The notes under the pieces are model-generated. The model did not search any database, was not told the origin of the DNA, and was given only the letters and a program-made list of their open reading frames with translations. Made by a program: the position numbers and the translations under genes. This document shows positions 1-64,000 of a stretch of 64,000 bases of DNA, in pieces. Within the stretch, counting starts at the first letter, position 1. Every line of letters begins with the position of its first letter. Source of the DNA: Amphiscolops sp. MND2022 (taxonomy: Eukaryota); contig OZ076409.1 in the NCBI GenBank assembly GCA_964187785.1, positions 14,138,001 to 14,202,000 of the forward strand, read 5' to 3'.

Positions 1-414
1 CACAGCTTAAAAGCTGGGGCGCAAGGGCTCCAAGCACCAAACAAAGACAATTAAGCAAAAAGACTCATTTTACCGGTTTCTGCTACATAGGGTAGCATAA
101 TGCTGAAAATCGATAAAAACCGGGGTTAGCACCTCAAAAAGAGTCTATTCTCAGTCGTTCTTGCCGTCTCTGGCTTCTGTCATGGCGGCGCGCCCGTGTT
201 TTTGCTCGTTCTTGCTCTTTGTTGTTGAAGTACCTGCCAATTTCGTGGAAACAGCGAAAAGAGCAATCACATGCTCAGTGCCACGTCACACATCGGATTA
301 GAATTTTTGACAAAATTTCTGAACATGTCAAAGTTGCAAAATCGGTTGATATTGCTGTACCAGAGCTTGCCGTTACATACAAGTAACTAAAATAGTCAAG
401 TAAGTAAAGTAGCA

Positions 415-560
415 TACAGCGGGAATAATATCTAAAGTCAAAAAAGGGAATAAGATCTAAAGGGAAAAAGATCTAAAAATTTCAGGACGGGAATAAGATC
501 TAAAGGGAGTAAAATGTAAAATAACTAAATTTTAGATCTTATTCTGTACATCCTATTCCC
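415..560. repeat. Short element built from GGAATAAGATCTAAA sub-repeats, partly inverted; related copy at ~15980-16155
   Basis: Several GGAATAAGATCTAAA-like units at 421-505 and an inverted TTTAGATCTTATTC at ~531-544; similar GGAATA...CTAA units at 15980-16155. Confidence 0.5.
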
Positions 561-3009
561 ACCTCCCAAAACTATGGCTCAGTTGGCGAAGGCGAACAGG
601 GCGGAAAATATCCCGGTGCTTAGCGGGCGTCTTGTTTGGGACTCAATTGACGCTTTTTGCATTTGGGACTCAAATTGTTTTGGGACTCAATCGTTGCCTC
701 ACCGTTCAAGATGATCTTTGTTCAGTCAAAGAAAATGCCGTCAAATATTTACATAATCAAGGGTTGCGGGAGAACTGGGAAAGTACCCACTTTTTGGGTT
801 TAGGTTCCAGTTATTCCAGAAAACTGTTCAATTTTTTCATACATTCAAAACTATTTTTCTAGTTCACTTAGTCAAATGCTGGAATCAGCTGTGGGGTTGT
901 TTCTCATTTCAGACGGTGCTGCAAAAATTTAAAAGTAGACAGCTCTAAATTTTTTTTCTCGCCAACAGCAAAAGGCGAAACAGACTTTGACTGTTTTCAC
1001 TGTTGAGACAACCATCTTTATTCTCCGCTTCATGTTGGCAAACAACTGTGAAAATGTCAACATATCCAAGGAGTCAACATTTTCCGTTATTTTTTGAGGA
1101 AATTAATTGTTATGCCTGCCCTGCAAAATGGAGACTTCAAAATCAGAGTGAGAAACATTGAGCAATGAAAGATAAATAGTAATCAAAGCGAACTGTTTTT
1201 TTTTCAGTATTTAATCCCTTTCCAAGTATCAACCAAATATCCCAACTTTGAATTAAAAATCAAGTGAAAAGTGGTATTTTCTGTGTATTTGTGTTCTCAT
1301 TTTGTTGCAAAAAATGCGGTCCAGTTTTTCAATGAATTGATTACTTTGAGCTATAGTTTTAGTAAACATTTGTGAGCATAATGCCCAATTTTCAATAACC
1401 AGTCTTATGAAAGGTTGACTTTATAAGATTAGTGAAAAACTGTTAGCCACGGTAAGAGTTAAATGAAGGAAAAGCTATTGTTTGTGTCCAACAGAACCTC
1501 GGACGTTTATCATCTTAATAAACTTTACGCAACAATGAACATAAGGTGTGACTTCACATTTTTCCAAAAATTTTGACTCTAGAAAAATAGGATTACTAGA
1601 AGTAAAAGCATTTGAAAATTGGCTGTAAAAACTAGCAATTGGTACAATCAATATTATATGGGATTATCTGTGGAATAGAAAATTAATTCCCTGTTTTCCC
1701 AATATTTCGTTTCCTCAATTTTAATCCACATTGATCAGATTTTGCATCATCATTATGGAAATCGTGCGTGGGTTTGAAAACCAATAATGTACGTTAACAA
1801 AAATTAACAAAAAAGAGGAAAATTGGATTATTTTGACTTCTCACAGGAATCGCAGTGGTCAATTCCGCTTTCGCTTCCTTAGACTTTTAAAATATCAGAG
1901 GCTTCAATTAAAGTATATTTTGTCCATTTCCTCACCGAGTCTTTACAAACAATCTTTTAAAGATTAAAATAACCATTTAAGGTATCCTTTCTGCCGCAAA
2001 AGGCCGACCCCGCGGTTTTTTTGCCCTTAATTTACTTCCTTCCATGGAATCCCGCTGCTTTAATTTAGCAATTTTGCGGTTCCAAATTGCAATTTTCAGG
2101 TACAAAAAGTTCCCAAAAAGATGCTTCAGTTCTAAATAATGTGCTCATTTAAACATCAATTTCATTGGGACTGTTTTAATTGAACTGTTTTAATTCAAGA
2201 AATGAATGAAAACACAAGATTCCTTGGAACATATTGGAACATCTATTTTCATCACAACTTGACAAGATCCGATTAGAATTCTGATGTACTCTGTGCAATG
2301 AATAAATAACCTGCAAAAGGTTGAAATCCAAAGGCAATTGCTGCTAAATTATGTCGGCGTCAAGCTGTATTACAATGACGCTTTTTGCAGCGAAATAGTC
2401 GATTTTAGTTCAACTGGGGAAATTAAATTTTTTGAATTTGGTCCATTTCCCATGACATCCGATGCAATGCAAGCGCGGCTAATTGCTTGGACGTTAAAGA
2501 GCGCACAAATATCTCCTCGTTTTTTCGAAGCATGCTCTTTGACAAAAGATAGCGACACATTCATGATAAGATTACAAATTGTACAAAATTATGTTATGTC
2601 ATTTAGTTATTGCAATTTTGATTACCTCGCCTATATGAAAAATCAGTTGAAGTTTTATCGCAAAAAAACTTTCCATCTCTTGAATTAGAAAAGAAAAATG
2701 GATAGAACCAATTTTGTGTTCCTTATCATTTTTCGTCCATATTTCATATGGAAAAGGAAAATATTTAAATCAAATGGGTTTTTTTTACAAAATTTGCCAA
2801 GAATTAAATTATATCCTAGCTAAAAGGCTTCACCCATAGAATTCAACTGATGTGAAATTAGTATCATGCTGTATGTATTTGTCGGGATTTTTGAACTTTT
2901 TTGATTGACCCCAAAGACCCCAGAATGACCCACAAATGACCCCAAAAATAGTAAAAACTGCAAAATTTTCCAATTTTGTGCAATTTTTGTCAAATTATCG
3001 GTAAATTTC

Positions 3010-4400
3010 CTGGCTTTCAATGTTTAAAACAATCCAAAGAGAAAAAATTGGTATCCAAGAGGCTTTTTCAAAGAAATAAATGCAACTTTGTTATGAAAAA
3101 AGGCCTCAAATTCAGACCCAAATTGACAAAAATACTCGAAAATTCATAAATTTGAAGATTTTATGCAATTTTTGTCTATTTTTCTAGCAACGTGGTGGCT
3201 TAGAATGTCGAAGACGTTAAACAAGGAACAGATTCGTTGTCACGGAGGCTTTCTTGAAGAGATAAAAGCAATTTTTGTTGAAAAAATGCATCAAATTTGG
3301 ACCGAAATTGACAGAATACTTGAAAATTCAGTTTTTTGAAACTTTTATGCAAATTTTTGTGTACTTTTCGAAAGACTTCGTAGCTTAGAATGTCAAAGAC
3401 GTTCAAAAAGGAACACTTCAGTTATCGTGGAGGCTTCTTTGAAGAGATAAAAGCAATTGGTGTTGAAAAAATGCATCAAATTCAGACCGAAATTGACAAA
3501 AATCCAAAAAAAATCAAAATTTTGAAAACTTCATGCAGTTTTTGTGTACTTTTCGAAAAACTTGGTGGCTTAGAATGTTGAAGACGTTCAGTAAGGAACA
3601 AATTTGTTGTCGTGGTTGCTTCTTTGAAGAGATAAAAGCAATTGGTGTTGAAAAAATGCATCAAACTTCGACCGAAATTGACAAAAACACAAAAAACTCA
3701 AGTTTTGAAAATTTTATGCAGTTTGTGTGTAATTTCGGAAAGCCCTGGTGGCTTAGAATTTCCAAGACGTTCAACCAGGAACAAATTGGTTGCCAGGAAG
3801 GCTTTTTTAGAAAATAAACGAAGTTTTTTAAAGAAAAAAACGCACAATTCGCGACCAAAAATGACAATAACTTCAAAATGTACCAATTTTTCACGTTTTC
3901 ATGCACCTTTTGTCAAATTTTTAAAGATTTCATGGATCAGAACTTTAACTACTTTCAACCTCGAAAGATTTCGTTGTCGAATAGGGTTGTTTGCGGAGAT
4001 AAATGCAGTTTTGTAAAAAAAAAAGAATTGCCACATGGACCCCAAAATAGTCTAAAAATATTACTTTTTTCACATTTTTGTATTTTACAACGCAATTTTT
4101 GTAAACGTTTCAACCTTTTCATGGATTAGAACTCTGAAGCGATTCAACAACAACTGAAGGCGTTGTCTGGTGGGCTTTTTGATGGAATAAGTGCCGGTTT
4201 TTGGTAACAGACATGCTTTAATTTGACTCAAAAATTGTCGAAAACTCCAAAAATTTCCAGGAAATGTAGGTTCTTCAAGCTATTTGGGTACAATTTTTAA
4301 GAATTTGTTAAGTTAGATGGTTCAAAACAATCAAAGGCGATAGAATCAGGTATGTAGTTTCCCTTCTTGATGAGAAAATACTAGTGCTTTACATCAGAAA
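3010..4400. repeat. Tandem array with ~184-185 bp unit, degenerating at both ends
   Basis: The marker CTTAGAAT recurs at 3199, 3384, 3569 and 3752 (spacing 185, 185, 183); weaker copies on either side. Outer limits are approximate. Confidence 0.85.
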
Positions 4401-7400
4401 AACTTCAAAATTAAAGTTTTTCGAGCTGTTTGTGTTCAAGTTTTGAAAATATTTGTGACTAGGAAAGTTCAAAACACTCGAAAACAAAAAAGCTAGCTAT
4501 GCAGTACCCTATTTTGAAAAGAGTTGCAGTATTTTGCTTCAAAAGTACTTCAAAAGTGACCCTGATGAGTCGGAAATAAGAAGTTTAAATTCAACGTTTC
4601 TTATGCAAAGTTCTGAATTTTTAGGACGTTTCTATCGTTGGAAGACAGAAAACCCTCAACAGCGAACGAATGCGTCATCCAGTAGGTTTTCTGAAGGTGA
4701 ACTGCAGTTTCACGTTAGAAAAGAGCCTCAAAATGACCCCAAAATGGTCGAAAAAAAAACAAGTTTTGGTAGTTGTTCGACAAATTAGTGAATTTCTATT
4801 GAAAGTTACCAAAACTTCCTAATAGTCCAGAAGTCTAACCTTTTGAAGTAGGCATGCAGAATTTTTAAAAAAGAAATCTACAATTGTGTATGCAAAAAGT
4901 TCGTCAGAATGACTTGAAATTTAGTGAAAATCAATTTTTTGTTTTTGAAATGTTGATATACTTTTTTGTAAACGTTTCGAGCAATTTTGTTAACCAAGAA
5001 CAACTGGACCCGTTATCCAATAAGCGTTTTTAAAAAGACATCTACAGTTTCTTATAAAAGTACCTCAAATGACCGCAAAGTTGTCGAAAAAGCAAAATTG
5101 TAGACATTTTGACGTTTTTTGCGACTTCGCGCAAATTTACAGAAAAATTAATTGGTTAGGTTTGGAATACACACAATCTGACGAAAAACCAAATAGGTGT
5201 GTGGTGTCTTCTTGAAGTGTTCCCTTCTGAAATGGCATGACATTATTCAAAGAGTGTCAAACCTTTTTTCATCAAACCTCTATGCGTCTTCATAGTGCAA
5301 TGACTACTCTTGAGCCTCAAAAATATGTCATTGCTGGAACAGTTGGGACGGAAAATATCCTGCTGGTCAGCGGGCGTCTTGTAGTTATTCTTAGTTTGGA
5401 AAATTTAATTTTAAAGTGTCTCTGAATAGAAACCGCGCCTTGTAAACGAGCTGAAATTGTCACTGGAAACTGTCATCAAGAAAAACGTGGTTTTATTTTT
5501 ATTGTGTTTTTAGTCAATACAAGACAATGCGGACATTTGCATTGATTGTTTGAGAATTTTCAGTTCGTCTTTGATATAAAACCAAGTACCTGGGAAGATC
5601 TTTCTTGTCAAAATCATCCGTATAGTCCATAGTTGGCTCTGCGATGAACAATTCGATAAGGAATCAATAACTTCGAAAACTGTTAAATAGACAATTGAAA
5701 ATAAATTCTCAATGCAAACTTCAAAGCCGCTCAAATGTAAAATTCGCTCCAATTACTGCTAATAATTTTCATTTCACTTTATACACGTTTCAACAAAATA
5801 CTTTTTCATCTCTTAAAAGCAAAATTTCAATATCTCCATATAATGCCAAAGAGTTACAAAAGATTATAAAAGGTTTTCAGTTTAAAAAAACTATGAATTG
5901 TCAAAAAAGCAAATGATTGAGATGCTCTAACCCAACAATTGTACATTTTTCCCGAAATAACAAGATTGAAAGTGTTCGATTATTTTTGCATTTTCCCTCC
6001 TAAACGCTTTACTACTCAACTATCGCTTCATTTTCAAACACTCTTGGGCACTTGAGTTATATTGTATCCCGATAAATTATTGTTTTCACACTTCAGATAT
6101 CCCCGACTGGGATTTAATATTCCTAAATGCAAGATAACCAATAAATTCAGCATCCGTTCTCAAATATATTCATGAACACAATTTGGTTGCGTTGAAAAAT
6201 AACAATAATTTTCACCCTGTACATTCAAAAACTGAAATGTCGTCTTTCTTTACTTGAGAAAACACCATTTTGCTTGTGAAAAAAGGCTGTCAACAAAATT
6301 AAGTTGGGAGCAATTTAATTTCCCGATCTGTCACGGAACGTCACATTGAGAGAAAAACGTCAAAACTGCTCAAAATTAGGGCTCTTCAGCGCTCATAGGA
6401 GACTAACAGATTGCATGCGGAAGTAATTAGAGCCTTTTTCTGGACTTAATCTCGCCCCAACACTCTATCCGGAAGTTTTCCTGTCGTTAAACCGACCATG
6501 ATTCATCCTAAGCTCCCATATACTACCCTCAAAGTACCAAATCCCTTTTTAATTCAGCTGAAAACGCGTATTCGTTTTTTTCTCACGCTAGTGAATCATT
6601 CTTCTTCGGTCAGTTCTAATTGTTCAAAAATACTCTCTCAGCCTACTTTTTGGCGGATAAGAAACTACTATGTTTTAGCAACTGCTACTTGAAGTGTGAT
6701 CAAAAGTTATAACGAAAATTTCCATGATGACTTATCCAATCTCACACGTGATGATTTGAATGATTCTTGACGTTTGGTCGGCTCTTCTGTTCCACCTCCA
6801 TCAAAAATGAAAATAAAACTTTTACACAGTTTTTCAACCTGGTTTGGGCTCTTTTCTGCCCACCTACAACTAAAGTTTTTGAAAGTAATTTTCTTTAAAA
6901 TTTCAGACTAGCGTAACTAAAAGTAAATTCTTTTTATTTCTGCGAAAGGAGGAATATTATTGGAAGCTCAAGAATTCTACTTTTTTCGATACAAATCTTG
7001 TCGTGATACTCAAAACTTCAGATATTTTGTTCGGCAGTGACTATAAGCGTGAGAATTAAATTTCTCAAGCTACCGACCGACACTTCAATTCTCGTGCGAT
7101 GAAACGAGAGAGTGGTAATTATGCATTCGTACGCTGACGTTATTGAGATGAAGCGAGCGAATGTTCTTAATTATACTTTCGAACGCCGAGTTATTGAGAT
7201 GAAGCGAATGAGTGGTAATTATTCGTTCCATGAGCTTCGACTGCATTCAAATGCGAATGCGAAACTTAGTAGTTATATTAGCTTTAGTCCGAGATTTAAA
7301 GGTGGTATAAACTGGTACAGTGATTAATTGTGCGTTTATAAGCGTTTATGATAAAGTGTTTATAAAAGTTTCACTAATTTCTGAAAAAAATTACGTGGTA

Positions 7401-8033
7401 GGGAGAAAACAGAAAAAAGCCTTGGATTGAATAGAAGTGAAATCTTTTCCATAACAAGAAGTCAAATTCTTCTGGAATTAGTTTTTCGTTCGAACAAAAT
7501 GTTTTGTTGCACATTCTGACCGGTGAATAAGGTCGCTTATATGCAAAAGCGCAAAAGATGGGAAGGCGACGTAAAATCCGAATAAGTGCCGACAGCGAAA
7601 GCGACGATTAAAACTCGCACTTGTTTGATTAGTCAGAAATCTTGTCTATTTTGGTAACAAAAAACCACACCTCTTACAGTGGCAAGTTTGTTGTACCGGA
7701 CGTTCACCCGACACTAGTTCAGTTGTAAATAAACTGCACTTTTTGAAAACTTAAAATTGCTGTGACAAATTTTTTTTCCAAAAAGTGCCGCTTAGGCGCT
7801 AGCGAACCCGTGATAAACGCAATAATCGATAAGCGCGTTTTTTGTAAAACATAGTTCACTGATTTTGACTGTGATTGTTTGTATCAACCATTTTCAGCTC
7901 TAAAAATGAAGCTGGTAATATCCTATTCAAGAATGAGTGACTTCATAAAACTTCAAAAAGTTTGAAAGATGTTTATATCTGGATTCTAAACTGTCACTTT
8001 ATTATATTCCATGTTGGCAGGTTTCTGGTATGG

Positions 8034-8583
8034 TTTTTAGTTGGCGCTTCAAGAAGTGAAACGCGACTAATATAGTGACTCTTTTTTTCAATCCACACGA
8101 ACTGACCAAAATAGTTTTTAGAAGTTCTACGAAATTTTATGGTGCCAAATTGAAACAGTTGGCTCAGCAAACTGAACACTGAACCAAATAGATTTTTTAT
8201 GTTTTTCCGCGTAACATACAGTATCAGGAGATTCTAAAGGGAAATCATCTCTTCCAGATTTTTTCGGCATTGTGAGACTTTTTCTAAAAAATTTCCCCAG
8301 TGGGTCCCGCCTCCAATTTTTTGATCTTCTCCGACAGAACGAATGTTGAAAAGTCTCAAAGGATCCCCCTTCTGGTTTTTTCGGCATTGTGAGACTTTGT
8401 TAGAGAAAAAATTTTTATCATGAAATGGTCCCCTCTTCAATTTTTAGATGTTTTGCAACGATGGATGTTAAAAATCCGAAAGGATCCCCTTTTAGGGCGC
8501 GCCAATTCGGTCAATCTTTAGGGTTTTTCGGGTACGGTAAAAGAGTATTTGACACTTTGAAGTCCTTTTGCTATTTTGAGCCC
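8034..8583 (+). mobile_element. Helentron-associated non-autonomous element (HINE-like family), 3'-truncated copy
   Basis: Starts TTTTAGTTGGCGCTTC...GTGAAACGCGACTA; body matches the copies at 19758, 20251 and 52154. Confidence 0.65.
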
Positions 8584-9645
8584 GGCATGAACTCAGCGTT
8601 CGTAACCATATGGTGTAATGCATGGAAACGCATGGAATTCCATAGTGTGTTGGATCCTGGCGGAGTTATCGTTAAAAGACAGCTCTAGTAAAACATTGCA
8701 CTACTTAATTCCATACTTTATATCACAGGTATAAGGAATATCACTTCTGTAGCTCCACAATAACTTTAGTTTCTTGAATTTTCATTTTTAGCTGGAAAAG
8801 CCCTTTCATTACATCTGTATATTGAAGATTTGTGAGTAATTTCTATGATTCCGACAAACTTTGATTTTCATTGAACCGGTTCAATATCAGAACCATAAAT
8901 TTTGTAGGTTAGGCCGATCCAAGAGGAAATGCTTAAAGTAATTTTAGAGCAATACAATAATATAATCACAATATGATAGATTCATGCAACTTTGTTTGTT
9001 CATTCCCGTTTATTAGAATCAGAAGTGGTTTCAAACAAAATTTCGGACCATAACTGCAATCAGTTTTCTTACATTATAACCAAGATAATTTTGCGCTAAA
9101 AGAGTCTTATGCATTTGCAAAGCCCAAATCTAGCACAAGTCAACAAAACAGAAATGTCTCAAGCCGGCTTTCCGCTTTAGGCTCAAAAGACGCAAATTCT
9201 AAAATTTACTCACAGGCGTTTCTGGAGAAAATCTTTCAGTTCCGAAAAAAATATAAAGAAAAGGGTGCTCAAAACACACAAAAGGTTTAAGTAGAGCAGT
9301 GAATTTCCTTGGAGAAAAAGTCACACAGTACCAGAAATCACTCAAAGGGGGAACCTTTTGGTTTGATACAGCTGTGATTCAATTGGAAAGGTAATATATT
9401 CAAAATAGAGCCCCTTTGGTTGTCCTATTTTGCATTTTTTCGTAAGTATGGATTTTCATGAAGTTCAATAGCAAGACGTTTGGCTACTAAACATACTTTA
9501 TTTGAAGAAAGATTCGTTCAGTGTTTCTCAATGCAAGACTTGAAGTTTATTTAAAGGTGTTTTAATTAAGAAAGGTCGTAGCAAAATTATTTCGGAGCGG
9601 AAGATTAGAAGCTCCTTGATAAATGGCCTTGTTTATTTGGATTGA

Positions 9646-9740
9646 TCAACGCGCGTTTGATTTGTTTGCACACAGTCGCATCTAAAGTTTTTCAACGCGC
9701 GTTTGATTTGTTTGCACACAGTCGCATCTAAAGTTTTTCA
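9646..9740 (+). repeat. Perfect 46-bp tandem duplication in the LINE 5' UTR
   Basis: TCAACGCGCGTTTGATTTGTTTGCACACAGTCGCATCTAAAGTTTT at 9646 and again at 9692. Confidence 0.95.
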
Positions 9741-9802
9741 TGCAAAAATAAAACATTGAGCCTGTGCTTTGAAACGAACAATCATCACAACAGTTATCGA
9801 CA

Positions 9803-10756
9803 ATGTTATCTTTTGAAACCTTTGAGAAACTAAATAAAAAAGAATCATATTCGATTTACACCGACCTTTATCAGCAAAAAAACGAGCACGATTCCCTGAA
9901 GATGCTTCTTACCCAATTATTAGCCAGAATGGACGACACCAACAAATTGTTAGTTAAAAATTTCAATTTTTCTACAGAGAATAAAGAACCCAATGAAGAC
10001 AAAAGACCAGACCGAAAAGAACAGTCAGCAAAACAGTTAGTAAAACCAATGAACTCCCTGCCAGTCAACAGCAGTACTGAAAATTTGATAATTGGTTCAA
10101 GTATCATAAAACGAATACCCAATAAGTCCTTGCCCGAAGATGTAGAAATTCATGCTTATTCGGGATCTACTAGTAGTCAGAAACTTGAACTGCTACGCCA
10201 TTATAGCGTGAAAAGGCCTTTGCAATCTTTGACTATTCAAGACGGAACAAATACAATTCTCAAAAATCGGGAGAAGAATGTCTCAGAACTATTCGAAAAC
10301 TTCCAAGCTCTTGTGTCAGAAGCCATCCGGAAATTCGAGCCGAAAAAATTATTCCTGTGCGAGACTCCACCACTGCGAATTTATGAGAGGAACAAAATCG
10401 CTAATTGTAGAATTGAGGAGTGGAACAACTTATTACATGAGCATTATGGAGATGGTGAAAATATTCAAATAATTGATCTGAACAAGCAAGTAAAGTCCTT
10501 CAAAAATCCGGAAACTTTATACTTCGATGACATTCATTTCAACTTCCAGTTGGGCTTACCGCTAATACGAAATAGCTTAATGAAATACATCACCTGGTAT
10601 TCTAATAATCTGCCCCGAATCAATACAACCTACTATCGTCCAAATTCAAGTTATTGGAGACAAAATACAAAGTACCCGAAATATACACACAGGAATCAAT
10701 ATCAATACTATCATCATCAGCCACTGACTACATTCCACTATATGGGCGACGCGTGA
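9803..10756 (+). CDS. LINE ORF1p: N-terminal coiled coil plus SGNH/GDSL esterase domain
   Basis: 317 aa; SGNH blocks LIIGSSII (I), YSG (II), QDGTN (III), DDIHF (V); helical LKMLLTQLLARMDD N-terminus; Y/R/H-rich tail. Confidence 0.85.
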   Translation: MLSFETFEKLNKKESYSIYTDLYQQKNEHDSLKMLLTQLLARMDDTNKLLVKNFNFSTENKEPNEDKRPDRKEQSAKQLVKPMNSLPVNSSTENLIIGSSIIKRIPNKSLPEDVEIHAYSGSTSSQKLELLRHYSVKRPLQSLTIQDGTNTILKNREKNVSELFENFQALVSEAIRKFEPKKLFLCETPPLRIYERNKIANCRIEEWNNLLHEHYGDGENIQIIDLNKQVKSFKNPETLYFDDIHFNFQLGLPLIRNSLMKYITWYSNNLPRINTTYYRPNSSYWRQNTKYPKYTHRNQYQYYHHQPLTTFHYMGDA

Positions 10757-10815
10757 TAACTGAATTGAATGATGTTCAACTTCAATCGGAGCACGGGCAT
10801 TCCTAACCTTAAAAA

Positions 10816-13800
10816 ATGAAAAAAAGCCTAAAGTTTTTCATTCTTTTTGGTCTAATACCTAATTTCTTAGTATCAAAAGAAATGCCTGTGCAACCAATGA
10901 ATGGACGATCCCCAATGAGATACGAACTAAAATCCAAGTGCAAACATTTTGAGCCTAATCGTTTTTTTATATCCGTAATCTCTCCACTGATCAAAAAAAT
11001 ATTCCTCTTTTGGAATAAATTGAAACAAGCATCAATTGGTGAGCCTAGTTTTTTAAGATTGCGAACCACTTTCAACATGTTTTTTCAATGGAAACTCTCT
11101 TTGAGCGGCGACATTGAAATAAATCCAGGACCACTAATAAACTTCAAGTATTTAACAACCTTGTTCAAGAAGAATAATAGGAGTTTGAAGTTTTTCCACC
11201 TAAATGCACAAAGTTTACTTAAAAAAAGATCGACACTCGAAAATCTCATCAACGATCTTGGTGCAAACACCATTTTTGGTTTTTCAGAATCATGGCTAAA
11301 ACCCAGTGATGACAAGAAATTATGGCAAATAAACCCAACTCATTTCAAAACATTTCGGACTGATAGAGAAGCACCAAATAGAGAAAATGGTGGAGGAGTA
11401 ATGCTAATAATTCCTGCATGCCTTAATCCCAAAACGCGGAACGATTTAAACTATTTGAATAAAGAACTTTTTGAAAGTCTCTGGATCGAATGCAGCTTGA
11501 ATAATAGTACTTCCAACAAGAAGAAGCAGTTGATAAATATTAGCTACAATCCGAAAAAACATATTACGATCAATTTCTTGAAGAGTTATCCATAAGTATT
11601 GATCATGCAATTGTCGAAAATAAACCACTGACAATGATGGGCGATTACAACATAAATTATCTGAACCAAAGAGAAAAAGAAGATCTTGGAACTGTTATAT
11701 TGCCCTATGGGTTAACAACAATCAATACTGATCAACCAACCAGAATAAGCAATAAATCGGGGTCATTGATAGATTACATTATCACGGATCACTATAATGC
11801 TCATTCCTTTTCATCATTTGTATCTGACACCCCGTTCCGTACATCAGCTAATAATACAATCGATCATTTTGCGACTTCTGTAATTAGTAATATCAATTTG
11901 CAACCCTCGCCAAAAGTTTTCATGAAAGAAATCTACGATAAAAAGTCTTACAAAAAAGAATCTTTTCAAAACATACTGGGTAATTGTAACTGGAAATACT
12001 TTTATGGACAAACGTGTCCTGAGGGAATGTTCACAATACTAACGAGTTTTATTGAAAATTCCTTGCGTAAATCGATATCAAAAAAGAAAGTTTTTATCCG
12101 CAATGATAAGAGTAATCTAACCATTCATCAGAAGTGGGTTTCCTCTGAGACCAAACATCTTTATAACAAAATTAAGCAAGATATGAATCCAAATGACTTA
12201 AAATACGAAGACATTCAACAGCAGTTTATTCGTAATCTTAGTTTAGATCGCGATGAGAATAAATCTAAATATTTCCTCGAATTAACTAATGAACGAGAAA
12301 AATGGAACTTCATAAATGAGGCACGGAACTCGCTGAGAACAAAAACTGTCATCCCATCTTTAAAAAATGTTTTTGGAGATTATGTTACAGATCAAAAGAA
12401 AGTAGCAAACCTCCTCAATTACAGATTTTCAAAACTGGGCGATTTTATTGGGCAATGCAAATTTTTCAAAGAAGAAACGTTTAATATTTCTTCGATCCCA
12501 AACTTCGCAAAATTCAGTTTTCATCCGATAACTCTGTATGAATGCAAAAAAATAGTGAGGAGCTTAAACACAAAGAAACCACTTGGACCATCTAATATAC
12601 CTGCATGGGCGCTTAAAGACTCTCTAAACGTCATTGCTGAACCACTCACATTCCTCATAAATGCGTTTCTTGAACAGGGAAAATTTCCAAATCATCTTAA
12701 AAGAGCTCATGTAGTACCAATATACAAAAATGGTGACGCGGAAGAACCAAACAATTATAGACCTATATCAATAACTTCAGCCTTATCGAAAGTTTTTGAA
12801 AAATTAATTTGCAATCAAATCCTAGAACATCTCGAAAGAAATAATTTACTAAGCCAAATTCAATTTGGTTTCAGAGCAAAGTACTCGACAACAGATGCTC
12901 TTTTGTATGCTACGGAAAAAATAAGATCTGATATTGATAACAACAAAATGGTAGCTGCGGCCTTTCTCGATTTATCTAAAGCTTTCGATTCCATCTCCCA
13001 TGAAATTCTATTGGAAAAGCTCGAAAATTTAGGATTCGATCAGATAGCTATTTCTTTAATTGGAAGCTACCTGAGTAACAGAACGCAAAAAGTTGTTATC
13101 CAAAATACATCATCTGATTGGATTGACTTATACCAGGGTGTTCCACAAGGTACTATTCTCGGTCCTCTCCTATTTAATCTATATGTTAATAGTATGCAGA
13201 GTGCAATCCAAGAACCATGTGAATTGGTTCAATATGCAGATGACACTTTTCTGTTTGTCTCCAATGAATGTCTCAATACTGCTGTAAGTCAACTTGAAAC
13301 TAATGCTGCCAACTTAGTTGACTACTTTGAAAAGCATCGATTAAACCTCAACGAGAGTAAAACTGAATTCATTGTTTTCTGTAAAAGATCTAAAAACAAT
13401 TCTACAAAAAACCTAACATTTCGTGTTAGAAATCATATGACAAAACATTCCTCGTTTGTGAAATACCTTGAAATATACTTAGATCAAAATTTGACATATG
13501 AGTATGAAGTGAAAAATATTTTAAAGAAAATGGCATGTGGTATTAAAACTTTATACTCAGTGAAATCGTTTCTACCAGATAAAACATGTTTAATGCTACT
13601 CAACTCTCTTGTTATTAGCCATATACATTATCCAGCATTACTACTTAATGGAATTTCACAAAATTTAATTACAACCCTAGAGAAACAACTAAATTGGGGT
13701 GTGAAAGCTTGTTTCAACCGAAGGAAGTATGATTCCTCTAGTGATCTAAAAATAAAGCACAATATTTTTCCGATCAGAATTCTTTTAGATCTAAAAGCAG

Positions 13801-14120
13801 TCACCTACTTCTGGAAATATCAGAATAACCTACTACCTGCTTTTAAGAGCTCAAATAAAACAACAACTGCTCTGATAAAAACGCAGTCACGGACAAAGGA
13901 AATTAGTTGCGATTGTCCAGCAAAAAGTGCTTTCATGAAAAATAGTTTCTTCATGAGAATTATACCCTTGTGGAACAGCCTACCACTAATGTTATTCAAG
14001 GAAAAATATTCTATCGAAACTATTAAAAGTAAACTGAAACGATACTTTATTGGTAAAATAGCCCATGAAATAGAGCATCCAGAATATAGGAAGAAGTGTT
14101 GGAGAGATTATCGATTTTAA
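10816..14120 (+). pseudogene. LINE ORF2: leader, 2A-like peptide, APE endonuclease and reverse transcriptase; one frameshift
   Basis: APE motifs HLNAQSL, SESWL, GGGV, MGDYN, LIDYI, DH; RT motifs NYRPIS, QFGFR, FLDLSKAFD, GVPQGTILGPLLF, YADD. The two ORFs (10816-11595, 11634-14120) join if one A is restored in the A6 run at 11554-11559 (PKKTYYDQFLEEL). The usual YLG motif reads YLE. Confidence 0.92.
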
Positions 14121-17100
14121 TGTTACACCAACTTATTATTATGTACTTTCATTTTAACATTAACTTGTTTTAGTCTTGTACACTGCCTTTAATAATTCAA
14201 CGATAGCGTTTTATTTGAAAAGGAAATTCAGTGTTTTTTTTTCTTTTTTTTTGAAAAAAATGAGCACTGCGAGAGTGGAGATCTGCAGTTTAGGGTTACG
14301 CTTCATGGCGCGATTAATTCCCCCGAGGTAATACTTTTAAAGAGAACTTTGCTGAGATTTTTTTGCTCAAGTGTTGTCATTGTCAATCTCCCGGTAGAAT
14401 TAGACCAAGATGCTGCCTAAACTGATTCAGTCACTGTTTGCGTGCGCAAAATTTACCAGGTGAAATAACAGTGATACACTCTGCCAGTCAATTGGCAAAC
14501 GAATAACGATTCTCAAGTATAAAAAAACTTGCTTCGCTCAATCAGACTAACTCTGTAACTCTACTTTAAATAACTTTCCTAAAGCGGATTGATGAAAAAT
14601 TTGTTTTAACCTCCTGTTTAAATCAGGTTCAGTTTTTTCAACAAAGTCATACAAAAATGAATGACAACGTTTCACCAATTGAAAAACCAGTCTAATGCGT
14701 AAGAGTTCATTTCAGTTCTTTCGAAGGTGAGGCATTCGAAACATCTCTATTTTTCGGTTTATGAATCTGAATCCCAGAGTCATTAGGTAGTGGTTAACTG
14801 GAGAATAATACATGACCGTGACGTAAATTCTGTAACGAATTCCTTAGATAGCAATTTTCAGCAAAGCGGTGCATACTGGTGTAAAACGTTCTATGCACAG
14901 TAGGCTGGGGGAAAATGACAAAATGTTTATACACTTAACAGTACTCCCAATGAAAACGTCCATTTCACAGACTTTTTCAAAGTTTTTTCTAACATCTACT
15001 GAACTCTGGATGGGACCCTTGATAACTTGACCTTTACACTCAAATCAGAAATACTGTTTTTTGATTTTAAAAAACTTCAAGAAATTCTTTTTTCTTTTTT
15101 GATCATTCGGCGCTTTTCAGAATCTGTGAAATTGAGCCACGGGTGATTTTGAAAGACTGAATTTTTGAACAGAAAAGTTTCCAAGTCAAGTTTTTAACTA
15201 ACGTTTTTTAGTCCTCAGATTTTTGGTCTCGAAATTTTTCTTGAAAAAACATGCGTCTAGATCAATAAATCGAATCCATACTGGTGGGTTGATCTTAAGC
15301 TTGCTTATTCAACAAAAAAATGAAATTTTTCTTCAGTATTTGTCTTTTCATAATTTATAACTTTGTTTGATCCACATTAGAATTAATGTTTCTCTCAAAT
15401 CATTTTTTTCTGGGAGAGACCTTTTGCAGTTAGCAAATTAATGCAAAAGCTGTCAATGGCATTTGAAAGCAACGAAATTCAAACTGGTTTCCATAATGCG
15501 CAATTAATGCCATATTTGCATGATAAATCCATGTATATATTCCGTCTGAGAATACATCCAAAGAGATCAATGGCGCATCCATGTACTAGCTCTGCATTGA
15601 TTTCTAGCGACCTTCAGAAATGAATTATAGGTGATTGCATTATACTTCCCCGACATGTTGGAAGCACTGACTCCTTATAAGGCATCTTCTTTCCTTTTCA
15701 CTGAAGGAAATAACAGGAAGCTTTGGTGAAGTAAAAAAAAAGGGGAAAATCTCTTTTTTTATTAAAAACATGATTGTTAGAATATGTGCGTTTATTAGTT
15801 CAGCTATAAAGAGTAATGTAAAAACAGTTTTGCGTAATGAAACGAAACCATGGCAATACCTAAGACTTCTTTAAATGCATGAAAGCAGCCGTGAATTGCA
15901 GAAAAATTTCTCATGAAATTAATTCATAGGTTAATGGAATTCCTAGGTTAATTGCATTGCATAAAAAGAACTTTACAAGGGAATTATTTTCGAATAAAGT
16001 TTAAGGAATAGCGTCTAAAAGTTTTTCGGGAATAACTTCTGAAGGAACAATGTCTAAAATTCAATGTATGAAGATAGGGAATGAGCATGACTTGGCTTTA
16101 GGCGTATTTTTTCCGTTTTGCATTGAGATATTATTCCTTAGAGGTTATTCCTGCTCGCCCATTTTTAGTAAGAACTTCGCCAGATATTTGCAATAAAGGA
16201 AATTTTCTCCAACCACTGTAAAAACCCTTAAAAGCGACAGAAAACAACGAACCAAAAGTAAAATTAAGTCTTTCCTCATGTTTTTGAAAACTTTTCATAT
16301 TATGCTTAATTGTTATGTTTTCAATGGTTAAAACGTAAGATTATTTTTGAGCGTACCAATCGGTTAGAATTTCTCCAATTGGTACTATACGTCGAACAAA
16401 AAACAAAATTTGCATACCAAGTTCTTCCAATGTTTTTAGGCGATCGATCCCTACTTTTGTACTCTAAAATCTATCACTTTCAAGATGATGTCACAAAATC
16501 ATTTTTTTCTGGCAAATTGTCAATTTTTCTAACACATAATTTTTCAAAATTGAGATTCTCAGTTTATCTAAGTTTCAGTAACTAAAATTGACTTGGTTGG
16601 GATCAGTTAACTTTGAAGCGTGTGAACACTTTTCCCAGTTTACCCGCCGTCACTCACAATCTATTACGTCATCTGTTCAGGCAGGTGGACCCGGATTGAA
16701 CTTTTAAAATTTAGGAAAAATCAATGCCTCCACGTTCAGGAGGAGAAAGTGCCGGCGGGATACTGGCGATTTCAATTGATCCGTGCCCCGGAGAGGCAGA
16801 ATGAAATTTCCTGAAAAGTTGCCATTTTTGTTTACTCTGACGAGGGCTTTTCAGTCACCACAGTGTTCCAGTGCTTGTTTTTAATTTATACAGACAACCT
16901 TTTATGCCGCAAGGGGGCGGGTGAGGGTTAATTATGCGCTGAACGAAATTTTGCATTGTTGAAAAAATCGATTTAGTTGCCAATTCACTTCAAAGCAAGT
17001 CTTATCATCCAACAATTTATCTCGCGCCAGCCACCACTATAAATTTTCAGATTCGATCATTTCAGAACCCTGTCATGTGATGAAAAGTCCTAAAAATAGT

Positions 17101-17831
17101 TACATAAATGATGAAATGATGATACCAACTACAAATGATAATACCTGAGTTGGTTGCCCACAACCTAAACAAGGCGCGTCTCCATAGAGTGAAAAATTTG
17201 GTAACTTTGGTTCATTTCGTCTTTTTACACACAACTACAATTTCCAGGCTGATTTTATAAAAACTTGAATGTATGCATTTGTATGTATTTGCAGCCCGTA
17301 GTGCTTCACCACAGTCAAGGCTGACAAGCAGTCAATTAGTGCGACTCTCCGTAAAAGTATCTTTTCATCCAGCAAGACTTGAAAGACTATTTTTTCAAGA
17401 GAATCATGACTGGTGGCTTTGCCAAGTTTGAACAAAATACCATCCTCGTGATGACATACCACTGGCTTTTTTCCTAATAAGAGACCTCTGTATACTTCAA
17501 CCTCTGTATGCTTTGCCCTCTTGACGAGCCAAAAACAGCAGATAACCAAAATTGTTAGCACATAACGTTGTGCTTTTCCCCCATATATAATTCCAGTTAT
17601 ACTAAACAAACAGTTCCATACAATGATATTTGATAGTAAACGACATCGAATTGATGCAAAAAAGTGATCAAGAGTTCACTTCAAAAAGTATTTCACATTT
17701 GGCCTAACTTTTAACCATTTTTTTAAACTTTTAACTTTATTTGATATGGAAAATGCACGAAGTTATTTCTATCGATAATCAACGATGGTACCATTTTGTA
17801 GTCCATGGTCAGATAATGATGAACTCGGAAC

Positions 17832-18232
17832 CACGGCCTTCAGAAAATCGCAGCACTAATTTACGCGAACTTCCACGAGAAACGTGAAAAAAAATCAGCG
17901 CGAGATTCGCCGTCAAATCTCATTGGCTGACGAAATAAATTCACTGCAAATTAGGAATACGTGCTAGAACAGCTGCAGTGGAAAGATCATTTTCTCTCTA
18001 TAACAAGATTTTGGCCCCGGAAAGGCGAACTTCGCCTTTCAAACTTGAAGTTTGAAAGAAAAAAAACCTTTAATGAAGCGTTGTTTCTGTATTTCAATTC
18101 TGGGAAACTGGATTTTTTTTCTGTTTCGTTCTAGGAAATAGTAAATATTTTCACGAATTTTGTTTTTCTCGCAGAAATCTAGAAAACGACCCACTATTTT
18201 AGGTGTTTTTCCACAATTTTCTGAAGGCCCTG
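17832..18232 (+). mobile_element. Internally deleted hAT DNA transposon (401 bp) with perfect 8-bp TSD
   Basis: TIRs CACGGCCTTCAGAAAAT / ATTTTCTGAAGGCCCTG; TSD CTCGGAAC at 17824-17831 and 18233-18240; internal remnant translates TAAVERSFSLYNKILAPERR (hAT ERxFS motif). Confidence 0.92.
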
Positions 18233-19161
18233 CTCGGAACTAGACTTTCAAATGAGTGCTCAATGTCACCCTAGTTGAGACCCCCCGGGTTATCTGTCAG
18301 AATCTATGACTCATAGAATCTATATAGCTTGACAAAATGGACAATGGTCTGTTACACCCACCTATCAAATGAATTGTTTGTCCACATTCACCCTAGGGCC
18401 GATTAACGCTCCGGCAATTGGTATCTATCCACTATCGGCCCATCAAAAGAGTCCCAGATGTTTTTGTCCTCTGATCTACCATTTTTTATGCACATTTTTT
18501 GATGACTTCATTCCTTCCCAGTAACTTGAAAAATTTCCAACTTTGCTTAAAAATTCAACTTTTTCACTTCTCAAGCAAATCTACCTAAAAGATGCTAGTG
18601 AATTTGACTTGACGTGACTGCTCGGTTGAAAGCTGAACTTGTGCTGATAACTTTGATAGCTTAACGGGTGATTGACGTCTCTTCTTATTCAAGAAGCCCC
18701 GTGTGCAGGCGTACAATGGGGCAAAGAGCGCCCAAATCACTTGATCGGGAGAAGCACCGGGGGACATTTGTGAGGGGAAGTGAGTATAATTAATCACTCC
18801 CGTTTGCCTAAACACAGCAGGTGCATGCAGATTATTTTTTATCAGCCAGCTTTTCCCAAGAGACACCGCTCAAAATCACGGTCCTGTGAAATCGCTCAAC
18901 TTATAATCCCTAGATTTGAAGGAAAGGCCCAACATCTTAGGAGGTATAAGTGATGATGGTCTCGGCTACTTCCGCCATTTGAAATATGATGCCACTCAGA
19001 TTTCGGTCAATTTTCAAGGAATGTCGGTGATTGTAAGTTTTTTCAAAGTTAATTTTTCTGAAAGAAAGAAAGTTAATTCCCCAATTACCGCGAAGTGGAC
19101 GTCGGATAAACAGACCTGCTTTTCGACGTCGGTGCCCTTTTGGATTTCATCTCCCCCGTAG

Positions 19162-19251
19162 CAAGCTCTGGTACCATATTTGCAGTCAAATGGTCAAGTA
19201 ATGGAGGACTTGAAGCTGTGGTTTCAAAATGACTTGCTCAATGTCGCAAAG
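19162..19251 (+). CDS. Possible internal host exon (QALVPYLQSNGQVMEDLKLWFQNDLLNVAK)
   Basis: Pyrimidine tract plus TAG acceptor, 90-nt open phase 0-0 segment, weak GTCTGA donor; no recognised homology. Confidence 0.3.
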
Positions 19252-19757
19252 GTCTGACTGCTCACCGTTGCTCTTTTTGTTTTGCTTTTCTCCGCCGAAG
19301 GCGGTGTTTTTTTTGTTATGACCATACCACTAGGCTAGGGATGAAGGATTGCTTAAGGCCCAACACTGTGAGTTGCAAGAGATATAGTACGGAATATATA
19401 TGGAATCTGACATCATAGTCCAAAGTTTGCGTTGTACTCTTCTTCTTTACAAACAATTCTCTAATTCCCAATTAGACAGACCTTATCCAATTATGAAGGC
19501 TCGTCATTTCTGCTATGAACAAAACGGGCTCTACCGGTGTTTACAGATTAAATAAAAGGAGACTTCAAAGTCTTTCTTTGAAATGCAAAGATCAATAAAA
19601 ATTAGTGTCAATTTGAGTCAAAATTCAGACAAAATAAGGCTAGCTGAGGGTGAAAACAGGCCAGAATCCTTAACATCATTATAATACATTCACGAATTTC
19701 TGCGTTCGAATCACTTTACAACATCAAATTGGAAAAACATCTTTTCAGCCTTTTCTA

Positions 19758-20070
19758 TTTTTAGTAGGCGCTTCACGGAGTGAAACGCGACTATACAAGT
19801 GACTTTTTTTTCAATCCACACGAACTGAACAAAATAGTACTGCAAAGTTATACGAAATTCTAAGGTGTCAAATTGTCCATTTCGCCTAGCGAACTGAACC
19901 AAAAAGGTTATTCCTCTTTTCCGCGTAACATACAGTACCGGGGAGACTAAAGGGTCCCCCTTTTCAGTTTTTTCGTCTTTGTGAGACTTTTTTTCGGAAA
20001 TTTTAAATGTCTGTAAAGGGTTCCCCTTCAATTTTTTGATATTTTGCAACAGAAAGGATGTTAAAAATCC
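19758..20070 (+). mobile_element. HINE-like family, 5' portion
   Basis: TTTTAGTAGGCGCTTC...GTGAAACGCGACTATA start; colinear with the 8034 copy. Confidence 0.65.
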
Positions 20071-20250
20071 AGAAATTAGAAAGGGTGTTATCAGGCAATG
20101 CAATGAATTCCTGAGAAGATTGAAATTTTTGTGTTTTTGGGACTGAGTTGTGCGGACAAAGAGGGAGAGATTAGTTTTTGCCGGGTGAAAATAACTTTTT
20201 CATGAAGGAAAACATGCAGTCAATTCTTGATTCTCTGCGACTAGTATATA

Positions 20251-20985
20251 AACAAGCCGGGACCGGCCCAAGTCGGCGCCATATCCAGTACTCGAAAATC
20301 GAAAACCCAAAAAATGGACAGAGTGGCGCGCCAGGGACCGCTAGAACGAGCCCCTGGCGCGCTAAAAAGGGGACACTTCCGAAATTGTCGACATTTTTGT
20401 CGCAGTTGAAGGGGGAACCCTTTGGAGAAAAAACAAATTTTCGAAAAAAAGTCTCACAATGCCGAAAAACTGAAAGTGGGACCCCTTTGGGGTTATTCAA
20501 CATCCATTCTGTCCCAAAACATCAAAAAATTGAAGGAAGGAAATTTTTATTTTTGGAAAAAAAGTCTCACAGTGCCGAAAAAAATTGAAAGAAGGGACCC
20601 TTTGGGATTTTTCAACATCCATTCTGTCGCAAAACATCAAAAAAATTGAAAGGGGGGCCCTTTGGGATTTTTCAACATGCATTCTGTCGCAAAACATCAA
20701 AAAAATTGAAGGGGGGCCTTTCGTGGGGAAAAAAGTTTTTTTGAAAAAAAGTCTCGCAGTGCCGAAAAAAATGAAAAGGCCTTTGGTCTCGCCCGGTATG
20801 GTTTGTTACCCGGGAAAACAGGAAAATCTTTTTGGTTCGTTCGCTAGGCCAAATGGGGCAATTTGGTGCAATAATATATTGTAGAACTTTTAAGAACTGT
20901 TTTGGTCACTCCGTGTGGATTGAAAAAAAAATAAAAAGAGTCATTATAATAGTCGCGTTTCACTTCATGAAGCTCCGAATAAAAA
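20251..20985 (-). mobile_element. HINE-like family, full-length copy with internal ~60-bp tandem repeats
   Basis: AACAAGCCGGGACCGGCCCAAGTCGGCGCC at one end and AGCTCCGAATAAAAA at the other; repeated GGGACCCTTTGGGATTTTTCAACATCCATTCTGTCGCAAAACATC units at 20475-20715. Confidence 0.75.
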
Positions 20986-21147
20986 TCAGTTTCAATCATT
21001 TGTACTGAAATCAAGTTATTTATAGCAAGCAATAATGAGCACTACTGAATGCATATGGAAAATATATGTTTTTCCTCCAAGATGAATAAATGCAACTTCA
21101 TTCAATTTTTCAGTAATTAACAAAACATTCCAACTTTTTTCATTTAA

Positions 21148-21700
21148 CCCTAGTTTGCTGGAACTGCTTGAACTTTTTACATGTTTTTGTAGGTTACCAA
21201 CCTAATTTTCCATGATTTTATAAAATTCTCAAAAAAAAACGTCCATGCAACAAAACTTCACTGATTCGATTCAATTTTATCAAGCTGCCTATAAAATGCA
21301 TCCTAAATTTGGCGGCAATTTTACGCAGCAAAGTTTTGCAGGTTTCTTTAAAACGCCGTTCTAATTTTGAAAGCAGCTGAGACCGTCATCTTTTTTACCG
21401 CACTTTCAATGCAAATAAACTTCAGTCACATAGAAAGTTTCAAAGTAGCGTCATATTCAGTGTGCTATTTGACTAACGGTGATTACATAAGATATTTACT
21501 TGAGAAACGCGTGAAAACAAAGTGATCGCGGTTGTGAAGAAGTGGAAATGTTTTTAGTTTTAATTGAAATAGTGGCAGCTGCATTGTATCCTACAAAATG
21601 TTTCCATGCAGGCTCCGGATTTTTTCATGTTTTGGTTAAAAAAAATTAGCCTGCATGTTTCCATGCAGCATGTAAAAAGTTCAAGCAATATCGACTAGGG
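21148..21700. mobile_element. MITE with CCC-starting TIRs (EnSpm/CACTA-like), possible AA 2-bp TSD
   Basis: Left CCCTAGT..TGCTTGAACTTTTTACATG mirrored by CATGTAAAAAGTTCAAGCA..ACTAGGG; AA on both flanks. Confidence 0.75.
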
Positions 21701-24700
21701 AAGCGGACGGAAAACGTGATTCAGAAAACATACTTCTAATTGGATTGCCAAAAATTATTTCCTTTGTAAAAATAGAAGCGGAGTGGATTCTAGTCTGAAT
21801 TTTCATGAAGCTCATTGACTTTCACACGAACTTTTCGAGAGAAAAACATGATGAGGTTGTATCTCAAATATACGTAAAAAATAGTTTATTTGCAATACGT
21901 CAAAAATGTCGTACGGTACAATCAGCAATCTCCATTTTTTGAAAGTAACTGGTTTTTTCGAATTGAAAAGACCTCGATTCAATTCTATGTATCATTTTGT
22001 GCTTCGACAGTTCTGTAATTAACAGTTTTGGGTCTTTTCTGCATACCTTTTTACATGTATATCCAATGCTTTGAAATTTTCAGACCAAAATTACAAATCC
22101 ATTAGATAATTGCTTCATTTGTCAAATTTGGCTTGTTTCTTGATATTGCAGTAGTTGGGTCAATATGATATTTAAACTCTGGACAAATGAATCAATAACA
22201 GGTCAATAACAGAATGAATCAGAAAATCAATTGTGTAGAAATTTCCTTCTCGCTGAAATCCGAAGTAGGAGGAGCTTACAAGTATCTCAATAATTTGTCA
22301 TCTGATATTCAAGAGATCAGCCATGAACAGGTGTTTGGATGATCTCAATTTTCATGATTTTTCAAATGATGCTAGTACGTTCAAATCCATCACCAAATAT
22401 TAGAACGCAAGCTCTCCTTTTTCAAGGTTATGCTCAGAGTAGAATGCAACAAAAAACCAATTTCAAGGAAAAGTATTTTAAAAACTAAAACAGTCGCCTA
22501 CAAAGAACGTTGATATCAAAGAATTATCAAAAACAAAGAAGCCTTCAGGTTACCGATGTTGACTTTCTTACTGCATTTTTTCTAAAATGGCAAAATCTTG
22601 AAACATTTTTCCTTATTCATGGCGGCCATGGATTTCACAGCAAGATTTGAACCAATACGCACCAAAATCAAACCTTGCAAGATTTGATAGAATTCTGAGA
22701 CTTCAAGATTTCGACCTAGAGTTATGTCGAAATTTTTTAAATTTTAATTCTGTTTCTGAATCGTGGCGGGCTTGTATGAACGGAGATTTCGGTTTCTTAT
22801 CGAAATTTTACAAAATCTAGTGTTTTTGGGCCGACAGAGTTTGCAAAAATACAATTTCAAGTGAATTATTCTGCAGTTTACAATGTTCTGCAAAGCTTAG
22901 TTTCAGTACGAATTTTTCCAACAGTTTCTGTCAAAAGCTACCAGATACTGTTGAAATCTGGAAAATACTCACCACTTGGTATAGAGGTTGACGCTGCGTG
23001 GTTTTTCTGCGTGGTGTGTGGGTCTGGGAAGCTGGTGTGCGTGGGTTCAAACCCTGTGCTGTACCAATTTTTCTTGAAAACTTTCGAGTGCAGAGGAGAG
23101 ACAAAAGTGTTCCTCTTGGTTTTTTCAACACTCTGCGACTTATCAAAAATTTTAAATCAGTGAAGCGTTGGCCTCAATTGATGATTTCAGTGAGAACGAA
23201 ACGTTTTGCGAATTTAGAAGCCGTCGGTGATAGGCAATTTTAATCCAAACAAAAATGTTTATCGTAATTATTTTCTTTCGAACGGAAATTCAAAAATTTG
23301 GTTTTCTCGATGCTTTCAGTTAGGAAAAAACCGATCCTAAGATTAAGCTTTGACCGTTTTGGCTGTTTTTCGTAATACTAGATTAACGAGAGTCTTGTCC
23401 GATGTTGTTTTCCAGCATATTTGAAAGATTTAGCCCTACGTGAGCCCGAAATAAGGCGTCGCTTTAAACTGTACGCAGCTTGTTTTCAGTTACCAAAATG
23501 CGATCTTCAAGTTAATAGAGTCATTTTGCTGCTTGTTCGGCGCTGTGCATTTTTTGTATCTAATTAAAAAAATATATAATAACTTTTTGGGTTTTCAGAT
23601 CAAAAAATCCCTCTTTGTTTGAAACATTCCTGTACTTTTTTGTCGTAAATTTCGGGCCGGAATTTGTCTTGACTTTTTCCAAAGACTTATTGGCAGAATA
23701 TACGAAATTCATCGCAGTGCCACTTTTTATATTTGTTTTAAAATTGCTAAAAGAGTATGACATGGAAAATTTTTGAATTCTCCCATTTTTGGCTAAAATT
23801 ACTTGACAATTTTTGTGCGTCTGAAAATGTCTTAGCGCCCTTTAAGCTATCTTCATGATTAAAGTAGTATTATATAGTTTATCCTTGGAGGTTTGAAACC
23901 AGGAGTTACAAAAAATAGTTGAAAAGACAATCGCTTAATATGATTATTATGAGCTCACAACAAAAAACACCAAAGCTAATAATCAAAAATACTTGATTGA
24001 ATAAATTCTTTAGATACAAGTGAACTGATAGCCAAACAACGGAGAGTAAAAATTGAGAATGAGAAAAAAGGAAAACTCAAACGGAAATCGGAAACCTTTG
24101 TTGCTTTTTTAAATGAATCATTTTTGAACCCACATTTGGTGGCTTTTTTTCACGAGTTCAGATGAGCTTGCTTGAAAGGAGGAAAACCTTGTGAGATGAA
24201 TTGATCAAACGCTACCTGTTTAATGATCAAAAGATAAATACTATTTTCTGTTTCCTGGAAGATTGACCAGAAACAGTTTTCAAATCTCATTTTATGGCAT
24301 GCATAATCTTTGAATTTTGATTGGGTTCTTTTTACAATTTTTGTTGTTACTCATTCCATGTTCTATGGACATCCAAGTCCTTTGAATTCGGCCTGAATCA
24401 CTTCTTGTAAATTAATTTCTTTCGACTTCTGAAGGATTTTTTGGCTTTGTATCAAAGACGTCCACTTTCGGCACTTTTAATCAAATGAAAGATTACTTGA
24501 GCGTAGCTATCTGGTTTAGAACTGGTGACTTTTTCTGGTTGCTGTGGCTAACATGGGTTGGATACTGGTCGTGCGGTGGTTGAAAGTCCAGAGAGGTCCA
24601 GTGACCTTTTATTGCGCAACTTTTTAATCAATACTTTCATTGTTTTTGGCGAAATTTTAAGACGCACCGATTAACTTCACAGTCCTTTTACTTACAAAGG

Positions 24701-25673
24701 AATTTAGCCACTGGGAATTTTAAGCCGTATAACTGAAACTGACATCTTTAATTACTTGAATGAAATTTTTCCACACATTTAATTTATACAATCGAATCAA
24801 CATTTTCCACGAACACAATTTCTGGCAGTGAGTTGTTAGTGTATTATACATGACATCACTCAATAGCTTGTTGGGCTGTAAAATTTATTTCAGCTACAAA
24901 TATAGTTTTCTCAATTTTGTGTCTTGGCTGTTTTATATATGCCCTACGAGCTGATGCAGCTTTTATAATTGCTCCCAACCGACCTGCTGTGAAGATTAGC
25001 CCCCATTAGAAAAATATGGGTCTCTAAAAAGCATCTTCCTGCATCGTGACTAATCCCTTTGTTTCCACTGAATTACAGTCCAGAATATATTCCGCAACTT
25101 TCCACCTCTCTTCCGGCGTTTGGCGTCTTTTAAATCACCAGCAAAAATGGCGACGGTTGCCAGAAGCATTAATGCATTGTCCATAAATTGAATCACCTTG
25201 TGAATCCACAGAGCACAGATTTATAGCAAGACAGACAGAAGAATTTTAATGATTGTAAGAATTGCTCTGATTGATGGAAAAGGTCAGCAACCTCAAAGAA
25301 TAATTCATGGTTGCATTTTGATTGCATGAAGTTGGGAATAAAGTGATGGCCTATCAATTTTTAATCGGCGCTTCATGAATAGTGACTCTTTTTTCAATCC
25401 ACACGAACTGGCCAAAATAGGTCTACCAAGTTCTACAAAATTTTAAGGGGCCAAATTGTACCATTTGGTCCAGGGAACTGAACTATAATAGTTGTTCCTT
25501 TTTTTTAGCGTAACAGACAAAACCGGACAAGACTATAGCTCCCCCTTATGATTTTTTTCAGCACGGTGAGATTTTTTTGAAAGTTTTTAAAGGTATGCGA
25601 AAAAGTTTTAGAGTGATAATGCCATCAATTCGTACCACTAAGACCACTTACAGTTTTTAGTGACCTTCCGAAC

Positions 25674-26331
25674 CAGGGTTCTGAAATCGCTAATTTCAAC
25701 AGCTAATCGCTAAACTGCTAATTTCGCAATCGCTAACTTGGCAAGCGTCATTTTCACCTGCTTCTTCACAGCTGCAGAATAAAAACACTTTTCCGAAGCG
25801 AATGGACAAAACTGACCGCCGGAAAACATTCCATTGTTAAGGAATCATTGAAGAAACCATCGCAGTTTCAGGGAATCATGCCGAAATCCAATGGTTTTTG
25901 ATAGATTTTTACTGCCCAATTTTTTTGTGTATGCTACAATTCCCTTGGAACAAGCCAGGGATGGCATACGTCGGTGCCCCGCTTAGGGCTCTAAAAGAGC
26001 AAAAGTACTTCAAAGCGTCAAGGATTCTCTTTTCAAATGACTCTCAATTTCACAGTACCGAAAAACAAGTAAAACACAATTTACTTCGGAAATAACGTAG
26101 AAAATTCGGATATAGCGAAATATTTTGTCCATGTCAGAAAAAAATGGTACAATTTGGTCCTATTATAGTCGCGTTTCACTTCATGAAGCGCCGACACAAA
26201 TGTGTATAGGGCGTTTGTTTTGTTCACTCTGTAAAATCGCTATTAAAATGTTAACGATAAATCAGCTCGCTAATCAATTCTTTACGCTTCGCTAATTCGC
26301 TAAACTGCTAATTAGTGGTGTCACAACACTG
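25674..26331. mobile_element. hAT-like MITE with a nested HINE-like copy (25949-26200)
   Basis: Imperfect TIRs CAGGGTTCTGAAATCGCTAATT / AATTAGTGGTGTCACAACACTG; flanks TTCCGAAC and CTCCGAAT (6/8 match, degenerate 8-bp TSD); subterminal GCTAA repeats. Confidence 0.7.
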
Positions 26332-26421
26332 CTCCGAATTCTCGATTTTAGAGAAAAATCCATATAATAGAAGAAACAACATAAAACTCAAATGATCTTC
26401 ATTTCTGGTTGTTTGTTTCAG

Positions 26422-29400
26422 GTGACAACATTTTGGCGATCCCACAGCACATTCGGTTCAACTCTCACCAACTCCCGGGAAACTACCCCTACGAAAGTGC
26501 TACCATTTCGGGGACTAAAACAAATGCTGTTAGTACCACTGGATCTCTCACTAAGTGAAATATAAAAAACGGAACGCATGAAAATTTTTGAGCTCTCAAA
26601 ATGTCAAATTATTGCCAGCAATCTTTTTCAGCTGGTCAATCATTCAATTTGACAAAATTTCTTTCACACATTCGAGTGTCAGAGAACTTTCAAACATCAG
26701 AAGTGCGAACAAAATGACTGGTAAAGATGTATAGACTTTCTCGGAAGGTTTAAACATGCTTTCATGTATTTAAAGATGTGATTACGCAATGAAAGCTTCA
26801 TTTTGAATGCATTACAGAAAAGAAAAGAGAAAAGAGAAAGTTTACAACTATTACAATTTTGAAGAGTGAAATTTTTATGCGTTTCGTTTTTTTTATTCAC
26901 CTAGTAATCTGTCATTCATTCGTTTATTCATGTGTTACTTAATACCGAGTTGAGTTGTCGTTGTTTGTAAACATTGCATGCATTTTATCATTTAGAATCA
27001 ATCACACGTCAATCATGTATCGTCAACCCTCCTTTTTGATTTTTGAGTGTTTTTCAAGCAAGTAGATGTAATTTTACTCATCCCTGAAATGATTTGTATG
27101 AGTCATTCTGGGTTGGCTTCTCAACAGCACAATGAGGTTTGACTTCGAAAAAATAACATCAGAGCGTAAACTGCTATTTGAGCCCAACATTTTCCCTATG
27201 AAACCAGATGTGAGATTTTCAAGATTTTCCACAAAATTTCAAAGTGCACATCTCTTCAATTAATAGATCTCTGAACTTCAAATTTTGTGAGAAAATGAGT
27301 CCCAGTTTGTTTTTTTTTCTGGTTGCATGTGAATTCAACCCTGGAATGAATTCATGAAAGCTCCCTGAATGTTTAGCTAGACAAGAGCGGAAGCGGCAGT
27401 CCCACCGCAGACCTATCTGTAAGTGATCCATGAGAGAACAAAACAACTTCACGGGGTTATAGTTTGAAAGCAAGCTCCCTTCTAAAAACGGACGTGAAGT
27501 TTTAAACAGATAACCGCGCAATAAAAGATAACACATTAAAGACCGCAAACTTCAATTTATACATATATTTTATGTTTGATGCTGTAGTTTTTTCGTAGGA
27601 GCTATCAATATGTTCAGTGTGTTAATATTACGTCGTCCAATCTGATCAAGAGTATATGCAACATTGATCGAACATTTTTCGATTAGTTGATAATTTTTTT
27701 TCTGATATTTTGGTTCTCTGTTTAATGATTCACACTCTCCTCCAAAATCAACTGTTTCCCTTACTGTAGCACTGTGTCAAACACATGACCTGTATATACT
27801 TTTTGACACACCGTTTCAACTGGTAGTACCATCGCATGTGGCATGAATGGCGCTTTTTGTTCACACCTCGTGTTTCAACTTCTAATCATTAGGTGTTCTC
27901 TGTACACGGTGTCCTAGAATGCGTTTTGACCCTGCACTTTGGAAAACTTGAAAAACTAGTCTAAGCAAACCCAGTGATCGAAGCCATGGTATCCTTGCCA
28001 AGATCCGTGGCAAACTCTTGCTAGCCTTGCCATGATCTAGGCAAGGATACCATGTAAGATCGTGCAAAGCTAACCATGATCTTGGCAAGGATTCCAAGAT
28101 TTACCATGTTCTTGACAAGGGTTCCATGGTAGCAAATGTCTAGCAAAAAGTTTTTTTGGAAAACTCTGCACTCAACCTTTTGCTCTTCATCTAGATATTT
28201 TACTCAGATCAAAGTTCTCACTCAGTTCCATGGTAGCCAATGTCCATGAAGATCTTTTTGAGAGCCAACTTCAGAAGACCTGCTTTCCAAAATGTCTCAA
28301 GATAACTCGATAATTGGAAAATATTTGAACACTGGATAAGTGCGTTCAAAATAATCTATGAATTAAACAATTCGCTGCTACTGTATCGAAAATATCGGTA
28401 TACATCTAAGAAAGAATTAACCGTCTGCGAGGTACTTGAAAATCCTAGCTCAGCTGTGATAATTTTATAAAACACTGCTGTTTTTTAGATGGTACTTCGA
28501 AAATCTTTGTAACGTAACTTGAAAAATTATACCTTCTACCTGTGTGATCCGGAGCCGTTGGACATATTGTGTCTTCAGAAGTTTTCCCGAGCTATTCGCG
28601 AATTGATTCATTGATGATGTTTTCAGATAAAACAGGGTCTCGTATAAAGAGGATAAGTCATACAGGTTTGTGAGAAGTGGAAATCGATGTACACACTAAG
28701 TTTGAGTCCTACCTACACCTGGGAATGTCAGATATTGATTGATTTGATTCAGCTGGAAAGTTTGTTCATCAATTGAAAGCAACTGGTTTTTGCCCTTGTT
28801 TCAAGTAGTTTCATCAAAACTCACATGAATGTTTTCTATGTGGCAAAAAGACTGAAAACTTTGATTAAATGAAGTTTGAGAGAAACTAAATTTTCAATCT
28901 ACTGATTTTTAGATGAGTCATTTAATTAAATAGTATAAATGAATTCACAAAAGATCACCCTGTCTCACGAAGTTTCTCACTTCTTCGGTAAACAAATTAC
29001 CATGCATTTATCAATTGTTTGGAGTAGTTTAAGTCGGCGCTTTTGATTAATGTAAGGCTAAAATCGTCAGACTATTAGTCACTTTTCAGTCGACGCCTTT
29101 TGAGTTTTGGCAAGTTTTTCAGTCGCAAGTTTTTTTCAGTGCAAAATATTTTTAAACTCTTACCAAGATCTTGAATATTCTTACATATCTCCATTTCCTG
29201 TTGAAAGTCTTGATACGATCTTGTTTATTCTTGCTTCACGAAAACCTCTTGAAATTCTTGATAGGAATTTTGGTAAGAGTATAATCAAGAGCGTCAAGAA
29301 AATGAATACTTGTAAAACAAACAACAATTTTGTTTACAAGTACTTTGCTTTTGTTCGCACTACCAGCTACAATATCTTTCTTACAAGTATCGGCTATAGA

Positions 29401-32400
29401 ACAAGGTGTTGAAATTTAGAACGTGATAGCTTCGTTGGTAGTGGCAACAGCTGCGGTAAATAGATATGCTGATCAAGCCGAAGTTGGCGTTCATGTTTGT
29501 TTTCATTCACTGTTGTCAATTTTTCTCTTAAAATCCTGGCAATGTCTTGTAAGATCGTACATTTTCTTGGCGCTTTTGATAAGAATCTTGCCAAGGTTCT
29601 AACCAAAGGTTTCACGGAAATGTAAGATTCGTATCAAGAATTTCAAGAGTTTTCTCACTGGGCGGCTTTCTTTGATCAAAGGCCCAAGACTCCTCTAGTG
29701 AGAAATTGTATTTCGTCAGTCACCCTGTAACGTCTTCTTATCATATATTTTAAAATAAATATCACTCAACAAAGAAGGTATTCCCGCTTTTTGACCTAGC
29801 GGTTAACAGAAATTTTAGGACCTGGAGACCGGTCCTGAGAAGCAGGAGTACGTGGGTTCGAGTCCCTTACTAAACCAAATTGTTTGACTTGCGAAGGTTA
29901 AGGAAAAAAGGAAAGACCCTTCGGTGTTTTTCGGTACTATGCAACTGTTTTTAGTCGGCGTTTTCGAAGAAAATCCCGACTCTTACAGTGGCTAGTTTTT
30001 TTTCGTCAATTCAACGCGAACGTCCACTTTTTGTGCATTATAATGCACATTTACCAACTTTTACCATATGTACTTAATACTTCATTTTCAACGCATCCAA
30101 AGCGTCTAACATTAGGAAAAGCGTCCCCCCTTTTACATTTTCGGCACTATGCGACTTACCGGAAACTTCGAAAAAAATTCAAAAAAAATTCGGGAATTTT
30201 TTTTTCTCAATTTTTAGTTTTTTGAGAGCTTTTGTTGTCTCCAGTTGTAGAAAAAGTGGTTTTCGAGTCTTTTTGAGCCTTAGATATGGCGCCGACTTGG
30301 GCCGTTCCCGGCTTGTTCGATTTTGCGGAAGCCCCTTTTCGCGTTTTGCGAGGGCCCCTTAGAATTTTTCGGCACTATGCGACTTATCGAAAAAATATTT
30401 TGGGAGAATATTTGTTTTTCACGACTTTTGCTTTTTTCAGAGGTTTTCTGTTTTTCGCGTCTTAAGGGTCCCTTCTTTGGTGATTTTTTGGTCCTGTGTG
30501 ACTAATGACAGTTTTCTCAATAATTTTGAGAAGACCTACAGTTTTTCGGCACTATTTTTCGAAAAACCAGTTTATCTGGTCAAAGGTTGCGCCTTTACTT
30601 TTTTGAAAATGTTTCAGCACTATTAGGCATTTTCAGAAAAACATATTGGTCGTGTGGAACTGATGAGAGTGCATTGTTCCTAAAATCCTTAAGGACCGTT
30701 CTGATTATATTTAAGAGACTGCTCATTTTTGAACCTTTAACAGGGGACCGACTTGAGCCAATCTCGTCTTGTCTCTGCCCTTGAAGAAAAATACTATAAG
30801 TTTTAAAAAGTAGAGAATTCCTATAGATTCAGAATCAAAACCATCAGTTGTTTATTTTCGACTGAAACTACTGACTGAAATCATTTCATTGCTGGTGCTA
30901 TGCGAAGATTGCGTTGACACAAGGTTCACTTTTCTTCCATGATTCGAATCGAGATCATTTCAATGGGTAGAAAAAGATATGAATGTGAATAGGCATCCAC
31001 TGAGGGTAATCTTTTTGATCTTGCCAATAAAAATGAGCTGCATGATTAAAAAGTCAGAGAACATCCAATTAAAGCTTGAACATTACTGATATTTTCTTCA
31101 CTCCAAATTCTGATTCAGTCCCTATCCTCTTTTGAAATTTATATTGAGCTTGGTTAGGATACCAGTTTCTACAAAAATTTCATTTATCTTAGCAATAGGC
31201 AACTTTCGTTCGACAGATACGTTTAAGATCTTCAAACTTCAGTAATAACCGAAGTATGAATCATTCTGCTTGATAAATTATTTCGGCCAGTTTCAAAAGA
31301 TTACCTACTGTCAGAACTTCTTCATTCCTCCCCCTCTCACGTTAAAAAACTAAATTTTTACATAATTAATTCCTCCAAAACAACTTTTCAACAATTCTTG
31401 AGTAACTCTTTTTTGATGGTTCCTCTTGAATGCACATAATTATAAGCTACTAATTCATGCTAACTTTACAACTTTTTCGCAACTTTTCGCGTGTGGGGGG
31501 AGAAGGAGAAAGCTGTGGTTTGTGAAATGGTAACTTCATGACCATGTAAATGTATGTGGCGCGTTGTATGTGGCGCGGTGTCTGAGAATGTGACTCATGC
31601 TGTTTTAGACCTTTCACCCCTCACGAAGCATGTCAGATGGGGCGAACGCCTTGAATATGGTGTATCCTAACTCCGTTTCTACACCCACCAAATCTAAGCC
31701 TCCTTCTCACATGGGTGGGGGTCCCACTGACATTAATAGCCCCACCCCCACCCCAAATACAGGTGAGTCATAACCACGACCAGTTAATGATTATGGATGG
31801 TTGGTTAATATTAGTCACGTTTTGTTCTAGTTGCTTGAACGTAGACCCAACAACATCTAACTGGTTTATTACGTCTGGGTACTAATCGATGTTGAAGTTT
31901 TGCTGTTTCAAACAAACCCTAAATTTGTTTCGTGTAATTAGCTTTAACATTTTTCGTACCATTTAAGAAGCCAGCTGGTTAAAATGTGTTTCTTTTATAC
32001 CGTCAGTAGCGAAGGTATAAAATAAATCTGAGATTCAGGCCGAGATAAGCCAGTAAGAAGCATACAAGTGTTGGATTAAGAATTCAATGATTGTTTTCAA
32101 GCTTTCTGGATTAGTTCGTTTCTTTTGAAGATCAAGTGCTCCGCTGAATAAATTTTTACAATGTTTCCTTCCTTATCTTTTTCAGCACTTCTTTTACAAA
32201 AGAAGTTTTGTTTCTCAGCATTGTCTACGTTTGGTGTTTAAAAAATCAAATTATTACAAGAGACTGTTCAATTTAAGAGCCAAATAATAACTATACTAGC
32301 ATGTTCCTCGCGAAAAAAAGTTTTTTTTGTATACAGTATTTACAAATCACAAAAAGTACGAAAATAGAATTCGCGATTAAGAAGTTTGTTCTAAGAGAGC

Positions 32401-32922
32401 TAACTTCTATTTTTCGTTTCAGCGAACTTATATGCAAACTCACCCAAACCCATAACCCCCCAAATGAGCGCCAAAGGACTTCCCCCCGTAGAGTACCCTT
32501 CCAACAGCCGAACCTCCCAACGAAAACCTTCGCTCGTTTCTGGACCAACCAACCACAGTGAGACCGATGACAGTTCCCCGGAAGTTCCCCCGAGACCCTC
32601 GGACCCGGATCACCCTAGAAATTCTGGCACCATAATTAGGCCCGCTAACCAGGTGCTATACCCACCCATGAACGGGCACGAGAAGTGGAACCTTCCCTCC
32701 GAGAACTCGTTCCGCAATAGTTCTCACCCCAAATCTCCAGTTGCAACCAAAAACAGTGAACTCGAAGTGCCAGGTCCACAAGAACTTCAAATAAGTTCGG
32801 AGGCACCGGATCTGTGCCAAGATGTGAAGGACAGTTTGGAGAGAAACCAACGTTCGCTTAGAGGTCAAAAAAAGGTCACGGTGGCCACTGATGATCCGAA
32901 CAACAGGACAGCTAATGTCTAA
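26422..32922 (+). CDS. Probable last three exons of a host gene (26422-26554, 27381-27418, 32423-32922); Pro/Ser-rich disordered C-terminal tail, product unknown
   Basis: Each segment has an AG acceptor, the first two end in GT donors, and phases chain (1-2, 2-1, 1-stop) into one frame: GDNILAIPQH...GSLTK-QERKRQSHRRPI-SNLYANSPKP...RTANV*. First donor (GTGAAA) is weak. Confidence 0.55.
27970..29662. mobile_element. Non-autonomous DNA element with CCCAGTGA termini and subterminal TCTTGCCAAG-like repeats (EnSpm/CMC-like)
   Basis: CCCAGTGA at 27970 and TCACTGGG ending 29662; many CTTG(G/C)CAAG motifs near both ends; no TSD seen. Confidence 0.55.
29948..30317 (+). mobile_element. HINE-like family, full-length copy nested in an older related copy (~29800-30772)
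   Basis: TTTTTAGTCGGCG start; end GGCGCCGACTTGGGCCGTTCCCGGCTTGTT. Confidence 0.75.
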
Positions 32923-33466
32923 ATGTTTCAAAAACTGGCGACCCTGGAAATAGTGAAAATTCATGACGCAATTTGCTAAGCTTCTGCGCAATTGATTTGC
33001 CTTTCTCTTCTTGATATGCTTATCCAAATTTGTGTTTAATTTGAATGTTATTATTTTTATACCAATGTTGAATGTAACTCTTAATATAAATTTCTTCGTG
33101 CTGTAAAAAAACTAATCTATTCAAACTTCGCTTGGAAAACAGAGGAGGGGAAAAGAGCAGAGATGACTTCAAGTTTCCTGAGTATCGATGATCCAATCTT
33201 TTTAACAATTGAGGTTTGTAGCATTAAGCAATCCTGTGTTATTTTTCGTGCCAATCACAGCATGCGAAAAACATTGTCTTACTTCTCAAAAGCAATCAAA
33301 AGATTGCCAATTAGTTACCCCACAGAGAAATATTAAGCTGATAAAATACAAAAAATCACCCTCCATGTAGCGTTATCCATGATGAGGGACGGCGTCAGGA
33401 AATGCTCGGAATTTAAACATTGATCAAAGAATTTCTACAAAAACTTGTTTTTGAAGTTGAAAATTC

Positions 33467-33925
33467 AACAAGCCCTGAACGGCCCAAGTCGGCGCCCCGT
33501 TTAGGGTTCGAAAAGATCAAAGTGTTCTAAATGTGCAAAAAGGACACTATTTGGAAACTTTCTCTCAAATATGCAGTGCCGAAAAATACCCGAAGAAATA
33601 CCAATAGACTCGAAAACGACTTTTTCATTAACTGCAATCGTTGAAACAATTTTTGTGAAAACTTTGAAAAAAGTTGTTCATCTCGGAAAAAAGGCCTCAG
33701 TATTGAAAAACTTCCCACTATAAAAGTCATTCCCTTTCGACTAAAAAGTGCCGACTGAAAAAGAAAGGCCCTGCGGATGTTGAAAATGAAAGCGAGGAAC
33801 TTTTGAATGTTTTCGAAGTTTTGACATTCAGCACTCTATGGTCACTTCGACCGCAATTAAGCCATAAAAAATTGACGAAAGGCCACTATAATTGTCGTTT
33901 CGTTTCACAAAACGCAAATGACAAA
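33467..33925 (-). mobile_element. HINE-like family copy immediately left of the Gypsy insertion
   Basis: AACAAGCCCTGAACGGCCCAAGTCGGCGCC end motif; diverged body. Confidence 0.6.
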
Positions 33926-33943
33926 CACTTCAGGAAGTAGTAT

Positions 33944-34877
33944 TGTCAGAACGAGTCACGTTCGTGTTAATAACGGTGTTGAGTCCGCTACCTTCGATCG
34001 CCGGTGATGATATTTTCTCAGTAAGGGCTAACACAATGTTTGTTAATTCACTGATTTGTTTATTCATCTCCATGAAACGTTGATCAACGGAATTCAAACT
34101 GGAATTTTGTCTAACATTGATTAAATCCCCATTCTCGAATTCATTTATCTGGTTTCTAGATAACGTGTTAGGGAAACTATATTCGCTCTTGTTGTCACTA
34201 TTTTGTTCCTTTCCGCTAGAACACGCAGCATAACTATCTACGTTTTGAGATCTAGTATTGACCATCTTTGAACCTTCGAAAGGAATTGTTGTTTTAAAGG
34301 TTTATTGATTTTAATTGAAAATATGAATAATCAAGTTTTGACTAAATCAATGAGGTAAGCAACACTACGTTAGGCTGTGTAAAACTTCGTACTGATGGTA
34401 CTTCAACTCTTGTCGCAATTTTTACTGCAGTTGGTCACGTGACTGCATTGACCAATAGTATTGCGCTATTGATTAGGTATTAATTGGTGCGTCCTGCTGG
34501 TAGCAACGTAAATGGTGTTTTGTACAAAAGGTAGCACCAATATGTTACCATGGTTACATGAATCATCTATCACTTGCGTTGGTTGATACAAATTGCGTCT
34601 ATGATGGTGCACTACCAACGTTATATATGATAGTACATTTTGCTGATGAAATTAAATATGGTGAAAGCACTTGTACGTAGCGTGTAATGAGTAAATGATG
34701 TCAACGTTTACAATTCGTTTTTTATTTTAGAAAGTAATAATAATGATGGGATAGGCCCGTCATTGTTCGATGGTAATTCATGGTTATTGAAATATCAAGG
34801 GTATTACATTTAACTGAGTTTTTTTTTAAATGTTTAGAGTAATCTTTATCAGTTTCATTCATGCTTCCGGCATGACA
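33944..34877 (-). repeat. 3' LTR (934 bp)
   Basis: TGTCA...TGACA termini; about 15 substitutions and 1 indel versus 48753-49685 by eye (~98% identity). Confidence 0.97.
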
Positions 34878-34889
34878 CTCCCCCTCTTT
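34878..34889 (-). promoter_or_regulatory. Polypurine tract
   Basis: Minus strand AAAGAGGGGGAG directly abutting the 3' LTR. Confidence 0.93.
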
Positions 34890-35907
34890 AAAAGAAAAAG
34901 CGATGTGCAGGGGTCTTTGAAAATCTGATAGCGGGGAGGTGAGGTAAATGTAGTAGCTTCAATTATGCAGTAATTATTGGCTGTTTAATCGTTCTACGAA
35001 GGTGATTTGACTGGTGTAGTGACCTCAGCTAGTGTTGGATTGTCCGTTACGGATGATGTCATAGCAACCACGTCGTTAGTGATGAGTCGCTTTGATGGCT
35101 TGGAGTACTCGGATTGTTTGGGACCAATTGTTACTTCGATTCGGTACAGCAACTGAGAGGAAGAGAATGAGTTTAGCGTAACGAGTGAACCACTTCGGTA
35201 AATAGTAATTGTAGAGTCGGTGTGGCGAGAGTAGCCACGTCATCCAATTGTGCGCGTCGTTTGTAGTAAGAGTTTAAGTAAGAATGAATCTGCCGGAAAT
35301 TAGTTGAACGTGGCAGCGTGATATAATTACTCGGCTCATTCGGTAACTGTTCGGAAGTGAATGTAGTGGAACATCGTACGCTTTGTCAACAAATCTTCGT
35401 CGGTGCTAAATACGAGAGTAGAAGTAAGCTTGGTTACGGTTGATTCAGTTGTTGATTGAAGTTGTTCTTATCCAGTTAGCGATATACCAGGTGGATGTGA
35501 TTTGACTAGCGGTAAATCGGTTCAGTGAATGCTGTCTGCATCTAGGTTGCTCTGCGTGGAAAACTCAATTGCAGTGTAGTAAGACTTCCGAATTTGGCAT
35601 TTTGTTTTCTTGGTTTTCTCTTTTCCCTTTCTTTTCTTTAGTTTTGAGTAGGATCCAGCGATCTTTAGTATTCGAACGCAACCGTTCTTTGAGTTTGAAT
35701 TTTTCTGAGTGAATTATTTTCGAGTAAATTCGGTTGAAATTTCTCTTTGTGATATTCCGGTGTCTTGTGAACACGGAGGGTGTGGGTGATCAGACCACAT
35801 CTCGTATTGTCAAAGACGCTGAAGCCTTGTAGATCGCGAATTCTACAGTTATAGATCCTTGTTGTCTCGTTCGCCATTGGTTGTTCGTGATTAGTTCCAT
35901 TACTTGG

Positions 35908-38900
35908 ATGTTATCCCCCGAATTGTCTGAAGAAGAAGTTGCATCGATTGTGATAGCCGCGGAAGGCGCGCTAGCTGAGATGTCAAATTTGGAGCAGTTA
36001 TCTGATGAAGAAGGTTTCCAAGCCTCAGTTGATACGTTGTTGGAAGGAGAGACACCATCAGTGTGCTGCCAGTTTGCTCAGCGTGTGAATTCGTCCAATG
36101 TAGAGGCTGCTACTACTTTGTTGGAGATAGCTCTCTCCAGTGAATTCCGTAAGTAAATCCGTAGTTATCATTTTCCTTCTTTATGGCTACTGAGACGGTC
36201 TTTCAACGTGCTTGCTATTGTGTGCTTTGTAATTAGGGGTAAGCTCGTCAAGGTAATTGAAATGTTTGTTGCATTGGTATTTGTGTAATGTAGTTACCAA
36301 CGTCTCGACTAAAAGGACTTCCCGGAAACTATTACCTTGGGTAGACTTCTGGGCATTGCAAATGGTACTCATAGGTTAGATTGTACCATGTATGTTGCAG
36401 AATCTTTGAGTCTGACCGATATCGTCGCCGCTCTACGACGAATGCTTCGACAGAATGAGCCTCCAGTAGTTGCATCTCCCGTGAGTGCCGTCGAGACTGG
36501 GCTCCGGAATTATGTATACAGCCAAACTGGTAAGTCTGTTCGCTAACTGATCCATTATTGTAACGAAGGTGTTGCATGATCGTTATTGCTCTGTACGGCG
36601 TGTCAGTTTTTTATGGTTGGCTTCGCGATTCACTCTCGTTTACACGATGTGTAGTAATCTGCGTTGTTATCTTTTGGGTGGGATGTTTCCAGGTACGGCG
36701 TTGGGTGGCTTGTTAACTCTAGACGACGTCGTTGCTGCTATCGCTCGACTGCAAAATGAGTTGTCCGGCGTGGTTAAGGCCACCATCGAGTCCACTCTTG
36801 GTCAGCTCGGGACAGTTGGGGCAATGGCTGTGGATGAGTTTGTCGGTCAGCTGACTGCAGCAGTTTCCCGTTTAGTCCCTGCTAGTGGCTTGAAAGCAAC
36901 CGTGCCTGGGGAGGATGCCCCCTCATATCGTCATCATCATCTGTGGGTGTTGCGCCAGTTGAAAGTGATGCTCAAAAAGACTTGTCCGTCGTAAGTCGAA
37001 CGGCATCGATGGTTCCTTCCATTTTTGGAGAATGGACCGTAGCAGGATCATCCAGTGCAGGGAAAGTGGCTGCTGCTAAACCTGGTAAGAATCTCAAAAG
37101 ATCATGGGCGGGGTTTTAGTGAACACTAATGTTAAGATTATCAAGAGACAAGACTAGATATATATGTTTTTTTGTTTTTATATATATGGGACTATTTAAC
37201 GCGTTGTGTGTTTGCGTTCTAGCTCGTGCTCGGAAGATCAAGACGCTCAAGCCGTCTTCCTTTGTTTCTGGCGTCGTGGGGACCTTCGTTGGATTCCCCC
37301 GGAACAAGCGGGTGATTGACGGTTACGCTCGATGTTTACTTTGTCGTGCGGATTTGAGCATTGCAGGACGTGGTCTGTCATCGTTATGGGATCACTGGAA
37401 GGGAGTTGAACACACCCGATTGGAGCAAAAGTACAGGATTATGACACACAGGCCATTGTTGGACAAGTCTTGCAGACTAGTATCTGCAGAAGAAGATCGA
37501 CGGATCAGACGTGCTCGGCTGACCGAACCGCCGGTCTTTCTAGAGTCTGCGCTAAAGTTAACTGTGGAGGAGCGAATAGCCATTGAGGAGGCAGAGGCTG
37601 AAGAAGGCGCGCGTCCGCATTTGCAGGACGAAAGTGTGAATTACTTGTGGCTGAGTAATTTCGTCTCAAGTTTTCTGACTGTGACGTCCTTTGATGGGTT
37701 GCTCCGGTCGCTGGACTCATGGAGGGACTGTATGGCAAATGAACTTCGTTTTGAGTGCCGTACTCTGACCTACTCTCGATGTCAGGTAAAAATCAGATTT
37801 TGCAGTTATTATTAAGTTGTACTGGTTACTTAGTTAACTTGCTAGTCATGTGGTTGCTATCGGTGCATTGTTACTCTTTTCGGGTACGGGTGTTGTGTTT
37901 GCCTAAGTTTTTCGGTAATTTTATCAGTTTGTTTGATTCTGTTTAGAGTCTCGTGCTGTATGGCTTGTACCAGTATGCAGTTGAGCAGTTAGACGCACTG
38001 GTTGCAGCAAGCTCTTGCATCGGCGTTTGCATCCGTCAGTGCGATTGGCGGTGGTGTGGTGAGCTCCACATCGTTGGCGTAAGATAATGAATAGATATAG
38101 ATGAAATTTATAAAAAAAATAGATTAAATTATTTCTCATAGTATAAATAGATATTTAGAAAGTCCATGGCATAACTTCAGTGGTCTTGGCGCTTGTTTCC
38201 GGTGGAACTGGATGGGAGAAGCGGCTGTTGAACAACGTCATCCCAGTTCTTGCGTGTCTCAAAGACAGAACTCAATTGAAGACGATTGCGCGTGTCTCAA
38301 AGACAGAACTCAATTGAAGACGATTGCGGTAGAGGGTGATGTACATGTTGGGCGGGCGTTGGCTGCAGTGGTATCGCCTAAGACTCCTCTCGTGGTGGGG
38401 TTGATTACGCAGCGGTCAGTGTTCAACGAGGTACAAAAACAGTTTCTCGCAGAGTTCGCGGGTCTAGATCCCCTCAGTGTCCTCGAGTACTTTCGTGTGA
38501 GGCTGATGTCCGTTGCTCAAGAGGGTTTCTTAGACCGTTTGTCGTTATTGCGGCGGGTTAGTAAAGAAAACCCTTTTTTTGTGTAGTTCATGGCATTTGC
38601 GTAGGATTTCGATTGTTTGGCTCTGGTAAAAAGGTAGATCGTGTTCTTGTTTTGTAGTATTTTCGACTCGGTGGAGATGACGTGTCCCAACTTGCACTGG
38701 TTTGCGCAGAAGTGGTGGACTACTGGAATGATTTGGCGCTGTACTTTGGTACTCATAGACCGGGAGTGACGTCAGAACTGCGTCCGATTACTCCTCTAGA
38801 AAGTCAGGTGTTCGAGGATGCACTGATTCGGCCTCGTTTTGCTGTTCTGCGCCTAGTGCTAGATTTGAGTGAGTATGGGTTTATATGCGGTTGATCGGAT

Positions 38901-40394
38901 ACTCATTTGGGTACACGTGTAGCTGTAAGTTTGTATGTTTGAATATGGTTAAAAATTAGGTTATGTGGGGGCGTATGGAGCTAAAGTACAGCGTGTAAAG
39001 TTTGGTGTGTAACTCTTTGGTGTTGTGTTTTAGTGGTGAAGCACTGCCCTAGTTTGTGTAGACGTGGACGCGATTATGGCATTGTCTCGGAACGGGAACT
39101 GGCTCACTTTTTGCGTGGACTAATGAAGTTTATCTATCCGGCTCACAGTATTCCAGCGGAGTACGATATCGCTGCCCTGTTGAAAAATGTGAACCGGGAG
39201 TATGCAAACGTTGACTCTAACATGTATAGATTACATTTCTGGCAGTATTTCCGTTTCGACATCAGCACTCAACTGCCTTTCTTTTACAAATCTGTCCAGA
39301 AAATGTTAGTCGGTATATGTCGCGGATTGAGCGGATTGTGGCAGCGTACGTGGCCCCAGCATTTGAGCTTGACTCCATTTGATCCGGTTCTTATTCATAG
39401 CGGGTCGGATGATCGCTGTGTCGACTCCTTAGTAGCAACTTGTGCTGTGTTGACTGCTCATGGGCTTGTGGGGCTAGATGATGGCAGAGTAGTCCAGCAA
39501 CAGTATCGCGAAGTCACCCAATTTTTCAAGAGACGCTGGGCCTTTACTACGGAAGAACTACCAGTGGTGGAGGACATTTTCGCATTGTGGATGTCATATC
39601 CTCACTGGGAGCGGTGTGAACAGTTGCGGCAGGTCATCGATCTGGCTTTCAGTGCAGTGGCCACTAGTTCGTACCGGGCGGATTTTGTGGATGACGTCGA
39701 CGGAGCTTTGGATCCTGATGAACTGGCTTCAAGTGTGCATTTCGTCCGGAGTTGGTTCAGTCAGTCTTTTGTGGGAAAATCGCGTAACCAACTACGTGGT
39801 TTGTTGCGTGTCATTGAGACAACCGACATGCAAGTGTCTCGTTTGAACGATAGCGTTCGCGCTAAACCGTGGGATCAACTTCTCAAAGTCGGACTGGATC
39901 AAACGTTGTCCTTGTGTGTGTCCATGTTGGACAATGGTCCTGATACCGCAGTCGTTCCGGTGGTGGATGAGTATCGTTCGACAGTACTTGCGCAGTTGAA
40001 TGTTATTGCGGTAATGGCAACGAGCCCTACTCGTGTAGCGACGGGTCCTAAAGCGATGCCATCCAGTAGAGACGCGAAATCCAAGCGGCCCCGCAGTCAG
40101 TCTGATGTGAAATTGAAGACTCCCAAGAAGACGCCTAACGCGGCTACGGTTGGAACCTCTAAATCTACAGAGCGAACGAGGAGCGTCGTGGTCAGTCGGC
40201 GAGGTCATAGCGCAGCGGTGAAGTCTGGAAAAGGACGGCGGACTGGCGTGAAACCGCATGCATCTAAGAGACTTGTATTATCTACGGCGGCAAGTGAGGC
40301 TTCAGATCATGGTAGTCAATCGTCCAGTGACGATGTGCCACTGTCTACTACTAAGCGGATGAAGCAGGTCATCCGTGATTCATCGGATGAATAG
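35908..40394 (+). pseudogene. Antisense 8-exon cargo gene inside the Gypsy element; ~1129 aa after correcting two lesions; BED-like zinc finger plus degenerate hAT-transposase-like body
   Basis: Exons 35908-36148, 36401-36529, 36693-37084, 37223-37785, 37947-38078, 38159-38556, 38658-38868, 39034-40394. All 7 introns are GT-AG (80-252 nt) with matching phases (1,1,1,0,0,0,1). Requires +1 C in the C5 run at 36918-36922 and removal of a 38-bp duplication. C-x2-C-x16-H-x5-H at 37333-37413. Start codon uncertain. Confidence 0.8.
38253..38328 (+). repeat. Perfect 38-bp tandem duplication that frameshifts exon 6 of the cargo gene
   Basis: CGTGTCTCAAAGACAGAACTCAATTGAAGACGATTGCG at 38253 and 38291. 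Confidence 0.95.
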
Positions 40395-42545
40395 TTGTGA
40401 ACTAAACATACTGTTGAGCTTGTATTTGGCAGTTTGTCGCTTGCTGAAATGATTTGTACCACTTTGAATGTTTTGCTTCTGAACGTGTAGTTTGTATATA
40501 AATATTTTTTTGTTGATTTATCGCGGGAGCGGTTTTAGATGTATCGGAAGTCACAAGATGCTAGTTGCGTTACCCGGTAACCTCCTTTTCTACTTGTTGG
40601 ACTTGCGGTTATTTTACATGTTTTAGAACGTTGAGCTTGTTTTTCAGTTTTCATTTTGATGATTTTTGTTCCATTCTGCATACCTGTTGTGTTGTTCTTT
40701 CTTCATGATTTGTAGTATTCAGTTGTTGTTGGTCCATGACCTTTGACTAGGTTTTGTTTTACTTCCAGTGCCCTTATTACAGTTGAATTCACATGTTGCC
40801 TACGTTATACAAATTTTTTACCCTAATTTGCATGTAAACTTAGATAGCTGGTCTCAAAATGTTGGAGCGATAGGCTCAGCTTTGCAAGTCATTCAAGTTC
40901 TAGTAGAGTAGTCGCCTAGGTAACTACCCTTGAAAAGCTCTCACTCACCAAGTGCCAACCTCGTGTCAGCATTGTTCATGATTATAGCTTACATATGACA
41001 GAGGTGGAAACTTGGTGGGTGGGTGGAGTCGCTCAACTCCTACAGATGATTTGAACTTTTGAGTAGCTGCTTTTATAGTGCTCTAGTTGGTTGTTTGACA
41101 GGTGTTTACTAACTTAGGTGTCATTCTAATCTGTCAGTTCATGTTGAGTTTTACATAAATTTATTTCTCATGTAGCGTTATTCTTGACGTCGTCATCGTT
41201 GATGTGTGTCATGCGACGTCATCACTCGTGTCGTGTGTCAAGTGTTAATGTCAATCTTAATGGTAGATGGGTTTCCCCATAGCCATTAAACTTTTTGACA
41301 AGGGGTGGTGAGTTCCATCCCTTGTTACGAATCTTCGGTGATGTAGTGAATAAGACTGCATGTTTTTTGTTGTTCTGTCCTTCCCCCCGTGAGGCGAGGC
41401 CTACGAATCAACAGTAAGAACGAAAGTGTCATGACCTGAATTCGATGTAGAGGTGACGACTGCATTTTACTGTCCTAGGAAAAGTTTTATATGTTGTTCA
41501 TTGGATTGAGAAGGTTATTTGCCGTCGCAAAAACCCATACAAAACTAACACCGAATCCACTTGCTAAAGAGCAAGCTTCATCTGAATGTTTGTACAACCA
41601 CACAGACGCGCATTTGACGACGCACCCACACAGCCGAACCACATCATGATTTCCTGGGCGGAAGTGCGGGACTAGATTTTGGCGGCGTAACTTAACTAAG
41701 GCAGCTATCTTTTTTGCATGTTCAGTTGTGTGCTGTTACTTTTGCTAAAATGGTTTATTACTGTCGTCGTAAGGTTGGTAAGTACAGAATTGCAAAGCAA
41801 TTCCTTTGAAAGCGTGTGGTTGGGGTTTTCTGTGAATTGCATAAATTAGTAGCTCGTTTGCGTGTGTTTTACATGTACTTAATAATTTCCGGTTAACGTG
41901 ATGTGGTGTGTATGACTGCATTGCATGTATTTACTTTTGCGCTCAGCTGTCTCGGTAGAGAGTAACAGTATACTCTGCCGGTAAACTCAAGTATGTCGGA
42001 CAGTGAGTATCAGTCGTCACTGAATGGCCTAAAGTAATCCAAATAAATTAAAGGTATGATTGATGCATGTGGTGATGTCGACTACATTCAATTAATTGCA
42101 TGTATATTTTTTCTTTATTTATGGTGAAAATGACGTGGTTTGTGTGGCAGCGTTAGGTGTTTCTTTTCGTTCGTACTGTTGGTGGAATAGAGTGAGACGT
42201 TAAATAACGCGTAGCGACGCAGTGTGTGGAACTGCGTTACGACTGTCTCGTCTGTCGTTCGTTAGCCGGTTAAGGGCGGAAATATGCTCTGGCCGGTAAT
42301 TTTGAAAATTGATGACAGTGAGTGTTAGACGTTATTTATGGTATCATTCAGTATTGTTTTTCTTCGTGTCTACTTGATTTAATTTACATGTATGTGTTAC
42401 GAGATTCTCTCTTTTTTGTTTTTAGGAGAGAGTGTAGGACACTCCCATTTAATTTTTGCATGTGATATCACTTCTCGTACCGATACGAGGCGAAGCCTAC
42501 GAGTTGTCAGCAGGAGGGAACACAGATTTTATGTTTGCATGCGTT

Positions 42546-45500
42546 TTAGTCGGCGGATCTGTCTTGCATGAATTTTAGCAGAGCCGGTTTGACTCGGAGT
42601 TCGTGGACTAAGAAGTCTTGGTAGGTTTTCGGTTGCGGTTCGGTTCGGAGGTTGTACCGTGTTGCGTTGTTACGCGACGTTGTGTGGTCATGCTCATTAT
42701 GAACTGCCGTTGTATGTTCAGTCACAGATTCGCTTGTTTCAGTATCAGATTCGTTGTTGGTGTCGTGATGAACAACTGAATTGTCAGGCGGTTGCTCGCA
42801 GGTTTCAGGTGAGCTCTCCGGAATTGGTTGCATCAGCGTATGATCGTTCAATTTCCGTACATGCTCATAATAGATAAGGCCGTGTTCATTATTGATTTCT
42901 TCTTGATCGATTGTTTCCGGTGCCGGTTCTGCATACAAATGCTGAGGCATGTGGTCATTGAAGAACACTTGATCATCGGCCGCATCGGGGTCAGCGAACA
43001 AGCGGTTTGAGTCTTCTTCAATGTCCGGTATTGGTGCGTTCCGAGTGAAAGGACGTAGTCGCATCCTATGCACGCACTGTGTTCGGAAGGTTCCGACCTT
43101 CCTGATTATGTAGTTAAAGTTTGTCAGTACTTTAATTACTTTGAAGGGACCTTCCCATTTGAAGTCATTGAAGTTAATCTTGTCGGACTGCGTTGTGAGT
43201 TTAGGATTAAGCAGAAATGTGTAATCGTTGACCTTTAATGGTAACGCTTGGGCTTTACGGTCGTAGTACCTTTTGTACTTGTGGTATGCTTGCAGTATGT
43301 TATCATTGACTTGTTGGTATTTGTCGTTCACCTGGTCAACTAAACTTGTTATATCAGTTTCCGTGGTTTCACATTTCAGAGGGTTACCGAATTTGAGGTC
43401 TAACGCGTTGAACGGAACTCTGCCGTGGAAAACTTCGCTCGGAGTGCACTTGAGTGATTGATGGTAGGTTGTGTTATGAGCCATTACTGCAAGATTAACG
43501 TACCTGTCCCATTGGGGGGAGTCGACGGAAATGTTAATCTTCAGAATCTGTTTCAGCCTTTGGTGGGAACGCTCCACCATCCCTATGGTTTGGGCATGCT
43601 TTACAGTAGCGTGGTCGATTTTGATTCCGGCAGTTTTCATGATTTCGGTCATGATGTTGGATGTGAAAGCCGTGCCTTTGTCGGTGATAATTGTCTTCGT
43701 GACGTAGGCGTGTTGGGTGAATATTTGCATGCGCGCTTTTACAACCGATTTAGTGTCTGGTTTCCGTATCGGCACAGCGAACAAATACCGTGAGAAGTAG
43801 TCGCACGCCGTCAGGATGTGCGTATATCCGTTTGAGTTAGGTAGTTCACCTACTAAATTGATTTCCAGTACGTCTTCCGGACCGTTACAGGGGTCGTAGA
43901 TTTTTTCTAGAGGAGGCGTTAGTCGTTTTGGGTTAACAGGTTTTGCTTTGATGCACTCAATACAGTTACTTACGTACTTTGAAACGTGTTCACTCAGGCT
44001 TGGTATGTAGTAACGCTTGCGGAGTTCTACCAACATTTTTGATGCCCCAGGGTGTCCCTGCATGGGGTCGCCATGCATTGTCCTGATTATGGGCATGGTA
44101 GTTTCTGGAGGTACTACGATTTGTTTAAGTAGAATTCCGCCAGTGTTATCAAAAAAGTTCCTGTACAGTACCTTGTTGACTACTTCAAGTCTTTTTTTGT
44201 TTTTTACCAGTTTTTGAAAAAAGGAGCTGGTAAAGTTAACGTGGTTTGGTAGTGGTTCGTTGTTCACTAAAACGCGAACCATTTTTTGGACGTCTTGGTT
44301 ACCTAACTGATCTTGGACGATTTGTGAATCCCCTTGCGGGCATACCTGATTTACCGAGTTAAGGTGGTGACGTCAGGTAAACCTCGTCAGTATGATGGAA
44401 GGGGTGTCTCCTGCCAGAAAGGGTTCAAGGTGTCGGCTGATGATCTGAATCATCTTGAGACGTTCGTCGTCATGTGTTTGAAGGTTGTTCGCCATTGAGT
44501 TTAGCAGAGTTCGCATCTTGGTGAAGTCGTCTGCTGGACCGGTGGTTTCAGACTGATGTGTAGTAGCTGTCGCTGCATCGGGTTGCTGTCGGTCTGGGTC
44601 GTAGTCTTCTTCGTCCTCGTCCTGTTTTGGGGTTTTGGCCGCAAGATCTATTTCGATGTGGTGGACTGGAATCTGGTCATTCAATTTCAAGTGAATTCTG
44701 TCTTCAGGATTAATGTCTAGTCGAGACAGGTAATCTGCAGCTGGGTTCTCGACTCCAGGGACGTGGGCGAGAACAAAGTCAAATTGAAGTGCTTGGTCAC
44801 AATGGTTCCATAGTTTGGGTGGTATTCGTTTCGACTGGAAGAAGCGGGTCAAAGCCTTGTTGTCTGTCATCACAATTGTGGGTTTTTTGACACCCCACAG
44901 TATGTGAGCAAATTCGTCGAAGGCGAAGTGCATTGCGAGGAATTCTTTAGCATACATGGTCAATGACATTTGACCTTCCGTGAATCGTTGCGAGCCGAAT
45001 GCTACAGGGGCGTACGTCTTCTTCTGTCGATCATTGGCTTCGGTGTAGTTCTCAATGAGGAGCACGTACCCTGCTGCGTGTTCACTCGCATCACACATGA
45101 TGACCAGTTGTTTGTCTGGTAGTGGTAGTCGCAGAGATAGTTTTGCAGCTCGTGCCAGGTTCTGATTAATATCAAAAATTGCGTCCTTGTGAACCTGCGC
45201 CAGGGTGAACTTGATGTCTTTCTGTAGTAGTTTGTACAGGGGTACCAGCTTTTCTGCCAACATCGGTATGTACTGTCTGTAGAAATGTACAAATCCGATG
45301 TAGCGTTGTAGTGATTTGACTGACGTTGGTTTTTTCAGGTTGTTGAGGAATTTGTCGATCTTGTCCTCAAGTGGCGCAATCCCTTTGTTAGTGATGCTTC
45401 TACCCAAGAACTCGATCTTTGGGTGACCAAAGGCGCATTTAGACATCGACAGCTTTAGACCTGCCTTCTGAATCTGCTGGAAAACTGCTTCGATGTTGAT

Positions 45501-47243
45501 TATCAGTTCGTCCACATTGTTGGCAGCGATCCCAATATCGTCGACGTATTGGGCACATTTGTCTGCTTTTACTAGTGCATCTAAGTACTCTCGAATTGTA
45601 CTGTTGAACGCAGACAAAGACCTATTCAACCCTTGCGCGAGTCGGAGGTAAGCAAAAGTTCTGCTGCCAAAATTGAATGCCAGAAGTTGTATTGATTGTT
45701 CGTCGGCCATTTGGAGGCAGTGGTAAGCTTGCGAACAGTCAAGCTTGCAAAAGTACCATTTGCCAGCCATATGCTGGGCTGCATCGGCAATGGTCGTTAC
45801 TGGGTGGTTGTGGTTGTTGTAGTCATTTTTGAGGAGGTGGTTGATCCGCCTCAAGTCGACTAATATCCGAAGTTTCCCGTTAGGTTTTCGTTGTGCAAAA
45901 ATTGGAGAGGAATATTTGCTGTATGGTAACGTTGTGATGATCCCGTACTCCTGCATCAGTGCGAGTTCGACCAGCAGATCATCTTTCAGATTGGTTGGAG
46001 TAGGTAGACTCTGGGCGTACACGGGATCATCGTGTTTGGGGGCCAGCTTGATCTTGAAATCGGTGTTGATGCCGATATCAAGACGATGTCTAGCAAATAT
46101 CGTGTGGTATTTGACGAGCAGTTCTTCGATCCTCTGTTGCTCGTGCTCAGTGAGGATCGAGTCGTCCCAGCTGAAACTTTTGAGGAACGTTTGGCGTTGT
46201 TCGTCATCGCATGTCGGGTTGAGTTTTTCAGCTTCTCGGAGTTTGATGAGTTCGTCGTAGATACGTCTTTCTATTTCATTTAGGTTGTCAGGATCGTCAC
46301 ATGTTTCGGGCGTCGGGTACCATCGTTTATCATTTGTGGCGCTGGGATCCTGGAACAATTGGTTGATCACATTAGCCGCTTCATCAGGGAATTTAGTGAT
46401 CAACGCCAGCTGCTCGTTGGTCATTGGCTGGATTTTTCTGGCTTGGTTTGGCGTAAGTATTCGGAAGACTGCGATTGTGCTGTTCTGAGGTATTGTAACT
46501 GCGTGGTCCATGTGGTTGGTAATTTGGACGTGTGTCTGTTGGTTCTTGATTTCAGACATTGATGGTGACACTAGCAATTCGGTTTTTCGTTCAAAAGCTG
46601 GGAACGCCTCTATTGTGCCTGTCACTATTCCAATGTTCTTGTCTGTTGTAACAGTCACAAAGATTTGTTGTCCCGGCGAGATGGTTGTTTTTTGGGTTGT
46701 TCTGAGTTCCAACATCTGCAGTTTGAGTTTCCCGTTTGGCGGTTTTAGTTGGAGGGTTATTTCTGGGAATCGCACAATGTTCTTTGCAAGGTCTAGCGTG
46801 ACAGAATATTTTTTAAAGAAGGACATTCCGATGAGGATGTTTCCCATTGTTGGTAGGATCATGAAAGTCTCTTCGAATATTTTTCCCCCAATGAAAAATC
46901 GAAGAAGCACTTGTTTTCTCACCGGAACGATGTTTCCGTTGGCTATTTGGACTTTGAAGTCCGGTGCTGGATATTCTTCCAACTGGGCTGCTGGGTGGGC
47001 TTGTAGGTTTCGACGTAGCTCGTTCTCAGACATCGCGCTCTGGATTGCTCCAGTGTCCAGTAGCCCTTGATTTTCATACTCACGGAATTGAAGAGGGACG
47101 TAGAGCATCTTGTTTCTTCTGTCTAACTGGAGTGTAGCGCTTAATGGTCTGATGTTTGTTGGCTTCGATTGGTGCTCCTGTTTGGTATTGTCATCCAGTT
47201 CGTTCGGCCTTTGGCCGGGTTGACACTCTCTCGTTGGTGTGGT
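42546..47243 (-). pseudogene. pol: Gypsy pol: protease, RT, RNase H, integrase; in-frame TGA at 44373-44375
   Basis: LLDTGA (PR), YVDD (RT), CDAS/KEF/TDN/ADYLSR (RNase H), H..H..CIEC zinc motif, ITDKG and VERSH (IN), GPF motif. ORFs 44373-47108 and 42546-44282 are in the same frame across one stop. The first integrase Asp appears as Asn (EINLVG). Confidence 0.95.
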
Positions 47244-47484
47244 CTAGCTGCGGTCTCTTTCGGAATGCAGCCCTTTGTTGTACAATTGGGGTTGTCGTCT
47301 ATGAGAGGGAGTATGTGGTAGTTGTTCGTCGAGACTTTGCGTACATAGTATTTCGTTGATGATTTAGTCTGTTTGTCAGGACGCTGCCAACATCCTGTCG
47401 TTGTAGTTTTCGAGTAGTAGTGAGTTTGAGTTGGTTTTTTGGTGCGCGCACTTTCTGTTTGGTTGGACTGAGGATGACGTGGCA

Positions 47485-49074
47485 TTACAAGTTTTTTGAA
47501 TTCGTGTCGTATTCATCGTTGTAATCCATGTCGTAGCAGTCGTTGGTTTCTTCTGGTTGGGTGGTCTGGCTTGTCGCTTGCGTGACTTGGTAGGTCGGTT
47601 GGTAGTTGTTTTGTGACTGTTTGAATTCACGGCGGAATTCTCGGTTTTCATTGGTGGATTGCTTGTCATATGGTACATTTCGGTAAGCCGATGCACCTGG
47701 TACCCTGTCTCTGCAATCCCGTGCTGAATGTCCGATCTTGCCACAAATTTGGCATACTAATTTGGAGTTGTATCGTGGTTTTTCGGTTTCTTGTTGTTGG
47801 GCATTGTTGTTTCCAGATTGGGGACGTTGTTGTGATTTCTTCGTAATTCCGTTGGCTTCGTCCCTGAGGCGTTTACGGCATTCGATCCACTTGTGGCCCA
47901 GTATGTTGCAGTATCTGCAATTTCCTTCGAATCTTCGTTTGACTTCTCTTGTTGGGTTCTTCTCGGTGTTGTTCGGGTTGTGGGCTGGCTGAGCGTTGTT
48001 TTGCTTTGGTTGGTAGTTGTAGACCTGGTTAAGTGGGTGCATATCTGAGGTGCCGGGGAGCAATTGTGCATATTGGCAACGGTGTTGTACAAACGTCTTG
48101 ATTTCTTCGACCTTGGCATCGTGTTTGCCTGCCATGGCAAGTTCATTCTGAATCTGGATTGGTAGTTTGGCAAACAAGAATGTTTCGGCTATGTCATTGG
48201 CTTTATCTCCGTATGCTTGTTTGGCAAGTTTCTTGTATCTAGTTAGGAAATCGGCAAATGATTCCTTTGTGGGGTCATACCTCATCTGATCGAATTTGTA
48301 CTTCGATACCTCTTTGAGGTCTTCCTTCGCATACTCCTTGGTGAAAGCTTGCAGTACGTCTTGGAGTGTCGTTTCTGTCGTGATTTTTAGTGTCTGTTAG
48401 AATTCTATGGCCTCGTCTCTGAGCAGGCTTTGAAAATAGTTTAGCTTCTGCTCTTCTGTTAATTTGTTCATGTGTGGGCGGAGGTGGTTCTTCAGTAGGT
48501 GTTCGAATTCGTTGTACTTCTCTCGGTTTCCGCGGAAGAGAGGTACTTGAGTTTGGAGGATTTTGGGCTGTATTACTCCGTCGGTCATTGTTGTTCGTAG
48601 GTTGTGTATTTCGGTCAATACATCATCCATCTGAGGTTCGTTGGTGGGTGGTGCACGATCTCTGTTTTGGTGAGTTGCAGGGGTTGGGAGGGTCCTGCGT
48701 GGCTGTTGGATATTTGGAGTCGGATTTGGGTTCGTGGAGACTCCTGTCACCATGTCAGAACCAGTCACGTTCGTGTTAACAACGGTGTTGAGTCCGCTAC
48801 CTTCGATCGCCGGTGATGATATTTTCTCAGTAATGGCTAACACAATGTTTGTTAATTCACTGATTTGTTTATTCATCTCCATGAAACGTTGATCAACGGA
48901 ATTTAAACTGGAATTTTGTCTAACATTGATTAAATCCCCATTCTCGAATTCATTTATCTGGTTTCTAGATAACGTGTTAGGGAAACTATATTCGCTTTCG
49001 TTGTCACTATTTTGTTCCATTCCGCTAGAACACGCAGCATAACTATCTACGTTTTGAGATCTAGTATTGACCAT
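47485..49074 (-). pseudogene. gag: Gypsy gag with two CCHC zinc knuckles; in-frame TAA at 48397-48399
   Basis: ORFs 48397-49074 and 47485-48285 are in frame across one stop; CRYCNILGHKWIEC and CQICGKIGHSARDC. Confidence 0.92.
48740..48752 (-). promoter_or_regulatory. Primer binding site, tRNA-Leu-like
   Basis: Minus strand TGGTGACAGGAGT directly after the 5' LTR; resembles the complement of the metazoan tRNA-Leu 3' end (ACTCCTGACACCA) with one mismatch. Confidence 0.75.
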
Positions 49075-49685
49075 CTTTGAACCTTCGAAAGGAATTGTTG
49101 TTTTAAAGGTTTATTGATTTTAATTGAAAATATGAATAATCAAGTTTTGACTAAATCAATGAGGTAAGCAACACTACGTTAGGCTGTGTAAAACTTCGTA
49201 CTGATGGTACTTCAACTCTTGTCGCAATTTTTACTGCAGTTGGTCACGTGACTGCATTGACCAATAGTATTGCGCTATTGATTAGGTTTTAATTGGTGCG
49301 TCCTGCTGGTAGCAACGTAAATGGTGTTTTGTGCAAAAGGTAGCACCAATATGTTACCATGGTTACATGAATCATCTATCACTTGCGTTGGTTGATACAA
49401 ATTGCGTCTATGATGGTGCACTACCAACGTTATATATGATACTACATTTTGCTGATGAAATTAAATATGGTGAAAGCACTTGTACGTAGCGTGTTATGAG
49501 TAAATGATGTCAACGTTTACAATTCGTTTTTTATTTTAGAAAGTAATAATAATGATGGGATAGGCCCGGCATTGTTCGATGGTAATTCATGGTTATTGAA
49601 ATATCAAGGGTATTACAATTAACTGAGTTTTTTTTAAATGTTTAGAGTGTTCTTTATCAGTTTCATTCATGCTTCCGGCATGACA
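48753..49685 (-). repeat. 5' LTR (933 bp)
   Basis: Direct repeat of 33944-34877, followed by the TSD AGTAT. Confidence 0.97.
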
Positions 49686-50419
49686 AGTATAGCTTAGGCT
49701 GCATACAAGAGAGATTTTACAAACTTTGAGACACGTTAGATCTACTTTTTAACTTCGGGAAACGCGTTTTTCTTCAAAGAACAGAAATATGAGTTACCTC
49801 TCCATTTTATTCCACATGACGTTATCTGTAGTTGCTGCTTGCTGTGTTGTTTGTCATACCGTTCACCATTCCCTGTTTGTTTTCCGGTATTTTCTCCATT
49901 TCGAATGAACTGTGTGTTTTGTACGCTCAACAACCAGACTCATGTCACATCAACTAACTTCAAAAAAGCAGCTTTTTGTCACAACCACAAAAGTTTTGTT
50001 ATCCATTATAAACGCTGCAGATAATGAAGATAATGAAGATTCAGACTAGTTCTCATTGCGCCTCCGAAAAAGGAGGATTTTTACGATGAAGATTGCAATA
50101 TGAAACATACTTTTTTTGTACAAAATTCTGTTTTTCTTGAAAGTATTCAACCAATCAAAACAATAATCATTCCCGAAGAATGTTAGGTATTGCTTTGTGG
50201 GACAGAAAAAAATATTTCACCTTCGAATAGAAATCGAAAATACCCATTCAGGGCAGAGTCTCTCTAGTCAGCACCTTTGACTCAAGAAAATCTCTGTTTT
50301 TGATGGAGTTTTTACAATTGTGAGTTTTTCCAAAGTAAAAAAGAATTGATCTTACTCCATTATATAGAGTTACTCAGCATGGTTACGTGCATAGAAGGTT
50401 TCTACGTTTTCTCCAGCTA

Positions 50420-51273
50420 GGTTCGATAGGGCGCTAGTTATGATATTTGCAGCCCATTACAACCCTTGAATCAACGTCAATTCGTCTTCTCTACAAATCA
50501 GCCGACAACGCCTAAATTGATAACATCCAGTGTACCAAGAAGCACTGATGGTAAAATTACATCTGTCGAAAAAAGAAACGGCGCCATATACTTGGCGTAC
50601 ACATTTCTCAAGCGCTTTTGTAAACGAATCATCTTCCAATGTTTTCGAGAAAACGTTGTGAGAATGTCACTCGCACCAAAAGCTGAGGCCAGAAGGGCGG
50701 GAGGTGCTAATAATGATGCGGATGAAACCCCAAGACCACCCATTTCAACCGGCAGAGCCAGTTGAGTACACGAAATATCGTTGAAGTTCACAATACACAC
50801 TTTGGAAAGCCCGTCGAGTACGGTTTTGTCATACTTTTCCAAGAGAGCTGGATAATGTACCAATTCTCAAGAAGTACAACAACTTTGGCAGACTTAGCAG
50901 ATGCCATGTTTTTCAACATAAAGAACCATACTGCGCATATAGTTTTTTATTCCATTAATGTTTGTTCCACAACAATTCCATTAATGTTTTCCAGTTCATT
51001 AATTTTCTTTTCAAATAAGTCTGCCTGCGATAAGTTCATCTTTCTTTTGTGTTATGATCATATGGCAAAGTTTTTGGAAAGATGCTAAAATTATCGATAG
51101 TCGTTTTTCCGTGATGTCACAAATGGAAAAAACACATTTCGTGGGTTTAATTTTGAGTCCCAGCGTTTTTCCGCTTCAACAATTTTTTTGAGATCTTTCC
51201 AAACGGTTCTGTAATCATCACTTAAATTTCCATCGTCAAAGTACCTTAAGTTTTTTTTACTCCAAACTGTCAA
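50420..51273 (-). pseudogene. Decayed RT fragment of a CRE-like (RLE-type) non-LTR retrotransposon
   Basis: YFDDGNL (RT YxDD) and QLALPVEMGGLGVSSASLLAPPALLASA, resembling the LPxxxGGLG...AFLAS thumb region; fragmented frames. Confidence 0.65.
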
Positions 51274-51284
51274 TCAGACTGCCA

Positions 51285-51695
51285 CACTAACTGCCACACT
51301 AAACTGTTACTTTTACTGGCACTTGGCATAGAAATTAATTAGGATTTTTTGAGGTCTGCCAAGCAGAACGAGGTAGGTTCGAGTACCGCCCTTGACCAAA
51401 ATTTTTTGTGCATGTTATTTCGGCTCTGTGAGACCTTTTTTCGTAAGTTTTTTTAATAGGGTCCCCCTTCAATTTTTTTCTATTTTGCAACAGAACGGAT
51501 TTCAAAGAATCACAAAGGGTCCCCATTTTTACATTTGTCGGCACTATGCGATTTACCGGAGACTTCAAAAAATTTCGAAAAATAATTTTCGAATTTTTTT
51601 CCTCATTCGGGGACTGTTTAAGAATACTTGACACTTTGAAGTCCTTTTGCTATTTTTGAGCCTATGGCGACGACTTGGGCCGTTCCCGGCTTGTT
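51285..51695 (+). mobile_element. HINE-like family, 3' portion
   Basis: Ends GACTTGGGCCGTTCCCGGCTTGTT; roughly inverted relative to the 52154 copy. Confidence 0.7.
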
Positions 51696-52153
51696 AATTC
51701 ACATGTTACCAGACCGTTTAGCACCCCATTAAATTCAACTTTCTTTGAACACACTTTCTAAGAAATTCACCTTAATCACCTTTTGGGTTTCATAAAATGT
51801 TGCGATCATTCCAGTTGTTCAAGTGTTCATGAAATTAGATCTACATGTGCACGAGGACAGTCAAATAGGTAATTTTAAGAGCCTCTGGGATCAGCTATAA
51901 AAGAATGCTTGAGAATAGTTTCGCGCACGATTCAATTGCTTCATTTAACTCCTGTTCATGAACCTCACTTTATAGAAGAATTATTTCTCAACGCCTTGCC
52001 TTGAAAATCGAACTATTGAAAGAAATTCAATAGAAAAAGACTGAAAATTACAAGAAAAATTGATGGATATATAACGTTGCTGTGGAAAACAAACTTCTGG
52101 GTGCAGTGAGAGAAAAACAAACAAAAGCATTCGAACGAGCAACTGCTAATGTC

Positions 52154-52522
52154 AACAAGCCGGGAACGGCCCAAGTCGGCGCCATATCTAAGGCTCAAAA
52201 ATAGCAAAAGGACTTCAAAGTGTCAAGTATTCTCTTCTACAGTACCCGCATGATAAAAAAATTGAAAAAAATCCCATTTTTTTGAAGTTTTTTTCATTTT
52301 TTTTGGTAACCGATAAGTCGCATACTGCCGAAAATTGTAAAAGTGGACCTCAAAAAAGCCCAATTAACCTCTATCTCAAGTGCCAGTGGAAGTAGTGTGG
52401 CATTTAGTGTTAGTTCAAATCAGCTTATAAAGCTCATAAAATCTGTCACTTCGTTGGTCTTAAAAAAAGAAAAGTCACTACTATAGTCTGCGTTTTTCTA
52501 CAAAAAAGCGCCGACTAAAAAA
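52154..52522 (-). mobile_element. HINE-like family, full-length copy
   Basis: AACAAGCCGGGAACGGCCCAAGTCGGCGCC at the left end; GCGCCGACTAAAAAA at the right (inverted AGTCGGCGC sub-TIR). Confidence 0.8.
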
Positions 52523-55500
52523 CAAATGGTGCAGATCTCCAAATCCTGCTTCCGAGAAGATGATACAAGAAGCAAACAAGCTCTTTTTCTTCCAGCCGTT
52601 GGTTCAAATGGCAGTTTCAAAGCACGATAGAATCCAACCTCGGTGTAACGGGAATCTCAAGTCCTATTGTCCGCGTGTTTTTCAACACGACTGGTTTTGA
52701 CCAACGTGTTATTCACCTGAACTACGATAATAAAAATTTGGGGTCATATGCCATGGTACCATTCACTACACTGAAAAATTTGAATGGTAATAACAACCAA
52801 AAGATATAACTTGAACATTTGAATCAATTTTAGATGAAAACTCATCAAATATCAGTGTTTTTCAAATTACTGATTGCAATGACAAAAAACAACAGCATTC
52901 TTGAGCGTTGTCGTAGGTCAAAAAGCCACCAATGCAATGGTGTTTTGCCAAAAAACTTTTGCACACTTTAGTGCAGCCTGATGTTGGGTCCCGCTAGAAC
53001 TTTTCATAGGTCGAATTCAGGACCCTAATTCGGCAATGCATTAACTGTATTATGTTTCTGGCAATGCTTTCAATTAACGGGGTAGTTTTAAATGTTAGAT
53101 AATACGAAGGTTGTAGGCAAAGAATAACATCCGGATTTCCGAAACAATTTTTTCTCACTTTTTTTTACTTTCGTTCATGAGTAGTACAATGTTGCTCTTG
53201 AGGAAAAGACGATGATGGCACAAGGCCAAACAATGAACAATGTTAAAGGGGATCATTTAGGATTTTTGCCTTCCAGATAGCAACAAATTAATGCCAACAA
53301 AAAAGGTGAGCCCTTTCGAGACATAAAAATTCAAAAGTGCTTGGAGGTACCGGAAAAAAAAACAAAAAGGGATACCTTTTATTCTCATCAGGTTTCGTAT
53401 GTTACGTTAAAAGTGTAAAAAGTAAGAGAACCCGTTGCACTATCGTAGATGCGTTTCCGTGGTATTCGTTAATTTCAACAAAAGGAACAAGAAATTCGTC
53501 GTAATAACGCTTGTCGTCCAGAAACAACTAATGACTATGATAGTCGTAACCTTTCATTCAAAAAACTCAATCAATTCATGATATAACGAAAGCGAATTTA
53601 GTTTCCGAAAATTGCAGGTGCGTAATTAGTTCAAAAATACACGCGTTCTGGTCAGGCTAGGTTTGAAAGGACTGTAGGATTGTTGACTTTTTGGTCATGA
53701 TTATGGTGTTTAATAAACTTTACTTCATCAGCAAAGTATAAAATCCGGAGGTGATATCGTATAAAAGCAAAGATTACAGTAAGTACTTCAAGTACCACGC
53801 ACCATTGTTTAATGTCAATAATATTGTCTTTAGTCAAGCGGACAACCAAAATAATCATTCGTAGCTGCTTTGAAGCGGCCGCACAACGGATTAATGCAGT
53901 AAGACGGCCGCCACCACCTAAACCTTTGTTAGAAAATTCTAATCGGAACGAAACTCTAACATTGAATTTCTCGATACTTATTGCGAATATATGAAAAATA
54001 AACCACCAAAATGTCCCTTTTTGACCTGACTACGTGTTGAGTAACATTTAGGAACTTTTAAGGAACGAGTTTCAACAGAAATTGCACGAAAAATCATAAT
54101 TTACCGTGAACCGAAATGTAGTCAAATTGCTATGTTAATACATGTAATTGAGGGTATGCGAGAGTGAAACTTCGCAGAGTGTGCTATGAGCATATGAATA
54201 CAACTCACCAAAGCGTGTCAGAAAGCGAAAGGAATGAAAATTAGAACGCGCTGTGAGTGGCTGTACGTGTAGCTAATAGGAAAACAGCCGCCGCACACCT
54301 TGAATTAATCCCCCTCCTAATAGAAATTACAAATCAATACCCGATTTCTCAAAGATGAAAAAAGATTGCAACAAACGGTTTACAGCATTCAACAGCCCGT
54401 CCAAAGGACAGCTTAAGTTAAGAATATGAGCTTTGTGCGACCCCGGGAACTTATTGGGGGAGCTTTGAAAGTAAGTGCGTGTAAAATTTTGACAATTTTC
54501 CAAAAATGAGTTTCCTTTAAAAATTTCGTGTGATCGCTACAGTTGTCAAAAAAGTTCAAAAATGGCCTAAAACAAAGATAAATAATTGTCCTAACTTGTG
54601 TCAAATGGAAAACAAATCTTATTCAGTAGTTTCTGAGATTTGACCCAGCAAACGTTAAAAAAGGCCCTAAAAAAGCCTCAATTGTCGTTTTTCGCGTGTT
54701 ATTGCTTAGTACTCCATGTAGAAGCGCACAATAGCTGCCCCTTTTGCAGCGTACTTGAGAAGTGAAGTGGAGGAGTGGATGAAATGATAAATAGAGTGCT
54801 GCGGCGCAATAGCGAGAAACCCCCAAGAATTGAAAGTAGAGAATTTTTGTTGTCAGTACTGAAATCAACTTACCAAAATGCTAACCCACCCCGCACGTTT
54901 TGGGCGATATCGAGCTGAAATTTTCAGGGTAGACGCACAAGAGTCAGACGCAAAGCGTTTAGCAGGAGCGTTTTCCGAAAATGACCTGGTGTTGAGATAT
55001 TGACCTCTAAAGTTGGAGGTCATGTCACAAAATTTTGAAAATTGACCCCTTTCAGAAAAAGCGTCACCAAATTTTGTTGAAACAAGCCAGAGACCTCATC
55101 TAAAATGCAAAATACTTTTAATGGCTTGTGCTAACGATGTATATAGACCCACTTGTAGCCTGTATCTTTCAAATTGGTTGAGTATGAGCCCTCAAAAGTT
55201 GAGACTTGCGTGAAAAATGATAAGTGATTTTTGACCAAAGTTTAAGTGCGTTTTTCGCCATGAAGGAGTTGAAATAGAAAGTTAACTGTGATTTGAAATT
55301 TTGTAGCCCTTGATCAGTACTTTCAAATAGTGTACTTGGTTTTGGCCCATTGAGATCAGAACACCTAGTTTTTGCCCTTCAAAGTTGTAACACGAAAACC
55401 GACTCCTTGTATTATGAATTAAAATAGCCTTTTAGGTCATTGTAAATTGTTGGAAACTATTTCCTTCAGCCATACTTAGCTGACGAGAGTTGTGTCAGGG

Positions 55501-56076
55501 GCTGTGTGGGAAAAACAGGACTGGCAAAAAGTGCAAATGTCAATCAGTAAGCCGAAGTTCAAGCCGTGCATACAAAAGTGGGAAAAATTGAGTTAGTAAC
55601 ACCTTCCCTTAAATCTTATTGAAAACGAGGTAAAACTACTAGTCATGATTGACAAGAAGGTGGAACCAGGACTGAGTTGTGCTGAGAAAAAGTACTTCTG
55701 ATGAACACTTCGTACCGAAGTAGGAAAAACTGTATTGCTCAACACTTAGTCAGGCTCCCAAAATGGACTGATGATGAACTATGAATAATGATATGAGTAA
55801 ACCGCCGAAGAAGTAACTTTGGCCGAAGTGTGCGCCATTTGAGCGACACACAAAGTGAGTTTAAATCTAGAAAACGGTTAGCTGCTTTGGTGTCCGATAA
55901 CATCCCGCATCAGACGCCGGACTATCGAAATAGCAGATTTACTTCAATTAGCCGGTTAGCCCGTGCCTTCAGCCTAACAACTTGATGCAGCGTGATATAT
56001 TGCTACCCCGCTTTTCGCTAGTACAGATTTCGACCCGGGAGTAGGGTGGACTGCATGTCTATCGTGTTTCGTGTAA

Positions 56077-56308
56077 TTGAGCATAAGTGGGCTGATAATA
56101 CACGGTTGAGCCTAAGTGGGCTGATAATACACGGTAGAGCCTAAGTGGGCTTATAATACACAGTTGAGCCGAAGTGGGCTGATAATACACGGTTGAGCCT
56201 AAGTGGGCTGATAATACACGGTTGAGCCTAAGTGGGCTGATAATACCGGTTTAAGCCTAAGTGGGCTGTTAATACACGGATAAGCCTGAGTGGGCTGATA
56301 ATACAGGG
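56077..56308. repeat. Eight tandem copies of a 29-bp unit inside the candidate LTR
   Basis: TTGAGCCTAAGTGGGCTGATAATACACGG variants at 56077, 56106, 56135, 56164, 56193, 56222, 56251 and 56280. Confidence 0.95.
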
Positions 56309-59300
56309 ATTTTGTTTTCACTCCGAGACCGATAGAGATTTTGCGGCGAGTTGATTCTTTCGATATCTTCGATATCACCTCCATTGTGCTGCTTTAAAGA
56401 GTAGTAATTTTTAGTTAGTGGTCTTGTATCTAGATGGTACAGGTCTAAATACTAAGACAAGACTACTTAGATCGATGCTAGCTAGCTAACTCTAATAAAG
56501 CTTGGAGGTCTGAAAGAAGAAAGAAAGGAAGTCGACTAAATACTGAATATTAGTTTTCTCTCTCTGAAGGAGAAGGAATAGGATTTTACAGTCATTCAAT
56601 AATAAAGAAAATAAATAAATGAACATTCTAGAACATTCTATAAACATCTAAATTCTAGTGGTTATTAATGTAAGTCAGTACATCTATCCCGGTTTTTAAA
56701 TAAAATAAAGATTTTACATCACATAAATAAAACAAGATCAAAAAAATTTTTGTGAAAATATTTTTAGCGTTAGCTGAAACGTTAGTTCAAATTTTTCTTT
56801 TGATGGATGATTGGCATAAATCTCTTTTAGATTGGTGTAAGTTCGACTCAATGGTAGACCTCGAGTTGTCCATCAAAAATGTGACAACTTTATTAGACCT
56901 CTTATGTGCGACTATAGTTCAAAGACATCAAGGTGGTCTGTTTCATTATGCTTTCGGGCCTAGTTTGATTGAACTGGTAGCGGCTCGATTCTATGCCTCT
57001 GTTGAAGTTGTGATTTAACTTCGCATTCAACAAATCGTGAGCAAAACATCATATGAGTTAAAGGTCAAAGAGTCATTGAGAAATTTCTGCTGACAATTTT
57101 ATCGCTTAATTATGAAAACTGTCTGAAAAGATTTTCAAATTGTTATGTAAGAAATGTTGGAAACTTCGAGGAAGTGGGCTTCTCATTTTTCGAATTGAAA
57201 TTGAACAATGTGCTTGATCAATTTTTGAGCTAATTTTGTTGAAATTTTGAAAAGAGTTTGTTAACATATGATTGAATTCTTTTGGGATCGAAAAGCATCG
57301 AAGAATAATAAAAAAATATGCTTTAAAAATGGGCAAAAAAAATATCGGTTTGGGTGAATAAATTTTATAAATGGGGCAAATTAATTTGGGGGGGGATGTT
57401 TTTAAACTTCACAAATGAGTAATAAATTTTTTATTGTAAATATATTTTGAAGAAAAGTTTGTAAAGTTTAATCAAGTACAATGTTTTTTGTCATGCTTCT
57501 TGTTTTAAATTATATTATTATTCGTATTATCTTCTCATGGGTCTTCTTGACTTCTGAATTCGCTGGATCGATGGTGGGACCAGTTTGAGAGAGGTTAAAA
57601 GCGGCAATTCGGGATCTTCAGTGCGGAAAGATGTTGGATTTCTGCTGCAACTGCAATCTCCTCAGTGTTGATGGGCGATCAATGGGTCCAGACGGTTGAT
57701 CGTGGGCTGTATGCGTGTTCTGTGTCGCTTGTGATCTTCGGTGAACTCAGAATGCGATGTAAGTATATGTTTTGTATGGAGAATTTTGGTCGATTGTCGC
57801 TTCAGGAGGGTCTTTTTGGAGTTTATCATCGGTAGAATCATTGTCATCCGATGACCAGTAGGATACTAATTTTTCTTTTTCTAATAAAGTATGTGTTCTA
57901 TTAGATAGGTTTCTGGGAAAGGACTTTGGTCGGATAGTCGTATATTCCGTTTGAGTAGTTGCATCACATTTGTGAATGAAGGTATCGGGATGATTATGCA
58001 ATATAAGGTATTGCTGAAAATTTATTTTGTTTATTTGGAATATTTGGAATATTTTGAAGAGGATCATTTTCGTTAGTTGTGGATCTGCATTTTTCTCTTG
58101 TGTCATCTGTGTATATAACGTTGGTATATGTTTTTTCAGAATGAGAGATCGAAGGCGAGTTGAAGCAATCGGGAATTCTATTGAAGTATTTGAAGTCATC
58201 TTGATAGTAGAGTTGAAATGGAAATTTGTTGGAAATTTCTCGATGTGGAGAGGCAATCAGGCAGTGATTGGAAGGAAGACGAAGGGGTGAAGAAAGAAGT
58301 TTGGAGCTATTCACCAGAAATAGATTAGTTTGTTTACATTTAAATTTCCTTTCAAATTAGATTTCTTTTGTTGACATTTTTCTGATGTATTTTATTGTGT
58401 TATATCTTTTTAATTTTAGGAATGAAGTTGGTGTATTTTGGAAGTCTTTTGGAGAGTATTCGAAAATTTTTGATTTGAGGTCTTATTTGTTAAAATCGGT
58501 TCATTAGAAGGAGGAGCATTTGAAGCATTTCGTTGAAAATTTTCATTTCCAGAGTTAAAATTTTTGTAATATTCAAAATTAAAGTTTATTTTTTGGCTAA
58601 TTTAGACTAAAAATATGCTCAGTAAGCATAACTCCATAAGTACTAGTTAATTTTGACAGGTTATTAAAGGAATACGAGTCAACTGTGAAAATTATTAACG
58701 CTATTATCTATAATTACCAGTTAGGATTGTTGGAGTTTTTCAAACATGTAGTTGATTTCATCTAAGGATGTGCGTACATACGAAGCTGATTGGCTAACTC
58801 TTGTCGTATCAAACGTCATATTCTGCAATAGGTCTCGGGCTTGTTCGAGTCGTTTTTTGGGTTTTGATATGGTTTTAAAATGTCCATTAATTGTTGATAT
58901 TTTTGTATTTCTTCTCTAGGAGGAAAGCTTTCTGGTCGGGGAATGTCATTTGTTGGTTTCTTTAAAGGTTCTTGATTTGTTCGTTTGTGTTCTTTTATAT
59001 TTCCATTTGTAAGCATGGAATTGAGATGAAAAACAATGAATAATAATTCAATTATAGATAATGCCTTTTTGCTACAGCGTAACAATACGATTTTTCACAG
59101 TCTCCAAGAGGTTGGGAGGCAATGGGTTGAAATGGAGGAAGAGGGTCTGATATACCTTTGGGTATATCTTCTTGTAATAGCGAATCATCATCTAGAATGA
59201 GATTTTCTTGTGGTACTATAATTGGTCTTTTTGGATTATCATTTGGAAGGAAAAGAAATCTTTGTTTTTTGGATCGTAATTTCTCAGTTTTCCTTTTATT

Positions 59301-60419
59301 TTAGTGTGATCTATTAGGCAGTCTGAGTTTAAAGTGAAAGGCGATGTATATTTCGAATCGAAGAAAAGATAGTTTTCAGGTTCTTTGTATTTGAGAAACT
59401 TTGGTACGTAACATGATGAGCTTTTTAATTTGGTATGGCAAGAAATTAGCATCTTTCTCTTCAGTTCTGAGATCATACGGAGATGGTCTGAGGAAGATAT
59501 ATTGAAGAAGGAAAATTTTCACATTGTTATTTAACCACCAATCATAAAGGGTAATTAGTTACGAGGCAATTGAAGTATGATAATCGTTTTTGAATTCTCT
59601 GATGATAACTTTGTATTTTGTTGGGATCATATAAAAGAAATTAAATGAGATTGGAATGTGAATTGTCTTGAAGATAGAATGGGAATTAAATCACAATCTC
59701 GATCTTTATCTTGTTTTGATGGTTCTTTGAAAGGAGGACAAGCGCCAGATTCCATAAAAGTTTTATCGGCGGTTATATCTGGATATGTTCGTTTTTGAGA
59801 TGCGTTTGTATGATCAATTTGTTCAACTGGAATGGTTTCCATGGGTTCTTGAATTTGTGAAGATGAATTATTATCTTCGTTAACATTTTGTTGAATGGTT
59901 ATATTCAAAGGGGATGCAAGCAATTCAGAGGGACTAGAGTTAACTACATCAATTTCAGGCAAGGATTCCTTTATTTTAACTTGCGTGAATTTGTGGCGCT
60001 AAATGAATAATTATTTTCAAAACATGATAAAAATTGAGTTTAAATTAAAGAGGAATTATTCCTTATTCTTTCGTTTATTTAGAGTTTTAATAAATTGGAA
60101 GTTCAAATTGTACTTACAATATTGGAATATTGTTGGGTCGGATCAAAACATCAACAGTCAGTGATATCTATTCCCGGAATAGAAACCTCTGTAATTTCTG
60201 TTATTCACAATGAATTTGTCCAGGCGAAGTTCCAAGTTGTTTCGGGTTGAGTTGAGGTGGCACAGGTTGGATTGAGGTAGCAACTGTCCAAGTGAGAGTT
60301 TTTGGGTGGAATGAAAGTAAATTTGTGAGGTTATTTGTTGTCGATTTTGTGAACTTTTTCTAGGTTTAATTTGTTTTATTTGGTTACTATCCTTTCCTTC
60401 TGGTTATTATCGTTTCTTG

Positions 60420-62975
60420 TTAGGAGGAATTAAATCTTATGAAAATTTTTGCGGGGCTTTCCGGTGAAGCTATTACATTTTGTACTAAAGCGTCATAATC
60501 TTGGGAATTTTGAGGTGTTTTAATATCGTTAATGTTGTTTGGGTGTGTCTTTTTTGGTGATTGAAAGGTTGGATTTTTACTTGTATTTTCAGGAGGTAAA
60601 TACGGGGAGTCATTATCAGAGTATCTTATTTGCTTATGTGTTTCTTTTTCGGATAACAGGATATGATCATTTTCACTAGTGGTAATTTTGTGTTTAGTAT
60701 ATATCTGTTTACGTTTTCCTGTATTATTTGAATCGGTAACCATTTCCGATGTGAATATAACAAAAAATGCATGGGCTATTGAACTCAAAATGGAAATTTT
60801 GCTTTGGAGATTATGTTTTATACTAATTGTCCTGTAGAATCGGAGTAGGAAAGTTAAAACTTCTCTTAAAAAAAGGTAGAGAAGTAAATTCCACATTGTG
60901 TTAAAATATAACATGGGTATCCGAATGAATGATTGAATGCTTGACTAAACCAATTAGGGTTGAAGAGTGGTAAAAAGTTCAACAAATGATCATGTAATCC
61001 AATCTTCAAATGATTATAAGGATTTGATTCTGTGTGGGAGTGTTGTTCATTATGCATTGTATTGAAATCGTAACTTAATGATTTTCCAAGTAATTGGAGA
61101 GTTGTATCTGAGTGTTTTGCGAATAATACTCTATTCCAGAATTGATCTAATTCTGCATTTGAGTAAATACCGGCATCTTGAGCTGTGAATGTATTGGGTG
61201 TTATTCATGTCTTAATTTGAGTGGGTTTAAACATTTGTGGTGGTTCCTTTTGTAGCGGGTCTGGTGTTAACACATAACACTCTCCGTCATCTGCATCTGG
61301 GTCTAATTCAATAATAATTTGTGGATTGTTTCCGCATTCTATTGGTGTGGCATAATTAAAAGTTTGTCTCGTTATAGGGTCTACATACATGATAGTTTCT
61401 CTATAGAGTATGGGAATTCTATCAAAGCATTTGTCTGCTTTGAATAGTGGCGATATGAAATGAGGGCAATCATACAACCATGCTGTAGATCCTTCGACAT
61501 AAAGGAAGTTACTGTTACTGCGATTTCCAGATAGAAGGAAACCGGCTAATTGAGGGTTTTTAACTGACATAGCTAAGATTGTTAACAGTTGTGTTCTTTC
61601 TAGTTCACATACTGTGTGGAGATGGTTTAGTTCTTGTACTGTCATTGATTTGAATACGGGCTTTATTGTGAAGTCAATTTTGGTATTAATATGAGCATCG
61701 TAATCTATGGTAGCGAAATTATTTGATATATTTAATGCAGGGATTATATATTTTTGATTAGAATTATCAAACTGTATTTTTCCACTAATATTTTGGTCTA
61801 TTATTGAATGTGGTTTTGACTGTCCAGTATTCATATCAAAACCATCTGAATAAGTAACAAAAATGTCGTCGTATTGTGTTGAAAATAGTGGTTCTGGTTT
61901 TCCACAAAACGTTTGTGCAATGGGATATATTTCAAATCCAGAAAGACTTGGATTGTCTACTGTTGATTGAGGTGTTTTGACATTGGGGTATTTTGTTCCT
62001 TTTATTCCTTCGGTCTGAAGGTGTTTTGTGATATTCGAGGAATCGATAAAGTTATCTGTTTCTATCCAATAACGGTCTTTAATTATTGTCATTCTTCCAA
62101 TGAATTCCTGTAGTCGAAGTATGAGGCAAAATTTTTCATCAAACCATGTTAATATGTATGGAGTTCTTGTGGTGGGTTTACAAAATCTTTCTGAATGATA
62201 ACATGGTATGGTAATATATATCCACCATGAATCATTTGATTATTTCTATCGTCATAGGTTATTTCAGCATTAGTTATTCTGAGTTTCCAGCTTTCTCGGG
62301 TTATTAAATGTTCTCTGTCGCTTCTACATCTTGAATTTTAATTTTGTGTAAAATTAACTATCCAGTCTTAGTAATGTTCATCATATACGAATGTTCCAAT
62401 ATGCCAAGCGTTTAACTTGCTACTCTGAATGGTTTTTGAAATTGTTCAATTTTGTTTCGATAATCGCTGTCATCAAAAAATGAGAAAGAACTTTGTATGT
62501 TGTAATTGTTTAATTCTTTACTATCAGTTGCGTTTAAATATCTTATCATGTTTTTACATTCAATAGGGTCAAGTCTTTTCGGAAGTTCTAGTGTATTTTT
62601 CCCCATTTTAAACGATCATATCGTCTACTGGATGAAAAAGTTTGGGAACACCAAACTTTTTCTGTTTTTATATATGCTCCACATTTGAAGGCTTTGATTC
62701 TTTTTGCTTTTGCTCTAACATATACTGTTGCTTGAGTTTTCGTATGATGTATGTCTGAGGATGCTTGTTTACATGGTTCAACATGTAGTAAGCTGAATTG
62801 TCTTAAGTTGTTTTGTTTTGCACAGTCATAATGGGATACCATAAGGTTCTAAATGTTTGGGTCTTGTGGTGAAATATGGTTTTCTGGGTTCGTTGTATCA
62901 GCTTTAGGAACTGATGTCGTATTAGCTAGGTGTATTAGGTAAACAATATGTAATGAAAAGTACGTCTATCATAGT
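60420..62975 (-). pseudogene. env: env-like fusion glycoprotein (chuvirus G / herpes gB-like class III), fragmented
   Basis: SHYDC..N..FSLLHVEPC near the N-terminus, CYHSERFCKP..TW..C, helix CELERTQLLTILAMSVKNPQLAGFLL..EGSTAWLYDC, CFDRIPI, C-terminal hydrophobic segment; several stops and frameshifts. Confidence 0.75.
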
Positions 62976-64000
62976 TAAAATATAGTTCTATAATTAAGTC
63001 CTGAATATGGGTTAAAGAAGTTTATATGACCAGTTCTAATTTCTGGTAATTCTGCGTCACAGAGACAAGAGATTGAAGTAACTATGAATGGTGAAGGAGT
63101 TGTTTTATGTGCTACTCTTGTTGAAAGAGGAAAAGGATGGGGGTTTAAAGAGTTGAATGTAACTTCGACTTCAAATTTTAATATTAATTGAGTTTCTTGT
63201 AATCTTTGTAGTTCTCTTTGTTTTCTTGAGTTTGAGAGAGAGAGAGCTATTATTTATAAATCTAATAGGGAGTACTGTGTATCGAGGATCTTCGTTAAGA
63301 CTACGAATAATCGTTGAATTAACACGGATAGGATATCGTGTGGGTTTGGTGTAGGAGGTCTCGAAATTTCTTCTAAAAAATATCAGGTAATTGTATTGAT
63401 GAATCAGATAGTATTGAACTAGGTGAATAAACTCGTGAAAAGTTTGCGGCGCTATCTGATATAGTGTGAGGGTCTTCTGAAATGAGAGATGCTGATTCAA
63501 ATCCTGTTGTGACTTGAAATGCCAATGATAAGGAAGATGGTATTGTGGGATGAGATGAGGAAAGAGAAGGAGTGTCTGATCTGGGTTGTGCTTGTTGTCT
63601 GACTAGTCTTGAGTTTGTACTAGAACTAGTTAAAGATGATAGTTCCTGAGAAAGTCTTCCTGGTTGAGATCTGAGGTTATAACTATGTCTTGGTACTCGG
63701 GTACTAGCTGTCGAATCAGAGTCTTTATCTTTATGGTATAGATCTGTTGAAGAAGAGGTAGTGGTTGATTTTAGACGTTCTAATTTTGGATATAATTGAG
63801 AGAATGTAAATGAACTTATATCATATGGTGAATTAGTTGTTTGTTCTGGTATAGTTTTGATTGGAGTTCGACTTGTTGATGGTATAGGAGTATTCTTTGG
63901 TAGTGTTGGTATAGGAGTTTTTCTAATTGTTTTTGTTGCGGTTGGTATTCTGTGTGAACAGGAGCTAATGTATTGAAGAACTGAATCAGTATCAGGGATA

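Follow-up and report, generated by a model that had tools for sequence, protein, structure and literature searches.

We analysed a 64,000-nucleotide stretch of DNA from Amphiscolops sp. MND2022 (contig OZ076409.1), which we call the window. Its minus strand carries a complete 15.7-kb Ty3/gypsy LTR retrotransposon, in which 7.7 kb of extra DNA (34878-42545) lie between the integrase and the polypurine tract. These 7.7 kb are very probably an integral, long-conserved module of an animal Ty3/gypsy clade: an accessory protein-coding gene with seven exons and six introns, carried in antisense.

The element is complete, with LTRs, a TSD, a PBS, a polypurine tract and the domains of pol. As the original prediction held, the extra DNA stands between pol and the polypurine tract and 3' LTR. 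The parts of the element in the window are:

33939..33943, no strand: left copy of the TSD, AGTAT (5 bases identical to 49686-49690)
33944..34877, minus strand: 3' LTR, 934 bp, TG...CA, aligned to 48753-49685
34878..34889, minus strand: polypurine tract, a purine run on the minus strand up to the edge of the 3' LTR
42546..47243, minus strand: pol (protease, RT, RNase H, integrase), with Pfam matches in adjacent ORFs of the same frame
47485..49110, minus strand: gag (zinc knuckle), whose open frame begins within the 5' LTR
48735..48752, minus strand: PBS-like site, which begins with TGG and abuts the 5' LTR
48753..49685, minus strand: 5' LTR, 933 bp
49686..49690, no strand: right copy of the TSD, AGTAT

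The two LTRs have TG...CA ends and differ by 15 mismatches and one 1-bp indel. On the minus strand, the ORF at 44373-47243 matches gag-asp_proteas, RVT_1 and RT_RNaseH from Pfam, and the ORF at 42546-44372 matches Integrase_H2C2, rve and Integrase_p58_C. This order (protease, RT, RNase H, integrase) is that of Ty3/gypsy pol, which ends at 42546.

The antisense gene lies on the plus strand (opposite gag-pol) at 35908-40394, between pol and the 3' LTR. In the family, it has seven exons and six GT-AG introns, and it encodes 1128 amino acids in 3387 nt. (The modal exon lengths are 241, 129, 393, 563, 489, 211 and 1361 nt, which sum to 3387 nt.) In the window, its parts are:

35908..36148, plus strand: exon 1, with the ATG at 35908; a homologous exon is present in 2 of 2 diverged lineages
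36149..36400, plus strand: intron 1, GT-AG, phase 1; donor position the same in two diverged lineages
36401..36529, plus strand: exon 2
36530..36692, plus strand: intron 2, GT-AG, phase 1; donor conserved across copies
36693..37084, plus strand: exon 3; frame broken in the window copy
37085..37222, plus strand: intron 3, GT-AG, phase 1; donor conserved across copies
37223..37785, plus strand: exon 4, the most conserved part of the gene, with a zinc finger
37786..37946, plus strand: intron 4, GT-AG, phase 0; conserved across copies and in diverged lineages
37947..38556, plus strand: exon 5, 489 nt in other copies; disrupted twice in the window copy
38557..38657, plus strand: intron 5 (family numbering), GT-AG, phase 0; supported by donor conservation and by the breakpoints of homologues
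38658..38868, plus strand: exon 6
38869..39033, plus strand: intron 6 (family numbering), GT-AG, phase 1; conserved across copies and in diverged lineages
39034..40394, plus strand: exon 7, the last, for a helical domain followed by a basic tail; stop codon at 40392-40394

Seven GT-AG introns had been proposed for this gene. Six of them hold up (36149-36400, 36530-36692, 37085-37222, 37786-37946, 38557-38657 and 38869-39033), but the proposed fifth intron, 38079-38158, does not. It makes up the first 80 bases, from GT to AG, of an 83-bp insertion that none of the 20 other copies has, so there are seven exons in the family gene and not eight. The "corrected" length of 3390 nt (1129 aa) that went with eight exons is the family's 3387 nt plus an AAA, which remains of the 83 inserted bases once 80 of them are taken out.

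The remaining splice sites are well conserved. For introns 1 to 6, the commonest full donor word occurs in 18, 18, 18, 11, 20 and 18 of the 21 aligned copies. (At the donor of intron 4, the variant words still nearly all start with GT.) Also, the ORFs of all 17 homologues of exon 5 stop being similar exactly at the predicted donor of intron 5, where each goes on with V (a GTN codon).

The window copy itself is dead. Its antisense gene has three frame-breaking lesions, and there are in-frame stops in gag (one) and in pol (between the RT-RNase H part and the integrase part). One of the lesions is a 1-bp deletion in exon 3, in the run of C at 36918-36922, which is one base longer in all 17 of the other copies compared. 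The other two are in exon 5:

38079..38161, plus strand: 83-bp AT-rich insertion, private to the window copy and absent from 20 of 20 other copies
38252..38327, plus strand: perfect 38-bp tandem duplication, private to the window copy, which shifts the frame

The inserted sequence has matches of 99% and 90% identity on two AT-rich (25%-GC) unplaced contigs. If the exons of the window copy are simply joined, the first stop is at codon 224.

We then compared the window copy with the rest of its family. In the 1.07-Gb genome, exon 7 has at least 40 scored copies with 87-100% identity, out of 114 first-look candidates. We fetched 20 of these 40, so that our alignments include 21 copies with the window. 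All 20 are collinear with the window as far as their sequence reaches, with the gene at the same position. In 12 of them, collinearity begins at the 3' LTR, spans the gene and reaches the integrase; the other eight have assembly gaps, deletions or rearrangements. Only two of the 20 keep the spliced frame of 1128 codons unbroken, and the window copy does not. Two old copies have an in-frame 3-bp indel in exon 3.

The antisense gene is under purifying selection. Between young and old subfamilies, its dN/dS averages about 0.19 (range 0.13-0.26 across 24 pairs). The integrase has a dN/dS of 0.11 in the same subfamily pairs, so selection on the antisense gene is nearly as strong as on the integrase. 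No exon reaches 0.45; the values for exons 4-6 are 0.10-0.13, with exon 4 at 0.10. A caveat is that the introns have diverged less (0.08-0.21) than the synonymous sites (NG86 dS of 0.14-0.40), which could mean an inflated dS or some constraint on the introns. Also, the dS of the gene and the dS of the integrase differ within the same pairs, and one block of the spacer is 94% identical between lineages, so recombination blurs the history.

The same genome contains three diverged lineages whose last-exon proteins are 38%, 40% and 59% identical to that of the window family. In all three, as in the window, the gene faces an integrase (57-67% identical), which is encoded on the other strand and stands 1.7-2 kb downstream of the last exon. 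For two of these lineages we fetched the upstream DNA. Exons 1 and 3-7 are present in both and exon 2 in one, with the same order and spacing, and GT donors and pyrimidine-AG acceptors are found at the same positions and in the same phases. Exon 4 is conserved at 73% and 56-78% amino-acid identity. Between lineages, nucleotide similarity is left only in the exons and a few non-coding islands; the exons are thus better conserved than the introns. Two of the diverged last exons have about a thousand first-look candidates each. Exon 7 homologues in databases numbered 76 and 160; the set of 76 and a set of 26 homologues were confined to the limits of exons. Both the gene's membership in the element and its exon-intron structure are thus conserved. 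With the gene in 20 of 20 copies and three of three diverged lineages and the dN/dS of 0.13-0.26, the original prediction of a stably co-replicated antisense accessory gene is borne out.

What kind of protein is encoded? From conserved sequence features and structure models, the predicted layout is an acidic, fast-evolving N-terminus (exons 1-3), a BED-like finger (exon 4), a putative RNase H-like fold that lacks a conserved catalytic triad (exon 5), a helical part (exons 6-7) and an NLS-like tail. Exon 1 has 16 D/E but 1 K/R in 80 amino acids. The finger has the highly conserved pattern C-x2-C-x16-H-x5-H (BED-like CCHH). In the ESM Atlas, the clusters nearest to it are BED-type, with scores of 0.87-0.83, which are under the lead threshold of 0.9; we take them as a lead only. 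The C-terminal tail is basic and S/T-rich, with 27 K/R in the last 125 amino acids.

The structure models of exons 5 and 7 have low confidence (mean pLDDT of 62.5 and 59.6), and all of the fold-match scores below are within the range that the tool calls common. The AlphaFold model of exon 5 has an RNase H-like topology (b1-b2-b3-a-b4-a-b5-a). Its fold matches include Pelota and CoaX (Z 8.2) and residues 152-265 of Hermes transposase (Z 6.3), and this match to the Hermes core ranks 31st among many RNase H-like folds. With Foldseek, the same model matches the cores of Dom34, UvrC and HIV integrase (E of 1e-4 to 5e-3). Homologues of exon 5 have an invariant E after strand 4; strand 1 lacks a conserved acid, which would be expected in a DDE core. 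The model of exon 7 is all-helical, and its top match in a wide search is Hermes 368-609 (Z 4.8).

No exon has a sequence match in Pfam or PDB. (In Pfam, we applied a cut-off of E<=0.01 to the ORFs of the window, and of E<=1 to 32 exon-7 homologues as well as to the exons of another copy.) At these cut-offs, Transposase_28/TRP28 (PF04195) matched neither the window ORFs nor the other copy's exons and the 32 homologues. At E<=1, none of the 32 exon-7 homologues matched the hAT dimerisation domain (PF05699, Dimer_Tnp_hAT), and the exons of the other copy did not match zf-BED. In a comparison by hhalign to a genuine hAT transposase from the same genome, the probability was below 1% (0.3% for the C-terminal comparison). 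A hAT element would have TIRs and an 8-bp TSD. The original prediction had seen no TIR or TSD of a nested DNA transposon around the gene, and indeed no TIRs flank it, either in the window or in the two diverged lineages examined, nor do the lineages share any flanking inverted repeat. The predicted order of parts (BED-like CCHH finger, RNase H-like fold, large helical C-terminal region) is the same as in hAT transposases and their domesticated BED-finger relatives. We nevertheless do not class the protein with hAT: there are no matches to zf-BED or Dimer_Tnp_hAT at E up to 1, hhalign gives below 1%, the first catalytic acid is unconserved, and TIRs are lacking. The protein is possibly descended from a DDE (hAT-like) transposase. 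Our best guess for its function is a nuclear DNA-binding factor.

We considered other explanations for the extra DNA. It could be a fossil of a hAT-like DNA transposon, nested behind pol and copied passively with no role for the retrotransposon. Besides the hAT-like layout of its finger, RNase H-like fold and helical C-terminal part, Hermes matches the models of exons 5 and 7, weakly and in the right order, and this genome is rich in genuine hAT elements (of 2215 candidates, 150 were scored as matches). But a passive fossil should decay, yet dN/dS is 0.19, and both the arrangement and the places of the introns are still the same in lineages with as little as 38-59% protein identity. Given also that no TIRs flank the gene and that sequence profiles give no link to hAT, we consider a passive fossil unlikely. 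It is only the lack of a role that is disfavoured; an ancient hAT-like origin is compatible with our best explanation as well. We also think it quite improbable that the antisense unit acts as RNA (by pairing with the genomic RNA, or in silencing or regulation by small RNAs) and that its open frame is incidental. Such roles for the antisense transcripts of LTR elements are discussed in passages of a review (PMC7264820), and the module does have conserved non-coding islands. However, an incidental frame would not give a dN/dS of 0.1-0.2 or in-frame 3-bp indels, would not stay intact for 1128 codons across six introns in two of 20 copies, and would not account for conservation of the protein where the DNA alignment is lost. 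A role as RNA and a role as protein could coexist.

Ordinary spliceosomal introns are what a host gene would have, and a retrotransposon might recently have transduced one, taking up cellular DNA in a single event as maize Bs1 did. We find this very unlikely: the gene is in 20 of 20 family copies and at least three further lineages, two diverged last exons have their thousand or so candidates each, and no named protein family was matched. As for the exon-intron pattern being made up of chance ORFs and GT/AG dinucleotides, one of the seven proposed introns was just that, a private insertion that by chance has GT at its start and AG near its end. For the gene as a whole, this reading is refuted by the intact 3387-nt spliced frames in other copies, the conserved splice sites and the dN/dS, and the 76 and 26 exon-limited homologues also argue against it, so it has next to no chance of being right.

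Some gypsy elements of plants and fungi are already known to have antisense extra genes behind pol. Passages of PMC7264820 and PMC11963269 describe aORF-3R, an antisense ORF between pol and the 3' LTR, in the plant Ty3/gypsy elements Grande of maize (gene23), RIRE2 of rice, Retand of Silene (with a TRP28 domain) and PvRetro13 of Phaseolus. According to these passages, most or all copies of a family carry the plant aORF-3R, some of its products are nuclear or are predicted to bind DNA, and gene23 of Grande is transcribed from its own promoter. The gene in our family has the same position, orientation and presence in most or all copies, but its host is an animal, its product is much larger (1128 aa), and it has six introns. 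(Neither PMC7264820 nor PMC11963269, on the plant aORFs, uses the word "intron" in its main text.) Because there is no match to TRP28 or to any other Pfam family, we see no sequence relation to the plant aORFs. In a fungus, Botrytis cinerea, Boty-like gypsy elements have an additional antisense gene, brtn (Zhao et al. 2011, Virology 417:248, as cited in passages of PMC7264820 and PMC8365987); in having such a gene, they resemble our Ty3/gypsy element.

Among animals, LTR retrotransposons of bdelloid rotifers also keep extra conserved ORFs after pol, namely captured ORF3s (env-like, DEDDy or GDSL), as described in passages of PMC5408684. In those passages, neither "opposite" nor "intron" occurs, and "antisense" and "reverse orientation" are used for small RNAs only; by our own reading, the ORF3s are in sense orientation. 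In the literature that we searched, we found no animal case and no antisense extra gene with multiple exons.

HBZ of HTLV-1 is a small bZIP protein whose gene has one intron and is antisense, with a promoter in the LTR and partial splicing. What it shares with our gene is that a retroelement codes for a protein on its antisense strand and that splicing of the mRNA leaves the genomic RNA unaffected. Unlike HBZ, our gene has its ATG about 1 kb inside the edge of the LTR and has six introns within the coding region. (The antisense promoter of HTLV is in the 3' LTR, according to a passage of PMC7264820.)

Antisense introns read CT..AC on the genomic RNA and are kept through reverse transcription. 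Because our gene is antisense, its introns should, by this established logic, still be in place at reverse transcription, and each new copy should receive the whole gene with its introns. A retrotransposon can thus keep a normal gene with introns indefinitely by carrying it backwards. The protein might aid its own element, for instance by controlling transcription or chromatin or by guiding integration, which is a guess. A more specific scenario, which we hold only tentatively and think rather doubtful, is that an animal Ty3/gypsy clade has long carried, and come to depend on, a spliced antisense gene for a former DDE (hAT-like) transposase. Such a stable chimera of a retrotransposon and a DNA transposase would now use the protein, which has no clear catalytic triad, as a DNA-binding regulator or targeting factor, and the antisense placement would let an intron-rich gene pass through reverse transcription. 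The family is unusually clean material, with lineages at 38-98% identity and a large protein in which parts such as the zinc finger and the RNase H-like fold can be recognised. It also provides a tractable protein for asking what accessory genes do for their elements.

Two non-coding regions flank the gene:

35190..35415, plus strand: non-coding island conserved between lineages, a candidate for the gene's own promoter or 5' UTR
40395..42545, no strand: spacer on which the antisense gene and pol converge with their 3' ends; its islands at 41186-41239 and 41480-41645 are conserved between lineages

The antisense transcript is probably spliced, and it would end in the 2.1-kb spacer that the gene shares tail-to-tail with pol. 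(We found no canonical AATAAA after the stop codon, and the first ATTAAA is at 41285.) The gene is presumably transcribed independently, with a start most likely within the roughly 1 kb that separates the 3' LTR from the ATG. The island at 35190-35415 is 0.5-0.7 kb upstream of the ATG and outside the LTR, and over 229 bases it is 83% identical to its counterpart in a lineage in which the coding exons reach only 64-74% identity. This points to a promoter of the gene's own rather than to a start in the 3' LTR.

The insertion at 33944-49685 is a complete 15.7-kb Ty3/gypsy element, which lies on the minus strand and has the following parts.

Features of the element.
33944-34877 (934 bp) and 48753-49685 (933 bp), minus strand: LTRs, direct repeats that differ by 15 mismatches and one 1-bp indel
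Both sides of the LTR pair: target-site duplication, 5 bp, AGTAT
Directly after the upper LTR, minus strand: primer-binding site (TGG...)
Directly before the lower LTR, minus strand: purine tract
Between the LTRs, minus strand: gag, with a zinc knuckle
Up to 42546, minus strand: pol, with protease, RVT_1, RNase H, and three integrase domains

The LTRs start with TGTCA and end with TGACA. This copy of the element has one in-frame stop in gag and one in pol. (The open frame of gag starts within the 5' LTR, at 48753-49110 on the minus strand, and continues across the primer-binding site. A matching start of the gag frame is also present in the 3' LTR, at 33930-34301.) All rows from an Rfam search of the whole element were below threshold. 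As had been noticed in the original prediction, there is extra DNA after pol: pol stops at 42546, and 34878-42545 is unaccounted for by gag-pol. An antisense gene lies in this region (35908-40394, plus strand).

We then examined other copies of this region in the host genome (1.07 Gb in 1929 contigs). The last exon of the antisense gene had 114 first-look candidates there, and at least 40 of these were scored as copies, at 87-100% identity. We fetched 10 kb around each of 20 copies that span this range of identity. Collinearity with the window holds in all 20 as far as their sequence extends, and 12 of them are collinear from the 3' LTR via the antisense gene to integrase. The remaining eight have assembly gaps (runs of N in three of them), deletions, or rearrangements. 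Since the copies carry the segment at the matching position, a one-off insertion is ruled out. (There are also clusters of the last exon in the host genome, with three copies 22 kb apart at G000:C3:56944781-56990768 and four copies 1.6-4 kb apart at G000:C13:45783329-45791811. These suggest tandem arrays or rearranged elements.)

The antisense gene had been predicted to have eight exons and seven introns. This observation was largely right, but there are seven exons, not eight, and the window's copy is broken. If the eight predicted segments are joined, the frame is not open. In exon 3, a run of C (36918-36922) is one base short compared to all 17 of the other copies displayed. The predicted fifth intron (80 bp) is the GT..AG portion of an AT-rich insert of 83 bp (38079-38161), which is missing in 20 of 20 other copies, so we rejected it. 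Two unplaced 2-kb contigs with 25% GC contain the sequence of the insert (83-84 bases), with identities of 99% and 90%, which implies that it is filler DNA from elsewhere and not an intron of the family. (These matches are at L031:1034-1117 and on L032. The two contigs are 89% alike, and neither has a tRNA gene. That the insert starts with GT and has AG 3 bases before its end is by chance.) The window's copy also has a perfect 38-bp tandem duplication of its own, at 38252-38327.

The six other introns are genuine. Of the 21 aligned copies, between 11 and 20 share the commonest full donor word, depending on the intron; the fourth intron has the fewest, and nearly all of its variant words begin with GT. 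At the acceptors, a pyrimidine-rich run is followed by AG. In the resulting model for the family, the seven exons have modal lengths of 241, 129, 393, 563, 489, 211, and 1361 nt, for a total of 3387 nt (1128 codons and a stop). Two of the 20 other copies have an intact spliced frame from ATG to stop, which cannot have originated by chance.

More distant homologues place the gene in a wider set of elements. For the last exon, one search gave 160 representatives at E ≤ 0.001, and another gave 76 proteins of about the same length as the query, with 36-94% identity; for exon 5, there were 26 proteins of about the query's length. These homologues are unnamed, exon-sized ORFs from ENA without a Pfam domain, and we did not find homologous proteins of greater length. 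Of these ORFs, the two that we checked each have a 100% match in this genome, where they have 1141 and 965 first-look candidates. These numbers imply that the genome contains many diverged lineages, some of them as runs of identical copies.

In all three of the lineages whose context we examined (with last exons that are 38%, 40%, and 59% identical to the window's at the protein level), there is an integrase ORF on the opposite strand, 57-67% identical and 1.7-2 kb past the end of the antisense gene. We had upstream DNA for two of these lineages. Both have exons 1 and 3-7, and one has exon 2 as well, in the same order and with near-equal spacing. At the homologous boundaries, these two lineages have GT donors and pyrimidine-AG acceptors, with equal phases. 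Between lineages, the alignment of DNA is restricted to the exons and a few non-coding islands, so the exons are indeed more conserved than the introns. Also, in 17 of 17 aligned ORFs that are homologous to exon 5, the similarity ends exactly at the donor and a valine codon (GTN) follows. We consider this to be strong comparative evidence that the gene is spliced. To judge by these lineages, the comparison also shows that the arrangement of this gene with a gypsy element is old. Together, the collinear copies and the deeper lineages support the prediction of an accessory gene that is replicated with the element.

We estimated selection on the gene with the Nei-Gojobori method, using 24 pairs (four younger by six older copies) and codon columns that were set by one open copy. 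The dN/dS ratio of the antisense gene is 0.13-0.26 (mean 0.19), which overestimates the ratio on active lineages because each copy decays neutrally after insertion. The same pairs give a dN/dS of 0.11 for the integrase region of pol. Among the exons, dN/dS is lowest in exon 4 (0.10) and highest in exon 2 (0.44). (In exon 3, two old copies have an in-frame 3-bp indel.) A caveat for these ratios is that introns diverge less (0.08-0.21) than dS (0.14-0.40). Another caveat is that dS differs between the antisense gene and integrase in the same pairs of copies, which suggests recombination between lineages. Selection of nearly the strength seen in integrase argues that lineages that lose the antisense gene do not persist.

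Separately, a 1.3-kb block of the spacer between pol and the antisense gene (40782-42094) is 94% identical to a stretch of another lineage (L035:1629-2928), and the flanking genes are 64-71% identical in DNA. This block and the disagreement in dS point to exchange between lineages by recombination. Within the spacer, two islands (41480-41645 and 41186-41239, minus strand) are 81-89% conserved between lineages, above the roughly 70% of coding DNA. A consensus fold from four sequences, one from each of four lineages, has 38 pairs, and five of these have compensatory changes. One possible reading is that the islands form a structured element in the genomic RNA; another is that they are a shared terminator region.

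What might the protein do? Exons 1-3 are acidic (in exon 1, there are 16 D/E and just one K/R) and are the least constrained part of the protein. Exon 4 is the most conserved, and a block that is nearly unchanged between lineages contains C-x2-C-x16-H-x5-H. (One degenerate copy has S in place of the first C.) Exon 4 has no match in Pfam, and its nearest named clusters in the ESM Atlas are BED-type fingers (0.87, 0.83, and 0.83), which we treat as a lead only. The model of exon 5 (mean pLDDT of 59.6) has the order strand-strand-strand-helix-strand-helix-strand-helix, which is RNase H-like. It matches a large number of RNase H-like folds, including Pelota and CoaX (Z = 8.2), RuvC of Cas9/IscB (Z = 6.9), and the core of Hermes transposase, residues 152-265 (Z = 6.3, rmsd of 3.8 over 104 residues). 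Foldseek matched it to Dom34, UvrC, EndoV, and HIV integrase cores (E = 1e-4 to 5e-3). The model of exon 7 is all-helical; its mean pLDDT is 62.5, and residues 1-210 are confident. Its best row in a wide search, Hermes 368-609 (Z = 4.8, rmsd of 5.5 over 156 residues), is tied with unrelated rows, and Foldseek of the PDB gave no match for exon 7 at E ≤ 0.001. (The ESM Atlas also linked exon 7 to DUF6532/DUF6698, at 0.92, but the counts of shared features were low and we took this as chance.) The last 125 residues include 27 K/R and 36 S/T and look like a nuclear-targeting tail.

The layout, with a finger first, then an RNase H-like fold, and then a helical domain, recalls the hAT transposases. 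Nevertheless, we did not assign the protein to the hAT group. None of the 32 homologues matched a Pfam hAT domain, and profiles of exons 5 and 7 matched a genuine hAT transposase from the same genome with a probability below 1%. The acid that strand 1 would be expected to have is not conserved. More broadly, Pfam had nothing at E ≤ 0.01 for the window's ORFs of the antisense gene, just weak, unrelated rows below the family cut-offs at E ≤ 1 for the exons of another copy and the 32 homologues, and sequence profiles of the PDB gave only noise (E ≥ 0.038). A search for inverted pairs in the window found five short ones, including one (35355-35370 and 42078-42093) near the edges of the conserved blocks. 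We attribute this pair to chance, as it is absent under a stricter search and has no equivalent in two other lineages. In that stricter search, no terminal inverted repeats flank the gene in the window or in those lineages, which agrees with the original prediction, where no TIR of a nested DNA transposon was visible. We therefore speak of a transposase-like layout and do not class the protein with the hAT group.

The introns of an antisense gene are not introns on the genomic RNA, so reverse transcription copies them. Antisense placement would thus preserve them through reverse transcription. The original prediction had transcription possibly starting in the 3' LTR, as for hbz. But the stretch from the LTR to the ATG contains an island (35190-35415) that shares 83% identity with a lineage in which exon identity is just 64-74%. 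This suggests an internal promoter or 5' UTR and is a better fit than a start in the LTR. In the available text of PMC7264820, gene23 of the maize element Grande is reported to have its own promoter. The protein would act in the nucleus as a DNA-binding accessory factor, to the benefit of the element that encodes it.

The closest class that has been described, as far as the available texts go, comprises the antisense aORFs that the plant gypsy elements Grande, RIRE2, Retand, and PvRetro13 carry after pol and before the 3' LTR (PMC7264820, PMC11963269). The brtn gene of Boty from Botrytis is also close (PMC7264820, PMC8365987). The word "intron" is absent from the main text of PMC7264820 and PMC11963269, whereas the gene that we describe has six introns. 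Also, unlike in the plant and Botrytis cases, the host is an animal: its genome gives 146 matches to 7tm_1 (rhodopsin-type GPCRs). It gives none to Fungal_trans and none to an arthropod cuticle domain, but these two zeros are weak, as their controls gave no match either. In the open-access papers that we searched, no gypsy element of an animal was described with an antisense gene of several exons, and the available text of a paper on rotifer ORF3 (PMC5408684) gives no antisense gene. The class itself is known from plants and fungi; here, a gypsy clade of an animal carries an antisense accessory gene that is large, multi-exon, and under strong selection.

Two other stretches of the window have ORFs with Pfam matches. 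An ORF at 61205-62239 (minus strand) matches a viral fusion glycoprotein of the Monjiviricetes type (Pfam PF24664, E = 9e-11). This ORF may belong to an endogenous viral element, or it may be an env from a different retroelement. At 9773-14120 (plus strand), there are three consecutive ORFs, and the last of these (858 aa) has a reverse transcriptase domain (RVT_1, E = 1e-36); this is probably a non-LTR retrotransposon.

Follow-up and report, generated by a model that had tools for sequence, protein, structure and literature searches.

We suggest that the gene spanning positions 35908 to 40394 of the window (the whole 64,000-nt stretch of DNA that was analysed) is a selected, spliced accessory gene carried in antisense by a Ty3/gypsy LTR retrotransposon, and that it likely descends from an entire hAT transposase, no longer has the DDE triad, and encodes a predicted nuclear DNA-binding protein that likely keeps the chromatin of the element open. 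We give this reading as a whole a probability of about 0.5. The gene, hereafter the cargo, consists of seven exons on the plus strand and lies between the integrase end of pol (42546) and the 3' LTR, on the strand opposite to pol. Gag and pol of the host element occupy the minus strand in PR-RT-RH-IN order, and LTRs with TG..CA ends, a primer binding site (PBS), a polypurine tract (PPT) and a short target-site duplication (TSD) all identify it as Ty3/gypsy. The features are as follows.

33939-33943 and 49686-49690, no strand: the two copies of the 5-bp TSD
33944-34877, minus strand: 3' LTR, TG..CA ends, 918/934 identities with 48753-49685
34878-34890, minus strand: PPT
35190-35417, plus strand: conserved block of non-coding sequence ahead of the cargo start, likely the antisense promoter of the cargo
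35908-36148, plus strand: exon A, start codon and acidic helical N-terminus (donor GT in 30/31 copies; dN/dS 0.16-0.29)
36401-36529, plus strand: exon B (AG/GT signals read in the window sequence; protein-level matches in related copies)
36693-37084, plus strand: exon C, frame disrupted near 36918 in the window copy
37223-37785, plus strand: exon D, C-x2-C-x16-H-x5-H BED-like finger and LWLSNFV..RTLTYSRC
37947-38556, plus strand: exon E/F, RNase H-like core of five strands without conserved acidic residues (predicted model, alignments)
38658-38868, plus strand: exon G, helix with an invariant Trp in place of the hAT RW motif
39034-40394, plus strand: exon H, predicted helical insertion domain and C-terminal region, with three additional helices and a tail rich in basic residues and Ser
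41482-41657, minus strand: conserved non-coding block containing two small hairpins with covariation
42546-47243, minus strand: pol (protease, RT, RNase H, integrase; Pfam RVT_1, RT_RNaseH, Integrase_H2C2 and rve; ORFs), one in-frame stop
47485-49110, minus strand: gag region with zinc knuckle, broken (ORFs, Pfam)
48753-49685, minus strand: 5' LTR, by identity with the 3' LTR; PBS-like TGG start next on the minus strand

The original prediction described a 1129-aa cargo protein within 37223..40000. All of its quoted motifs, from the finger and LWLSNFV..RTLTYSRC onwards, were found on the plus strand in the order given, over the four exons D-H, while the three 5'-most exons (35908-36148, 36401-36529 and 36693-37084) fall outside that interval. 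The motifs are thus real, but the length is a reconstruction rather than an ORF, since the window copy is broken. Three lesions are private to it when compared with 4/4 related copies: a 1-nt indel near 36918, a 38-nt tandem duplication (38252-38327) and an 83-nt AT-rich insertion (38079-38161), which carries GT..AG signals and splits the single exon E/F. The pol of the window copy is broken as well. Rfam returned one weak match across the whole element, at chance level.

The cargo is a member of a large family and not a single-copy curiosity. Searches of the whole 1.07-Gb assembly gave 127 matches to exon H at 52-100% identity (from 126 scored among 888 candidates), and for exon D 150 were scored among 3513 candidates. 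Further subfamilies surfaced with distant queries, including a second clade (clade II; 3343 candidates) whose exon H is only 12-17% identical to that of the window and whose exons D, E/F, G and H are recognised by clade I profiles. In 10-kb stretches sampled so as to cover the identity bands, pol was tail-to-tail with the cargo on the opposite strand at 34/40 clade I loci (33 with integrase, one with RT and gag only) and beside it at 12/12 clade II loci. Sampling in reverse, by RT, found the cargo in 10/10 elements, drawn from 131 scored RT matches and mostly absent from the cargo lists. In these respects the gene resembles an antisense 3' accessory ORF (aORF-3R): it is antisense, lies between pol and the 3' LTR, occurs in most copies and is conserved like the core genes. 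It is carried by two young families, in which the LTR ends were 99.5-100% identical in 18 of the 20 copies fetched. Outside the assembly, 143 representative proteins match exon H, a few of the low-scoring ones apparently spurious; the 10 looked up were fragments from ENA assemblies. No longer, fused homologue of exon H was present among 2358 candidates and hence, with no annotated full-length protein to fold, our models are of single exons.

The exons are under purifying selection. For 41 clade I copies, with saturated pairs dropped and the remaining pairs not independent of one another, dN/dS at dS 0.3-0.8 and 0.8-2.0 was, respectively, 0.10 (4 pairs) and 0.08 (17 pairs) in exon D, 0.24 (7) and 0.19 (34) in exon E/F, 0.06 (7) and 0.13 (76) in exon G, and 0.11 (2) and 0.08 (10) in exon H, compared with 0.07 (51) and 0.06 (79) in the integrase. 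GT/AG signals are intact at 285/296 junctions over eight sites, although intron lengths differ about twofold; conservation at the protein level despite such variation is more than chance would give. In clade II the E/F-G junction is read through, and intron positions therefore differ between the clades. Distances between cargos follow those between integrases (Spearman 0.86 over 43 of 53 loci, the other 10 being omitted as parts were short or missing; 0.72 within clade I), and the deep split in the cargo is also the deep split in the integrase. Within clades, however, modules have been swapped: L041 and L042 have 91-92% identity in the integrase but 60-61% in the cargo, while L048 has 85% identity in the cargo but 74% in the integrase. 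The claim that the gene has been retained by a retrotransposon is borne out by its being fixed, selected and spliced across copies, and we are almost certain that it is a fixed functional gene of the element.

The protein is very probably catalytically dead. The predicted loss of the DDE triad and CxxH is supported: no conserved acidic column exists at the three catalytic positions, whose mapping onto the cargo is itself inferred, and no Cys or His occurs in alignment columns 105-118, where the CxxH after the second Asp would stand. At the first site (end of strand 1) the best acidic column has 24 Asp out of 59; at the second (end of strand 4) there are 35 Glu and no Asp among 66, falling to at most 5/14 with both clades included; the third, ERxF-equivalent position has 14 Glu out of 59, possibly a relic. 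Separately, one Asp in exon H is conserved (51/56), as are four acids in helices past strand 5.

A hAT origin of the cargo is likely. Three weak, independent matches, in hAT order and with hAT spacing, point to it; none is significant alone and the sequence-profile tests failed, so that the proposed ancestry stands as likely and no firmer. The first match is the finger, whose four ligands are kept in 18/18, 18/18, 18/18 and 16/18 sequences across both clades, and which resembles the ZBED2 and GTF2IRD2 clusters. With exon D, the only match at E<=10 in a PDB sequence search was the BED of ZBED2 (E 0.9, weak), and ESM Atlas features gave zf-C2H2_12 at 0.92 and zf-BED at 0.91; Pfam zf-BED had no match in the cargo exons, and no hAT or BED family of Pfam was found in the window exons, 77 exon H alignment members or clade II exons. 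The helices of exon D stand in place of the hAT dimerisation domain. The second match is the core. An AlphaFold model of the exon of locus L049 homologous to E/F (pLDDT 83.7; beta1-3, alpha, beta4, alpha, beta5) has RNase H-like topology, as had been predicted, and its top structural matches are all RNase H-like folds; among the Foldseek matches listed, Hermes chains have the highest query TM-scores (0.41-0.45, prob 0.99). The third is the C-terminal part, for which Hermes 367-608 was the only match listed that spans most of exon H, with 175 residues against at most 93 in the other 49. Spacing of the landmarks (D1-D2 58, D2-W 97, W-E 262) is close to that of six host hATs (L125-L130; 62-68, 85-116 and 208-249), and the Trp of exon G is invariant (18/18), directly preceded by Arg in 8/18.

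A competing origin, with the same gene and likely role but derived from a different kind of DDE transposase bearing a helical insertion (MULE, P, Kolobok) or from a cellular zinc-finger protein, is considerably less probable, though the best placed of the alternatives. The RNase H-like fold is generic and not specific to hAT, the Mutator-type prokaryotic transposase ISCth4 came fourth in Foldseek, and hhalign comparison of the cargo profiles with host hATs gave nothing significant, including in a run with 46 C-terminal rows. Nor was anything meaningful obtained from PDB sequence searches with the exon H and E/F profiles, from exon H in Foldseek (pdb and viral) and re-alignment to 316 chains, Hermes not among them, or from ESM Atlas, which had no usable match to exon H. 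However, ISCth4 scores below Hermes (TMq 0.31), and the N-terminal BED-like finger, the Trp landmark, the C-terminal Hermes match and the hAT-like spacing all favour hAT.

As we picture it, an ancestral hAT would have landed, or been copied, in reverse orientation into the interval that separates pol from the 3' LTR. Its introns, antisense to the genomic RNA and thus not recognised there, would go unspliced through retrotransposition, survive reverse transcription and persist, as retroelement biology leads one to expect, while TIRs and catalysis would have been lost as the retroelement's integrase took over mobility. Transcription of the cargo is probably driven by the conserved block close to the 3' LTR (35190-35417), which is 68-87% identical in ~20 diverged copies that differ by indels of all lengths, lies 500-700 nt upstream of the start codon and contains what we take to be promoter-like words (CRE/G-box-like, ETS-like and TATA-like). 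The BED-like finger would read short DNA words; the BED of Hermes binds short subterminal repeats, according to the accessible text of PMC10368747. The dead core may provide oligomerisation, as in Hermes and host-domesticated hATs, and binding sites in or near the element would allow action in trans on its relatives, as with plant VANC anti-silencing factors.

A dead transposase maintained as strongly as the integrase must help the element, and the simplest role would be that of a nuclear regulator acting on element DNA. Given the rest, the chance that it acts on its own element as a positive regulator or anti-silencer falls a little short of even; this is favoured over repression since young, amplifying families carry the cargo and related elements carry chromatin-type cargo, among it a SET domain (E 1e-9). 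A self-limiting repressor in copy-number control, or a decoy against host BED-finger repressors or active hATs, would be predicted by the same anatomy; the near-invariance of the finger across clade I fits a conserved target, and intact hATs abound in this genome. We rate this as improbable, although neither the recent amplification of cargo-bearing families nor the SET-domain cargo is decisive against it.

Still less probably, the cargo anchors the pre-integration complex or steers it towards favoured sites, as a DNA-binding transposase scaffold with a basic tail might do (the C-terminal tails of the cargo are basic and Ser-rich) and as the nuclear-import roles proposed for plant antisense ORFs in the accessible part of PMC7264820 would allow. 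The 18 usable flanks of 20, from two young families, share no common motif and contain no tRNA gene, and reshuffling of cargo and integrase within clades argues against a tight partnership; four of the 18 touch one common repeat, a count uncorrected for that repeat's abundance.

The block at 41482-41657 bears on a further alternative, in which the cargo binds element RNA, for export or packaging, through its hairpins. Like the finger, it is conserved across clade I (80-95%), with compensatory pairs, and the loop of one hairpin is an invariant GACG on the RNA strand of the element. Nevertheless, its folding z-scores are weak, it is absent from 12/12 clade II loci, all of which retain the cargo, and BED fingers are DNA binders (PMC10368747, in the text accessible), which makes this role very improbable. 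As a TIR of the cargo the block was ruled out, being single-copy and downstream in the window and most loci. Least probable is a plain hAT nested in the element, or a nuclease still active through a rearranged site, to which the conserved Asp of exon H might be credited: no inverted match >13 nt, and so no TIR pair, exists between the flanks of the gene in the window, the DDE is not intact, no 8-bp TSD accompanies the only one present, the 5-bp TSD which with the element ends is that of a gypsy integrase, and the cargo holds the same position in 56 sampled elements from two pol clades, so that the "nested" half is largely refuted.

Returning to the anti-silencing reading, its fullest form is tentative and, on balance, unlikely: an ancient Ty3/gypsy lineage would have turned a complete, intron-bearing hAT into a dead DNA-binding anti-silencing factor, swapped between subfamilies as a module beside SET, Tudor-like and SUMO-binding-like cargo, as the LTR-element counterpart of plant VANC. 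VANC-like co-evolution would not lead one to expect a finger so nearly invariant next to divergent LTRs.

An antisense accessory gene is in itself a known kind; what is unusual here is a testable hAT-like origin. In plant Ty3/gypsy elements, antisense ORFs (Retand TRP28/PF04195, Grande gene23, RIRE2) lie between pol and the 3' LTR and are fixed in their lineages, that of Grande having its own promoter and a nuclear protein and TRP28 predicted DNA binding; in the accessible text of these sources no similarity to other TEs is reported, both origin and function are called unknown, and a nested-transposon origin of accessory ORFs is raised and then set aside (PMC7264820, PMC11963269). The cargo is likewise antisense, between pol and the 3' LTR and lineage-fixed, but it comprises several exons, and its class II transposase architecture is traceable; no Pfam match to TRP28 (PF04195) or to the plant mobile domain (PMD) was found in the window exons, exon H alignment members or clade II exons. 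PMD is common to Gypsy and MULE elements (PMC5418596) and VANC is a TE-encoded anti-silencer (PMC6719617, PMC13547354). As far as the accessible texts go, both resemble the cargo, as a domain found in class I and class II elements and as a TE-encoded accessory factor proposed or shown to act against silencing; PMD, however, moved from host to MULE rather than from transposase to retroelement, and VANC is a component of DNA transposons that originates from a MAIN-like protein. Among animal gypsy-like elements with captured extra genes, bdelloid ORF3 and planarian Burro are described with env, GDSL, DEDDy, BIR, BCL2, MATH and dUTPase; in the portions accessible, "transposase" and "intron" do not occur in PMC5408684, nor "hAT" in PMC5408684 and PMC6431247. 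Our literature search, which covered listings and the opening lines of abstracts, found no paper on the capture of a hAT or dead transposase by a retroelement; such elements may be described in subscription journals, in supplements or in Repbase, which lay outside its scope.

Among the closest known systems are hAT transposases (Hermes; the host hATs), to which the cargo is similar in landmark spacing and in the predicted order of its parts: a BED-like finger, a linker of helices, the RNase H-like core, a helical insertion carrying the Trp landmark, and C-terminal helices. Unlike them, it has no DDE, CxxH, ERxFS or TIRs, has a CCHH finger (CCHC in Hermes), ~290 residues added at the N-terminus, three additional helices at the C-terminus and a long tail, and is carried and moved by an LTR retrotransposon. 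An accessory gene with a recognisable transposase architecture makes both origin and function testable, with one finger, many natural variants and two deep clades, and would supply a candidate factor with which a retroelement counters silencing. It also means that a gene with several introns can be carried stably by a retroelement if it faces backwards, and that such exons risk mis-annotation as host genes. In the ZBED family and GTF2IRD2, a transposase was reused by the host as a DNA-binding regulator. Here, by contrast, the gene is multi-copy and mobile and the domesticating host is another transposon, so that this would be domestication of a transposase by a mobile element rather than by its host.

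Cargo copies, that is, copies of the antisense accessory gene, were also found in large repeated units that lack pol, all from one cargo subfamily and located at the following places in the assembly (fetched stretches in brackets):

C2:77.95 Mb (L076/L145/L146), large repeated unit, cargo without pol
C4:23.33 Mb (L078), large repeated unit, cargo without pol
C6:6.22 Mb (L083), large repeated unit, cargo without pol
C7:43.37 Mb (L087/L151/L152), large repeated unit, cargo without pol

The C4 and C6 units have >25 kb in common, at 95-99% identity. A second cargo from another subfamily, whole or internally deleted and accompanied by an LTR remnant, lies tail-to-tail with the first in the pol-less units. 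Further ORFs occur in those at C2 and C7: one encodes a SET domain (Pfam E 1e-9), another, of 642 aa, matches BRCT weakly and contains motifs that may be reminiscent of Transib/RAG1, and one was judged by eye to be Tudor-like. At C8:37.53 Mb (L084/L154/L155), two cargo copies stand head-to-head inside a large palindromic duplication, within which a short LTR element is nested.

Additional ORFs accompany the cargo in other subfamilies, including members of clade II, one of the two deep groups of cargo-bearing elements (the window copy belongs to the other, clade I):

L176:361-1197, element sense, acidic ORF of a clade II element
L177:404-1162, element sense, acidic ORF of a clade II element
L184:460-1116, element sense, acidic ORF of a clade II element
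L186:440-1330, element sense, acidic ORF of a clade II element
L188:321-1130 and 1299-1946, ORFs upstream of the cargo in one subfamily

Neither the acidic ORF (220-300 aa, located at the 3' LTR) nor the L188 ORFs gave a match in Pfam searches. The acidic ORF contains words made of a hydrophobic stretch followed by an acidic one, presumably resembling SUMO-interaction motifs, and similar words occur at the ends of many clade I cargo proteins. By eye, one L188 ORF is similar to the Tudor-like ORF of L145.

Within the window, the upstream reading frame of the gag region (33933-34301 and 48400-49110) continues into LTR sequence, amounting to 123 aa inside the 3' LTR copy, and the LTR may therefore overlap the start of gag. 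The 83-nt insertion specific to this cargo copy (38079-38161) has splice-like signals at both its start and its end, and is possibly a newly gained intron; its matches elsewhere are confined to two small contigs, and an assembly or contamination artefact is likewise possible.

The window also holds a non-LTR-type RT element (9773-14120, plus strand; Pfam RVT_1 E 1e-36) and, at its end, broken ORFs (60420-62239, minus strand) matching a Monjiviricetes fusion glycoprotein (Pfam E 9e-11), an env-like or endogenous viral gene belonging to another element. Tandem arrays and several MITE-like repeat families are present elsewhere in it.

A non-coding block at 41482-41657 shows 80-95% conservation in most clade I loci and is missing from all 12 of the 12 clade II loci. 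Its overall folding z-scores are weak; it contains two small hairpins, both showing compensatory changes. One of them bears, on the element's RNA strand, an invariant GACG loop, which we take to be reminiscent of gammaretroviral packaging loops.
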